From the IMG/VR virus record IMGVR_UViG_3300027692_000003: 34,200 bases of DNA. One strand, written 5' to 3'. The notes below the pieces were generated by a model. The model did no database searches. It had not been told where the DNA came from and saw nothing but the letters and a program-made list of their open reading frames with translations. Both the position numbers and the translations under genes were made by a program. Positions 1-34,200 of the stretch are shown piece after piece. Positions within the stretch are counted from its first letter, which is position 1, and the number at the start of each line of letters is the position of its first letter. Source of the stretch: a virus (lineage: Duplodnaviria; Heunggongvirae; Uroviricota; Caudoviricetes).

Positions 1-1
1 C

Positions 2-580
2 GGACTGCAGCGGCCGCCGGCTGAGCTGCTCCGGTACCGGGGCTGGGCTGGCCCGCAGACCGAGAACAGGTACTCGCACTGGATCTGGCGCCAGTACGCC
101 TCATCGGTATGGGACGACGTGCGCGGGAACCTCGGCCTGCCGGACGACGAGCAGGGTGTGCTCCCGTACCGCGGATCCCGTGGCGAGGATGACGAGCGGC
201 ACGTCCACCCGCTCCAGCTCGATGTCATCCGCCGTGTCATCGACATGCGCACCAACCCGGGGGAGACGGTGCTCACCCCGTTCCTGGGAGTCGGCTCGGA
301 AGTGTATGCCGCGGTGGAGCTCGGCCGGCGGGGCATCGGCGCCGAACTGAAACCCAGCTACTACCGGCAGGCTGTCAGGAACCTCGCCGCCCAGGCAGAA
401 CCGCAGGCCGAGCAATGCGAGCTCGGCCTGCTCGCATCCGGCGGGGACGATGGCAGCCTCCAGCCCGGCAGTGCCGGCGATCCGGTTCTAGCCGGCACCC
501 CAGGCCCCCGGCGTCAGCCTGCCCGCCTCGACCTTTCCAGCCGGGCCGTCGTGCCCGCCGAGACCAGGGATGACGCATGA
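2..580 (+). CDS. DNA methyltransferase (N4C/N6A family), C-terminal part; 5' end outside window
   Basis: Frame open from base 2; HVHPLQLDVIRR...TNPGETVLTPFLGVGSE (SAM-binding FxGxG) and GIGAELKPSYY motifs. Confidence 0.85.
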   Translation, partial: GLQRPPAELLRYRGWAGPQTENRYSHWIWRQYASSVWDDVRGNLGLPDDEQGVLPYRGSRGEDDERHVHPLQLDVIRRVIDMRTNPGETVLTPFLGVGSEVYAAVELGRRGIGAELKPSYYRQAVRNLAAQAEPQAEQCELGLLASGGDDGSLQPGSAGDPVLAGTPGPRRQPARLDLSSRAVVPAETRDDA

Positions 581-1143
581 TCACCTACCAGACCGATGAC
601 CCGGACATCATCAGGGCATGGGCCGGTGTCCTGCGGGCGCTCGGCGATTACCGGTCGAGGATCCGGGCGCTGGCCGCAGGGGCGGGTGCGGGCCGGTCGG
701 AGGTGCTGTTCGCCGGGGAGTCCGGTCCGTTCCCCGGCAAGTGGACGGGTATCGATGTCCCGTCAGGGTGCCAGGTCCCGGCCGGGTGGATGCTGGGGGG
801 GAGCAGGCTCGCGGTCCTGGACCGGGCTAGTGACCCGGGGCGCCGTTACGCTGAAGGCTTCGACTCGGCACGGTACCCCCGCCCGCGGCATCACCTGCAT
901 GACCTCGGGATGCCGGTCAGTGTCCTCGGCCCTGGCGGCGTCCCGGTACCGACCTCGGTATCGTTCGGCGGCGGGGTCCTCCAGGTTCACTGGGGGACAC
1001 CAGGCGGGGACGGCCCGGATGAGGTGCCGGGCGTCGATGCCGTGCTGTGGCGGCGTCTGGACGGCGCTGCGGCTGCCGGGGCACCCCCCGCGGCTGCCGG
1101 GCATCTCCCTGCCGGCGTGGCAGTGTCAGGGGGGCCGCGGTGA
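577..1143 (+). CDS. hypothetical protein
   Basis: ATGA overlap with upstream stop and GTGA overlap with downstream gene. Confidence 0.6.
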   Translation: MITYQTDDPDIIRAWAGVLRALGDYRSRIRALAAGAGAGRSEVLFAGESGPFPGKWTGIDVPSGCQVPAGWMLGGSRLAVLDRASDPGRRYAEGFDSARYPRPRHHLHDLGMPVSVLGPGGVPVPTSVSFGGGVLQVHWGTPGGDGPDEVPGVDAVLWRRLDGAAAAGAPPAAAGHLPAGVAVSGGPR

Positions 1144-4100
1144 GCACCAGCACCGTGCTGCGGCCCCGGGAGCAGCAGATCGAGCAGCTGGCCGCCCTCG
1201 CCACCATCCTGGCGGTGCATGACCGTGCGCAGCTGATCGCCGCGTGCGGGAGCGGGAAGACCCTCACCGCCCGGTGGCACGCCCAGGCGTCCGGTGCCCG
1301 CCTGATCATCGTGTTCGTGCCGAGCCTGGCGCTGGTCGCCCAGACTCTCGGGGAGTGGCGCCGCGCCGGGGGCTGGCAGTTCACCGCGCAGGTGATCTGC
1401 TCCGACCCGGGCACCGCCGAGGGTGCCGCGGAGCGGGCCGACGAGGCCGGCGGTGACGTGGAGGGCGGCTTCTGGCGGCAGGTGTCCGCTTCGGTCACGA
1501 CGGACCCGGCCCGGGCCGCCGCCCAGCTGCGTCGCGCTGCACCGGGCCGGCCGCATGTCGTGTTCTGCACGTATCATTCCGCTGCGGTCGCCGCGGCGGC
1601 GTGCACGATCTCCGGGGCCGTGTTCGACCTCCTGATCGCCGACGAGGCGCATCACCTGGCGGGGCGTCCCCGGCCGGTGTTCCGGCTGGTCCTGGACCGC
1701 CGGGCGATGCCGGCCCGGAAACGGCTGTTCATGACCGCGACCCCGGAAGTGATCACCGGGGTCGGCGCGCTCGATGACACCCTGTCGATGGATGACCGGC
1801 ATGTCTTCGGCCCGGTCGCCCACACCTTCAGCTTCGGTGCCGCTATCAGGGCCGGGCGGCTCGTGGACTACCAGGTGGTGTGCATCGCCCGCCGTCCCGG
1901 GGACCTGCCAGCCAGCAGCCGGGCGGCGGGGGTGCTCCCGTACGCGGTGGCGCGCACCGTCGCCGACCACGGGCTGCGGTCGGTGCTGTCCTTCCACAAC
2001 TTCAACGCGGACTCTGCCGCGTTCGCCGCGGCGGTGAACGGCGGGAAGCTGCGTGACGGCCGTGTCGTCGCTGCCCGTGCGGTGCGGGGGAAGTCCGGCA
2101 CCGACGGCCCCGGATTCGCCGCTGCGCGGGCCCGTGACCTGGCATGGCTCGGCGGCGCCAGCATCCCGGGCGAGGACCCCGCCGGTGATGACGGGTGCAG
2201 GGTCATCTCCTCGGCCCGGTGCCTGCAGGAAGGCATCGACGTGCCCGCCGTCGACGGGATCGTGTTCGCTGACCCGCGGAACTCGGTCACCGCCGTGATC
2301 CAGGCGGTCGGCCGGGCCCTGCGCCCCGCACCGGGCAAGACCATGGCCACCATCATCGTCCCCGTCGCCCTGCCCGACGAAGGCGACGACGACACGGAGC
2401 TGATCACCAGCCAGTTCAAGGTCGTGTGGGCGGTGCTGCGGGCCCTCCGTGCCCATGACGAGCGCCTCGCGGAGGAGATCGACGCCGGGATCCGCAGCCG
2501 CGCCGGCGGGGGCCGGGGAGGCGGCCTCAAGAGCCGGGTCCTGTTCGACCTGCCGCCCGGAATGGATGAGTCGGCGATCCGGACCCGGCTGGTCGAGAAC
2601 ACCGCGTCCGGGTGGGAACGGTTCTATCAGGCCCTCGTCGAGTACGCGGAGATCCACGGCGCCGCCCCGGCTAGCTGGCGGGTCGTGCACGCCGGGCGTG
2701 ACCTGGGTTTGTGGTGCCAGAAGCAGCGGGCCGCGCACCGTGACGGGCTCCTGGCCGCGTGGAAGGCGCAGCGGCTGGAGAAAGTCCCCGGCTGGTGCTG
2801 GGAACGTGAGCACGGCGTCTGGGTGGCGAACTGGGAGAGGCTGCGCGGCCTGGCCTGGTCCCTGCCCGGCGGCCTGCACCAGGACCCGGATGCCCCGTCC
2901 GTGTACGGCCCGGCTGGCAGAGGCCGGATCGCCGGGGTGAACGGGGTGAAGGACACCCTGAACCGGCCGATGGGGTACTGGGCCGCGACGCAGCGGCAGC
3001 TGCACCGTGACGGGATGCTCGACGAGCGGAAAGCCCGCCTCCTGGAGGAACTGCCCGGCTGGGACTGGGACGGCGGCCTCCCCGGCGGTGACGTCGCGAT
3101 GATCCAGGCGCTGCGCCTGTACGCCGAGTTCGAGAAGCACGGCAACGTCCCCGAAACCCACACCGAGGACGGCCTGGAACTGGGCCGGTGGGTGTGGGCG
3201 GTCCGCCGCCGCAAACTCACCGGCCGGCTCCACCCGGCCCTGCCCGAGGAGATCGCCGCAGCCGTCCCCCGCCGCCGGGGGCCCGGGACCGGCCGCGGAC
3301 GCCCGGTGGACTTCAGCTGGGAGCACGTCGAGACCCAGTGGCGGCTGGCGTACTCCGGGCTGCGCCAGTACGTCCGGGACGCCGGCACAGCCGCCGCCAT
3401 CCCCTATGACCTTGCTGTGGAGCTGCCCGACGCCACCGTGCAGGCCGGGCACTGGGTCCACCTGCAGCGGTACAAGCACCGGACCGGTGACCTGGACCCC
3501 AGGTTCACTGCGTGGCTGGAGGCACTGCCAGGCTGGGTGTGGGATCCCGGGTGCTCGAACGAGAACTTCGGTGAGCCTGCCGTCCTCCCGGACGGCGTGG
3601 AACACGGCAGCCCCTCCGCGTACGGGTCCCCCGCGAGCAACAGCAGATGCTACGGCTGCAAGTGCGAGACCTGCATACGGGGCCGCCGGGCCGCCGACAA
3701 GGAACGCGGCCAGCGGCGGAAAGCGGACCGGATGGACCGGCTCGGCGGACCGGTCAGCGCCCTGGACGCGAAGATCACGATCGCCCGGCTCGAAGCCGCC
3801 GGCGTGACACGCGGCCGGATCGCCGCCTGTTCCGGGGTCACGCTCGGCGTCATCCGGGACCTCGCCGAAGGCCGCACCGGCCTGGTGGCCCGGCAGCACG
3901 ACAAGGCCATCCGCGCGGTCACCATGGACACGATCCGGGCCATGCCGGCCCGGACCGGGTCCCGGGGCCGCGCCGTCACCGTCGACATGGAATGCATCGA
4001 CGCCCAGCCGACAGTCGCCCTGCTGCAGGACCTCCGTGACCGAGGGTTCGGGCCCTGCTGGGTCGCCCGCGAGCTCGACTACGCCACCAGCGTGTTCCAC

Positions 4101-4265
4101 CTGACCGGCCGCCGCAGCAGCAAGGTCAGACGGCGTGTCGCCGACGCGGTCGCCGCCCTGCACCAGCGGACCGGTGACCTGCACGCCCCGCCCCGGCAGG
4201 CCAGCAAGGCCGTCCCTCCGCTAGAGGAACTCCTGGCCCGGCAGCAGCGCGAGCAGGCCAGCTGA
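1140..4265 (+). CDS. SF2 (DEAD/DEAH, ResIII-like) helicase with C-terminal helicase-associated (HA) repeats
   Basis: GTG 1140 overlaps upstream stop; ACGSGKT, DEAHH, MTATP, LQEGIDVP, QAVGRALR motifs; repeated W..(Y/F)..L..Y....G..LG.W...QR..L..LPGW.W units. Confidence 0.9.
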   Translation: MSTSTVLRPREQQIEQLAALATILAVHDRAQLIAACGSGKTLTARWHAQASGARLIIVFVPSLALVAQTLGEWRRAGGWQFTAQVICSDPGTAEGAAERADEAGGDVEGGFWRQVSASVTTDPARAAAQLRRAAPGRPHVVFCTYHSAAVAAAACTISGAVFDLLIADEAHHLAGRPRPVFRLVLDRRAMPARKRLFMTATPEVITGVGALDDTLSMDDRHVFGPVAHTFSFGAAIRAGRLVDYQVVCIARRPGDLPASSRAAGVLPYAVARTVADHGLRSVLSFHNFNADSAAFAAAVNGGKLRDGRVVAARAVRGKSGTDGPGFAAARARDLAWLGGASIPGEDPAGDDGCRVISSARCLQEGIDVPAVDGIVFADPRNSVTAVIQAVGRALRPAPGKTMATIIVPVALPDEGDDDTELITSQFKVVWAVLRALRAHDERLAEEIDAGIRSRAGGGRGGGLKSRVLFDLPPGMDESAIRTRLVENTASGWERFYQALVEYAEIHGAAPASWRVVHAGRDLGLWCQKQRAAHRDGLLAAWKAQRLEKVPGWCWEREHGVWVANWERLRGLAWSLPGGLHQDPDAPSVYGPAGRGRIAGVNGVKDTLNRPMGYWAATQRQLHRDGMLDERKARLLEELPGWDWDGGLPGGDVAMIQALRLYAEFEKHGNVPETHTEDGLELGRWVWAVRRRKLTGRLHPALPEEIAAAVPRRRGPGTGRGRPVDFSWEHVETQWRLAYSGLRQYVRDAGTAAAIPYDLAVELPDATVQAGHWVHLQRYKHRTGDLDPRFTAWLEALPGWVWDPGCSNENFGEPAVLPDGVEHGSPSAYGSPASNSRCYGCKCETCIRGRRAADKERGQRRKADRMDRLGGPVSALDAKITIARLEAAGVTRGRIAACSGVTLGVIRDLAEGRTGLVARQHDKAIRAVTMDTIRAMPARTGSRGRAVTVDMECIDAQPTVALLQDLRDRGFGPCWVARELDYATSVFHLTGRRSSKVRRRVADAVAALHQRTGDLHAPPRQASKAVPPLEELLARQQREQAS

Positions 4266-4302
4266 TGAGGAGAACGCGCAGCGATGAGGAGGTAGGCAGC
4301 TG

Positions 4303-5235
4303 ATGGCCACGGGAATTTCCTGGACGGAAGAGACCTGGAACCCAACGACAGGCTGTGACAAGGTGTCGCCGGGCTGCGGCCTGCCGCGCTTCGACGGTGA
4401 CGACACGGGCGGCTGCTATGCGCTGGCGATGGCGAAGCGGCTCAAGGCAATGGGGCAGGCCAAGTACCAGAAAGACGGCGACCCGCGTACGAGCGGGCCA
4501 GGCTTCGGGCTGACGGTTCACCCGGACGCACTCACGCTGCCGCTGAGGTGGCGTAAGCCGCGCCGGATCTTCGTCAACTCCATGAGCGACCTCGGGCATG
4601 CCCGGGTCCCTGCCGAGTTCCAGGCGCAGGTCTGGGCCGTGATGGCTATGGCGCAGCAGCACACGTTCCAGGTCCTCACCAAGCGGCCGGAGAGGCTGCG
4701 GCGGCTCCTGCAGGACGACTGCCGGTGCGGCGAGGGGCACGCCCCGGGCGTCCACTTCCGTTCCGCTATGGACTGGGCCGGGACGCCGCACAGCCCGGTG
4801 TACGTACCTGGTGTCGTCGGCGGCGACGTCTACCATCATCGCCAGTGGCCTCCGCCGAACGTCTGGGTGGGCACCTCGATTGAGCTGGACGAGTACTGCC
4901 GGCGCGCTGATGATCTGCGCGCGACCCCGGTCGCCGTCCGCTTCCTGTCGCTGGAGCCCTTGCTCGGCCCGCTGCCATCACTTGACCTGACCGGGATCGA
5001 CTGGGCGATCATCGGCGGCGAGTCGGGGCCCGGCGCGCGGCCGATGGACCTTGAGTGGGCGGCGGACCTGATCGGCCGGTGCCGCGACGCCGGGACGGCG
5101 GTCTTCGTCAAGCAGATGGGGAGTTGCTGGGCGCGTGAGCGCGGCGGCCAGAGCCACGGCGCGGACTGGTCACTGTGGCCTGAAGAGTTCCGGATCCGCG
5201 AGATGCCCCGCGTCGCCGAGCAGGTGACGGCATGA
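4303..5235 (+). CDS. DUF5131 / phage Gp37-Gp68 family protein
   Basis: ISWTEETWNPTTGCDKVSPGC..CYA, IFVNSMSDL, FQVLTKRP, FLSLEPLLGPL, IIGGESGPGARP, FVKQMG; GGAGG RBS. Confidence 0.9.
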   Translation: MATGISWTEETWNPTTGCDKVSPGCGLPRFDGDDTGGCYALAMAKRLKAMGQAKYQKDGDPRTSGPGFGLTVHPDALTLPLRWRKPRRIFVNSMSDLGHARVPAEFQAQVWAVMAMAQQHTFQVLTKRPERLRRLLQDDCRCGEGHAPGVHFRSAMDWAGTPHSPVYVPGVVGGDVYHHRQWPPPNVWVGTSIELDEYCRRADDLRATPVAVRFLSLEPLLGPLPSLDLTGIDWAIIGGESGPGARPMDLEWAADLIGRCRDAGTAVFVKQMGSCWARERGGQSHGADWSLWPEEFRIREMPRVAEQVTA

Positions 5236-5305
5236 GGATCTACCTCGCAGGCCCTGCGGCTCCAGAGGTCACGTGGCAGTCCTCGACCGCTCCTGAGGTT
5301 CCGGC

Positions 5306-5674
5306 ATGAGCGACAGGACACCGGCAGAGACCATCCGCGAGGCGGCGAAGCTGATGCGGGAACGGGCCGAAGCGGTGGACGCCGAGATGGCGAGCAACCC
5401 GTACTGGGCCTCCGATCCTGAGCAGTCACCTGCGCCCGCCAGGAGTGAGCGGTACCGCCTCGGAGTGACCGGCGGCCTCGGCGGCGCTTCGGGTGAGATG
5501 GCGTCGGCGTGGGATATCGACGCTAACCTCGCCGTCGGTGACTGGCTCGACTCAGAAGCCGGACGGGCTGACGGCATGGACGGCTACGAGGACAGCGACG
5601 CCTACCCGCTGATGCTGGAGGGCTTCCGGCATCCGCTCGCCGTCGCCCGTCTCTACCTCGGTGAGGTGGCCTGA
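5306..5674 (+). CDS. phage hypothetical protein
   Basis: TPAETIREAAKLMRERA start typical of actinophage small proteins; coupled to next gene. Confidence 0.65.
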   Translation: MSDRTPAETIREAAKLMRERAEAVDAEMASNPYWASDPEQSPAPARSERYRLGVTGGLGGASGEMASAWDIDANLAVGDWLDSEAGRADGMDGYEDSDAYPLMLEGFRHPLAVARLYLGEVA

Positions 5675-5799
5675 TGGCCCCCTGGTGGTCCTGGATACCC
5701 CTGGCTGTCACCGGGTTCTGCGGGCTCATCGTGCTCGCCACGCTGATCTGGCGCGGACCCGGCAAGCGCACCGAGGACAACGAGGCCGACTGTGGCTGA
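5674..5799 (+). CDS. small membrane protein (41 aa)
   Basis: TGATG overlap, GAGG RBS; MAPWWSWIPLAVTGFCGLIVLATLIWRG single hydrophobic helix; below ORF-track cutoff. Confidence 0.55.
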   Translation: MAPWWSWIPLAVTGFCGLIVLATLIWRGPGKRTEDNEADCG

Positions 5800-6168
5800 C
5801 GGGAGCAAGTGCGAGGCAATGGAGTTCATGAACGGCACCCCGTGCCCGGCTAAGGCGGCCGTGGCGCGTCCAGGTCGGCTTGCGGCAGACGGATGCGCAG
5901 CTGAGCTGCGGCCGGCATCTGAGCATGACGTGCGGTGCCATGTCCCAGGCAGAGGGGCGCGATGTGGCGCTCACCGTCACGGCGGTGAGGGGATGAGCGC
6001 GCCCTGCATCTATATGTCCCGGCCAGGCGCGGCACATGCGCCGCGGGCGGAGGCACCCGCCCCGCCCACGGGAGGCGCCCAGCGGGGCGGTACGACGGCG
6101 CGCCGCAAGCAGCTGGAGCGCGACATAGGCCGCCTTGAGGCCCTGCGCTCGCAGATTGAGGCGGCGCC

Positions 6169-6471
6169 GTGACACCCGCACCTGATCGCCGCCGGGCTGG
6201 TGACATCGTGACCGCCTTCGCTGACCGGTGCGTCCGGGTCTACTACAAGGGCAGTGACCTGGCCCACCTTCAGGGTCCTGACGGTGAGGTGGTGTGCCCG
6301 ATGGCGCCGCCGCTGTGCCGGGTGTGGCTGGGTACCGGCAACGTGCAGGAGGCGGCGCGGGCTGGACGTCTGGAGCTGTGCAGGGTCTGCGCGGCCCGGG
6401 CCGCCGCCGTAGACGCCGCCGGGACCGTTCCTGCCCCCGTCGCGGCGGCTGGCCCTGGAGGCACCCGGTGA
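6169..6471 (+). CDS. hypothetical protein (Cys-containing)
   Basis: GTGA coupling at both ends; WLGTG...LELCRVC. Confidence 0.5.
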   Translation: MTPAPDRRRAGDIVTAFADRCVRVYYKGSDLAHLQGPDGEVVCPMAPPLCRVWLGTGNVQEAARAGRLELCRVCAARAAAVDAAGTVPAPVAAAGPGGTR

Positions 6472-7049
6472 CCCGCAGGAGCCGCCCTGAAGACCACCTG
6501 GCACCCCGCCGAGCCCCCGGGGTGCCGCAGGATCCCGGCCGCAGCCGCGAGGTTACCGCGACGGCTGCGGCCGGGCCACGACGTCCCGCCGCGTCAGGAG
6601 GGGAGACCGGTGCGCGGCGGGACACCAGTGTGCTGCCCGGGACCGGCCGTTCCCCGGCCCCGGACAGCACCCACTGGACACCGGGGGGGACCAACGAGAT
6701 CGACGCCAGGGCCGCCGCCAGCCTCAAGGCCGGGCGCCTGGCGATGGGCCTGACCCAGCGGGAATTCGCCGACCGGGCCGGGCTGAGCAAGGGCATGGTC
6801 TGCCAGCTGGAGACCGGGGTGAAGGGATTCACCACCGGGACGCTCATCAAGGTCGCCGCCGTCCTCGGGGACGACCCGTCGGACCTGATCCGGCCTGGGC
6901 GATCCGTAGATGCCACGGCACCGCCGGATCCTGATCCACCGCGGCTCGCGCGCCGCTCCGTATTACCGAACGTGCCTGAGGAACAGATGAGGATGCTGAG
7001 CGGAAGGACGGCCCGGGTTGGCCATCAGCGGCATGCACCGGGTGAGGTT
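6468..7049 (+). CDS. XRE-family HTH domain, in frame with downstream replication protein (no stop between; start uncertain)
   Basis: LKAGRLAMGLTQREFADRAGLSKGMVCQLETG...TLIKVAAVLG within ORF 6294..7937. Confidence 0.6.
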
Positions 7050-7937
7050 ATGGGCATCAAGCTCATAATCGAGGTGCTGGATCACTACCACGGCCCCGAT
7101 GCCCGCAAGCTGTGGCTGCTCGCATGGGCGGAGAAGGCGAACGACGGGACGCGGGCCGGCTGGCCGACGCGCGAGGTCCTCGCGCACCGCACCGGGCGAT
7201 CGCCCGTGCGCGTGTCGAATGTTGCCAGCGAGCTCGTTGCCGAGGGAGTCCTGAAACGGGACGGCGGCGGCAACCGCGGCGGGCCGGCGCGGTACATCAT
7301 GCTGCCCGTCGGTGACTCGCCAATGGGTTCGCTCAGGCCGAACCCTTCAGGCCCCCCGAATGGGTTCGGCCTGAGCGAACCCATTCGGGATCAAAAGGGT
7401 TCGGAATCGACGGTAAAGGGTTCGGAATCAGCTAGAAAGGGTTCGGGCCCGACGCCGCTAGCTGCAGCGATGCGCTCGCTACCCCTCATTAAACCCTCAG
7501 TAAAACAACCCTCACCCCCCCCTACCCCCCGCGGACCGTTCCCGATTCTCATCGCGGTGCCGGACATCCACCCGGAGGAGGAGGGACGGGAACGGGACCT
7601 GACCCCGAACCAGCTCGTCGCCGCGATCCGGCGTGAACGCCCGGACTGGCCGACGGCATCCATCGAGCGCGCCCTGGGTGATGCCGCCGTGACGGAACGC
7701 CCGTGGCCGCTGGTCTGCACCGCCGCGCTCATCGTCGCCCGGGACCCGGAATCGAAGCACGCCGGGCGGCTCTCCCGCGACGGTCCCTGGTGGGCGGCTG
7801 CCGCTGCGGCCCTAGGGCATTCCCCTCGTCCCCCGTGGTGCGGCCGGTGCGACAAGATCACACGCCTGACCGGCATGGACGGCGATGCCCCGTCCCGGTG
7901 CATGGCCTGCCATCCGTCGCACGTGAGGTCAGCATGA
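7050..7937 (+). CDS. phage replication initiator-like protein (N-terminal winged HTH, low-complexity linker, C-terminal CxxC..CxxC)
   Basis: GAGG RBS before ATG 7050; LLAWAEKAND...WPTREVLAHRTGRS..VSNVASELVAEGVLKR; iteron-like repeats inside the gene. Confidence 0.7.
   Translation: MGIKLIIEVLDHYHGPDARKLWLLAWAEKANDGTRAGWPTREVLAHRTGRSPVRVSNVASELVAEGVLKRDGGGNRGGPARYIMLPVGDSPMGSLRPNPSGPPNGFGLSEPIRDQKGSESTVKGSESARKGSGPTPLAAAMRSLPLIKPSVKQPSPPPTPRGPFPILIAVPDIHPEEEGRERDLTPNQLVAAIRRERPDWPTASIERALGDAAVTERPWPLVCTAALIVARDPESKHAGRLSRDGPWWAAAAAALGHSPRPPWCGRCDKITRLTGMDGDAPSRCMACHPSHVRSA
7322..7446. repeat. putative replication origin: 24-bp perfect inverted repeat plus three AAAGGGTTCGG direct repeats at 21-bp period
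   Basis: AATGGGTTCGCTCAGGCCGAACCC (7322-7345) / GGGTTCGGCCTGAGCGAACCCATT (7362-7385); direct repeats start 7394, 7415, 7436. Confidence 0.7.
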
Positions 7938-8272
7938 CCCAGACTCAGGCCATCGCCCCGTACCTGGCTCTCATCGCGGAGATCCTGCGCCCGGAATGGG
8001 ACCAGGGCGTCCTGGGGGATGCGCTGACCGCGGCGGACGCCGGGGGCTGGACCCCGCAGCGGCTGATCCGCGAGTTCACGCGGCTGGCGTGCTCCCCGGA
8101 CGGTACCCCGGGGGACCTGCTGAACGCGGCGGTGAAACCTGCCCGGAGACGGCCGGGACCGGCGGAGATCCCGCTGGGCGCCGGCCATGCCGCGTACCAC
8201 GCGGAACTGGCCAGGCTCCGTGCGAAACCGCCCCTGCCCGAGCACGACGCCCGCCACCGCGGCGCGGCCTGA
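7934..8272 (+). CDS. hypothetical protein
   Basis: ATGA overlap, GAGG RBS. Confidence 0.6.
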   Translation: MTQTQAIAPYLALIAEILRPEWDQGVLGDALTAADAGGWTPQRLIREFTRLACSPDGTPGDLLNAAVKPARRRPGPAEIPLGAGHAAYHAELARLRAKPPLPEHDARHRGAA

Positions 8273-8296
8273 GACCCGAGACCCGAGACCCGAGAC
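8271..8296. repeat. short tandem repeat (GAGACCC)x3.7
   Basis: gagacccgagacccgagacccgagac in the intergenic gap. Confidence 0.8.
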
Positions 8297-8307
8297 GGAA
8301 GGAAACC

Positions 8308-9333
8308 ATGACAACCACGGCACCCGAGACTACGACCAGGGCCACGGCCGGCGTGTGGCCCGCACTGGGCCCGCACGCTGACCTGCCGCTGTACGTGAAC
8401 GTCACCGACTGCGGATGCCCCGAGCCCGCCCCCGGCGCACCCGGCCGGGGCGACTGGATCCAGGCCCACCCTGAGGGCGCCGGCCCGGCTGGCGAGCAGG
8501 TCTGCCTCCTCGCCGAGGACGGCCGGTACTGCCCGGAATGCACCCGCCTCGCCGGGACCCCGGTCCCGCCGGGCGAGTGCCCGCTGCAGGCTGCGATCGC
8601 CGCAGGGGCTGCCCTGGCCGCCCCCGCGGCGGCCGCCGCGGGGGCCGCCATCGCCGCCGGCTGGAACGACGGCTGGCACGCCATCCGGGCCGCCCCTGCC
8701 GGCAGCCCGGCCAGGTGGGTGACCGCCGTCTGCGGCCAGCCGGCACGGGTCATGCACGGGGACGGGACGCCGAGGACCGCCTGGGGTGCGCTGACCGGGC
8801 GGTGCCCGGAATGCTCGTGGACCGTCGCGGCAGAATCCGGGCGCCTCGCTGCGGAGGTTGCCCGGCTGGCACCGTCCCGTGCCGATGCCGGGTTCCTGGC
8901 CGGCCTGATCCCGGACCCGGGGATCGCCGGCACCGCGGCGGTGTCCCTGATCTGCGCGGCGATCATCGCCGGTCATGACCTGCCGGGGCGGTGGCCGGTC
9001 CGGGTCCTCGCCGCGGTCACCCGGCACGCCCCCGTCCTGATCCTCGCCCCGGCATGCACGGACGGGTCGTGTGAGCATGCCGCCGCCGGCGGCGGGGTGT
9101 GCCCGCCCGGCCTGGCGGTGTGCGGGACCTGCAGCCTGCCCGGCCTCGGCGCGGGCGGGGAGCCGGACGGGACCTGGCGGCCGGAATGCGTGATCGCGGC
9201 CCCGTGCGCGCCCCTGGCCGTCCTCGCCGCCTCGGCGACGGCCGCGCTGGCGGACGCGAACCGGGTCGCGTCACTGCGGCGCCCGCGGCTCGCCGGGCAG
9301 CTGGCGGCTGGGGAGGCGGCGGCCGGTGCCTGA
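8308..9333 (+). CDS. Cys-rich hypothetical protein
   Basis: AAGGAA RBS, ATG 8308; several CxxC motifs (YCPEC, RCPEC, VCGTC). Confidence 0.6.
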   Translation: MTTTAPETTTRATAGVWPALGPHADLPLYVNVTDCGCPEPAPGAPGRGDWIQAHPEGAGPAGEQVCLLAEDGRYCPECTRLAGTPVPPGECPLQAAIAAGAALAAPAAAAAGAAIAAGWNDGWHAIRAAPAGSPARWVTAVCGQPARVMHGDGTPRTAWGALTGRCPECSWTVAAESGRLAAEVARLAPSRADAGFLAGLIPDPGIAGTAAVSLICAAIIAGHDLPGRWPVRVLAAVTRHAPVLILAPACTDGSCEHAAAGGGVCPPGLAVCGTCSLPGLGAGGEPDGTWRPECVIAAPCAPLAVLAASATAALADANRVASLRRPRLAGQLAAGEAAAGA

Positions 9334-9622
9334 CACGCTCACGGGCACCCGGCCGCGGGACGTGCAGCACCGGGCCGCTGACTGGCGTGACCTGGCGGCA
9401 TGCGTGGGCACCGACCCTGACCTGTTCTTCCCGCCCGGCATCAGCGGTCCCGGTGCGGTCCAGGCTGAGCAGGCCAAGGCGGTCTGCCGCCGCTGCGGCG
9501 TCGCACCGGCGTGCCTGCGGTACGCGATGGGCTGCGGGGTCACCGGGGTCTGGGGCGGCACCACCGAAGCCGAGCGCATCGAGGCCAGACGGGCCGCGGG
9601 CCACGCCGGCGGTGCACCGTGA
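9326..9622 (+). CDS. whiB: WhiB-family Fe-S transcription regulator
   Basis: DWRDLAAC..TDPDLFFP, AKAVCRRC...C, GVWGGTTEAER. Confidence 0.92.
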   Translation: MPDTLTGTRPRDVQHRAADWRDLAACVGTDPDLFFPPGISGPGAVQAEQAKAVCRRCGVAPACLRYAMGCGVTGVWGGTTEAERIEARRAAGHAGGAP

Positions 9623-9933
9623 CGTACCGGGCGATGTGCGGCACCCTGCAGGGCCTCCTCGCCCACCAGGGCGCCGGGGAGGACCCATGCGGGTACTGCC
9701 TGCAGGGCGACGCGGCTGCCAGGATCGCCGCTGAGGGCATCCCCGGCCGGCCCGCCAGCCCCGCGCCGCCCCAGGTGCCGCCGGGGCTGGCGGAGGAGAT
9801 CCGGCGCCACCGGGAGGAACTCCTGGCCGCTGTCGGCATGACCGGCGGGCGCCGGGCCAGGGAGGCACGGGATGACCTGGCTGCTCGCCGTGACGCACGG
9901 CGCGGCAGCGATCCGGCGAGGAGGGCCGGGTGA
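9619..9933 (+). CDS. phage hypothetical protein (CGT..H..GE.PC..C motif)
   Basis: GTGA overlap with whiB stop; MCGTLQGLLAHQGAGEDPCGYC. Confidence 0.55.
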   Translation: MTYRAMCGTLQGLLAHQGAGEDPCGYCLQGDAAARIAAEGIPGRPASPAPPQVPPGLAEEIRRHREELLAAVGMTGGRRAREARDDLAARRDARRGSDPARRAG

Positions 9934-10178
9934 TGCCACGCACCACCGATGAGCAGCGTGACTACATGCGGGCCTGGCGTGCCGATCCGCGCAATGCCGC
10001 CGTCAGCAGGTGGCAGTCCCGGACTACGACTGCGGCGATGCGGGAGCTGGCGCGCCGCCGCCGTGCGGAGTTCCAGGCGATCTTGTGGGAGATCCGGCAG
10101 ATGGATCCCCGGCCCTGCGCCGGCGAGGAGGAGGTGACCGGCAGTGCGGCATGGCAACTTGCTGGCTTATTGTCGTGA
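9930..10178 (+). CDS. hypothetical protein
   Basis: Coupled start; QRDYMRAWR basic helix. Confidence 0.55.
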   Translation: MMPRTTDEQRDYMRAWRADPRNAAVSRWQSRTTTAAMRELARRRRAEFQAILWEIRQMDPRPCAGEEEVTGSAAWQLAGLLS

Positions 10179-10203
10179 CAACTACGACAGTAAGCCATAT
10201 GGT
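10171..10203 (+). promoter_or_regulatory. putative sigma70-type promoter with overlapping inverted repeat (operator-like)
   Basis: GTGACA (10175-10180)-17 nt-TATGGT (10198-10203); TGTCGT/ACGACA inverted repeat at 10171-10189; locally AT-rich. Confidence 0.5.
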
Positions 10204-10245
10204 GATGGGTGCCGGCAACGGCGCATGCACCGGATCGGAGACACC

Positions 10246-10512
10246 ATGACAGCCCCCGCTGGACACGCGCCGGCCCTCACCCCGGTGAGGATCACGGGCC
10301 GGTACCCCACCGGGCGGTCCCGCCGTGCCCAGGCATGGGCAGCGGTATCCGCGGACGGCGAATGGGCTTACCGGCGCACCGAGGAACCCGGCACCCCGTG
10401 GGAAGTCCGCCACCAGCCGACCGGTACGTGGTGCGGGTTCTTCCCGTCACTCCCGGCAGCCCGGCGGGCCACCGCCGACGGCACCGCCCTCACCCTGGCG
10501 CCGGCAGCATGA
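10246..10512 (+). CDS. hypothetical protein
   Basis: GGAG RBS before ATG 10246. Confidence 0.55.
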   Translation: MTAPAGHAPALTPVRITGRYPTGRSRRAQAWAAVSADGEWAYRRTEEPGTPWEVRHQPTGTWCGFFPSLPAARRATADGTALTLAPAA

Positions 10513-10703
10513 CCGGGATCACTGCCGGCCTTCTCACCGCCGTGGCGATCGGGGTGTGCGGGTTCTTCTGGCTCCGCCGCCTCCACCGCCTCTACGAGGC
10601 TGAGGCTGACCGGGATGCCAGGCGGGACCGGGAGCACGCAGCCGGCCGGCATCGAGCAGGCGGCTCACCAGGCGGGGACGACGACCGGGAGGCCACCCGA
10701 TGA
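10509..10703 (+). CDS. small membrane protein
   Basis: ATGA coupling; MTGITAGLLTAVAIGVCGFFWLRR hydrophobic helix. Confidence 0.5.
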   Translation: MTGITAGLLTAVAIGVCGFFWLRRLHRLYEAEADRDARRDREHAAGRHRAGGSPGGDDDREATR

Positions 10704-11149
10704 CAGCAGCAGCGGCCCTCGCCGGCACCGCAGGCATGCCGGCCGGCGACGGTGACGTCGCGGCGGAACTGGCTGCCGCCCTGGCCAGGCTTGACGACAT
10801 CGCCCGGTACTGCCACACCGCCCAGGCGAAAGCTCCGGGGAGCGCTATGTGCGGTCCCCACGCCAAGGCGCTCCGCGAGTCCCTGTCAGCAGTCTTCGCG
10901 ATGACCGGCCGGCCCCTCAGGGAAACCGACCCGCTGGAGATGCTCTGGGCACACGGGTGGGGCCATGCCGGGACCAGGGCCTGCAACGGGCTGCTGCGGG
11001 CCGGGAAACGGACCGTCGCGGATGTCGCGGCCCTCACCGGGCTGGACGTCGCCGGCCTGAGGAACCTGGGCACCGGGTCGGTCAGCGAGGTCCGGCGGGT
11101 CCTGAGGCTGGCCGGATTCGACCTGGCAGCAGGCGGTGATACGCCATGA
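10700..11149 (+). CDS. protein with RNA polymerase alpha-subunit CTD-like domain
   Basis: TRACNGLLRAGKRTVADVAALTGLDVAGLRNLGTGSVSEVRRVL fits the alpha-CTD pattern R..N.L....I....DL.......L....NLG.KS..EI. Confidence 0.7.
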   Translation: MTAAAALAGTAGMPAGDGDVAAELAAALARLDDIARYCHTAQAKAPGSAMCGPHAKALRESLSAVFAMTGRPLRETDPLEMLWAHGWGHAGTRACNGLLRAGKRTVADVAALTGLDVAGLRNLGTGSVSEVRRVLRLAGFDLAAGGDTP

Positions 11150-11466
11150 CCGCCACTGCGGTGACCGCCGCGGTCCTGCCCTGGGGCCTGGCGGCCCTGT
11201 GCCGGTACGTCATGACCGGACTGCTAGGCGCCGGGGCCACTCTGGGGTTCTGGCAGTGCCTGACGGCCTCGTCCGCGGGCTGCGCCCTGTACTTCGTCGT
11301 GACCAGGCCGCATCTCATCACCCTGATCTGCGCCGCCGACTTCGCCATAGGCGTGTACTTCTCGCACGGCCGCCGAGGCAGGCGGAAACGTGTCCTGCGG
11401 GAAGCCGGCGCCAGGACGCGTGCCCTGGCCGCGATCGCTGCGGACCTGATCTCGCTGATCGGCTAG
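11146..11466 (+). CDS. membrane protein
   Basis: Hydrophobic segments then basic RRGRRKR tail; ATGA coupling. Confidence 0.55.
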   Translation: MTATAVTAAVLPWGLAALCRYVMTGLLGAGATLGFWQCLTASSAGCALYFVVTRPHLITLICAADFAIGVYFSHGRRGRRKRVLREAGARTRALAAIAADLISLIG

Positions 11467-11481
11467 CACACCACCCTCTGT

Positions 11482-11515
11482 CCCGTCCGCATCCTCATCC
11501 GGGGGTGCGGACGGG
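11482..11515. terminator. GC-rich intergenic hairpin (possible actinobacterial terminator, no U-tract)
   Basis: CCCGTCCGCATCCTC-ATCC-GGGGGTGCGGACGGG. Confidence 0.45.
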
Positions 11516-11549
11516 GCGGGACCAGACCAGATCACCGAGGAGAGAGCAC

Positions 11550-12110
11550 GTGAAGATCAAGTTCGTCACCCGGGGTGCAGGCGAGATCACCCCCGACGCC
11601 GAGTCTGAGGAGCCCGCCATCCGTACGGCTATCGAGACCGGCGACAGCAGGCACATCCGCTCCGAGATCATGGATTACGCCGAGGGCCGGGACTCCGAGC
11701 CTGAGGAGTACCTGACTGTCACCGAGGATGACGGGGCGGTGCTGTGGTCGGGGTGGCTGTCGCAGCACCTGGACGCCCAGCCCGCGCCGGCTGGCGGCGA
11801 CCCTGCTGACGCCCTGCTGGCCCTCCCACTGCCGGAAGGTGCCTCCGCCGGGCCGACAGTCAGGGGCTACCTCGTCGCGCTCCTGGCGGCCCTGTGGGCG
11901 GGGACAGCGGACGCCAAGTACGGGCTCAGCGGCAACTCCGACTGGCAGTTCGAGCTGTACGAGCCGGCGCTGAAGGCAGGCTTCGCCGGCGGGCTCACCG
12001 ATGAGGAATGGAAGCGGCTCGGTGACGGGTACGGAATCCCGGCGGCCAAGGAGATGGCGCTGGACGCCCTCATTGCTGCTGCGATTGAGCGTCTGGGGCA
12101 GCCGTCATGA
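11550..12110 (+). CDS. phage hypothetical protein
   Basis: GAGGAG RBS, GTG 11550; C-terminal domain paralogous to 14869..15615. Confidence 0.65.
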   Translation: MKIKFVTRGAGEITPDAESEEPAIRTAIETGDSRHIRSEIMDYAEGRDSEPEEYLTVTEDDGAVLWSGWLSQHLDAQPAPAGGDPADALLALPLPEGASAGPTVRGYLVALLAALWAGTADAKYGLSGNSDWQFELYEPALKAGFAGGLTDEEWKRLGDGYGIPAAKEMALDALIAAAIERLGQPS

Positions 12111-12532
12111 CCGGGGTATCACCGGGCCGCGCCGCCTACGAGTCGGGCGGACTGGGGCCGAATGACGCTCCGTGGGAATCTCTCACCGACAGGGACAGGC
12201 AGGTCTGGGACGACGCTGCGGATGCTGCCTGCAACGCCGATCCGCGCTGGCCCCGCTGCCCTGACGGGTGCGGCTGCCGTATCGGCACCGATGACGCCGA
12301 CTCCCGCGACTGCGGCTGTGACGGCCCGTGCACTGCGGAATGCCGGGAGAACGGCTACCCGGACGCCTTGTCGTACAGGGATGCGGCAGTCAAGCACGCG
12401 ATGGACGAGCGCGACGAAGCCCGCTTCGTCGTCGCCGAGATGTGCAACCACTGGGAGCGCATAGGGACCACCCGCGAAGAGGACGAGCTGATCCCGGTGT
12501 GGCGTGAGCGTGCCGGGCTGGTGACCCCGTGA
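12107..12532 (+). CDS. hypothetical protein (Cys-rich)
   Basis: ATGA coupling; CPDGCGC...CGCDGPC. Confidence 0.6.
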   Translation: MTGVSPGRAAYESGGLGPNDAPWESLTDRDRQVWDDAADAACNADPRWPRCPDGCGCRIGTDDADSRDCGCDGPCTAECRENGYPDALSYRDAAVKHAMDERDEARFVVAEMCNHWERIGTTREEDELIPVWRERAGLVTP

Positions 12533-13275
12533 CCGCCCCCGCCGTCCCCTCAGGGACCACCGCGGATCCGCTGGCCCGGCTGGAAGAGATCCGGCACCGG
12601 GCAGAAGCGGCGAAGCCGGGCCCGTGGCGCTGGCGCGGGAATACCGACAACGGCGACCCGTACCTTACGAGCTGCGGCCAGGTAACCGACAAGGACGGCA
12701 ACAGCCACCACGCCGGGGACGTCCTCGGTCACATCCCGCACGAGATCACGCGGGACGAGGCCCGGCAGTACGCGAGCACGGACTTCCTGCCTGAACCGGA
12801 GGTCCCGGCCGAGCCGGCCGCCACCTACAGCCAGCGTTACGACGAGGCGGCGCAAGCCCAGCTTGAGGCCGAGATCGACCGCCACGTCACGGACAAGTGG
12901 GGTGAGCCCGAGAAGGAGCCCCGCCTGGCTTTCTGCACTGACTGGATCTACACGGAAGCCCGCGAGCTGGCGGTGTTCGAGGTCGCGCCGAAAGCAGCAA
13001 CCCGCAGCGACCCGAGCGTGTACCGGGCTGACATCACCGGTATCCGCCACCCTGATGCCGAGTTCATCGCCCATTCCCGCGAGGACATCGGGCGCCTGCT
13101 GGCCATGGCCGACGCCCTGCTGAAGCTTGCCGGCGAGCTTGACCGTCCTGCCTCAGACCTGCGGGACCCGAACCCCATCGCGGCCATGGAGGCAATGGCG
13201 TTGAAGCACGCCGCTGCCCGCATCCGCAATCTCATCGCTGCTGCTCTTTCTGGTGAGGGGGTGCCCTCATCGTGA
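12529..13275 (+). CDS. phage protein, Ead/Ea22-like
   Basis: LEEIRHRAEAAKPGPW ... DAEFIAHSREDIGRLL framing motifs. Confidence 0.6.
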   Translation: MTAPAVPSGTTADPLARLEEIRHRAEAAKPGPWRWRGNTDNGDPYLTSCGQVTDKDGNSHHAGDVLGHIPHEITRDEARQYASTDFLPEPEVPAEPAATYSQRYDEAAQAQLEAEIDRHVTDKWGEPEKEPRLAFCTDWIYTEARELAVFEVAPKAATRSDPSVYRADITGIRHPDAEFIAHSREDIGRLLAMADALLKLAGELDRPASDLRDPNPIAAMEAMALKHAAARIRNLIAAALSGEGVPSS

Positions 13276-13778
13276 GCACCGCAGAACGGGGCGCCCGCGA
13301 GCCGGGATGCTGCGATGAGCCGGACTGCCGCCGCCGCTACCCGATCGGCATCTACCTGGCTGACTTCAGCGACCGGGTGTTCGCTGCCACTACCCGCCGT
13401 GTCGTCCGCGAGCGGGGGGACGGGACTGCGACGTTCGCAGCGACCGGGCGGCACGACGTAACCCGGCAGGTGCGCGAGTTCATCTCCAGAAACCCTGACT
13501 GGGTTGGTGCCGTGCTAGACGGCTCCGCGGATCCAGTGGCCCGGCTCCGTCTCATCGCCGATCAGGACATCGGCGGTAACGCACCCTGGCTGGCTGACCG
13601 GCTCCACGCACTCGCTGACGACCTCTACGCAGAGATGGGCGGCGAACCGCGAGCCCCACTCTCGGTTGCCATCACCTACGACCTGCCGCCGCTGTCTCCA
13701 GAGAGGTTGCCAGCACCGAAGTTCGATGAGAACTGGCCGAACCGGGACGGCCAAGAGCGCACCGAGGAGGGGCAGTGA
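13272..13778 (+). CDS. hypothetical protein
   Basis: GTGA coupling both sides. Confidence 0.55.
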   Translation: MSTAERGAREPGCCDEPDCRRRYPIGIYLADFSDRVFAATTRRVVRERGDGTATFAATGRHDVTRQVREFISRNPDWVGAVLDGSADPVARLRLIADQDIGGNAPWLADRLHALADDLYAEMGGEPRAPLSVAITYDLPPLSPERLPAPKFDENWPNRDGQERTEEGQ

Positions 13779-14077
13779 GCACGACAACTGAGCCGCAGGC
13801 CAGCCGGAAGGTCGGCCGGACGGTCCCGTTCCTCAAGACCGTTGATGTCGACGTGGAGGTCAATGCTGGTGATCTCCACGGTGCCGGCTGGCATCACGAG
13901 AACGAGTGCCCGGCAGGACCGTCCCCGTCCGGGGTGAGCCAGTGCCAGGGCTGCGTGCAGCTGAGTACGGCGCTGGCGGTCCTGCGCCGGCAGGCTCACG
14001 GCTCCTCGCCGATCATCGTATGCCGCGCCGAGCCGTGCGCGTCGCTGTCCTTCGACCAGCTCAGGGACGCACTATGA
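13775..14077 (+). CDS. hypothetical protein
   Basis: GAGG RBS, GTGA coupling. Confidence 0.55.
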   Translation: MSTTTEPQASRKVGRTVPFLKTVDVDVEVNAGDLHGAGWHHENECPAGPSPSGVSQCQGCVQLSTALAVLRRQAHGSSPIIVCRAEPCASLSFDQLRDAL

Positions 14078-14463
14078 CCATCCGCCAGCTTGAGGCGCCC
14101 TGCTGGTCCGTCCCCGGCCTGGACGACGAGCGCAACCCGCACTTCGAGAACGAGGCCGCAGCGGTCAAGGCGGCCCGCGCCGAGGGCTGCGCCGCCGCAT
14201 ACGTCCACCGGTGCGCTGCCCGCTGCTGGGTCATCGAGTGCGACGGGCAGGGCGGCCTGTTCCTCGATGAGGAGGACGAGGGCTGGATCTACCACTGCAA
14301 GTCCCGCGCCGAGGCCGAGGAGACGATGCGGGCGTGCAAGTGGGTGCAGGCCGGTGACCTGGTGTACTGCGCTGGCGACGCGCCCGAGGATGCCACCCTC
14401 CCGCCACCTGGTGCCGCTGAGCTTGAGGCGGCCGGGCAGCTGTTGCTCCGGGACGGCTCGTGA
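14074..14463 (+). CDS. hypothetical protein
   Basis: ATGA coupling at 14074. Confidence 0.55.
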   Translation: MTIRQLEAPCWSVPGLDDERNPHFENEAAAVKAARAEGCAAAYVHRCAARCWVIECDGQGGLFLDEEDEGWIYHCKSRAEAEETMRACKWVQAGDLVYCAGDAPEDATLPPPGAAELEAAGQLLLRDGS

Positions 14464-14584
14464 GCCCCCATAAGTTCCGCGCCCACCACACCGGTTTTGA
14501 CTCCTGCCGGAACTGCGGCATGCGTGCCTGTCACCGGGGTCATCAGCCCCGGTGGCGGCGGTTCACCCACAGGAGGTCAATGAG

Positions 14585-14872
14585 ATGAGCATCGAGGACA
14601 CTGCACCCGCCCGCGAGCTGAAATGCGGCGACCTCAAGAGTGGCGGCGTAGACCTCCGCTGCTCCCTGCCCGAGGGCCATGCCGACGGCTACGAGCCGGA
14701 CAGCGGCGGCGAAGCGTACTGGCACGAGGGGATCGTCACCGACCACCGGGAGATTACGTACGGTGGCGCACGCCACGTAGTGGACACTACCGAGACGGTC
14801 ACCTGGGAGCCCGTCGACCACATTGCCGAGGCGACCAGGCACCTGATGGCGGCATGGAGGCGAGACAAGTGA
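14585..14872 (+). CDS. hypothetical protein
   Basis: AGGAGG RBS; C..LPEGH motif. Confidence 0.55.
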   Translation: MSIEDTAPARELKCGDLKSGGVDLRCSLPEGHADGYEPDSGGEAYWHEGIVTDHREITYGGARHVVDTTETVTWEPVDHIAEATRHLMAAWRRDK

Positions 14873-15615
14873 GCAGCGACGGCACTATCACCGAGCAGGA
14901 GCTGGCCGGAGCGATCGGCGCCCTGATCGCCCGCTCGGGAATCATGCACCCGTCCGAGGCTATGTGGGTTCCCGGCGAGCCGGTCAAGGCGGCAGCGAGC
15001 CTTTTCGCGCTGGTCCGGGAGTCGGAGTACGAGCCGGGCGAGATCTACCAGGACCCCACGGGCCGTGCATGGTGCCGCATGCGGCGAGATGACGGCGGCG
15101 AGGCTAGCTGGCGCTGCTGCGAGAGCGGCACCCTCTACAGCGACCGCTACCCGCCGAAGCCGCTCCGCAAGCTGATACCGGAACCGCTGCCGGCCGCGCG
15201 GGTGGAGGCACGACAGCAGTACGTCCCCCTGTCGCCCGGCACGGCCAGGGCGTGCGAGGCGCTCATCACCGGCGAGCAGTACGCCGCCGGGCTGCCGGAC
15301 CCATCCCCGGCGGATGGTGCCGCAGCGCGCCTGCTCGCACTCCCGCTGCCCGGGAACCGCGCCGGGGCCTTGGACGTGCGCAGGTACCTCGCAGCGATCC
15401 TGACGGGCGTGTGGCGTGATCCGAGCGGCTTCTTCTGCGGTGCGGAGCCTTTCCCGGGCGAGGAGGACTGGCAGGCCGTGATCTACGTGGCGATGATCCG
15501 GGCCGGGCTGGTAGCGGGCACCGTCACCGATGACGGAGTCCTCGTGACCATCGACCGCAACCCCGCGGGCAACCTGATCGCCGCTGCTATCGCGCAGATG
15601 GGGGTTACCCGGTGA
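14869..15615 (+). CDS. phage hypothetical protein
   Basis: GGAGG RBS, GTGA coupling; C-terminal domain paralogous to 11550..12110. Confidence 0.6.
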   Translation: MSSDGTITEQELAGAIGALIARSGIMHPSEAMWVPGEPVKAAASLFALVRESEYEPGEIYQDPTGRAWCRMRRDDGGEASWRCCESGTLYSDRYPPKPLRKLIPEPLPAARVEARQQYVPLSPGTARACEALITGEQYAAGLPDPSPADGAAARLLALPLPGNRAGALDVRRYLAAILTGVWRDPSGFFCGAEPFPGEEDWQAVIYVAMIRAGLVAGTVTDDGVLVTIDRNPAGNLIAAAIAQMGVTR

Positions 15616-15878
15616 CCGCGCTGCCCGAGGATTACACGCCGCCTCCTCGCAGCATCCTGTCCGTGAAGCCTTACCAGGATGAGCACGGCCCGGGCTTCGA
15701 GGTGCTCTGCGATTGCGGCACCACGACCTGCGTGGTCGTGGAGGATGCCCACCTGCTCACCGAGGCCAGGGAACTCGCTTTCACCTGCGGCGGGTGCAGC
15801 AGTGTCACCTGGTTCACAGCCGGGCCGGCGGCGGACCAGGACCCGGGAAGCCCTGCGATACCGGCGAGGGGAATGTGA
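15612..15878 (+). CDS. small zinc-ribbon-like protein
   Basis: LCDCG ... FTCGGC. Confidence 0.55.
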   Translation: MTALPEDYTPPPRSILSVKPYQDEHGPGFEVLCDCGTTTCVVVEDAHLLTEARELAFTCGGCSSVTWFTAGPAADQDPGSPAIPARGM

Positions 15879-15879
15879 C

Positions 15880-16441
15880 GTGGGCAAGCTCCATGACCAG
15901 GTAGCGGATGTGCTAGCGGCTGACCTCGCCGGGCGCACCGCATGGGACGAGGCTCCCGGCCTCTACTTCCTTTACATACGCGGGGGGGGGGGCGGTCATC
16001 CGCCAGCTGGATCTTCCGTCCGCGATCTGGGCGACGGGGCCGCCCTCGCATGTGCTGGAGGCGATGGCGGAGCATGCAGGCACATTCTCGGGGCTCCTCA
16101 CCGGCCTGGCACCGGCGGAACTCCACGGTGCCGGCTTCCGGTGCGAGTCCTGGCTGGTGGAAGACGGGGCGCCCGGCACTGCCCGGCGAAGCGAGGTCAT
16201 GGCCGACGCCATGGCCCGCCGGATCCGGCTGCGGCCGGACCGGGTCGAAGCCCGGACCTTCATGGCTGTCGACCGGGCCGGGGTCACCTACATGGCGACC
16301 CTGGAACGAGGGGAGTCCGAGGTACACCGCTCGGTCACCTTCCCGGGTGCAGGGAAGCGGCCGCAGGGCACAATCCCCAGCGCCCTGGACCAGCTCGTCA
16401 CCGCCACCCTCGGCGTCACCATCCCGCAGAGGAAAGGCTGA
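15880..16441 (+). pseudogene. hypothetical gene frameshifted at a G11 tract
   Basis: GTG 15880 frame reads GKLHDQV...YFLYIR, then G11 (15982-15992); removing one G joins it to AVIRQLDLP...LEAMAEHA of ORF 16052..16441. Confidence 0.6.
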
Positions 16442-16445
16442 CCTG

Positions 16446-16877
16446 ATGCCTCGTACTAAGCCGGCCGTCTCACTGGTCCTCCAGGGTGAGGAAGGCGCGA
16501 TCCTGATGGTCCGGGCCGTAACCCGGGAGGACGCTGCCGAGATCGCGCACGGTGAAGCAGCAGGCGATGACTATGTTGTCGCGGACCCCGGTTCGGTGGC
16601 CCTCACCTGGATCCGCGCCGTCCCCTGCGTACCGAAGTCCAGGGGCGGTCACGAGCCAGGCGGGGCATGGTGCGAAGGCGGCGGACGCTGCCACTACGTG
16701 CCGTGGCCGGAGCACGGTCCCGGAGCATTCCGGGGCGCGTTCATCGACATCATTCCCGCTGACCTCCTAGAGGACGGTGACCCCCGCGAAGCCCGGTACC
16801 TGGCGGAGTGCGCCGAGATGGAACGCCGGGCCTGCCCGGCGCCCGGAAAAGGAGAACCGACCCATGACAGTGCATGA
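16446..16877 (+). CDS. hypothetical protein
   Basis: ATG 16446 just after upstream stop. Confidence 0.55.
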   Translation: MPRTKPAVSLVLQGEEGAILMVRAVTREDAAEIAHGEAAGDDYVVADPGSVALTWIRAVPCVPKSRGGHEPGGAWCEGGGRCHYVPWPEHGPGAFRGAFIDIIPADLLEDGDPREARYLAECAEMERRACPAPGKGEPTHDSA

Positions 16878-17403
16878 TGACCGCTGCGAGGTGCCCGAGG
16901 CGGATGACAGGCTCACGGCGCAGCTGGAGCAGGACAACCACGACATCACCGCCTTGTCTGCGGTGATCGCCGGGCACTCGGGCGAGATACCTGAGGTGAT
17001 GTTCGCCGCCGGGAAGCTCGCAGGTATCGCCGACCGTCGCAGGGATGCGATCATGGCGGTCCTCGCCCTCCACCCCTGGCAGGGCTGCGCCACCTATCTT
17101 GCGGTCGCCGGAGTCCTGCTCGGTGACGATCTGCCAGTACCTGGCGGGGACCCAGCCATTGCCCAGGCCATCAGCGACGACGGTTGTGAGGCCGGCCCGG
17201 CCATGCACCTGTTCAGCAAGCTCGTCACTGCCCGGCTGTGTCTCCAGCGGATTGTGTGCACGTGCGGATGGCGTTCTAAGGCGCGCTGGAACTCTGACCG
17301 GGCTGCTGATGACCTGATCCGGCATATGGCGGATGCGGGTACCGAGATGACCGGGGAATCCGCGGTGATCCCAGACCATCAGCGAGGAGAGGAGCCGCAA
17401 TGA
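16864..17403 (+). CDS. hypothetical protein
   Basis: AGGAG RBS, ATG 16864; C-terminal CTCGW..H. Confidence 0.5.
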   Translation: MTVHDDRCEVPEADDRLTAQLEQDNHDITALSAVIAGHSGEIPEVMFAAGKLAGIADRRRDAIMAVLALHPWQGCATYLAVAGVLLGDDLPVPGGDPAIAQAISDDGCEAGPAMHLFSKLVTARLCLQRIVCTCGWRSKARWNSDRAADDLIRHMADAGTEMTGESAVIPDHQRGEEPQ

Positions 17404-17657
17404 GCGGGATCACTGCCAGGACAGAGCTGTGCCGCCCGGAGTTCGACCGCGCCTGGCGCAACAAGCTGACCGGGACGGTCATGTCGATCGTCGACCTGGC
17501 CCCCCATGACGCGCACCTCACCTTCAACAGCGCGGCCGTTGCCCGTGCGGTTGCAGCGGAGTGCATCAAGGCAGCCGAGGCGATGGAGCGGCTTGAAGCC
17601 GAAGGCGGTCCGCATGCTAGGGAATGCATCACCGAGGAGGGGACCGGCGATGGCTAG
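17400..17657 (+). CDS. hypothetical protein
   Basis: GAGGAG RBS, ATGA coupling. Confidence 0.55.
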   Translation: MSGITARTELCRPEFDRAWRNKLTGTVMSIVDLAPHDAHLTFNSAAVARAVAAECIKAAEAMERLEAEGGPHARECITEEGTGDG

Positions 17658-18072
17658 GCACCCGAACGACGCCCATCTCTGGGCGCAGCTCTGCAACGAG
17701 TTCCACGCCGCCGGCGCGGAGCCTGAGGCCCGGCAGCGTCACGCCCGCCGTGCGGTCGCCATCGTCCGCCGCGAGCGGGCCCGCGGCGGTGCCCGGACGT
17801 TCGGCCCCGGTGACGAGATCCCCTGCGACGTCTCCCGCGCCTATGACCTTGACGGCGACACATGGGAACGCCTGCCGGCCGATCCGGGCAGCACCGCGAA
17901 GGACATGTGGCGCATGCCCGGGTTCAGCCCCGCCGAGCACGAGAGCGCCGCGCGAGGCTGCTACGTCACTCCGCACCTGCTGGACGAGTACGGGCCGCTC
18001 ACCGAGATCCCAGCGCGGAAGAGGGCCACCAGATCACCGGCAGTACCTGCCTCGAGCGCGGCCAGCCGGTGA
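17650..18072 (+). CDS. phage hypothetical protein
   Basis: GGAGG RBS; DLDGDTW...LLDEYGPLTE motif typical of actinophage small proteins. Confidence 0.6.
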   Translation: MARHPNDAHLWAQLCNEFHAAGAEPEARQRHARRAVAIVRRERARGGARTFGPGDEIPCDVSRAYDLDGDTWERLPADPGSTAKDMWRMPGFSPAEHESAARGCYVTPHLLDEYGPLTEIPARKRATRSPAVPASSAASR

Positions 18073-18224
18073 CCATGGAAGGGATCGAGTGGGGCCGCTC
18101 CGACGCGTTCCTGGACGAGATCCCCGGCGCGTACAAGCCAGTGGAGCAGGTGATGGCGGACGCGGCGGACCTGGTGGAAATCAGGCACACGCTCCGGCAG
18201 ATCGTGAACGTCAAGGGTGACTAG
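18069..18224 (+). pseudogene. rtcB: C-terminal fragment of RtcB RNA ligase
   Basis: FLDEIPGAYKPVEQVMADAADLVEIRHTLRQIVNVKG matches the RtcB C-terminus (DE.P.AYK...VM....LV....L.Q...VKG); only about 50 aa present. Confidence 0.8.
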
Positions 18225-19095
18225 GCACCGCGGGGCGCACCGGTCCCCGGGGGTTCCGGTGCCGGGCACCGTCAGGGCCACGGCGATCCTGGCGGACGGC
18301 ATCGCGGCGGGGGACGTCAGCGGTGCCCTCGCCGAGCTCGCCCGGACGGCCCTGGAACAGTGCTTCCCGGAGCTCGCCGTCCTGCATGGTGTCCGCCAGG
18401 ATCCCCGGTGGCATCCTGAAGGGGACGTGTGGGTCCACTCGGGGCTTGCCGCCGATCAGGCGGCCCGCCTCGCGGCGGAGGCGGGGCTGGGCGGATGGGA
18501 TCAGGCGACGGTGGTCCTGGCTGCCCTCGTGCACGACTTCGGGAAAGCCGCCTCAACCCAGCGGGACGGCCGGGCATGGCGGCTGGCCCGGATCGTGCTG
18601 CGGCAGGACCGGTTCCGGATTACCTCCCATGGTCATGCCGGAGCCGGCACCGGCCCGGCCGCGGTGTTCCTGGACCGGATCGGCTGCCCGCCGCCTGTCA
18701 CCGGGCAGGTGATCCCGCTGGTCCGTGAGCACATGGCCTGTATCCAGCCCCCGACCAGGCATGCCGTCGCCCGGCTGGCCCGCAGGCTGGCCCCGGCGGC
18801 ACTGGAGCAGTGGGCCATCATGTGCGGCGCCGACCACGCAGGCCGCGGCGACCCGGACGCGCCGAACCCGGCCACGGCATGGCTGGCCCTCGCCAGCAGC
18901 TCTCCGCCAGCCGCGCCCGCAGTACGGGGGATCCTGACCGGTGACCACCTCATCGCCGCCGGCATGACCCCCGGTCCCGGGTTCCGGACGATCCTGGACG
19001 GCGCCGTGGCCGCCGAGCATGACGAGCTGTTCACCGACGAGGAAGGAGCCATCCGGTGGCTGAAGTATCGGCTGGGCCAGCAGGACCAGGCGTGA
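18217..19095 (+). CDS. HD-domain protein resembling the C-terminal half of CCA-adding enzyme
   Basis: FPEL, QDPRWHPEGDVWVH, ALVHDFGK, GH...G, LVREHM, ILTGDHLIAAGMTPGPGF; no N-terminal polymerase head. Confidence 0.8.
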   Translation: MTRHRGAHRSPGVPVPGTVRATAILADGIAAGDVSGALAELARTALEQCFPELAVLHGVRQDPRWHPEGDVWVHSGLAADQAARLAAEAGLGGWDQATVVLAALVHDFGKAASTQRDGRAWRLARIVLRQDRFRITSHGHAGAGTGPAAVFLDRIGCPPPVTGQVIPLVREHMACIQPPTRHAVARLARRLAPAALEQWAIMCGADHAGRGDPDAPNPATAWLALASSSPPAAPAVRGILTGDHLIAAGMTPGPGFRTILDGAVAAEHDELFTDEEGAIRWLKYRLGQQDQA

Positions 19096-19766
19096 CCGGA
19101 GTCCCGGGCACGATCCTGCTGGCCGGCATCACCGGCAGCCGTGCCTACGGCCTTGACCATCCCGGGTCCGACACGGACCGGCTGGGCGTGTTCGCGGCAC
19201 CGACGGCCAGCCTGGTCCGGATCACCCGGCCGCTGGCATCGGGGGAGACAGTACGGCCGGGGGACGACGAGCAGTACCACGAAGCCCGGAAATACCTCGC
19301 CCTGGCACTTAAGTGCAATCCCACCGCGACGGAGCTGGCCTGGCTCCCGGACAGCCTGATCGAGGTGCGGACCCCGCTGGGTGATGACCTGATCCTGATC
19401 CGGGAGACGTTCCTGTCCCGCACCCAGATCTCGGCGTCCTACCTGGACTATGCGCGGGCCCAGTACCGGCGCCTCAAGGGCAGTACCGGGCATCCACGGA
19501 CAGCGAAGCATGCCCGTCACCTTGCCAGGCTCCTGGTCCAGGGGCAGCAGCTGCACCGCGACGGGCGTCTTGCCCTGCGGCTGGAGGACCCGCAGTGGTT
19601 CCGTGACTTCGGGGACCGGGTGGCGGCCGGTGACCTCACCCTGTGCGAGATCCTCCTCTCCGAAGCGGAACAGGCATTCCGGAAGCCGTCGCCGCTGCCT
19701 GAGAACCCCGTCACCGACGCCGCCGAAGCATGGCTGTACCGGGTCAGGCGGGACCACTGGGAATAG
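19092..19766 (+). CDS. Pol-beta-fold nucleotidyltransferase (RlaP/YcgL-like)
   Basis: GTGA coupling; GSRAYGL..PGSDTD, LALKCNP, KHARHLARLL. Confidence 0.8.
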   Translation: MTGVPGTILLAGITGSRAYGLDHPGSDTDRLGVFAAPTASLVRITRPLASGETVRPGDDEQYHEARKYLALALKCNPTATELAWLPDSLIEVRTPLGDDLILIRETFLSRTQISASYLDYARAQYRRLKGSTGHPRTAKHARHLARLLVQGQQLHRDGRLALRLEDPQWFRDFGDRVAAGDLTLCEILLSEAEQAFRKPSPLPENPVTDAAEAWLYRVRRDHWE

Positions 19767-19788
19767 CCCCTCGGGTAGGTTCTGGTGC

Positions 19789-20175
19789 ATGGCGAAATAC
19801 GGCGATGCCCGCTGGCTCACCGAGCTACGCGCGATGGTCGCGCAGCGGCTGAAAGAGCAGAACACCACGCAGGTAGCCCTCGCCGAGCACCTCGGCATCA
19901 CCCCGAAGCACATGAACCAGTTCCTGCAAGGCACCGTCCTTGCGGGTAACCCGCTGCTGCTGGAACGCATGGCCGAAGCGGTGGGCCTCCGCATCACCAT
20001 CGCTGACTCGGGCCAGCCACCGCCACCGCTCCGCAAGCTGAGGCAGCGCCGGGCACAGGTCAAGGCACTCGCCGGCCTCGCGACCGCGAACGAAGAGGAC
20101 CTGGCCTACGTCCTGTCCGGCATCGATGGCGGGACCCGGGACCGGCTCAGGGCTTTGCTCGGCGGCGGGGAGTAA
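19789..20175 (+). CDS. XRE-family HTH regulator (probably leaderless)
   Basis: TTQVALAEHLGITPKHMNQFLQG; TAGGTT -10-like hexamer 7 nt before ATG. Confidence 0.8.
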   Translation: MAKYGDARWLTELRAMVAQRLKEQNTTQVALAEHLGITPKHMNQFLQGTVLAGNPLLLERMAEAVGLRITIADSGQPPPPLRKLRQRRAQVKALAGLATANEEDLAYVLSGIDGGTRDRLRALLGGGE

Positions 20176-20268
20176 GCGCTACCCGCCCCCGGCCAGTGCC
20201 ACCAGACCGGGGAATCGCGGGGCACCGGCCGGGCCGGCACGGTATCGTGTCCACCCGGGAAACAGGGG

Positions 20269-22023
20269 GTGAGGGCTGTCGAGACACGCATGATCCAGCA
20301 GGCGTACCGGTTCGCCCTGGACCCCACCCCCCGGCAGGAGCGCATGCTCCGCTCCCACGCCGGCGCGGCCCGGTTCGCCTACAACTGGGGCAACGCGCAG
20401 ATCATCGCGGCCCTCGACGCGCGCGAAGCGGAGAAAGCCGCCGGGACGGAACCGGGCACCCCGGTACCGTCCCACTTCGACCTGTGCAAGATGTGGACGG
20501 CATGGAAGGACGCCCACGCCGCCGACCCGGAACCGCCGGAGGGTGAGCGCCGGACGAGCACCGCGTGGGTCAGCGAGAACTTCGTCGGCACCTACCAGGC
20601 CGCCCTGCGGGACGCGGCGAAAGCCTGGTCTGACTACTTCAAGTCCGCGAGAGGCGAACGTAAAGGACGCCGACTCGGCCGGCCCAGGTTCAAGAAACGG
20701 GGCCGGGCCCGTGACTCTTTCCAGGTCCACGGCACCACCCTCCGTCCCGTCGCAGCATCTGGTGACGGCGTCGCGTTCCGTGCCCGCCACCTCAGCCCCG
20801 GCTCGCACCGGGACGTCATCGTCCTGCCGAAGATCGGGCCGATCCTCCTCCACGAGTCCGCCCGGAAACTGCGCCGCCGCCTCGGCAAAGGCGAGGTCCC
20901 GTGCCCGGAATGCTGCCAGGCCGGCGTCGTACCTGCCACGGGCAGCACGAGACGCAAGGATGAGGTGCCGTGCCCGGCCGGGATGCATGCGGGTGCCGGG
21001 TGCCTGGTGTGCGACGGCGGCGGCCGGGTCCGCCCGTGCCCGGCATGCGGCGGCAGGCTGGCTGTCCCGGCCGCCCGGATCATCCGGGGCACCGTCGCGA
21101 GGGACAGTGACGGCCGCTGGTATATCAGCCTGACCGCGGAGATCGCCCGCGAGGTCCGCACCCGCACCGTCAGGGAGGTCCAGCCGGCCGGGACCGTGAC
21201 CCGGACCGCGGTGCCGGCGCCGACGGCGCGGCAGCGTGCGGGCGGTGTCGTAGGGGCCGACTTCGGGGTCCGGGACATTGCTACCCTGTCCGACGGCACG
21301 GCGATCGCGAACCCGCGCCACCTCGAAGCGGCGCTCGGGAAACTGGCGAAGGCACAGCAGGAAGTGGCGCGGTGCGAGAAGGATTCGGCCGGTCGCCGCC
21401 AGGCTGCCGCGAGGGTGGGGCGGCTGCATGCCAGGGTGAAGCACCTGCGGCTCGACGCCCTGCACAAGGCCACAAGCACCCTGGTCCAGTCGCGGGCGGT
21501 CATCGCCGTGGAGGGTTTCGACGTGCAGGAGACGGCACGGTACCGCCGGGGCGGGAAGGTAGACCGCGGCAAGGCGGAAGGCCGGGAGAAAGTCCCCGGC
21601 AAGGTACGGCAGGCCAGGAACCGTGCCCTGGCCGACACCGGGATCGGGATCGCCCGGTGGCAGCTGCAGTCCAAGGGTGCCTGGTACGGATGCCAGGTCC
21701 TGGTGATGGATAAGCACGCGCCGACCGGGCGGACATGCTCGGCGTGCGGGACGGCGAAAGCCAAGCCGGTCCCGCCCGCGGAAGAGATGTTCACCTGCGA
21801 GGCTTGCGGGGGCGTGATGCCGCGGCGGGTGAATACTGCCCGTGCGCTCGCATCACGTGCCCGTGTGAGCGTGTCCGTCGCCCCGAGTACCGGGGAGACG
21901 CTAAACGCCCGTGGAGGTGATGTAAGACCTGCCGCGGCTCGCCGTGGCGGGCAGTCGCCGTTGAAGCGGGAAGCCAGCACCCGGCCACCTGGCCGGGGTG
22001 AGCCTGGCAGTCCTGGCGGCTAA
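20269..22023 (+). CDS. tnpB: IS200/IS605 TnpB-family protein, CRISPR-adjacent, RuvC-III Asp missing, with Zn-finger insertion
   Basis: AYRFALDPT..Q...L..HAGAARFAYNW; GRPRFKKR; GADFG (RuvC-I); AVEG (RuvC-II); CSACG..CEACG; PRRVNTA where DRD.NAA is expected; alternative start ATG 20290. Confidence 0.9.
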   Translation: MRAVETRMIQQAYRFALDPTPRQERMLRSHAGAARFAYNWGNAQIIAALDAREAEKAAGTEPGTPVPSHFDLCKMWTAWKDAHAADPEPPEGERRTSTAWVSENFVGTYQAALRDAAKAWSDYFKSARGERKGRRLGRPRFKKRGRARDSFQVHGTTLRPVAASGDGVAFRARHLSPGSHRDVIVLPKIGPILLHESARKLRRRLGKGEVPCPECCQAGVVPATGSTRRKDEVPCPAGMHAGAGCLVCDGGGRVRPCPACGGRLAVPAARIIRGTVARDSDGRWYISLTAEIAREVRTRTVREVQPAGTVTRTAVPAPTARQRAGGVVGADFGVRDIATLSDGTAIANPRHLEAALGKLAKAQQEVARCEKDSAGRRQAAARVGRLHARVKHLRLDALHKATSTLVQSRAVIAVEGFDVQETARYRRGGKVDRGKAEGREKVPGKVRQARNRALADTGIGIARWQLQSKGAWYGCQVLVMDKHAPTGRTCSACGTAKAKPVPPAEEMFTCEACGGVMPRRVNTARALASRARVSVSVAPSTGETLNARGGDVRPAAARRGGQSPLKREASTRPPGRGEPGSPGG

Positions 22024-22072
22024 CTGCCAGGCGTCCACGTAACCCTGCCCGGGAAGGGCTGCCTAACTCAAC
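21854..22072 (+). ncRNA. putative omegaRNA/tracrRNA-like scaffold overlapping tnpB 3' end (boundaries approximate)
   Basis: Series of hairpins (CCCCG/CGGGG, CCCGGCC/GGCCGGG, GCCTGGCAGT/ACTGCCAGGC); AGACGCTAAACGCCCGTGGAGG..GTAAGACC..TGAAGCGGGAA resembles actinobacterial TnpB tails; segments complementary to the array repeat. Confidence 0.55.
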
Positions 22073-22111
22073 AGTGGCAAGAGTGCCCTATAAGCATGCA
22101 GCTCAGGAAGA

Positions 22112-23118
22112 GTGCAGCCCGCGGGCAGGTGGACGGCGGAAGGGGTGGTTTTCCCGGGCTTGGCCTGGCTTGGTGCAGCCCGCGGGCAGGTGGGCGACGG
22201 TAGCTGAGCCACTTTACGATGCATACCGGTCTGGTGCAGCCCCTGGGCACGTGGGCGACGGACACCGTAAGAACGAACAGGCGTTCTGGTTCAAGTGCAG
22301 CCCCTGGGCACGTGGGCGACGGACAACGTACCCGCCGAGGACTGGGGGCATTGGCGTGCAGCCCCTGGGCACGTGGCGACGGGAAGCTCGGTCCGCGCAC
22401 AGCGTCGGCGCGTATGTGCAGCCCCTGGGCACGTGGGCGACGGATGATCTACGTCACTAACACGTCTCGGCGTGGTGTGCAGCCCCTGGGCACGTGGGCG
22501 ACGGTTAGGCGCTGCTCTACGACGCGGGAGCGATCCAGTGCAGCCCCTGGGCACGTGGGCGACGGTACTCTGAGCTGGCTTGCCGATAGCCAGGACGTGC
22601 AGCCCCTGGGCACGTGGGCGACGGTTAGGCGCTGCTCTACGACGCGGGAGCGATCCAGTGCAGCCCCTGGGCACGTGGGCGACGGCAGGTCGATCGTAAC
22701 CCAGCCCCGTGGTTGCTGGTGCAGCCCCTGGGCACGTGGGCACGTGGGCGACGGACAACGTACCCGCCGAAGACTGGGGGCATTGGCGTGCAGCCCCTGG
22801 GCACGTGGGCGACGGTAGATCCGGCTCACCTCTTCGGTGAGCTGCTGAGTGCAGCCCCTGGGCACGTGGGCGACGGTACTCTGAGCTGGCTTGCCGATAG
22901 CCAGGACGTGCAGCCCCTGGGCACGTGGGCGACGGGGAAATGGAGAAGCGCATCGCCGCCACCAACATGTGCAGCCCCTGGGCACGTGGGCGACGGATGA
23001 CTCTCAAGTCCTCTAGCTGCAATGATCACGTGCAGCCCCTGGGCACGTGGGCGACGGGCTTGTGAGACCGATGCCAACCTCGATGATCTCGTGCAGCCCC
23101 TGGGCACGTGGGCGGACC
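22112..23118 (+). CRISPR. CRISPR array 1: 17 repeats (GTGCAGCCCCTGGGCACGTGGGCGACGG, 28 bp), 16 spacers
   Basis: Repeats start 22112, 22173, 22234, 22295, 22356, 22416, 22477, 22538, 22597, 22658, 22719, 22788, 22849, 22908, 22969, 23030, 23091; spacers 33 bp (two of 31); first two and last repeats degenerate; strand inferred. Confidence 0.95.
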
Positions 23119-23285
23119 GGCCGGTGGGAACCCGCCGACTTCGGCGGGATTACCTTGATGCTCAGGCCTGGCCGGCGGTCCCCGAGCTGAGCCCTCCGGG
23201 CTTCGCTGACCCGGCACCGGTGCCGGCGCTAGGCTGACCTCATGTCCCTGACCACCGCTACCGCCGCGGCGGGGGGACCGGTACG

Positions 23286-23795
23286 GTGAGCCATGTCGTG
23301 AGGCACTGGTACCGGACCCTCTCCAGGCCCGCGATGCCGGCGTGGCAGTCGTCCTGCCGGGACTGCACCGCGGCCACACTGCTGCACCGGGCCAGGATCA
23401 CCGCAGTGACCGGCCTCGGGCTGGTCACCGCCGGGTATGCCGCGGCGATCGCCGCCTTGTGGCAGCCCCGTGACAGCGGCACCTGGTACGGCGCCGCTCA
23501 TGGCCTGACCCTGGCCGCGCTGGCCTGTTTCGTGTGCTTCGCCGGGATGACGGCCACGGCCAGGGGGCGGGCACGCAGCGTGGACCGTACCTGGCAGCCG
23601 CCCTGTACCGCTCCCGGGGCGCCTCGCAGCACGGACCTGGTGTTCTGGTGCATCTGCTGCAACGCCACCAGCCCCCATCCTGACGACATAGCGCACAGCT
23701 ACTGTGCACGCTGCCACTGGTTCGCTGCTGACCCGGAACCACCCGGCCGCGGTCACCTTGACCTGCCGTGCCCGGCACGGGAATACCGGCTGTGA
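23286..23795 (+). CDS. membrane protein
   Basis: Two hydrophobic helices; C-terminal CxxC..S.HPDD....YC.RCH. Confidence 0.5.
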   Translation: MSHVVRHWYRTLSRPAMPAWQSSCRDCTAATLLHRARITAVTGLGLVTAGYAAAIAALWQPRDSGTWYGAAHGLTLAALACFVCFAGMTATARGRARSVDRTWQPPCTAPGAPRSTDLVFWCICCNATSPHPDDIAHSYCARCHWFAADPEPPGRGHLDLPCPAREYRL

Positions 23796-23808
23796 CCCGC
23801 GTCCCGTG

Positions 23809-24279
23809 CTAGATGGTGATGATCCTCGGACCGCGGCCGTCCTCGTCGGTGAGGGCCGCGAACAGCTGGTCCATCATGGCCACCTCAGCCGGCCGGACAT
23901 CACCCGCCTGGACCCGGGCTATCGCTTCCTTCCACCGCGCGGGCATGTCGACCGGCGGCACGGCGACAGCAGCGAGCTGGCCTGCGCAATCGGCCGGGGT
24001 CCGGAAGTAGAACGTGCAGTACGTGCCGTCGAACCGGTCATCAGCGTCCCGCAGGTACAGCGGATGCGCGGCAAGCTCACGGTTGCTCCCGGCGCACGCC
24101 TCGTTGTCCCGGTTCGGGCCGCCCTGCCGCAGGTAGATGGCGATGACCGGCCCGTCAGGGGAGGTCTCCACCCAGGCGTCACGGAACCTGGGGACCGGGG
24201 GGAGGCTGAGCATCCCCATGTAGAGGGCACCGCGGCCCTGCTGATGGCCGTCCCCGAGGACGATGTCGTACAAGCCCAT
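23809..24279 (-). CDS. phage hypothetical protein
   Basis: RFRDAW, RQGGPNR, HPLYLRDADDRFDGTY; coherent protein-like composition. Confidence 0.7.
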   Translation of the reverse strand: MGLYDIVLGDGHQQGRGALYMGMLSLPPVPRFRDAWVETSPDGPVIAIYLRQGGPNRDNEACAGSNRELAAHPLYLRDADDRFDGTYCTFYFRTPADCAGQLAAVAVPPVDMPARWKEAIARVQAGDVRPAEVAMMDQLFAALTDEDGRGPRIITI

Positions 24280-24375
24280 AGCCCGTTAACGTAGCAGGAA
24301 GGACCGCACGTAACGGTGCTGCGGTATTTCGCCCCGGATTGTCTACTGCCAGGGAAATACCCGCATCTTATTCCG

Positions 24376-24405
24376 TTGCCACTCCCGGTGACAGGTGCCT
24401 ACCAT
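24376..24405 (+). promoter_or_regulatory. putative promoter of the tRNA operon (leaderless)
   Basis: TTGCCA-18 nt-TACCAT, then 6 nt, then ATG 24412. Confidence 0.6.
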
Positions 24406-24411
24406 AGGGCT

Positions 24412-24528
24412 ATGACGTTCTGGCAGGCCACGGCGACACGGCACGGGTATGAGAACCCGTGCACGCTGTCCTCCGCTGCCATGCTGCGCGAAGACAGCCA
24501 GCCCAGGACCGGGATGGTCGCCATGTAG
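24412..24528 (+). CDS. putative leaderless leader peptide (38 aa)
   Basis: MTFWQATATRHGYENPCTLSSAAMLREDSQPRTGMVAM; ATG at the expected TSS; ends 21 nt before a terminator. Confidence 0.5.
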   Translation: MTFWQATATRHGYENPCTLSSAAMLREDSQPRTGMVAM

Positions 24529-24549
24529 CCCCGAGGAGGAGCAGACGGC

Positions 24550-24590
24550 GACCGCCCCAGGGGAAAGCCCCGAGGGGCGGTTTTCATTTT
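24550..24590 (+). terminator. intrinsic terminator / attenuator upstream of first tRNA
   Basis: GACCGCCCC..GGGG-AAAG-CCCC..GGGGCGGTT followed by TTCATTTT. Confidence 0.7.
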
Positions 24591-24593
24591 CAT

Positions 24594-24666
24594 AGGGGTA
24601 TAGCTCAGACGGCAGAGCGGTGGTCTCCAAAACCACAGGTCGCGGGTTCGAAGCCTGCTACCCCTG
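24594..24666 (+). tRNA. trnW: tRNA-Trp(CCA)
   Basis: AGGGGTA/TACCCCT acceptor; GTGGT-CTCCAAA-ACCAC; TTCGAAG T-loop. Confidence 0.92.
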
Positions 24667-24785
24667 CGAGCACCACCCTCCGGGGTGAACGTGCCTGGCA
24701 CTACTTGACATGTCCATAGCGTGAGCATCAACAGGCAGGCTGCCGAGCCTGCCGACGCCGTCGCGGCTCCGGCTGCGGCGGTCTC

Positions 24786-24859
24786 GGGCTGCTAGCTCCA
24801 ACTGGCAGAGCGACTCCCTTGCAAGGAGAAGGCTCTCGGTTCAAATCCGAGGCAGTCCA
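24786..24859 (+). tRNA. trnA: tRNA-Ala(TGC)
   Basis: G3:U70 pair; loop CTTGCAA. Confidence 0.9.
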
Positions 24860-24902
24860 CGCGCGTGAGGATTGCAGCTAAGAGCCGCATATCCTTGCAA
24901 AC

Positions 24903-25376
24903 ATGAACGAGCTGCCCGTGCCCACTAAGCACTGCAAGAAATGCGATCTGGACAAGCCGCTCGGCGATTTCCACAACAGCGCGCGGGCGAAAGATGGCAG
25001 GTGGGCCTACTGCAAGGGCTGCTCAAACGCCCGCGCGCTGGCCTGGTATCACGAGAACAAGGACTCGGCCGAGTACCGCGACTTCTCGTTCAGGCAGCGG
25101 CTCAAGCGGTACGGGATGACCGAAGAGGACTACGCGGCGCTCCTTGCAAGGCAGGGTGGCGGCTGCTCTGTGTGTGGCGTCGCCGAAGGACTGGTCATCG
25201 ACCACGACCACGGGTGCTGCCCATCGAAACGCGGATGCTGTGGCAAATGCGTCCGGGGTCTTCTCTGTCAGCGTTGCAACCGGGTCTTCGGGAACCTTGA
25301 AGACTCGGCTCAACTGGTGAGGGCACTGCTGAGATATGCGGAGTCCCCGCCTAACGGGATGTCGCGTAAGGGTTAG
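24903..25376 (+). CDS. endonuclease VII-like (HNH-superfamily) homing endonuclease
   Basis: LLARQGGGCSVC, IDHDH..C..CGKCVRGLLCQRCN; N-terminal CKKC..KPL.DF..CKGC; stop lies inside tRNA-Pro. Confidence 0.88.
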   Translation: MNELPVPTKHCKKCDLDKPLGDFHNSARAKDGRWAYCKGCSNARALAWYHENKDSAEYRDFSFRQRLKRYGMTEEDYAALLARQGGGCSVCGVAEGLVIDHDHGCCPSKRGCCGKCVRGLLCQRCNRVFGNLEDSAQLVRALLRYAESPPNGMSRKG

Positions 25377-25426
25377 CGCGCCTGGCCTGGGACCAGGCGG
25401 ACGGAGTTCGAGTCTCTGCTTCCCGA
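25355..25426 (+). tRNA. trnP: tRNA-Pro(TGG)
   Basis: CGGGA../..TCCCG acceptor; CCTGG-CCTGGGA-CCAGG. Confidence 0.8.
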
Positions 25427-25504
25427 CTGCAAGACTGCCCGCCTGGGGTAGATGCGGCGGACATTCGCGCCGTCGGCTGGCAGTTGAAGAAAAGCCCCCG
25501 GCAT

Positions 25505-25579
25505 GCCTCCTTAGCTCAGTCCGGCAAGAGCGCTCGGTTGAAACCCGAGAGGTCCTCCGTTCGACTCGGAGAGGAGGAA
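25505..25579 (+). tRNA. trnF: tRNA-Phe(GAA)
   Basis: CTCGG-TTGAAAC-CCGAG; 1:72 mismatch. Confidence 0.85.
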
Positions 25580-25583
25580 CCGT

Positions 25584-25657
25584 GCCCTGCAAGCATTGCG
25601 GCGATGCGCCAGTCCTCCAAACTGGTGAGCGGAGTTCAATTCTCCGGTGGGGCTCCA
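25584..25657 (+). tRNA. trnG: tRNA-Gly(TCC)
   Basis: CCAGT-CCTCCAA-ACTGG; ends TCCA. Confidence 0.85.
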
Positions 25658-25658
25658 T

Positions 25659-25730
25659 GCGCCGCTAGCTCAGCGGTAGAGCAGGTGACTCTTAATCACT
25701 TGGCCGGGGGTTCGATCCCCTCGCGGCGCA
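25659..25730 (+). tRNA. trnK: tRNA-Lys(CTT)
   Basis: GCGCCGC/GCGGCGC; loop CTCTTAA. Confidence 0.92.
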
Positions 25731-25733
25731 CGC

Positions 25734-25807
25734 GGGCGAGTACGTCCAACGGCAGAGCGGCCGGGCTCAAACCTCGGTAGTTGCGGGTCCGAATCCCGCC
25801 TCGCCTA
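25734..25807 (+). tRNA. trnL: tRNA-Leu(CAA), short variable arm
   Basis: GGGCGAG/CTCGCCT; CCGGG-CTCAAAC-CTCGG; T-loop TCCGAAT. Confidence 0.7.
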
Positions 25808-25812
25808 CTCGA

Positions 25813-25886
25813 TGGCCATTAGGAGAATTGGCAGATCCGCCGGGCCCTGGACCCGGAGCTTCCTGGTTCGAGGCCAGGATGGCAGG
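25813..25886 (+). tRNA. trnQ: tRNA-Gln(CTG), 3' end probably damaged
   Basis: CCGGG-CCCTGGA-CCCGG; acceptor TGGCCAT/ATGGCAG with mismatch. Confidence 0.7.
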
Positions 25887-25938
25887 AGGCACCAGCATGA
25901 GGGGCTGGGCAGTGTGCGTTCGAGTCGCACCGGGGACA
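25881..25938 (+). pseudogene. tRNA-Leu(GAG) remnant lacking 5' acceptor strand
   Basis: CCAGC-ATGAGGG-GCTGG arm, GTGCG-TTCGAGT-CGCAC T arm, CGGGGACA end; no pairing 5' strand. Confidence 0.65.
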
Positions 25939-25942
25939 CGAT

Positions 25943-26010
25943 GCCCTTCGGGCCGGCGCCCGCGCGCCCCTTGTAAGGGTGCTGGCCCAGTTCGACCCTG
26001 GGGAAGGGCT
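25943..26010 (+). tRNA. trnT: tRNA-Thr(TGT), atypical D-arm
   Basis: GCCCTTC/GAAGGGC; GCGCCC-CTTGTAA-GGGTGC; CCCAG-TTCGACC-CTGGG. Confidence 0.7.
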
Positions 26011-26015
26011 CTTGA

Positions 26016-26088
26016 TGGGCAGTAGCTCAACTGGCAGAGCTGCGGTTTTTGGTGCCGCCGGTTTCAGGTTCGAACCCTGATTGCCCAG
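26016..26088 (+). tRNA. trnQ: tRNA-Gln(TTG)
   Basis: TGGGCAG/TTGCCCA; GCGGT-TTTTGGT-GCCGC. Confidence 0.88.
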
Positions 26089-26098
26089 CGTTTTCAGT

Positions 26099-26167
26099 GC
26101 CCTTCGGACCGGCGTCCACGCGTCCTTGGTATGGACGCGTCGCCCGGCTCGGCACCGGGGAAGGGCT
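26099..26167 (+). tRNA. trnT: tRNA-Thr(GGT), atypical D-arm
   Basis: GCCCTTC/GAAGGGC; GCGTCC-TTGGTAT-GGACGC; divergent T-loop CTCGGCA. Confidence 0.65.
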
Positions 26168-26171
26168 CTAT

Positions 26172-26242
26172 GCGGATGTGGTGTAGTGGCAGCTCATCAC
26201 CTTGCCATGGTGAAAGTCCGGGTTCGATTCCCGGTATCCGCT
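26172..26242 (+). tRNA. trnG: tRNA-Gly(GCC)
   Basis: GCGGATG/TATCCGC; TCACC-TTGCCAT-GGTGA. Confidence 0.88.
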
Positions 26243-26246
26243 CCGA

Positions 26247-26319
26247 GCCGTCCTAGCCCAATGGCAGAGGCACCGCGTTCAGGGCGCGGGTGTTCAGGGT
26301 TCGAATCCCTGGGACGGTA
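26247..26319 (+). tRNA. trnL: tRNA-Leu(CAG), short variable arm
   Basis: GCCGTCC/GGACGGT; CCGCG-TTCAGGG-CGCGG. Confidence 0.85.
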
Positions 26320-26324
26320 CGCAT

Positions 26325-26405
26325 GGAAGGTGAACCGGCCAGGGGCCGGGCTCCGTTGCTAGCGGATGCGCAGGGAACTGTGGCTTTCGAGTAGTCCGCC
26401 TTCCG
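26325..26405 (+). tRNA. trnS: tRNA-Ser(GCT), 8/4 fold
   Basis: GGAAGGTG/CGCCTTCC; loop TTGCTAG; long V arm; T stem GGCT/AGTC. Confidence 0.75.
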
Positions 26406-26447
26406 CTTGACGCCCGGCGGCGTCATGATCACCCGGATGATCCGCAT

Positions 26448-26532
26448 GGAGAGTTCGCCTAGCGGTCTATGGCGCCTCGCCGGAAACGAGGAGGGGAAAC
26501 CCGCGCAGGTTCGAATCCTGCACTCTCCGCCA
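26448..26532 (+). tRNA. trnS: tRNA-Ser(GGA)
   Basis: GGAGAGT/ACTCTCC-GCCA; CCTCG-CCGGAAA-CGAGG; V arm. Confidence 0.88.
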
Positions 26533-26570
26533 TCTCCCGTTTGTTCACACCGGACGAGAGAGCCGAACCT

Positions 26571-26596
26571 GGAAAGTGAACCGGCAAGGTGGCCGG
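26571..26596 (+). pseudogene. 5' fragment of a Ser-type tRNA truncated at the HNH gene
   Basis: GGAAAGTGAACCGGCAAGGTGGCCGG resembles the tRNA-Ser(GCT) 5' end GGAAGGTGAACCGGCCAGGGGCCGG. Confidence 0.55.
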
Positions 26597-26613
26597 ATGG
26601 CGTAAAATGAGTT

Positions 26614-27465
26614 ATGCGGAGTTTCAGCGATTGTACAGATTCCGAGTTTGCTGAAGCCGTTCCGATATCAGCTTCAATCGCAGAAGTGTCCAGGAAGCTC
26701 GGCCTACGCGGTAGCGGTAGTAACCACGTAAAGATATCGGATAAAATACGGTCCCTCGGGCTAGATACAGCTCATTTTACCAGTCGCGGCAAGAGATACA
26801 CCGACTCTGACAGCGACCTAGTCCTACTAAAGACATGTACCAAATGCCAACAGCGGAAACCGCTGAAGGACTTTCGAAGGTGCGCAGCGGCTAGAGATGG
26901 ACGTCGGCCGTCTTGCAGATCCTGCCTTAATAAGCACAATCAAATAATGGGCAAGCCCAATCTTTGCGCCTGCGGGAATCCCAAAACTAAGGTCGCCTTT
27001 CAGTGCGCCGAGTGCGCGAAGCGAAAACCAGAGTGGCGCATTAATAAGGACGGCTATGTCATCAAAACTGTCGACGGCAGGCAGATCTCTCAGCATCGGG
27101 AGGTCATGGAGCAACACCTTGGCCGTCCGCTGCAGCAACACGAAAACGTGCACCACAAGAACGGTCAGCGACAGGACAACCGGATTGAGAACCTTGAACT
27201 GTGGTCCTCATCTCAGCCTTCCGGGCAGCGAGTAGAGGACAAGCTAGCCTGGGCGAGATGGTTCATGGCACAGTACGGCGACTTGGAGAGCGTGCAGCCG
27301 GCGCTGCGGCCGGCTTCGAACGTCGGTAGCGGGTTAACGCCCGCGGGGCTCGACACCTCCGCTCTCCTCCATGGATGGCGCCTCGCCGGCGCGGGAACGG
27401 GCCTTGAAAGTCCGTGGCGGCTCAGGCCGTGGGGATCGACACCTCCGTCATCCGCGGGCATGTAG
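26614..27465 (+). CDS. HNH homing endonuclease; 3' tail reads through two tRNA genes
   Basis: QHREVMEQHLGRPL..HENVHHKNG.RQDNRIENLELW; visibly lower GC than flanks. Confidence 0.9.
   Translation: MRSFSDCTDSEFAEAVPISASIAEVSRKLGLRGSGSNHVKISDKIRSLGLDTAHFTSRGKRYTDSDSDLVLLKTCTKCQQRKPLKDFRRCAAARDGRRPSCRSCLNKHNQIMGKPNLCACGNPKTKVAFQCAECAKRKPEWRINKDGYVIKTVDGRQISQHREVMEQHLGRPLQQHENVHHKNGQRQDNRIENLELWSSSQPSGQRVEDKLAWARWFMAQYGDLESVQPALRPASNVGSGLTPAGLDTSALLHGWRLAGAGTGLESPWRLRPWGSTPPSSAGM
27285..27371 (+). tRNA. trnS: tRNA-Ser(CGA), 8/4 fold
   Basis: GGAGAGCG/CGCTCTCC-TCCA; loop TTCGAAC; V arm GCGGG/CCCGC. Confidence 0.7.
27373..27454 (+). tRNA. trnS: tRNA-Ser(TGA), 8/4 fold
   Basis: GGATGGCG/CGTCATCC; CGGGC-CTTGAAA-GTCCG; V arm. 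Confidence 0.72.
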
Positions 27466-27532
27466 CTCAGCAGGTCGGAGCAGCTCCCTGATAAGGAGAA
27501 GGACAGAGGTTCAAATCCTCTCTTGCCCACCA
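27456..27532 (+). tRNA. trnI: tRNA-Ile(GAT)
   Basis: Loop CTGATAA; ends ACCA. Confidence 0.9.
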
Positions 27533-27533
27533 T

Positions 27534-27608
27534 GGCGGCGTAGCTCAGCCGGTCAGAGCGCCGGACTCATAATCCGTGAGGCCGAAGGTTCAAATCCTTC
27601 CGTCGCTA
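27534..27608 (+). tRNA. trnM: tRNA-Met(CAT), elongator-type (Ile2 not excluded)
   Basis: GGCGGCG/CGTCGCT; loop CTCATAA. Confidence 0.88.
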
Positions 27609-27667
27609 CCGCAGGAAACGAGGAAAGAGATCACTATGCTGCGAAAACAGGTTCTGCCGATACCCAT

Positions 27668-27740
27668 GGGCCGCTAGCTCAACGGTCAGAGCGGGTGACT
27701 TTTAATCACACGGTTCAGGGTTCAATTCCCTGGCGGCCTA
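27668..27740 (+). tRNA. trnK: tRNA-Lys(TTT)
   Basis: GGGCCGC/GCGGCCT; loop CTTTTAA. Confidence 0.92.
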
Positions 27741-27751
27741 CGATCAGGAAT

Positions 27752-27825
27752 GCCCCGGTAGCTTAACCGGACAGAGCACGCGCCTTCTAAGCGCGGTGGT
27801 GCGCGTTCGAGTCGCGCACGGGGCA
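27752..27825 (+). tRNA. trnR: tRNA-Arg(TCT)
   Basis: CGCGC-CTTCTAA-GCGCG. Confidence 0.9.
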
Positions 27826-27928
27826 CGTGGTGGCCGAGGCACACCGGCTGGGTGGTATGCCAGCTACTGGCCCGGAACGGTTTAGGCAGGCGCGCGCCCC
27901 GCTGGCACTGGGGCGCACACCACACAAT

Positions 27929-28001
27929 GCTCCGTTGGAGTAGCGGATATCTCGCCAGGCTCTCAACCTGGAGATTGCCAGTTCAACCCTGGCACGGAGC
28001 A
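27929..28001 (+). tRNA. trnE: tRNA-Glu(CTC)
   Basis: GCTCCGT/ACGGAGC; CCAGG-CTCTCAA-CCTGG. Confidence 0.88.
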
Positions 28002-28114
28002 CTGCCCGAGTCGCGGGCCTAACGCCCGCGAGCCGAGGCGGCCGGCGCAGCCGACCAACCGCCCTGGCCTGTGCCGCGACGATCGGAAGCGGCACGCGAA
28101 GTCCGGGGCGGCAT

Positions 28115-28186
28115 GGCCCTATCGTCCATGGGTGAGGATCCGGGTTTTTCACACCCGGGAGCAGGGTTCGAGTCCCTGTAGGGCTA
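28115..28186 (+). tRNA. trnE: tRNA-Glu(TTC)
   Basis: GGCCCTA/TAGGGCT; CCGGGT-TTTTCAC-ACCCGG. Confidence 0.85.
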
Positions 28187-28187
28187 C

Positions 28188-28263
28188 TGCGGAGTAGAGG
28201 AGTCCGGTCGTCCTCAGCGGCCCCATAAGCCGAGAATCGCGGGTTCGAATCCCGCCTCCGCGA
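28188..28263 (+). tRNA. trnM: tRNA-Met(CAT), initiator-like
   Basis: TGCGGAG/CTCCGCG with weak 1:72 pair; GAGG/CCTC D stem; loop CCCATAA; lacks the full GGG/CCC anticodon stem. Confidence 0.75.
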
Positions 28264-28316
28264 CGAAGGCCCGCCGCGCGCCAGGACCGGTTTGGACGGC
28301 GAAGCGCGGTACTTAA

Positions 28317-28390
28317 TCTCGCGTGGTCTAACCAGGCAGGACGGCGGACTGTTAATCCGTATGGTGAAGGTTCGAATCCTTCCGCGAGAG
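28317..28390 (+). tRNA. trnN: tRNA-Asn(GTT)
   Basis: TCTCGCG/CGCGAGA; loop CTGTTAA. Confidence 0.9.
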
Positions 28391-28394
28391 CCGT

Positions 28395-28470
28395 GGTCTC
28401 TTAGCTCAATCGGGAGAGCGCCAGGTTGTCAACCTGGGGGCAGCGGGATCGAAACCCGCAGGGACCGCCA
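28395..28470 (+). tRNA. trnD: tRNA-Asp(GTC)
   Basis: CCAGG-TTGTCAA-CCTGG; ends GCCA. Confidence 0.9.
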
Positions 28471-28471
28471 A

Positions 28472-28544
28472 GCGCCCATCGTCTAAAGGACCAGGGCAGC
28501 GGCCTACGGAGCCGCTAATGGGGGTTCGACTCCTCCTGGGCGCG
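28472..28544 (+). tRNA. trnR: tRNA-Arg(ACG)
   Basis: GCGCCCA/TGGGCGC; loop CTACGGA. Confidence 0.9.
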
Positions 28545-28549
28545 CGTGA

Positions 28550-28621
28550 CGATCAGTAGCTCAGCGGCAGAGCAGCAGTCCTACAAACTGCGGTGCGGGA
28601 GTTCGAGTCTCTCCTGATCGA
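28550..28621 (+). tRNA. trnV: tRNA-Val(TAC)
   Basis: CGATCAG/CTGATCG; GCAGT-CCTACAA-ACTGC. Confidence 0.88.
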
Positions 28622-28622
28622 C

Positions 28623-28700
28623 GGTGGCCGAATCCAAAGCGGCCGAGGAGCCGGCCTGTGGAGCCGGTACGAGCGGGTTCGAGTCCCGCCGGTCACCCCA
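28623..28700 (+). tRNA. trnH: tRNA-His(GTG)
   Basis: G-1:C73; loop CTGTGGA; ends CCCA. Confidence 0.9.
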
Positions 28701-28701
28701 T

Positions 28702-28786
28702 GCGTCGGTGGCAGAGCGGTAATGCAGCGGCCTGTAAAGCCGCGGTCCTTGTGGCATCGGTGGTTCGATCCCATCTCGGCGCACCA
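28702..28786 (+). tRNA. trnY: tRNA-Tyr(GTA)
   Basis: Loop CTGTAAA; long V arm; ends ACCA. Confidence 0.9.
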
Positions 28787-28787
28787 G

Positions 28788-28861
28788 GCTTCCGTAGTGC
28801 AACGGAAAGGCACGGCCGCCTCCGGAGCGGCAGGCAGCAGGTTCGACTCCTGCCGGAAGCG
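28788..28861 (+). tRNA. trnR: tRNA-Arg(CCG)
   Basis: GCTTCCG/CGGAAGC; loop CTCCGGA. Confidence 0.9.
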
Positions 28862-28865
28862 CTAT

Positions 28866-28937
28866 GACGCACGTCTCGCTGGTGCGGGAGGCGGTCTGCA
28901 AAACCGTCGCGGCCCGGTTCGACTCCGGGGTGCGTCT
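28866..28937 (+). tRNA. trnC: tRNA-Cys(GCA), atypical D-arm
   Basis: GACGCAC/GTGCGTC-T; loop CTGCAAA; D arm TCTCGC-TGGT-GCGGGA. Confidence 0.8.
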
Positions 28938-28941
28938 TCAT

Positions 28942-29013
28942 CGGCCCGTGGTCCAGAGGACAGGACGGCGGCCTCCTAAGCTGTAAGCGCGGGTTCAAGT
29001 CCCGCCGGGCCGA
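28942..29013 (+). tRNA. trnR: tRNA-Arg(CCT)
   Basis: CGGCCCG/CGGGCCG; loop CTCCTAA. Confidence 0.88.
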
Positions 29014-29069
29014 CTGTGATGCTCACGCCATGGGGCATGGACCAGGTGTTTTAACGTCGCCGTCCCCGG

Positions 29070-29633
29070 ATGCGGCACACTATGCCGGTGGCCAGTCCAG
29101 GACAGCCCGGCATCGTACCGGGCGGGTGGAACGCGCCGCCGGATACCCGGGCTGCCGTGGCCGCCGTGAGGGCCTGGCGGCGGGTCAGTTTCGCGGTGTC
29201 GGCCTGCTACATCGCTGTCATCGTCCTGCTCGCTTCGCCAGTGATACCGGTACCGGCAGGTGGCGGGTTCTGGCTGCTGATCACCGGCCTCGCCGTGCCG
29301 CCCGCTGTCGCCATCACAGGCTGCATGGCCGCCGGGTGGCGGCTGGATGCCCTGATCCGCCGGGATGTAGCCGCCTACGTGAGCTGGTGCAGGCCGCATC
29401 CCTGCTGGGCATGCGGGAGCACCGCCGTGTTCGACAGCGCCTTCGCCGTGGCTGGTGCACCGGTCCGGGCGGGCGCTTCCGGGCTGTGCCTGGTGTGCGG
29501 GCAGGTCACCGTGTACCGTGACGGCGGGGTGGCCTCGGAGCCGTCACCCGGCGAGCTCGCCGTCATCACGGCCTGCTTCCCGGGACCGGTCCTGACCGTG
29601 ATTGAAGCGATCCGGGCACGCCATGGGCAGTAG
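29070..29633 (+). CDS. membrane protein with C-terminal CxxC pairs
   Basis: Two hydrophobic helices; CWACG..CLVCG; start uncertain. Confidence 0.55.
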   Translation: MRHTMPVASPGQPGIVPGGWNAPPDTRAAVAAVRAWRRVSFAVSACYIAVIVLLASPVIPVPAGGGFWLLITGLAVPPAVAITGCMAAGWRLDALIRRDVAAYVSWCRPHPCWACGSTAVFDSAFAVAGAPVRAGASGLCLVCGQVTVYRDGGVASEPSPGELAVITACFPGPVLTVIEAIRARHGQ

Positions 29634-29732
29634 CCGGCCGGCCCGGGGCACGGCCCGTGCCCTTGACGCCATCAGTGCGCTGGCGGGGCGGGGGATCGTG
29701 TCCGAGGACAGCCGGCTGCCCGGTGCGATGCG

Positions 29733-29984
29733 GTGGCAGCCCAGACCACTGCGGTGGCGAAGGTGGTAGAGGTCCGCTATGTCAGCCCGCCCGCTGCCGT
29801 GTTCCCGTGCACTGTCGAGCTGCTCGACACGGCGACCAGGAAAGTGCGGTGGACGACAGCCGTGACCGGCCCTGGTGCCCTGTGGGTGCCGTCGAAGTAC
29901 GACATCAACGACGGGAAGGCGCTGACGTCACGGCTCACCTGGGCGGACGGGACTGTAACGGAAGACGGGCCGCCAGGCTCCTAG
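29733..29984 (+). CDS. hypothetical protein
   Basis: Beta-rich, protein-like composition. Confidence 0.45.
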   Translation: MAAQTTAVAKVVEVRYVSPPAAVFPCTVELLDTATRKVRWTTAVTGPGALWVPSKYDINDGKALTSRLTWADGTVTEDGPPGS

Positions 29985-30131
29985 TTCGAGGTGTGGCAGC
30001 GGGGGCAGAAGTCCCCGTCCGCGTCAGACACCCACCCGGCGGGAAGTACCGGGTTGACACCGCACGGGCAGCCGGGCACAGGCACGGTGCTGTCCATGGC
30101 CGGAATACTAACCGGCCTCGGTGCCAGCGCG

Positions 30132-30416
30132 TTACAGGACGACGACGGTGCGGATGCTGCCGTCCCGCTCGATGACGGCGATCCGGTTACCTGCCGACGT
30201 CTCGGTCTCGATGAACTGCCAGATGGCGATGGCCCGGCGGATGCTCTCGGTGGCAGAAAGGCCCTTGCGGCCGGCGATGTCCCTGATGACCGCGGCGGTC
30301 TGGGTGCTCACGTTGAGGGACAGGCGGACGAAGCCGCCGCCCGGCACGCCGTTCTGTGCCGGTGCCTGCTGCTGAGGCCCGTTTCCGGTGGTTTGCATCC
30401 GGCCAGGATGCCACAA
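30132..30416 (-). CDS. ribbon-helix-helix (CopG-like) DNA-binding protein
   Basis: VRLSLNVS....AVIRDIAGRKGLSATESIRRAI. Confidence 0.7.
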   Translation of the reverse strand: MWHPGRMQTTGNGPQQQAPAQNGVPGGGFVRLSLNVSTQTAAVIRDIAGRKGLSATESIRRAIAIWQFIETETSAGNRIAVIERDGSIRTVVVL

Positions 30417-30696
30417 CGACCGCTCGGGGGCCGGGCGGAATCCAGACCTGCGTGCCCCGATCTAGGCTGCTTCGCGCCGGCGCCTTCTGCGGCCTGCCAC
30501 ACCGGACCCTCTCCACTGGGCGACCGGCCCCCCATGCTCGGAAGGTGACAGCAACGTGACGGCCCGCTGTTGACTCCTGGAGGGATCACGGTTCTACTGG
30601 AGATGTTTCCGCTCCACGGGACCCGGTCGCGGGCCGTCGCAGATGCCTGCATGCTGAGGCGGCGGCCCCTGGCTGAACCGGGGGCCGCTTGCCCGG

Positions 30697-30987
30697 CTAG
30701 CGCCTGGCGCCGGTCTGCGCGGCACGGGCGGCCAGGAGCGCCAGCTCGAGTGTCGGGCCGGCGACGATATCCCATTTCCGTTTCGTGCCCTTGCTGGTGA
30801 CTGCCCGGACGAAGTGGACGAGCCACCTGCCGCCGGTGAACGTGATCTTCACCGGGGCGGGCGCGGTGCCGGCGGGGCTGTCGGAGGGCTGGACCGGGAT
30901 GTGGTTCTGCACGGCGCTGGCCAGGGAGGTTAGCGGGTCCATGATCATGATGCTACGTCCGGTCATCGCAGCAGCCACGTATGGCAC
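30697..30987 (-). CDS. hypothetical protein
   Basis: Protein-like C-terminal half (KITFTGGRWLVHF..KRKWDIV); start uncertain. Confidence 0.45.
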   Translation of the reverse strand: MPYVAAAMTGRSIMIMDPLTSLASAVQNHIPVQPSDSPAGTAPAPVKITFTGGRWLVHFVRAVTSKGTKRKWDIVAGPTLELALLAARAAQTGARR

Positions 30988-31236
30988 TGCGGTAACACGC
31001 TGGTGTCCTTCCCGGCCGCTGGAGGTGCCTCAGCGGCCTTAATCCGGCCCCAGATGACACCAGGATGCCCCTCAGCCGGTTTTATGGCACCGGAGCCGCT
31101 ACACTCCCATGTCCAGGAGCCTGGAGGACTCAGCGTCCGTCACGGGCCCGGCTGGTCGGGGTGAGCCGGCCCGGCCCGTGACCGGGCACCCGTCCGGCAC
31201 CGCGATCACCCCCCGCGCGGAACCACTGGGAGCGTC

Positions 31237-33261
31237 ATGCCCGTCACCGCCCTGCCCGACGGAACCATCAGCACCGCCCGGTACGCAGCCCGCGGACCCG
31301 TCCCCGCCCCCGTCACCGAGGAACTCCGCCTCGGGAACTGGCTGGACAACCTCCTCACCGAGTACGAGCTGGACTACGAGGCCGCGAAAGCCGCCGCGTG
31401 GGAGGAAGACCCGCACGTCGCCCTCCTCCTCGCCGCCGTCACCGCAGCAGAGCAGGCATGGCAGGCTGCCCGTGACGAGTCCGCGGCCTGCAAGCAGAAA
31501 CTCGGCTACGCGAAGAGGACCGGTACCCCGGCCCGGATCGCCGCCGCGAAGGCTGCCGCGGCGCAGGCACAGCAGGCGTACCGGGCCGCGGTGAAGGCCC
31601 GGCAGGAAGCAGCAGCTGCCCTGCGGGACATCAAGGGCCTCCGCTGGCATGTCGCCAAGGCGGCGATCAATGCTGCCGCTGAGGAACGGGACCGGAAGAT
31701 CGCCGCGACCTACGGCCCGTACCGGGACCGGGGCGGCTACTGGGCGAACTGGGCTGAGCACGCGAAACATCACAAGACGGCCGCGAAACGGGTCCGGGAC
31801 ATGCGGAAACAGGGGCAGCCAGCCCAGCTGCGGTACCACCGGTTCGACGGGACCGGTACCGTCGTCGTCCAGATCCAGCGGGAACTCGGTGTCACCCCCG
31901 AGATCCGCGCCCAGGTCACCGCCCTGAAAGCAGCGGGCCGCACCCCGGGGCAGATAAAGGCGGAGACCGGGGTCAGGGCGATGACCGCCGCGAAGATGAA
32001 ACCCGAAGGCGCGGTCAAGGAAGGGGATCCGCCGTGCACCGCCGCTGCCCTCGCCGACGAGACGGGGAAGTGGCGGTCCTCGGTACGGCTCACCCCCGAG
32101 CTGCCGGCCGGGTTCGAGGAGCTGCCCCGCGGGGAGCGGCGCCGGATCGCCAGCCAGGGCATGTTCGCGATCCGCACCGGCTCCGCGGCGAACCTGGCGG
32201 TGAGTGTCGTCCCCGTCACTGTCCACCGGCGGATGCGCGGCGACGGCGACGTCAAGTACGCGAAGCTGACCGTCACCAGGAACGGCCCCGACAAGGACAT
32301 GTCCGTATCGCTGACCCAGCGTGTCCCCGCCCCCCAGCCGCGGGCCGGAGGGCGGCTGGTGTGCGTCCACGCCGGATGGCGGGCACTCCCCGACGGGTCC
32401 CTGCGGGTAGCGGTCATCTCCGGGGCCGGCCCCCTCACCCCGGGCCTCGCCGCACCGGGCGGCCGGGACGCCAGGGCTGGGGAACTCACCGGTGTCGTCC
32501 GTGACCTCGGGGACGGCTGCCATGAGGTTGTCATCCCGGCACGGTGGCGGGACCAGGACGCGGCGACCGCGAAAACCCGGTCCGTCCGGGACCTCGCCAG
32601 GGACACGGCGATCGCGGCGGCGGCAGACTGGCTCGCCGCAAGTCCCCGGTACGAGACGACGGACGGGGAGCCCCTCCCGGCCGCGCATGAGGTCCGGCGG
32701 TGGCAGTCACCGGGACGGCTCGCGGTCCTGGGGCAGCGGGCCGCACGCGGGGACTACGGCGACGACGCCGCCGGCCTCGGCGAGCTCATCGCCGGCTGGG
32801 CTGTACCTGACCTGGAGGCGTGGCGGCGGGAAGCCCGGGGACGCAGGCACCTGACCCGGCGCCGGGATGATGCGTGGGCGAACGTCGCCGCGTGGCTGTG
32901 CACCGGCACGAGGGAGGTCCGTGTCGATGAGTGGGATATCCGGGCCGTGACCCGCCGCCCGGGGCCGGGGGAGACTGATGACCCGCAGGCTGCGGCGGCC
33001 CGCGCGAACCGTACCCTCGCCGCCCCCGGGGCTCTGCGCCAGCGGCTCACCATCACCGCTGTCCTCGCCGGGGTGACTGTTACTGTCCTCGACCCCCCTG
33101 ATGCCGGTTCGGTCCTGCAGGTCCATGCGGGGTGCGGCGGGGTACTCGACCGCGACGCACGCAGGGAATCCATTGTCGTGCAGTGCCCTGGGTGCGGCGC
33201 GAGAGTTGACCAGGACGTGAACATGGTGCGGCTGATGGCTGCGCGCCAGCCGTCCGCCTGA
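31237..33261 (+). CDS. cas12m: Cas12m (type V-M / V-U1) nuclease-inactive effector
   Basis: YWANW..HHKTA.KR, LRYHRFDGTGT..VQIQR, LADE.GK, VHAGWR (His at RuvC-I), WQSP.R, RRDD, AAPGALR, C..C..DQD, as recalled from Mycolicibacterium Cas12m; adjacent 36-bp array. Confidence 0.88.
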   Translation: MPVTALPDGTISTARYAARGPVPAPVTEELRLGNWLDNLLTEYELDYEAAKAAAWEEDPHVALLLAAVTAAEQAWQAARDESAACKQKLGYAKRTGTPARIAAAKAAAAQAQQAYRAAVKARQEAAAALRDIKGLRWHVAKAAINAAAEERDRKIAATYGPYRDRGGYWANWAEHAKHHKTAAKRVRDMRKQGQPAQLRYHRFDGTGTVVVQIQRELGVTPEIRAQVTALKAAGRTPGQIKAETGVRAMTAAKMKPEGAVKEGDPPCTAAALADETGKWRSSVRLTPELPAGFEELPRGERRRIASQGMFAIRTGSAANLAVSVVPVTVHRRMRGDGDVKYAKLTVTRNGPDKDMSVSLTQRVPAPQPRAGGRLVCVHAGWRALPDGSLRVAVISGAGPLTPGLAAPGGRDARAGELTGVVRDLGDGCHEVVIPARWRDQDAATAKTRSVRDLARDTAIAAAADWLAASPRYETTDGEPLPAAHEVRRWQSPGRLAVLGQRAARGDYGDDAAGLGELIAGWAVPDLEAWRREARGRRHLTRRRDDAWANVAAWLCTGTREVRVDEWDIRAVTRRPGPGETDDPQAAAARANRTLAAPGALRQRLTITAVLAGVTVTVLDPPDAGSVLQVHAGCGGVLDRDARRESIVVQCPGCGARVDQDVNMVRLMAARQPSA

Positions 33262-33585
33262 GATAGAGTCCAGTCCCGGACTCGGTTGTTCCTTGACATC
33301 TGCATATTTCTGTGCGTGGCCCTCCGCCGGTAGAGGGTGCGGCAGTCCCCGCTGGTGCAGGCCCGTTCCCTTTCCTGGGGAGGGCTGGGCATCAGGAAGG
33401 CGCGGGACTGCCCGGACGTGCGAGCGACACGGCGGGGACTCTGTCCCTGGGTGTCGCTCGCATGCAGGCCAGAGGCCTGAAATGGCCGAATACGAGACGA
33501 ACGTGTGTACGGAATCGGCAACCGCTGTGGTGTCGCTCGTAGAGGCCTGCGTTTCTGCTGGCAGGCGCCCCAGGAAAAGCGAGCC

Positions 33586-34200
33586 GTCGAAACGCCAGCT
33601 CAGGGCGACGGTTTCTGAGACGCCTCGCTCGGGCTGAACCCCGACGTGGATGAGTTCACCGCGTCGAAACGCCAGCTCAGGGCGACGGTTTCTGAGACCC
33701 TATCGGCACGCGTGGCCGCCAACGCCGACGGCTCGTCGAAACGCCAGCTCAGGGCGACGGTTTCTGAGACCTCCTGGCCACCGCCGCGCCCGTCATCTCG
33801 CTGCTCGTGTCGAAACGCCAGCTCAGGGCGACGGTTTCTGAGACCCTGCGCTCCATGTCCTCGGTTGGGTCGACCACGCGCGGCGTCGAAACGCCAGCTC
33901 AGGGCGACGGTTTCTGAGACATACGGATGTTGCGGATGTAGCCCCTTTGGACCGCCTGTCGAAACGCCAGCTCAGGGCGACGGTTTCTGAGACGTCTGAG
34001 CCGGGCCGTTCGTGCCTGCCAGTTACCGCGTCGAAACGCCAGCTCAGGGCGACGGTTTCTGAGACTCTGAGCTGAACCTCAAGCGCGTCGCAGCGCGGCA
34101 CCGTCGAAACGCCAGCTCAGGGCGACGGTTTCTGAGACGGCCCCCACGGCATCCGCGTCAACGCGATCTCGCCAGGGGTGTCGAAACGCCAGCTCAGGGC
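33586..34200 (+). CRISPR. CRISPR array 2: repeat GTCGAAACGCCAGCTCAGGGCGACGGTTTCTGAGAC (36 bp), 8 full plus 1 truncated repeat, 8 spacers of 36-41 bp; continues beyond window
   Basis: Identical repeats start 33586, 33663, 33735, 33809, 33885, 33958, 34030, 34103, 34180. Confidence 0.97.

Follow-up and report, generated by a model that had tools for sequence, protein, structure and literature searches.

Effector gene, CRISPR array and flanking sequences

The window analysed here, 34,200 nt from the IMG/VR record IMGVR_UViG_3300027692_000003 (Caudoviricetes), contains an effector gene, RNA-coding sequences overlapping its 3' end and an adjoining CRISPR array, all on one strand (Table 1). The effector ORF (584 aa) carries TnpB domains in a Pfam scan; the recorded protein (577 aa) begins at the ATG at 20290, from which residues are numbered. 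By-eye comparison equated it with Cas12n_2518 in a published list of 138 Cas12n homologs (PMC12216341), the two being identical over the 400 residues shown and matching in length (578 aa in the list); because that list was gathered by PSI-BLAST, inclusion in it denotes membership based on similarity. The best PADLOC match is the Cas12u4 profile (E 7.7e-103, 343 bits), a score dropped as a test of Cas12n membership because an array-less TnpB reaches 361 bits on the same profile; the Cas12u1 profile in PADLOC gave no match. Both element-specific NCBIfam models score below cut-off, the best transposon profile being NF038280 (IS607-family TnpB; 253 bits, cut-off 350), so that IS607 is the nearest transposon family and the "IS605-type" label of an earlier note, made from this sequence alone, does not apply. 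The best solved relative is RdCas12n (9J09). The last ~48 residues are predicted to be disordered (pLDDT <50 at 530-577) and overlap the tracr region, and the insertion between WED strands varies among 116 homologs of the same branch, six having four CxxC motifs and 73 none.

Table 1. Features of the effector locus, with coordinates in the window
Feature	Coordinates	Strand	Basis or remark
Cas12n-lineage effector gene	20269..22023	+	Pfam TnpB domains, PADLOC, published Cas12n list
Insertion with four CxxC motifs, between WED strands	20899..21048 (approximate boundaries)	+	
RuvC-I Asp324	21259..21261	+	kept in 116/116 homologs
RuvC-II Glu408, changed motif EG[FW]D	21511..21522	+	Glu408 in 116/116
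Glu499	21784..21786	+	Glu/Asp in 109/116
Arg513, replacing the RuvC-III catalytic Asp	21826..21828	+	116/116
tracr stem 1	21876..21900	+	strand and counter-strand changes in relatives
Rest of omegaRNA-derived tracr scaffold (final hairpin 22003-22031)	21901..22031	+	Rfam match
7-nt core anti-repeat CGTCCAC, pairing repeat positions 18-24	22032..22038	+	co-variation
Small hairpin, possibly a lineage-specific anti-repeat extension	22039..22071	+	register not conserved
Array leader	22072..22111	+	3' end resembles GCAGGTC leaders of relatives and canonical Cas12n loci
CRISPR array, 17 repeats x 28 nt, 16 spacers	22112..23118	+	

The stop codon lies 88 nt upstream of the array, as the earlier note had stated. 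The array has a period of mostly 61 nt, a geometry that we take to be type I-E-like, and its 16 spacers (14 of them distinct) comprise 14 of 33 nt and two of 31 nt. The reported absence of tnpA, cas1 and cas2 was likewise confirmed among the ORFs scanned (34 with Pfam, 30 with PHROGs, drawn from the 173 ORFs of at least 80 aa in the window), and a consensus scan of 20000-23400 found no promoter or terminator. The linkage of a TnpB-derived type V effector to an array extends to homologs: arrays adjoin the effector at the same position, with differing repeats, in 9 of the 13 distinct loci of the branch, while three have no called array and some relatives carry degenerate repeats. A degenerate repeat pattern matched no other viral contig.

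A predicted split guide RNA with a co-varying anti-repeat

The proposal that an omegaRNA has been divided into a tracr part, inside the end of the ORF, and a repeat part is borne out, in the layout of Cas12n; by sequence and prediction, the window has the Cas12n feature of a tracr that overlaps a disordered C-terminal tail and is joined by an anti-repeat. Rfam family RF03015 (Transposase-2 RNA) matches 21963-22035, and the closing stem and AACGG end found in array-less relatives are replaced by the anti-repeat and the array. All three repeat-complementary segments described previously are present at their reported positions. The segment at 22032-22062, described as a bulged anti-repeat, is upheld in its 7-nt core, which forms 7/7 pairs with each locus's own repeat in 9 of 10 loci and co-varies with it (permutation p 0.0009 with G-U allowed, 0.0001 for Watson-Crick pairs only); beyond this core, the extension forms a strong duplex in the window (-39 kcal/mol, shuffle p 0.004-0.006), though relatives do not preserve its register.

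The two 9-mers fared differently. CCGTCGCCC (21875-21883), which the earlier note paired with the repeat 3' end, forms the 5' side of an internal stem that is conserved, and substitutions in it are matched on the opposite side of that stem (CGTC/GACG in the window and in L001; CGAC/GTCG in L004, L040, L043 and L123), whereas the repeat end is GACGG throughout. The site makes only 3-8 of 9 pairs with the repeat in nine relatives, and array-less TnpBs have this stem strand too, as does a canonical Cas12n locus whose repeat end is different. Pairing of CACGTGCCC (21854-21862) with the repeat is not conserved: across nine relatives, the site forms from 1 to 7 of 9 possible Watson-Crick pairs. Shuffling produced two 9-mer complements within 226 nt in 1.5% of cases, and 2 of the 144 other window tiles contain such a pair. 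A co-fold that paired CCGTC with the repeat end was discarded, as it hinges on the first bases of spacer 3. The loop bases AGT of stem 1 (21886-21888) would pair with the last bases of the repeat, ACG(G), as a pseudoknot; the text on the RdCas12n structure describes a pseudoknot formed by the loop.

Phylogenetic placement

In a tree whose alignment left out the RuvC-III motif and whose sequences did not include those of TranC, the window branch groups with Ac- and Rd-like Cas12n (support 100/99) as sister to the Ac and Rd clades together, with IS607 TnpBs outside. L265, an array-bearing Cas12n with intact RuvC-III, is basal to the branch (98/90), within which identities span 45-81%. Another locus, L343, whose protein matches the published AcCas12n, shares the RNA layout of the window, and the anti-repeat position, leader and period are common to the branch and to Ac- and Rd-like loci. 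The "new" system of the earlier note is therefore a Cas12n by RNA layout, with its protein already in the published set. The anatomy of the system is real but not new; the part that matters is an exchange of residues in its active site.

An altered RuvC site

The window protein carries D324, E408 and R513 in place of an intact RuvC D-E-D triad and is therefore classed here as a Cas12n-lineage variant and not among the typical Cas12n nucleases. The replacement at 513, fixed throughout the branch, is accompanied by a second change at 499, a position held by Arg in 138 of 140 RuvC-III-intact ORFs and acidic in nearly all branch members (Table 1). Asp411 is present in 103 of 116 homologs and is Asn in the other 13, as it is in four intact sister proteins (P0092, P0098, P0102 and P0112). 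The zinc-finger cysteines are partly eroded (Cys503 in 103/116), and the lid region has been replaced. Neither the loss of the RuvC-III Asp nor the change at 499 figured in the earlier note. The literature searched yielded no description of this active site, which could already be covered by the original Cas12n paper (Mol Cell 2023), among others; inactive Cas12n members are not discussed in the main text of PMC12216341, and the accessible part of a 2026 preprint gives 18 of 34 tested Cas12n as active.

Genomic setting, spacers and targets

Relatives in the branch (L001, L003, L004, L005 and L006) reside on viral contigs of 29-160 kb, and the window itself encodes a second, Cas12m-like effector (31237-33261), 9 kb from the Cas12n-lineage gene. 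Another relative, L041, belongs to a 133-kb contig whose genes include portal, capsid, ParA, FtsK and integrase. Its spacer 5 matches 33/33, behind AA|G, a site in another contig of that assembly, one with genes for capsid and tail tube that we read as a co-resident prophage; AA thus stands directly 5' of this protospacer. Elsewhere in the L041 genome, on further contigs, lie two cas1 genes of type I-E. In two control genomes with RuvC-III-intact Cas12n there were three resident matches, one of 31/33 behind AA|G and two without AA, so that co-residence of effector and target is weak evidence for non-cutting.

No self-matches were found for the L040, L043 and L003 arrays in their own records. 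Spacers of the window gave no convincing match to phage records (two weak matches, E >= 1), plasmids (six weak matches) or 401 genomes of the family of genome G001 (four partial matches, 82-91%), and none at all to five related records. Base 1 of the spacer is G in 36 of 56 spacers from eight relatives, and in only 3 of 16 in the window.

Proposed function and competing explanations

The best reading of these data, to which we give roughly an even chance, is that a phage, likely of actinobacteria, encodes a Cas12n-lineage (V-U4/V-N) effector together with an array that serves it, the effector belonging to a branch that lost the RuvC-III Asp and probably binds and silences the DNA of rival phages without cutting it. 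Non-cutting is suggested by the Asp-to-Arg replacement in every homolog, the loss of a near-fixed Arg at 499, the replaced lid and the precedent of the IS607 TnpB ISFba1, in which, by the accessible text of PMC11061315, loss of the RuvC-III Asp abolishes cleavage; use against phages is suggested by the L041 spacer match, the cas1 genes of that genome, the frequent G at base 1 in spacers of relatives, the viral contigs of relatives and the Cas12m-like neighbor. Weighing against this reading are the want of a convincing target for the window spacers, the arrays of L040, L043 and L003 with no self-match in their records, and the low share of G at base 1 in the window. Such a system might operate as follows. 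A transcript through the end of the ORF would give a tracrRNA pairing with each crRNA at the core anti-repeat, and the stem-1 loop and repeat end would form a short pseudoknot, so that two RNAs together would restore the fold of the IS607 omegaRNA. Type I-E Cas1-Cas2 of the host could supply spacers in trans, as 33-nt spacers, the 61-nt period and the AA|G flank suggest. The guide would start at spacer base 1, and the PAM would therefore be 5'-AA adjoining the target, shifted one base from the AAG of AcCas12n. The complex would then sit on its target as a roadblock, as Cas12m does.

The chief rival, which we rate as possible but less probable, holds that the site has been rewired, with Glu499 or Asp411 as third carboxylate and Arg513 binding phosphate, and that the protein still cuts or nicks invading DNA. 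The exchange is reciprocal, Arg taking the place of Asp at 513 and Glu or Asp that of Arg at 499, and it leaves Asp324 and Glu408 invariant in all 116 proteins, and the new acidic positions 411 and 499 would fit a rearranged, working site, all of which counts against non-cutting. In their accessible parts, the TldR preprint and PMC10691335 record that single-residue RuvC changes have been misread as dead before, PMC10691335 argues that several TnpB branches with conserved RuvC-III rearrangements are still active, and PMC8053092 places an Arg from the zinc-finger region in the active site of Cas12f, a residue that may be equivalent to position 499. Cas12m proteins, on the other hand, keep D-E-D, H-D-D or N-D-D motifs without cutting (PMC11013384, as far as its accessible text goes), so conservation of residues is no proof of activity; and the Asn at 411 in some homologs, the eroded zinc finger and the perfect resident target behind AA|G in the L041 genome all speak against a rewired nuclease.

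Two further explanations concern origin. A TnpB-to-Cas12 transition of recent date and apart from Cas12n, in line with the independent origin that the earlier note proposed, would fit the position of the branch beside the Ac and Rd clades, not inside them, and its retention of the IS607 omegaRNA end ACGG and the AGT loop, both of which Ac-like loci have changed. We consider it improbable: the protein is already listed as Cas12n, an intact array-bearing Cas12n splits off basally to this group, which is itself sister to characterized, active array-bearing Cas12n and apart from IS607 TnpBs, anti-repeat position, leader and period are common to it and to Ac- and Rd-like loci, and a branch so diverse is not recent. 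The locus could also be what remains of a TnpB, stranded and decaying, next to a type I-E array with which it shares no history and only chance complementarity, as might be thought from the array period, the branch loci with no called array and the degenerate repeats of some relatives. This is the least credible of the alternatives, since arrays with differing repeats recur in one place, the anti-repeat tracks its own repeat, the repeat pattern was met in no other viral contig, and residue changes fixed across 116 proteins indicate selection, not decay.

Because the system is Cas12n and its sequence already catalogued, it carries no weight as a new TnpB-to-Cas12 transition. The wider proposition, to which we assign slightly less than an even chance, is that a phage-borne branch of over 100 Cas12n-lineage effectors rebuilt its RuvC site by exchanging Asp for Arg and, reciprocally, Arg for Glu. 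The outcome would be a catalytic arrangement of a new kind or else a natural non-cutting, tracr-dependent Cas12 repressor with a two-base AA PAM, deployed in wars between large actinobacterial phages. Should the branch not cut, it would be one more case in which a TnpB-like nuclease independently became an RNA-guided repressor, here with tracrRNA and array, and would offer natural DNA binders of ~490 aa with a predicted short, A-rich PAM; should it cut, its RuvC arrangement is one without description in the literature searched.

Comparison with known systems

Type I-E CRISPR-Cas resembles the window only in array geometry, and neither Pfam nor PHROGs revealed cas3, Cascade or a cas1-2 operon beside the array among the ORFs scanned. 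IS607-family TnpBs, with their RAGATH-18 / Transposase-2 RNAs, have the scaffold stems, AGT loop and 3' end ACGG in common with it; the window differs in having no transposase among the scanned ORFs, a triad that is not intact, a last stem split between tracr and repeat, and guides derived from an array. Cas12m (type V-M) is also a compact TnpB-derived effector on mobile elements and protects by binding without cutting, the mode proposed here; it is, however, a separate lineage using a single crRNA, whereas the window effector has a co-varying anti-repeat and no Cas12u1 match. TldRs derive from TnpBs by alteration of the RuvC site and act as repressors through RNA-guided binding, some of them being encoded on prophages; by the accessible part of the preprint they were mined by at least two triad changes and use one fused guide RNA, in contrast to the single triad change and CRISPR array of the window. 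TranC clades likewise combine an array with TnpB-like effectors whose right-end RNA is split, but as described in the accessible part of their preprint, clades 3, 9, 11 and 20 have repeats of 32-38 bp (28 nt in the window), and the novel subtypes are without the Cas12n-type unstructured tail holding the tracrRNA, which the window protein has.

The closest likeness is to Cas12n (AcCas12n and RdCas12n 9J09; PMC12216341), with which the window shares a tracrRNA over a disordered C-terminal tail, a 7-nt anti-repeat after the last hairpin, a loop pseudoknot (inferred in the window), an array of 61-nt period, the lack of adaptation genes and an association with actinobacterial mobile elements. It differs from Cas12n in its RuvC-III Asp-to-Arg, zinc-finger-region Arg-to-Glu and EDLN-to-EG[FW]D changes, its replaced lid and optional CxxC insertion, and a repeat ending in ACGG, with a probable one-base shift of guide start and PAM, and it belongs to a third branch, whose sister group is formed by the Ac and Rd clades.

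The effector and its gene context

The window appears to derive from a large actinobacterial phage; it holds 32 tRNA genes, profile scans identified WhiB, helicase, HNH and endonuclease VII genes, and no virion genes were seen within it. Neither a transposase nor cas1 or cas2 occurs among 34 ORFs (Pfam) and 30 ORFs (PHROGs) of the 173 listed in the window, and 88 nt separate the effector stop from the array. The earlier note's description of a TnpB just before an array, lacking tnpA and cas1/2, is borne out; its observation as a whole stands only in part. The recorded protein, P0002, has 577 aa from ATG 20290, and the longest contig carrying it measures 165 kb; its AlphaFold model has a mean pLDDT of 80.6, with residues 530-577 below 50, in keeping with the disordered C-terminal tail of Cas12n proteins that overlaps their tracrRNA.

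Features of the window
Feature	Coordinates	Strand	Remarks
Helicase, 1072 aa	1047-4265		Contains repeated HA domains; the G001 contig of relative L041 carries a similar helicase
RtcB-like fragment, HD-domain ORF, RlaP-family nucleotidyltransferase	17862-19766		Upstream of effector; possibly an RNA-repair module
Effector ORF	20269-22023	+	TnpB family (Pfam HTH_OrfB_IS605, OrfB_IS605, Cas12f1-like_TNB)
CRISPR array	22112-23118	+	17 repeats of 28 nt
tRNA cluster	24594-29014		32 genes, broken up by endonuclease VII (24903-25376) and HNH (26614-27465) genes
Cas12m-like effector, 674 aa	31237-33261	+	PADLOC Cas12u1, E 2.4e-80; best solved structures 8PM4, 8HHL
Second array	33586-34200		At least 9 repeats of 36 nt, continuing past the window end

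A swapped active site

Among 120 listed homologs, the position of the RuvC-III Asp is occupied by Arg in 116 (here termed the branch) and by Asp in four. These 116, sharing 45-81% identity with the query, all keep D324, E408, G409 and R513 (numbered from ATG 20290), with more variation at D411 (kept in 103) and E/D499 (109). All four intact sisters carry Arg at position 499, as do 138 of 140 distinct intact ORFs. The lid is replaced in the branch, and model confidence is low at 413-449.

We give about an even chance to the effector being a non-cutting DNA binder. This reading is favored by two precedents in the accessible portions of their sources: loss of the RuvC-III Asp kills an IS607 TnpB (PMC11061315), and Cas12m does not cut despite conserved triads (PMC11013384). 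A rewired, still active nuclease is an explanation we hold more tentatively and that draws its support from conserved RuvC rearrangements that can retain activity (PMC10691335 and the TldR preprint, in the portions available). The Cas12m-like effector, which carries His at the RuvC-I position and had no match by query search in four related viral records or genome G001, would make two type V effectors on one element, both probably non-cutting. The accessible portions of the literature searched, including PMC11748809, PMC8053092, PMC12721324 and a 2026 preprint, contain no description of the swapped site, which spans a large phage-associated branch of the Cas12n lineage; the TranC paper, the Cas12n paper in Mol Cell 2023, figures and the supplement of that preprint may bear on its novelty.

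Arrays and their targets

In the window array, repeats 1 and 2 are variant, repeat 5 lacks one base, repeat 11 bears an 8-nt duplication and repeat 17 is decayed at its 3' end. Fourteen of the 16 spacers are distinct: spacer 7 equals 9, 8 equals 13, and 4 and 11 are one base apart, duplications that point to recombination within this array. The first spacer base is G in 36 of 56 spacers from eight relatives, whereas the window spacers mostly begin with A or T. Searches of phages, plasmids, family genomes and related records returned no convincing target for the window spacers.

One good case of phage targeting comes from branch member L041, on a 133-kb contig of G001 with portal, capsid, ParA, FtsK and integrase genes. 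Spacer 5, one of its 12, matches 33/33 behind GGGAA on a co-resident, prophage-like contig of 36 kb bearing capsid and tail-tube genes (L235 783-815, G001:C42). By eye, the site lies on the coding strand and overlaps the beginning of a short ORF that has two CxxC motifs. The arrays of L040, L043 and L003 gave no self-match. Control arrays of intact Cas12n gave three resident matches in two genomes (33/34 and 34/34 without AA, 31/33 with AA|G); for one such array, that of L343 (its protein corresponds to the printed AcCas12n), near-perfect matches lie within the same assembly (L355, G091:C14; L354, G091:C12), and one of these has AA|G and two distal mismatches. Since resident matches also accompany intact Cas12n, the L041 target adds only little to the argument for non-cutting.

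Two type I-E cas1 genes lie elsewhere in the G001 genome. At L003 a short reading frame (6080-6421) directly follows the array and precedes a tyrosine-recombinase-like ORF; by eye, we take it to resemble the beginning of a type I-E Cas1.

Placement within the Cas12n lineage

The closest solved structure is RdCas12n (9J09), and PADLOC's top profile, Cas12u4, also scores array-less TnpBs. The effector corresponds to 'Cas12n_2518' in the accessible part of Supplementary Data 1 of Fu et al. 2025 (PMC12216341), with identity over the 400 residues shown, and the branch motif YQAALRDA occurs in 15 of 141 rows there. The system falls within the known Cas12n lineage, and its sequence is already catalogued; we file it as a variant, because its triad is not intact. 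The TnpB-to-Cas12 transition proposed earlier is supported in part, though not as something new or recent.

An IQ-TREE analysis of 59 selected rows over 384 columns, from which the RuvC-III motif had been taken out, united the RuvC-III-Arg proteins in one clade (15 rows, support 100/99), and a 96-row quick tree agreed; the outgroup was not one clean side of a single branch, one row being misplaced. Successive sisters are four intact proteins, placed by protein sequence (100/99); L265, which is intact and has an array (98/90); and 14 Ac-like and Rd-like Cas12n (100/99; joint support 100/99). This grouping excludes the IS607 TnpBs that have transposases, along with other array-less actinobacterial TnpBs. 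On these sequences the simplest reading would be that the array link arose once; a separate but old origin for that of the branch is possible. Two Ac-clade relatives, L258 and L352, carry 'RHENST' at RuvC-III, possibly a second, separate active-site change, and only a single degenerate repeat.

The tracr region and guide register

Arrays of at least three repeats lie directly after the gene in 9 of 13 distinct branch loci; of the others, one shows a single repeat where its contig ends, and for three no array was called. No comparable array occurs at the RuvC-III-intact TnpB loci compared, many of them on short contigs. Repeat sequence varies among branch loci. The last tracr hairpin is followed by 7 nt that pair with repeat positions 18-24 (7/7 in nine of ten loci, 5/7 in L123; permutation over loci, treated as unrelated, p 0.0009 when G-U pairs count and 0.0001 when only Watson-Crick pairs do).

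Of the pairings proposed in the earlier note, the anti-repeat at 22032-22062 co-varies in this 7-nt core and not in its extension. The tail (22039-22071) strengthens the duplex in the window (p 0.004-0.006) and may be a real extension, albeit one without co-variation; that of L003 sits in another register. The two 9-nt segments fared less well: CCGTCGCCC forms the 5' side of stem 1, where its changes are matched by the 3' strand of that stem and not by the repeat, and CACGTGCCC is not conserved in relatives.

According to the accessible text of PMC12216341, the last scaffold bases of RdCas12n form a three-base pseudoknot extending stem 1. By eye, stem-1 loop and repeat end change together in intact loci (GAT/ATC in L343, GGT/ACC in L200-L201, GAC/GTC in L203-L204, ACT/AGG in L265); in the window AGT/ACG gives two pairs and an A-G mismatch, and the AGT loop is lost in L003, L044 and L124. 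This register would place the guide start at spacer base 1 and an AA PAM directly 5'. The window's loop and repeat end resemble the AGT loop and AACGG end of IS607 omegaRNAs, and with the Cas12n locus L343 the window shares stem 1, the last hairpin, the 7-nt anti-repeat, the leader and the 61-nt period.

Follow-up and report, generated by a model that had tools for sequence, protein, structure and literature searches.

Can an RNA-guided effector that carries an arginine in place of its last catalytic RuvC residue still cut DNA, and if it cannot, how might it be used? The question is raised by a gene in a 34,200-nucleotide stretch of viral DNA (IMG/VR record IMGVR_UViG_3300027692_000003), referred to here as the window. 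An initial annotation, made from the sequence alone, had described the gene product as a CRISPR-linked TnpB with intact RuvC-I and RuvC-II residues and an Asp-to-Arg change in RuvC-III, and had proposed a multiplexed, array-programmed, TldR-like binder.

The effector and its clade

The gene and the positions on which the question turns are as follows:

20269..22023, + strand: Cas12n-like, TnpB-derived effector gene (P0001), 584 aa from a GTG start or 577 aa from the ATG at 20290
20878..21072, + strand: cysteine-rich insertion, aa 204-268, within the N-terminal lobe and of DnaJ-like CxxCxGxG type; only some clade members have it
21259..21261, + strand: RuvC-I D331 (GADFG; codon GAC), kept in 116/116 clade members among the matches listed
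21511..21513, + strand: RuvC-II E415 (AVEG; codon GAG), kept in 116/116 clade members among the matches listed
21736..21807, + strand: C4 zinc ribbon (TNB), CxxC..CxxC, intact (C490, C493, C510, C513)
21784..21786, + strand: E506, occupying the site of the conserved TNB arginine and aligned to R347 of ISDra2
21826..21828, + strand: RuvC-III position, R520 (codon CGG; PRRVNTA), replacing the catalytic Asp

P0001 matches the Pfam families HTH_OrfB_IS605, OrfB_IS605 and Cas12f1-like_TNB; it scores above the cut-off of the guided_TnpB model NF040570 and below those of the IS607_TnpB and IS200_TnpB models. In ungapped phmmer alignments R520 falls on the second aspartate of DRDxNAA, which is D484 in RdCas12n (9j09), and on D361 of ISDra2 TnpB (8bf8), both numbers having been obtained by counting within the alignments. 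D484 (PMC12216341) and D361 (PMC10097598) have been named as catalytic. An AlphaFold2 model of P0001, built on a 72-sequence alignment (mean pLDDT 86.4), has strand 327-332 ending in D331, strand 411-414 followed directly by E415, and helix 519-536 opening with R520; in this predicted fold the three residues occupy the canonical RuvC positions. The initial annotation was thus right about the intact RuvC-I aspartate and RuvC-II glutamate, and about the arginine at RuvC-III. The C-terminal tail (aa 539-584) was modelled with a pLDDT under 50.

The cysteines of the ribbon are widely kept among the 116 clade members listed (C490 in 116, C493 in 109, C510 in 103, C513 in 109). The region of the cysteine-rich insertion varies in length and holds two to four CxxC motifs, at least one CxxC being present in 43 of the 120 sequences aligned (best 120 of 1974 hits); a precomputed annotation assigns PF00684 to the insertion in the homologue P0049.

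The alignment consisted of P0001 and 119 homologues (the best 120 of 1974 hits, with the self hit dropped), sharing 45-81% identity. The residues D, E and R stand at the three positions in 116 of these 120 sequences, and D, E and D in the other four, so that the substitution is conserved in homologues, a check that the initial annotation had called for. A first tree set 28 sampled D-E-R proteins beside 32 others. The former came out as monophyletic (support 0.94), with the four D-E-D proteins as their sister group (support 1.0); the latter, the P0093 group among the homologues listed, are about 50-57% identical. When sampling was widened to the best 150 representatives at 50% identity, 92 were D-E-D, 32 D-E-R, 6 D-E-Q and 3 D-E-H, the rest being rarer types or truncated. 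A second tree, of 144 tips from these representatives after seven short rows had been dropped, joined 28 D-E-R proteins, P0001 among them, with one D-E-T protein in a clade with support 1.0. Within this set, the main D-E-R branch accounts for about 27 of the clusters formed at 50% identity. Two further D-E-R proteins sit in a separate 11-tip lineage together with D-E-H, D-E-T, ERE, KEN, NQG and HYG proteins, a composition that fits loss of the RuvC-III residue as a route to full inactivation.

The codon of R520 is CGG, CGT or CGC across ten loci, and three arginine codons together with D, E and R in 116 of 120 sequences argue that the residue is neither a sequencing error, nor chance, nor the private decay of one copy. 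In rough pairwise comparisons of P0001 with nine loci, dN/dS lay at 0.09-0.50 for the RuvC segments and at 0.18-0.39 for the N-lobe; the D-E-R clade is under purifying selection. The case that the initial annotation had set against its own reading, of homologues that keep the aspartate and a single copy under relaxed selection, is excluded by fixation across the clade and by these RuvC values.

Clade members were found in at least one of 401 Actinomycetes genomes; a stricter first look found none in 401 genomes of the genus of G001, and none was found in 56 genomes of another order, all three counts being lower bounds. A search for viral loci of the D-E-D sister group found none. Both trees, whose tips did not include RdCas12n and AcCas12n, put the clade close to proteins with HHD-like motifs and close to the array-linked L063 and L034.

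The RuvC-III aspartate has also been lost, to H, R, T or Q, in other lineages (P0155, P0157, P0159, P0171, P0185, P0186, P0150, P0174 and P0168; P0191, P0214, P0229 and P0247); some of these have lost all three catalytic residues. L034 (5968-9342), on a 202-kb viral record, encodes a related effector with an E-R-E site, an eight-repeat array and a downstream Cas1-like gene.

Guide RNA, array and genomic setting

Around the effector gene, and overlapping its end, lie the following features:

19789..20175, + strand: small gene of HTH repressor-like type, immediately upstream of the effector and unconserved in other loci
21876..22038, + strand: omegaRNA-derived, tracrRNA-like scaffold overlapping the ORF end, its boundaries inferred from conservation
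22032..22038, + strand: anti-repeat, pairing with the 3' half of the CRISPR repeat
22065..22074, + strand: near-invariant AACTCAAyAG motif after the scaffold
22112..23119, + strand: CRISPR array of 17 repeats of about 28 nt and 16 spacers, mostly of 33 nt

Within the scaffold, positions 21963-22035 match the Rfam family RF03015 (Transposase-2) at 49.8 bits. The scaffold is conserved in 12 loci with covarying stems, 35 of its 54 predicted pairs showing two-sided change. RNAalifold, unprompted, predicted a 7-bp helix between 22032-22038 and the first repeat, in the 3' half of the latter. Across loci, 95% of 84 cells of this tracr:repeat helix pair and five cells have changed on both sides; none of 500 shuffles reached either value and slid controls paired at 46-69%, figures that come from related sequences and do not represent probabilities. 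Each locus has its own repeat with a matching anti-repeat. A pairing of the scaffold's 5' end with the repeat was considered and rejected, that end folding as an internal hairpin. The AACTCAAyAG motif may be a relic of the right end of an ancestral transposon.

The array begins 89 nt past the effector stop codon. Its linkage to the effector had been claimed by the initial annotation and stands, as does the claim of multiplex programming: array and tracrRNA-like scaffold together make the effector multiplex-programmable. Three spacer pairs are duplicated (7 and 9, 8 and 13 identical; 4 and 11 different at one base). Repeats and spacer length are of a kind that we take to be type I-E-like, which suggests acquisition by a host Cas1-Cas2. 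When loci with at least 200 nt of downstream sequence were counted (11 clade loci, L003 and L007 being too short), arrays were present in eight, namely the window, L001, L002, L004, L005, L006, L030 and L031, and absent from L032 and L033, a near-identical pair, and from L053. At least three repeats were found in 2 of 57 other loci with the same flank, a count that includes the unpublished genomes G268 and G378, neither of which has an array; no positive finding depends on these two or on G035. A scan for promoters and terminators found none.

The first two repeats of the window array (22112-22200) are unlike the rest; the first is a perfect complement of the anti-repeat, and the main repeat pairs with it through one G-U. 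At L053 (2710-2960, in the bacterial genome G263) a clade member without an array lies between two crcB fluoride-exporter genes, and a short loop joins its anti-repeat to the half repeat, which amounts to a natural single guide.

The window carries 25 tRNA-clan matches at 24594-29013, interrupted by endonuclease VII and HNH genes, and phage-family matches in its endonuclease VII, HNH, helicase and nucleotidyltransferase genes. An identical protein is present on a 165-kb contig, and three clade members lie on IMG/VR records of 132-160 kb with estimated completeness of 98-100%. Most clade loci found are viral or metagenomic; the named homologues among the matches listed belong to Streptomyces, Streptosporangium, [Actinomadura] and Jiangella. 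The source is likely an actinobacterial phage, an origin that we infer, since no virion gene was found among the window ORFs scanned. Neither a transposase nor cas1 was found among the effector neighbours scanned, no partner gene was common to the eight clade loci scanned, and no fliC/oppF-type neighbour occurred among the neighbours scanned. There was no conserved left end, the upstream DNA of ten loci being unconserved beyond the ribosome-binding site. A family 2 glycosyltransferase gene lies upstream of the effector at L001 (3076-4644), L005 (1936-4568) and L032 (3075-5815), accompanied by GH26 in two of the three, possibly as a shared accessory region.

Searches for spacer targets gave no convincing hit. 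The window array had no match in phages, one weak match in plasmids (E 0.9), a best E of 0.13 in five viral records and nine weak matches in 401 Actinomycetes genomes (best spacer 25/33). The arrays of L030, L001 and L031 gave self or repeat matches, and otherwise weak ones, in the five viral records, and the L030 array reached 24/33 and 27/39 at best in 301 genomes. The L053 guide matched only a repetitive stretch in its own genome. Single spacers searched in IMG/VR found themselves (L030, L001), nothing (L005) or two matches taken as chance (L006; 23/33 and 26/33). No spacer target was found, so that the effector is a putative repressor.

Active-site pocket and possible function

The D-E-R clade was compared with 32 other relatives, including the E-R-E protein L034, around the active site. 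All clade members carry D416G and L450R, position 417 is W or F, and N418D is present in 89%, N being retained in 11%. The lid motif after E415, EDLNVxGM in D-type relatives, reads EG[W/F]DVxxT in the clade. M422, a methionine in 97% of the 32 others, is absent from the clade; SSK has become TGR at 486-488, L503 is replaced by P, and positions 523 and 526 are also altered. Position 506 is R in 91% of the others and E or D in the clade, where the 116 members listed have E in 90, D in 19, Q in 4, N in 2 and P in 1 (109 acidic, 7 non-acidic); it is non-acidic in 6 of the 32 D-E-R representatives among the best 150. In Un1Cas12f1, M427, F487 and R490 are reported to shape the path of the scissile strand, R490 being essential (PMC8053092). 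Judged by motif spacing, positions 422, 503 and 506 would correspond to these three, and by this analogy the substrate-positioning residues appear to have been lost together with the RuvC-III aspartate. The alignment of the best 120 of 1974 hits has 36 invariant columns among 446 well-occupied ones. Of its 41 acidic positions D331 and E415 alone are invariant, and none of the 41 offers an invariant acid that would substitute for the lost aspartate.

We regard it as rather probable that the D-E-R effector, programmed by its array, binds DNA but is unable to cut both strands of it, and would serve the likely phage as a programmable roadblock. The tracrRNA and crRNAs would assemble on the effector as in RdCas12n, and an R-loop would form at a PAM, probably A-rich as in Cas12n. 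Loss of the RuvC-III aspartate would remove a ligand of metal A, the nucleophile-activating ion, and double-strand cleavage would fail. D331 and E415 would still hold one metal (B), and the clade-specific R450, R488 and R520 might grip the displaced strand, so that the site would mirror the HDD arrangement in Cas12m2. Binding would then block transcription or replication of the target, most plausibly a competing mobile element or a host gene, and spacers would be supplied in trans by a host type I-E adaptation module.

The assignment of the metals is made by analogy with Cas12m2, in which triad residues 1 and 3 bind metal A and residues 1 and 2 metal B (PMC10442227). The same source reports that the one-metal site of Cas12m2 holds the non-target strand, that silencing depends on this site, and that restoring DED did not bring cutting back. 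Any single DED change is reported to abolish cleavage by TnpB (bioRxiv 2023.11.30.569447), and AGO1, a slicer with an RNase H fold, is disabled when its last catalytic position holds an arginine (PMC9262622). A non-cutting, array-programmed binder is favoured because of the predicted loss of metal A, the three arginines nearby in sequence and the AGO1 parallel.

Against it speaks the invariance of D331 and E415 (116/116), which one would expect if the site were still catalytic. In addition, R506-to-E and D520-to-R exchange their charges exactly, which could mark a rearranged site. Two census papers warn that conserved non-canonical sites can stay active (PMC10691335, PMC10278001), and the third catalytic position of Fanzor is reported to tolerate Asn. 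It is conceivable, if on balance rather unlikely, that the site has been retooled: D331, E415 and E/D506 (or D418) may form a rearranged triad with R520 binding phosphate, or a one-metal site may nick DNA, cut single strands or mature its own tracrRNA and crRNA. Some chemistry may remain, given that D331 and E415 are the only invariant acids of the clade. TnpB uses RuvC to mature its own RNA (bioRxiv 2023.11.30.569447), Cas12c and Cas12j process pre-crRNA there (PMC10442227), and several TnpBs are reported to process RNA without dsDNA activity (PMC10278001). Retention of D and E with loss of the third acid also recurs, as D-E-Q in six and D-E-H in three of the best 150 representatives. Since it mirrors R520, E506 is the residue most likely to act as a rearranged third acid, if there is one, and N418D is found in 89% of the clade; neither 506 nor 418 is invariant, however, and the spread of residues at 506 makes E506 look more like a salt-bridge partner. 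The substrate-positioning Met and Leu are gone, and other D-E-X lineages among the best 150 representatives mostly lack an acid at 506.

A different use of a non-cutting protein, as a dead binder serving an integrase, transposase or transcription factor or as a decoy for host CRISPR RNAs, seems improbable. Exaptations of this kind are known for other dead Cas12 and TnpB proteins (PMC10691335), HTH genes adjoin the effector in the window (19789-20175), L002 and L031, an integrase lies downstream in L030, and the variable zinc-finger insertion could be a contact surface. Yet no partner gene is shared by the eight clade loci scanned, and a repeat with its matched anti-repeat at each locus fits a self-contained guide system. 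That the gene is a transposon relic in decay, next to an array unrelated to it, can scarcely be maintained. The missing arrays at L032/L033 and L053 and the duplicated spacers of the window array would suit such a relic, but fixation across the clade, purifying selection, the use of synonymous codons for the arginine, the presence of arrays at 8 of 11 loci and the covarying tracr:repeat pairing have already largely refuted it.

Relation to other type V systems

The best solved relative of P0001 is RdCas12n (9j09; E 1.5e-34 with the single sequence, 1.7e-73 with a profile). In ancestry and RNA layout the D-E-R effector appears to be an offshoot of Cas12n that has departed from its catalytic triad; Cas12n is V-U4, termed type V-N by Fu et al. 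2025 (PMC12216341). It shares with Cas12n the TnpB-sized monomeric architecture, a tracr region overlapping the ORF, a low-confidence C-terminal tail and an array without cas1, and with the AcCas12n clade a resemblance in the PAM-side motif SFQVHG, whose His recalls the HHD-like motif described there (PMC12216341). It differs in the RuvC-III Arg for Asp, the TNB Glu for Arg, the remodelled lid and, in about a third of the aligned sequences, the cysteine-rich insertion. Characterised Cas12n proteins are active nucleases with D-E-D, whereas the effector here is D-E-R by sequence.

With MmCas12m2 (V-M) it has in common an array-programmed guide, carriage on mobile elements and a conserved non-canonical RuvC site, Cas12m being reported as naturally non-cutting (PMC10442227). 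The HDD site of Cas12m keeps metal A (PMC10442227), whereas D-E-R would by analogy keep metal B. Cas12m is described as lacking a tracrRNA, with repeats of 36 nt, a REC2 insertion and TTN as its PAM, unlike the effector here, which has a tracr. P0001 alone retrieves no Cas12m structure, and a search with the clade profile matches such structures weakly (E 5e-12 or worse).

Like TldR proteins, the effector is TnpB-derived and predicted to be nuclease-dead, and some members of both groups are phage-borne (bioRxiv 10.1101/2023.11.30.569447). TldRs are defined by at least two DED changes and a single omegaRNA-like non-CRISPR guide, and lie beside fliC/oppF (bioRxiv 2023.11.30.569447), whereas the window effector differs from DED at one residue, keeps its zinc ribbon and has a tracr with a 17-repeat array; L053 does have a fused single guide. 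The TldR-like label of the initial annotation is not supported: one DED change, an array with a tracr and Cas12n as closest solved relative speak for another placement. The TldR screen left out single-residue cases by design (bioRxiv 2023.11.30.569447), and the D-E-R clade is a case of this excluded kind.

A conserved RuvC-III motif change is shared with RuvC-III-altered TnpB branches and with the candidates V-U6 to V-U45 (PMC10691335), among which Altae-Tran et al. 2023 name V-U24, V-U43 and V-U44 as CRISPR-linked branches with altered sites (PMC10691335). Branch RIIIr-4 has Asp-to-His, no zinc finger and a neighbouring RHH antitoxin (PMC10691335), whereas the change here is Asp-to-Arg. From mobile IS605/IS607 TnpB the effector differs in having no TnpA among the neighbours scanned, no conserved left end and an altered nuclease triad. 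Cleavage has been lost several times among type V effectors, including V-C, V-M and V-K (PMC12669027). An Asp-to-Arg Cas12n clade is undescribed in the accessible parts of the literature searched, and the tables of PMC10691335, with six RuvC-III-altered branches and V-U6 to V-U45, may list it.

More tentatively, the clade may represent an undescribed, largely phage-borne type V subtype: an offshoot of Cas12n whose pocket has been rebuilt as a one-metal, arginine-lined clamp with a reciprocal Arg/acid swap, which would silence DNA and yet be able to mature its own RNAs or to nick, beside a second dead effector, Cas12m. If this were true, one phage would carry two independent natural CRISPRi systems, the D-E-R effector and a Cas12m with a host-gene spacer. 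Since the clade has one DED change and its sister group an intact D-E-D site, the switch from cutter to binder can be tested residue by residue, and the clade offers a test of whether a RuvC site with only Asp and Glu keeps RNA or nicking chemistry. A natural, monomeric, non-cutting binder of about 490 aa with a fused guide, as at L053, would give CRISPRi or base editing in Actinobacteria a compact scaffold.

The second type V system of the window is encoded at 31237-33261 (+ strand), where a Cas12m homologue matches 8pm4 (E 6e-52) and has H at RuvC-I, making it HDD-type by motif; it was not found in five related viral records. Its array (33586-34200) has 36-nt repeats and continues past the window end. 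Matches to this array were found in 40 of 301 genomes, nearly all at the eighth spacer (34139-34178), which matches cellular SDR oxidoreductase genes of Actinomycetes genomes at up to 35 of 40 nt, its true target genome not being among those that matched; the sequence similarity suggests that this spacer is host-derived.
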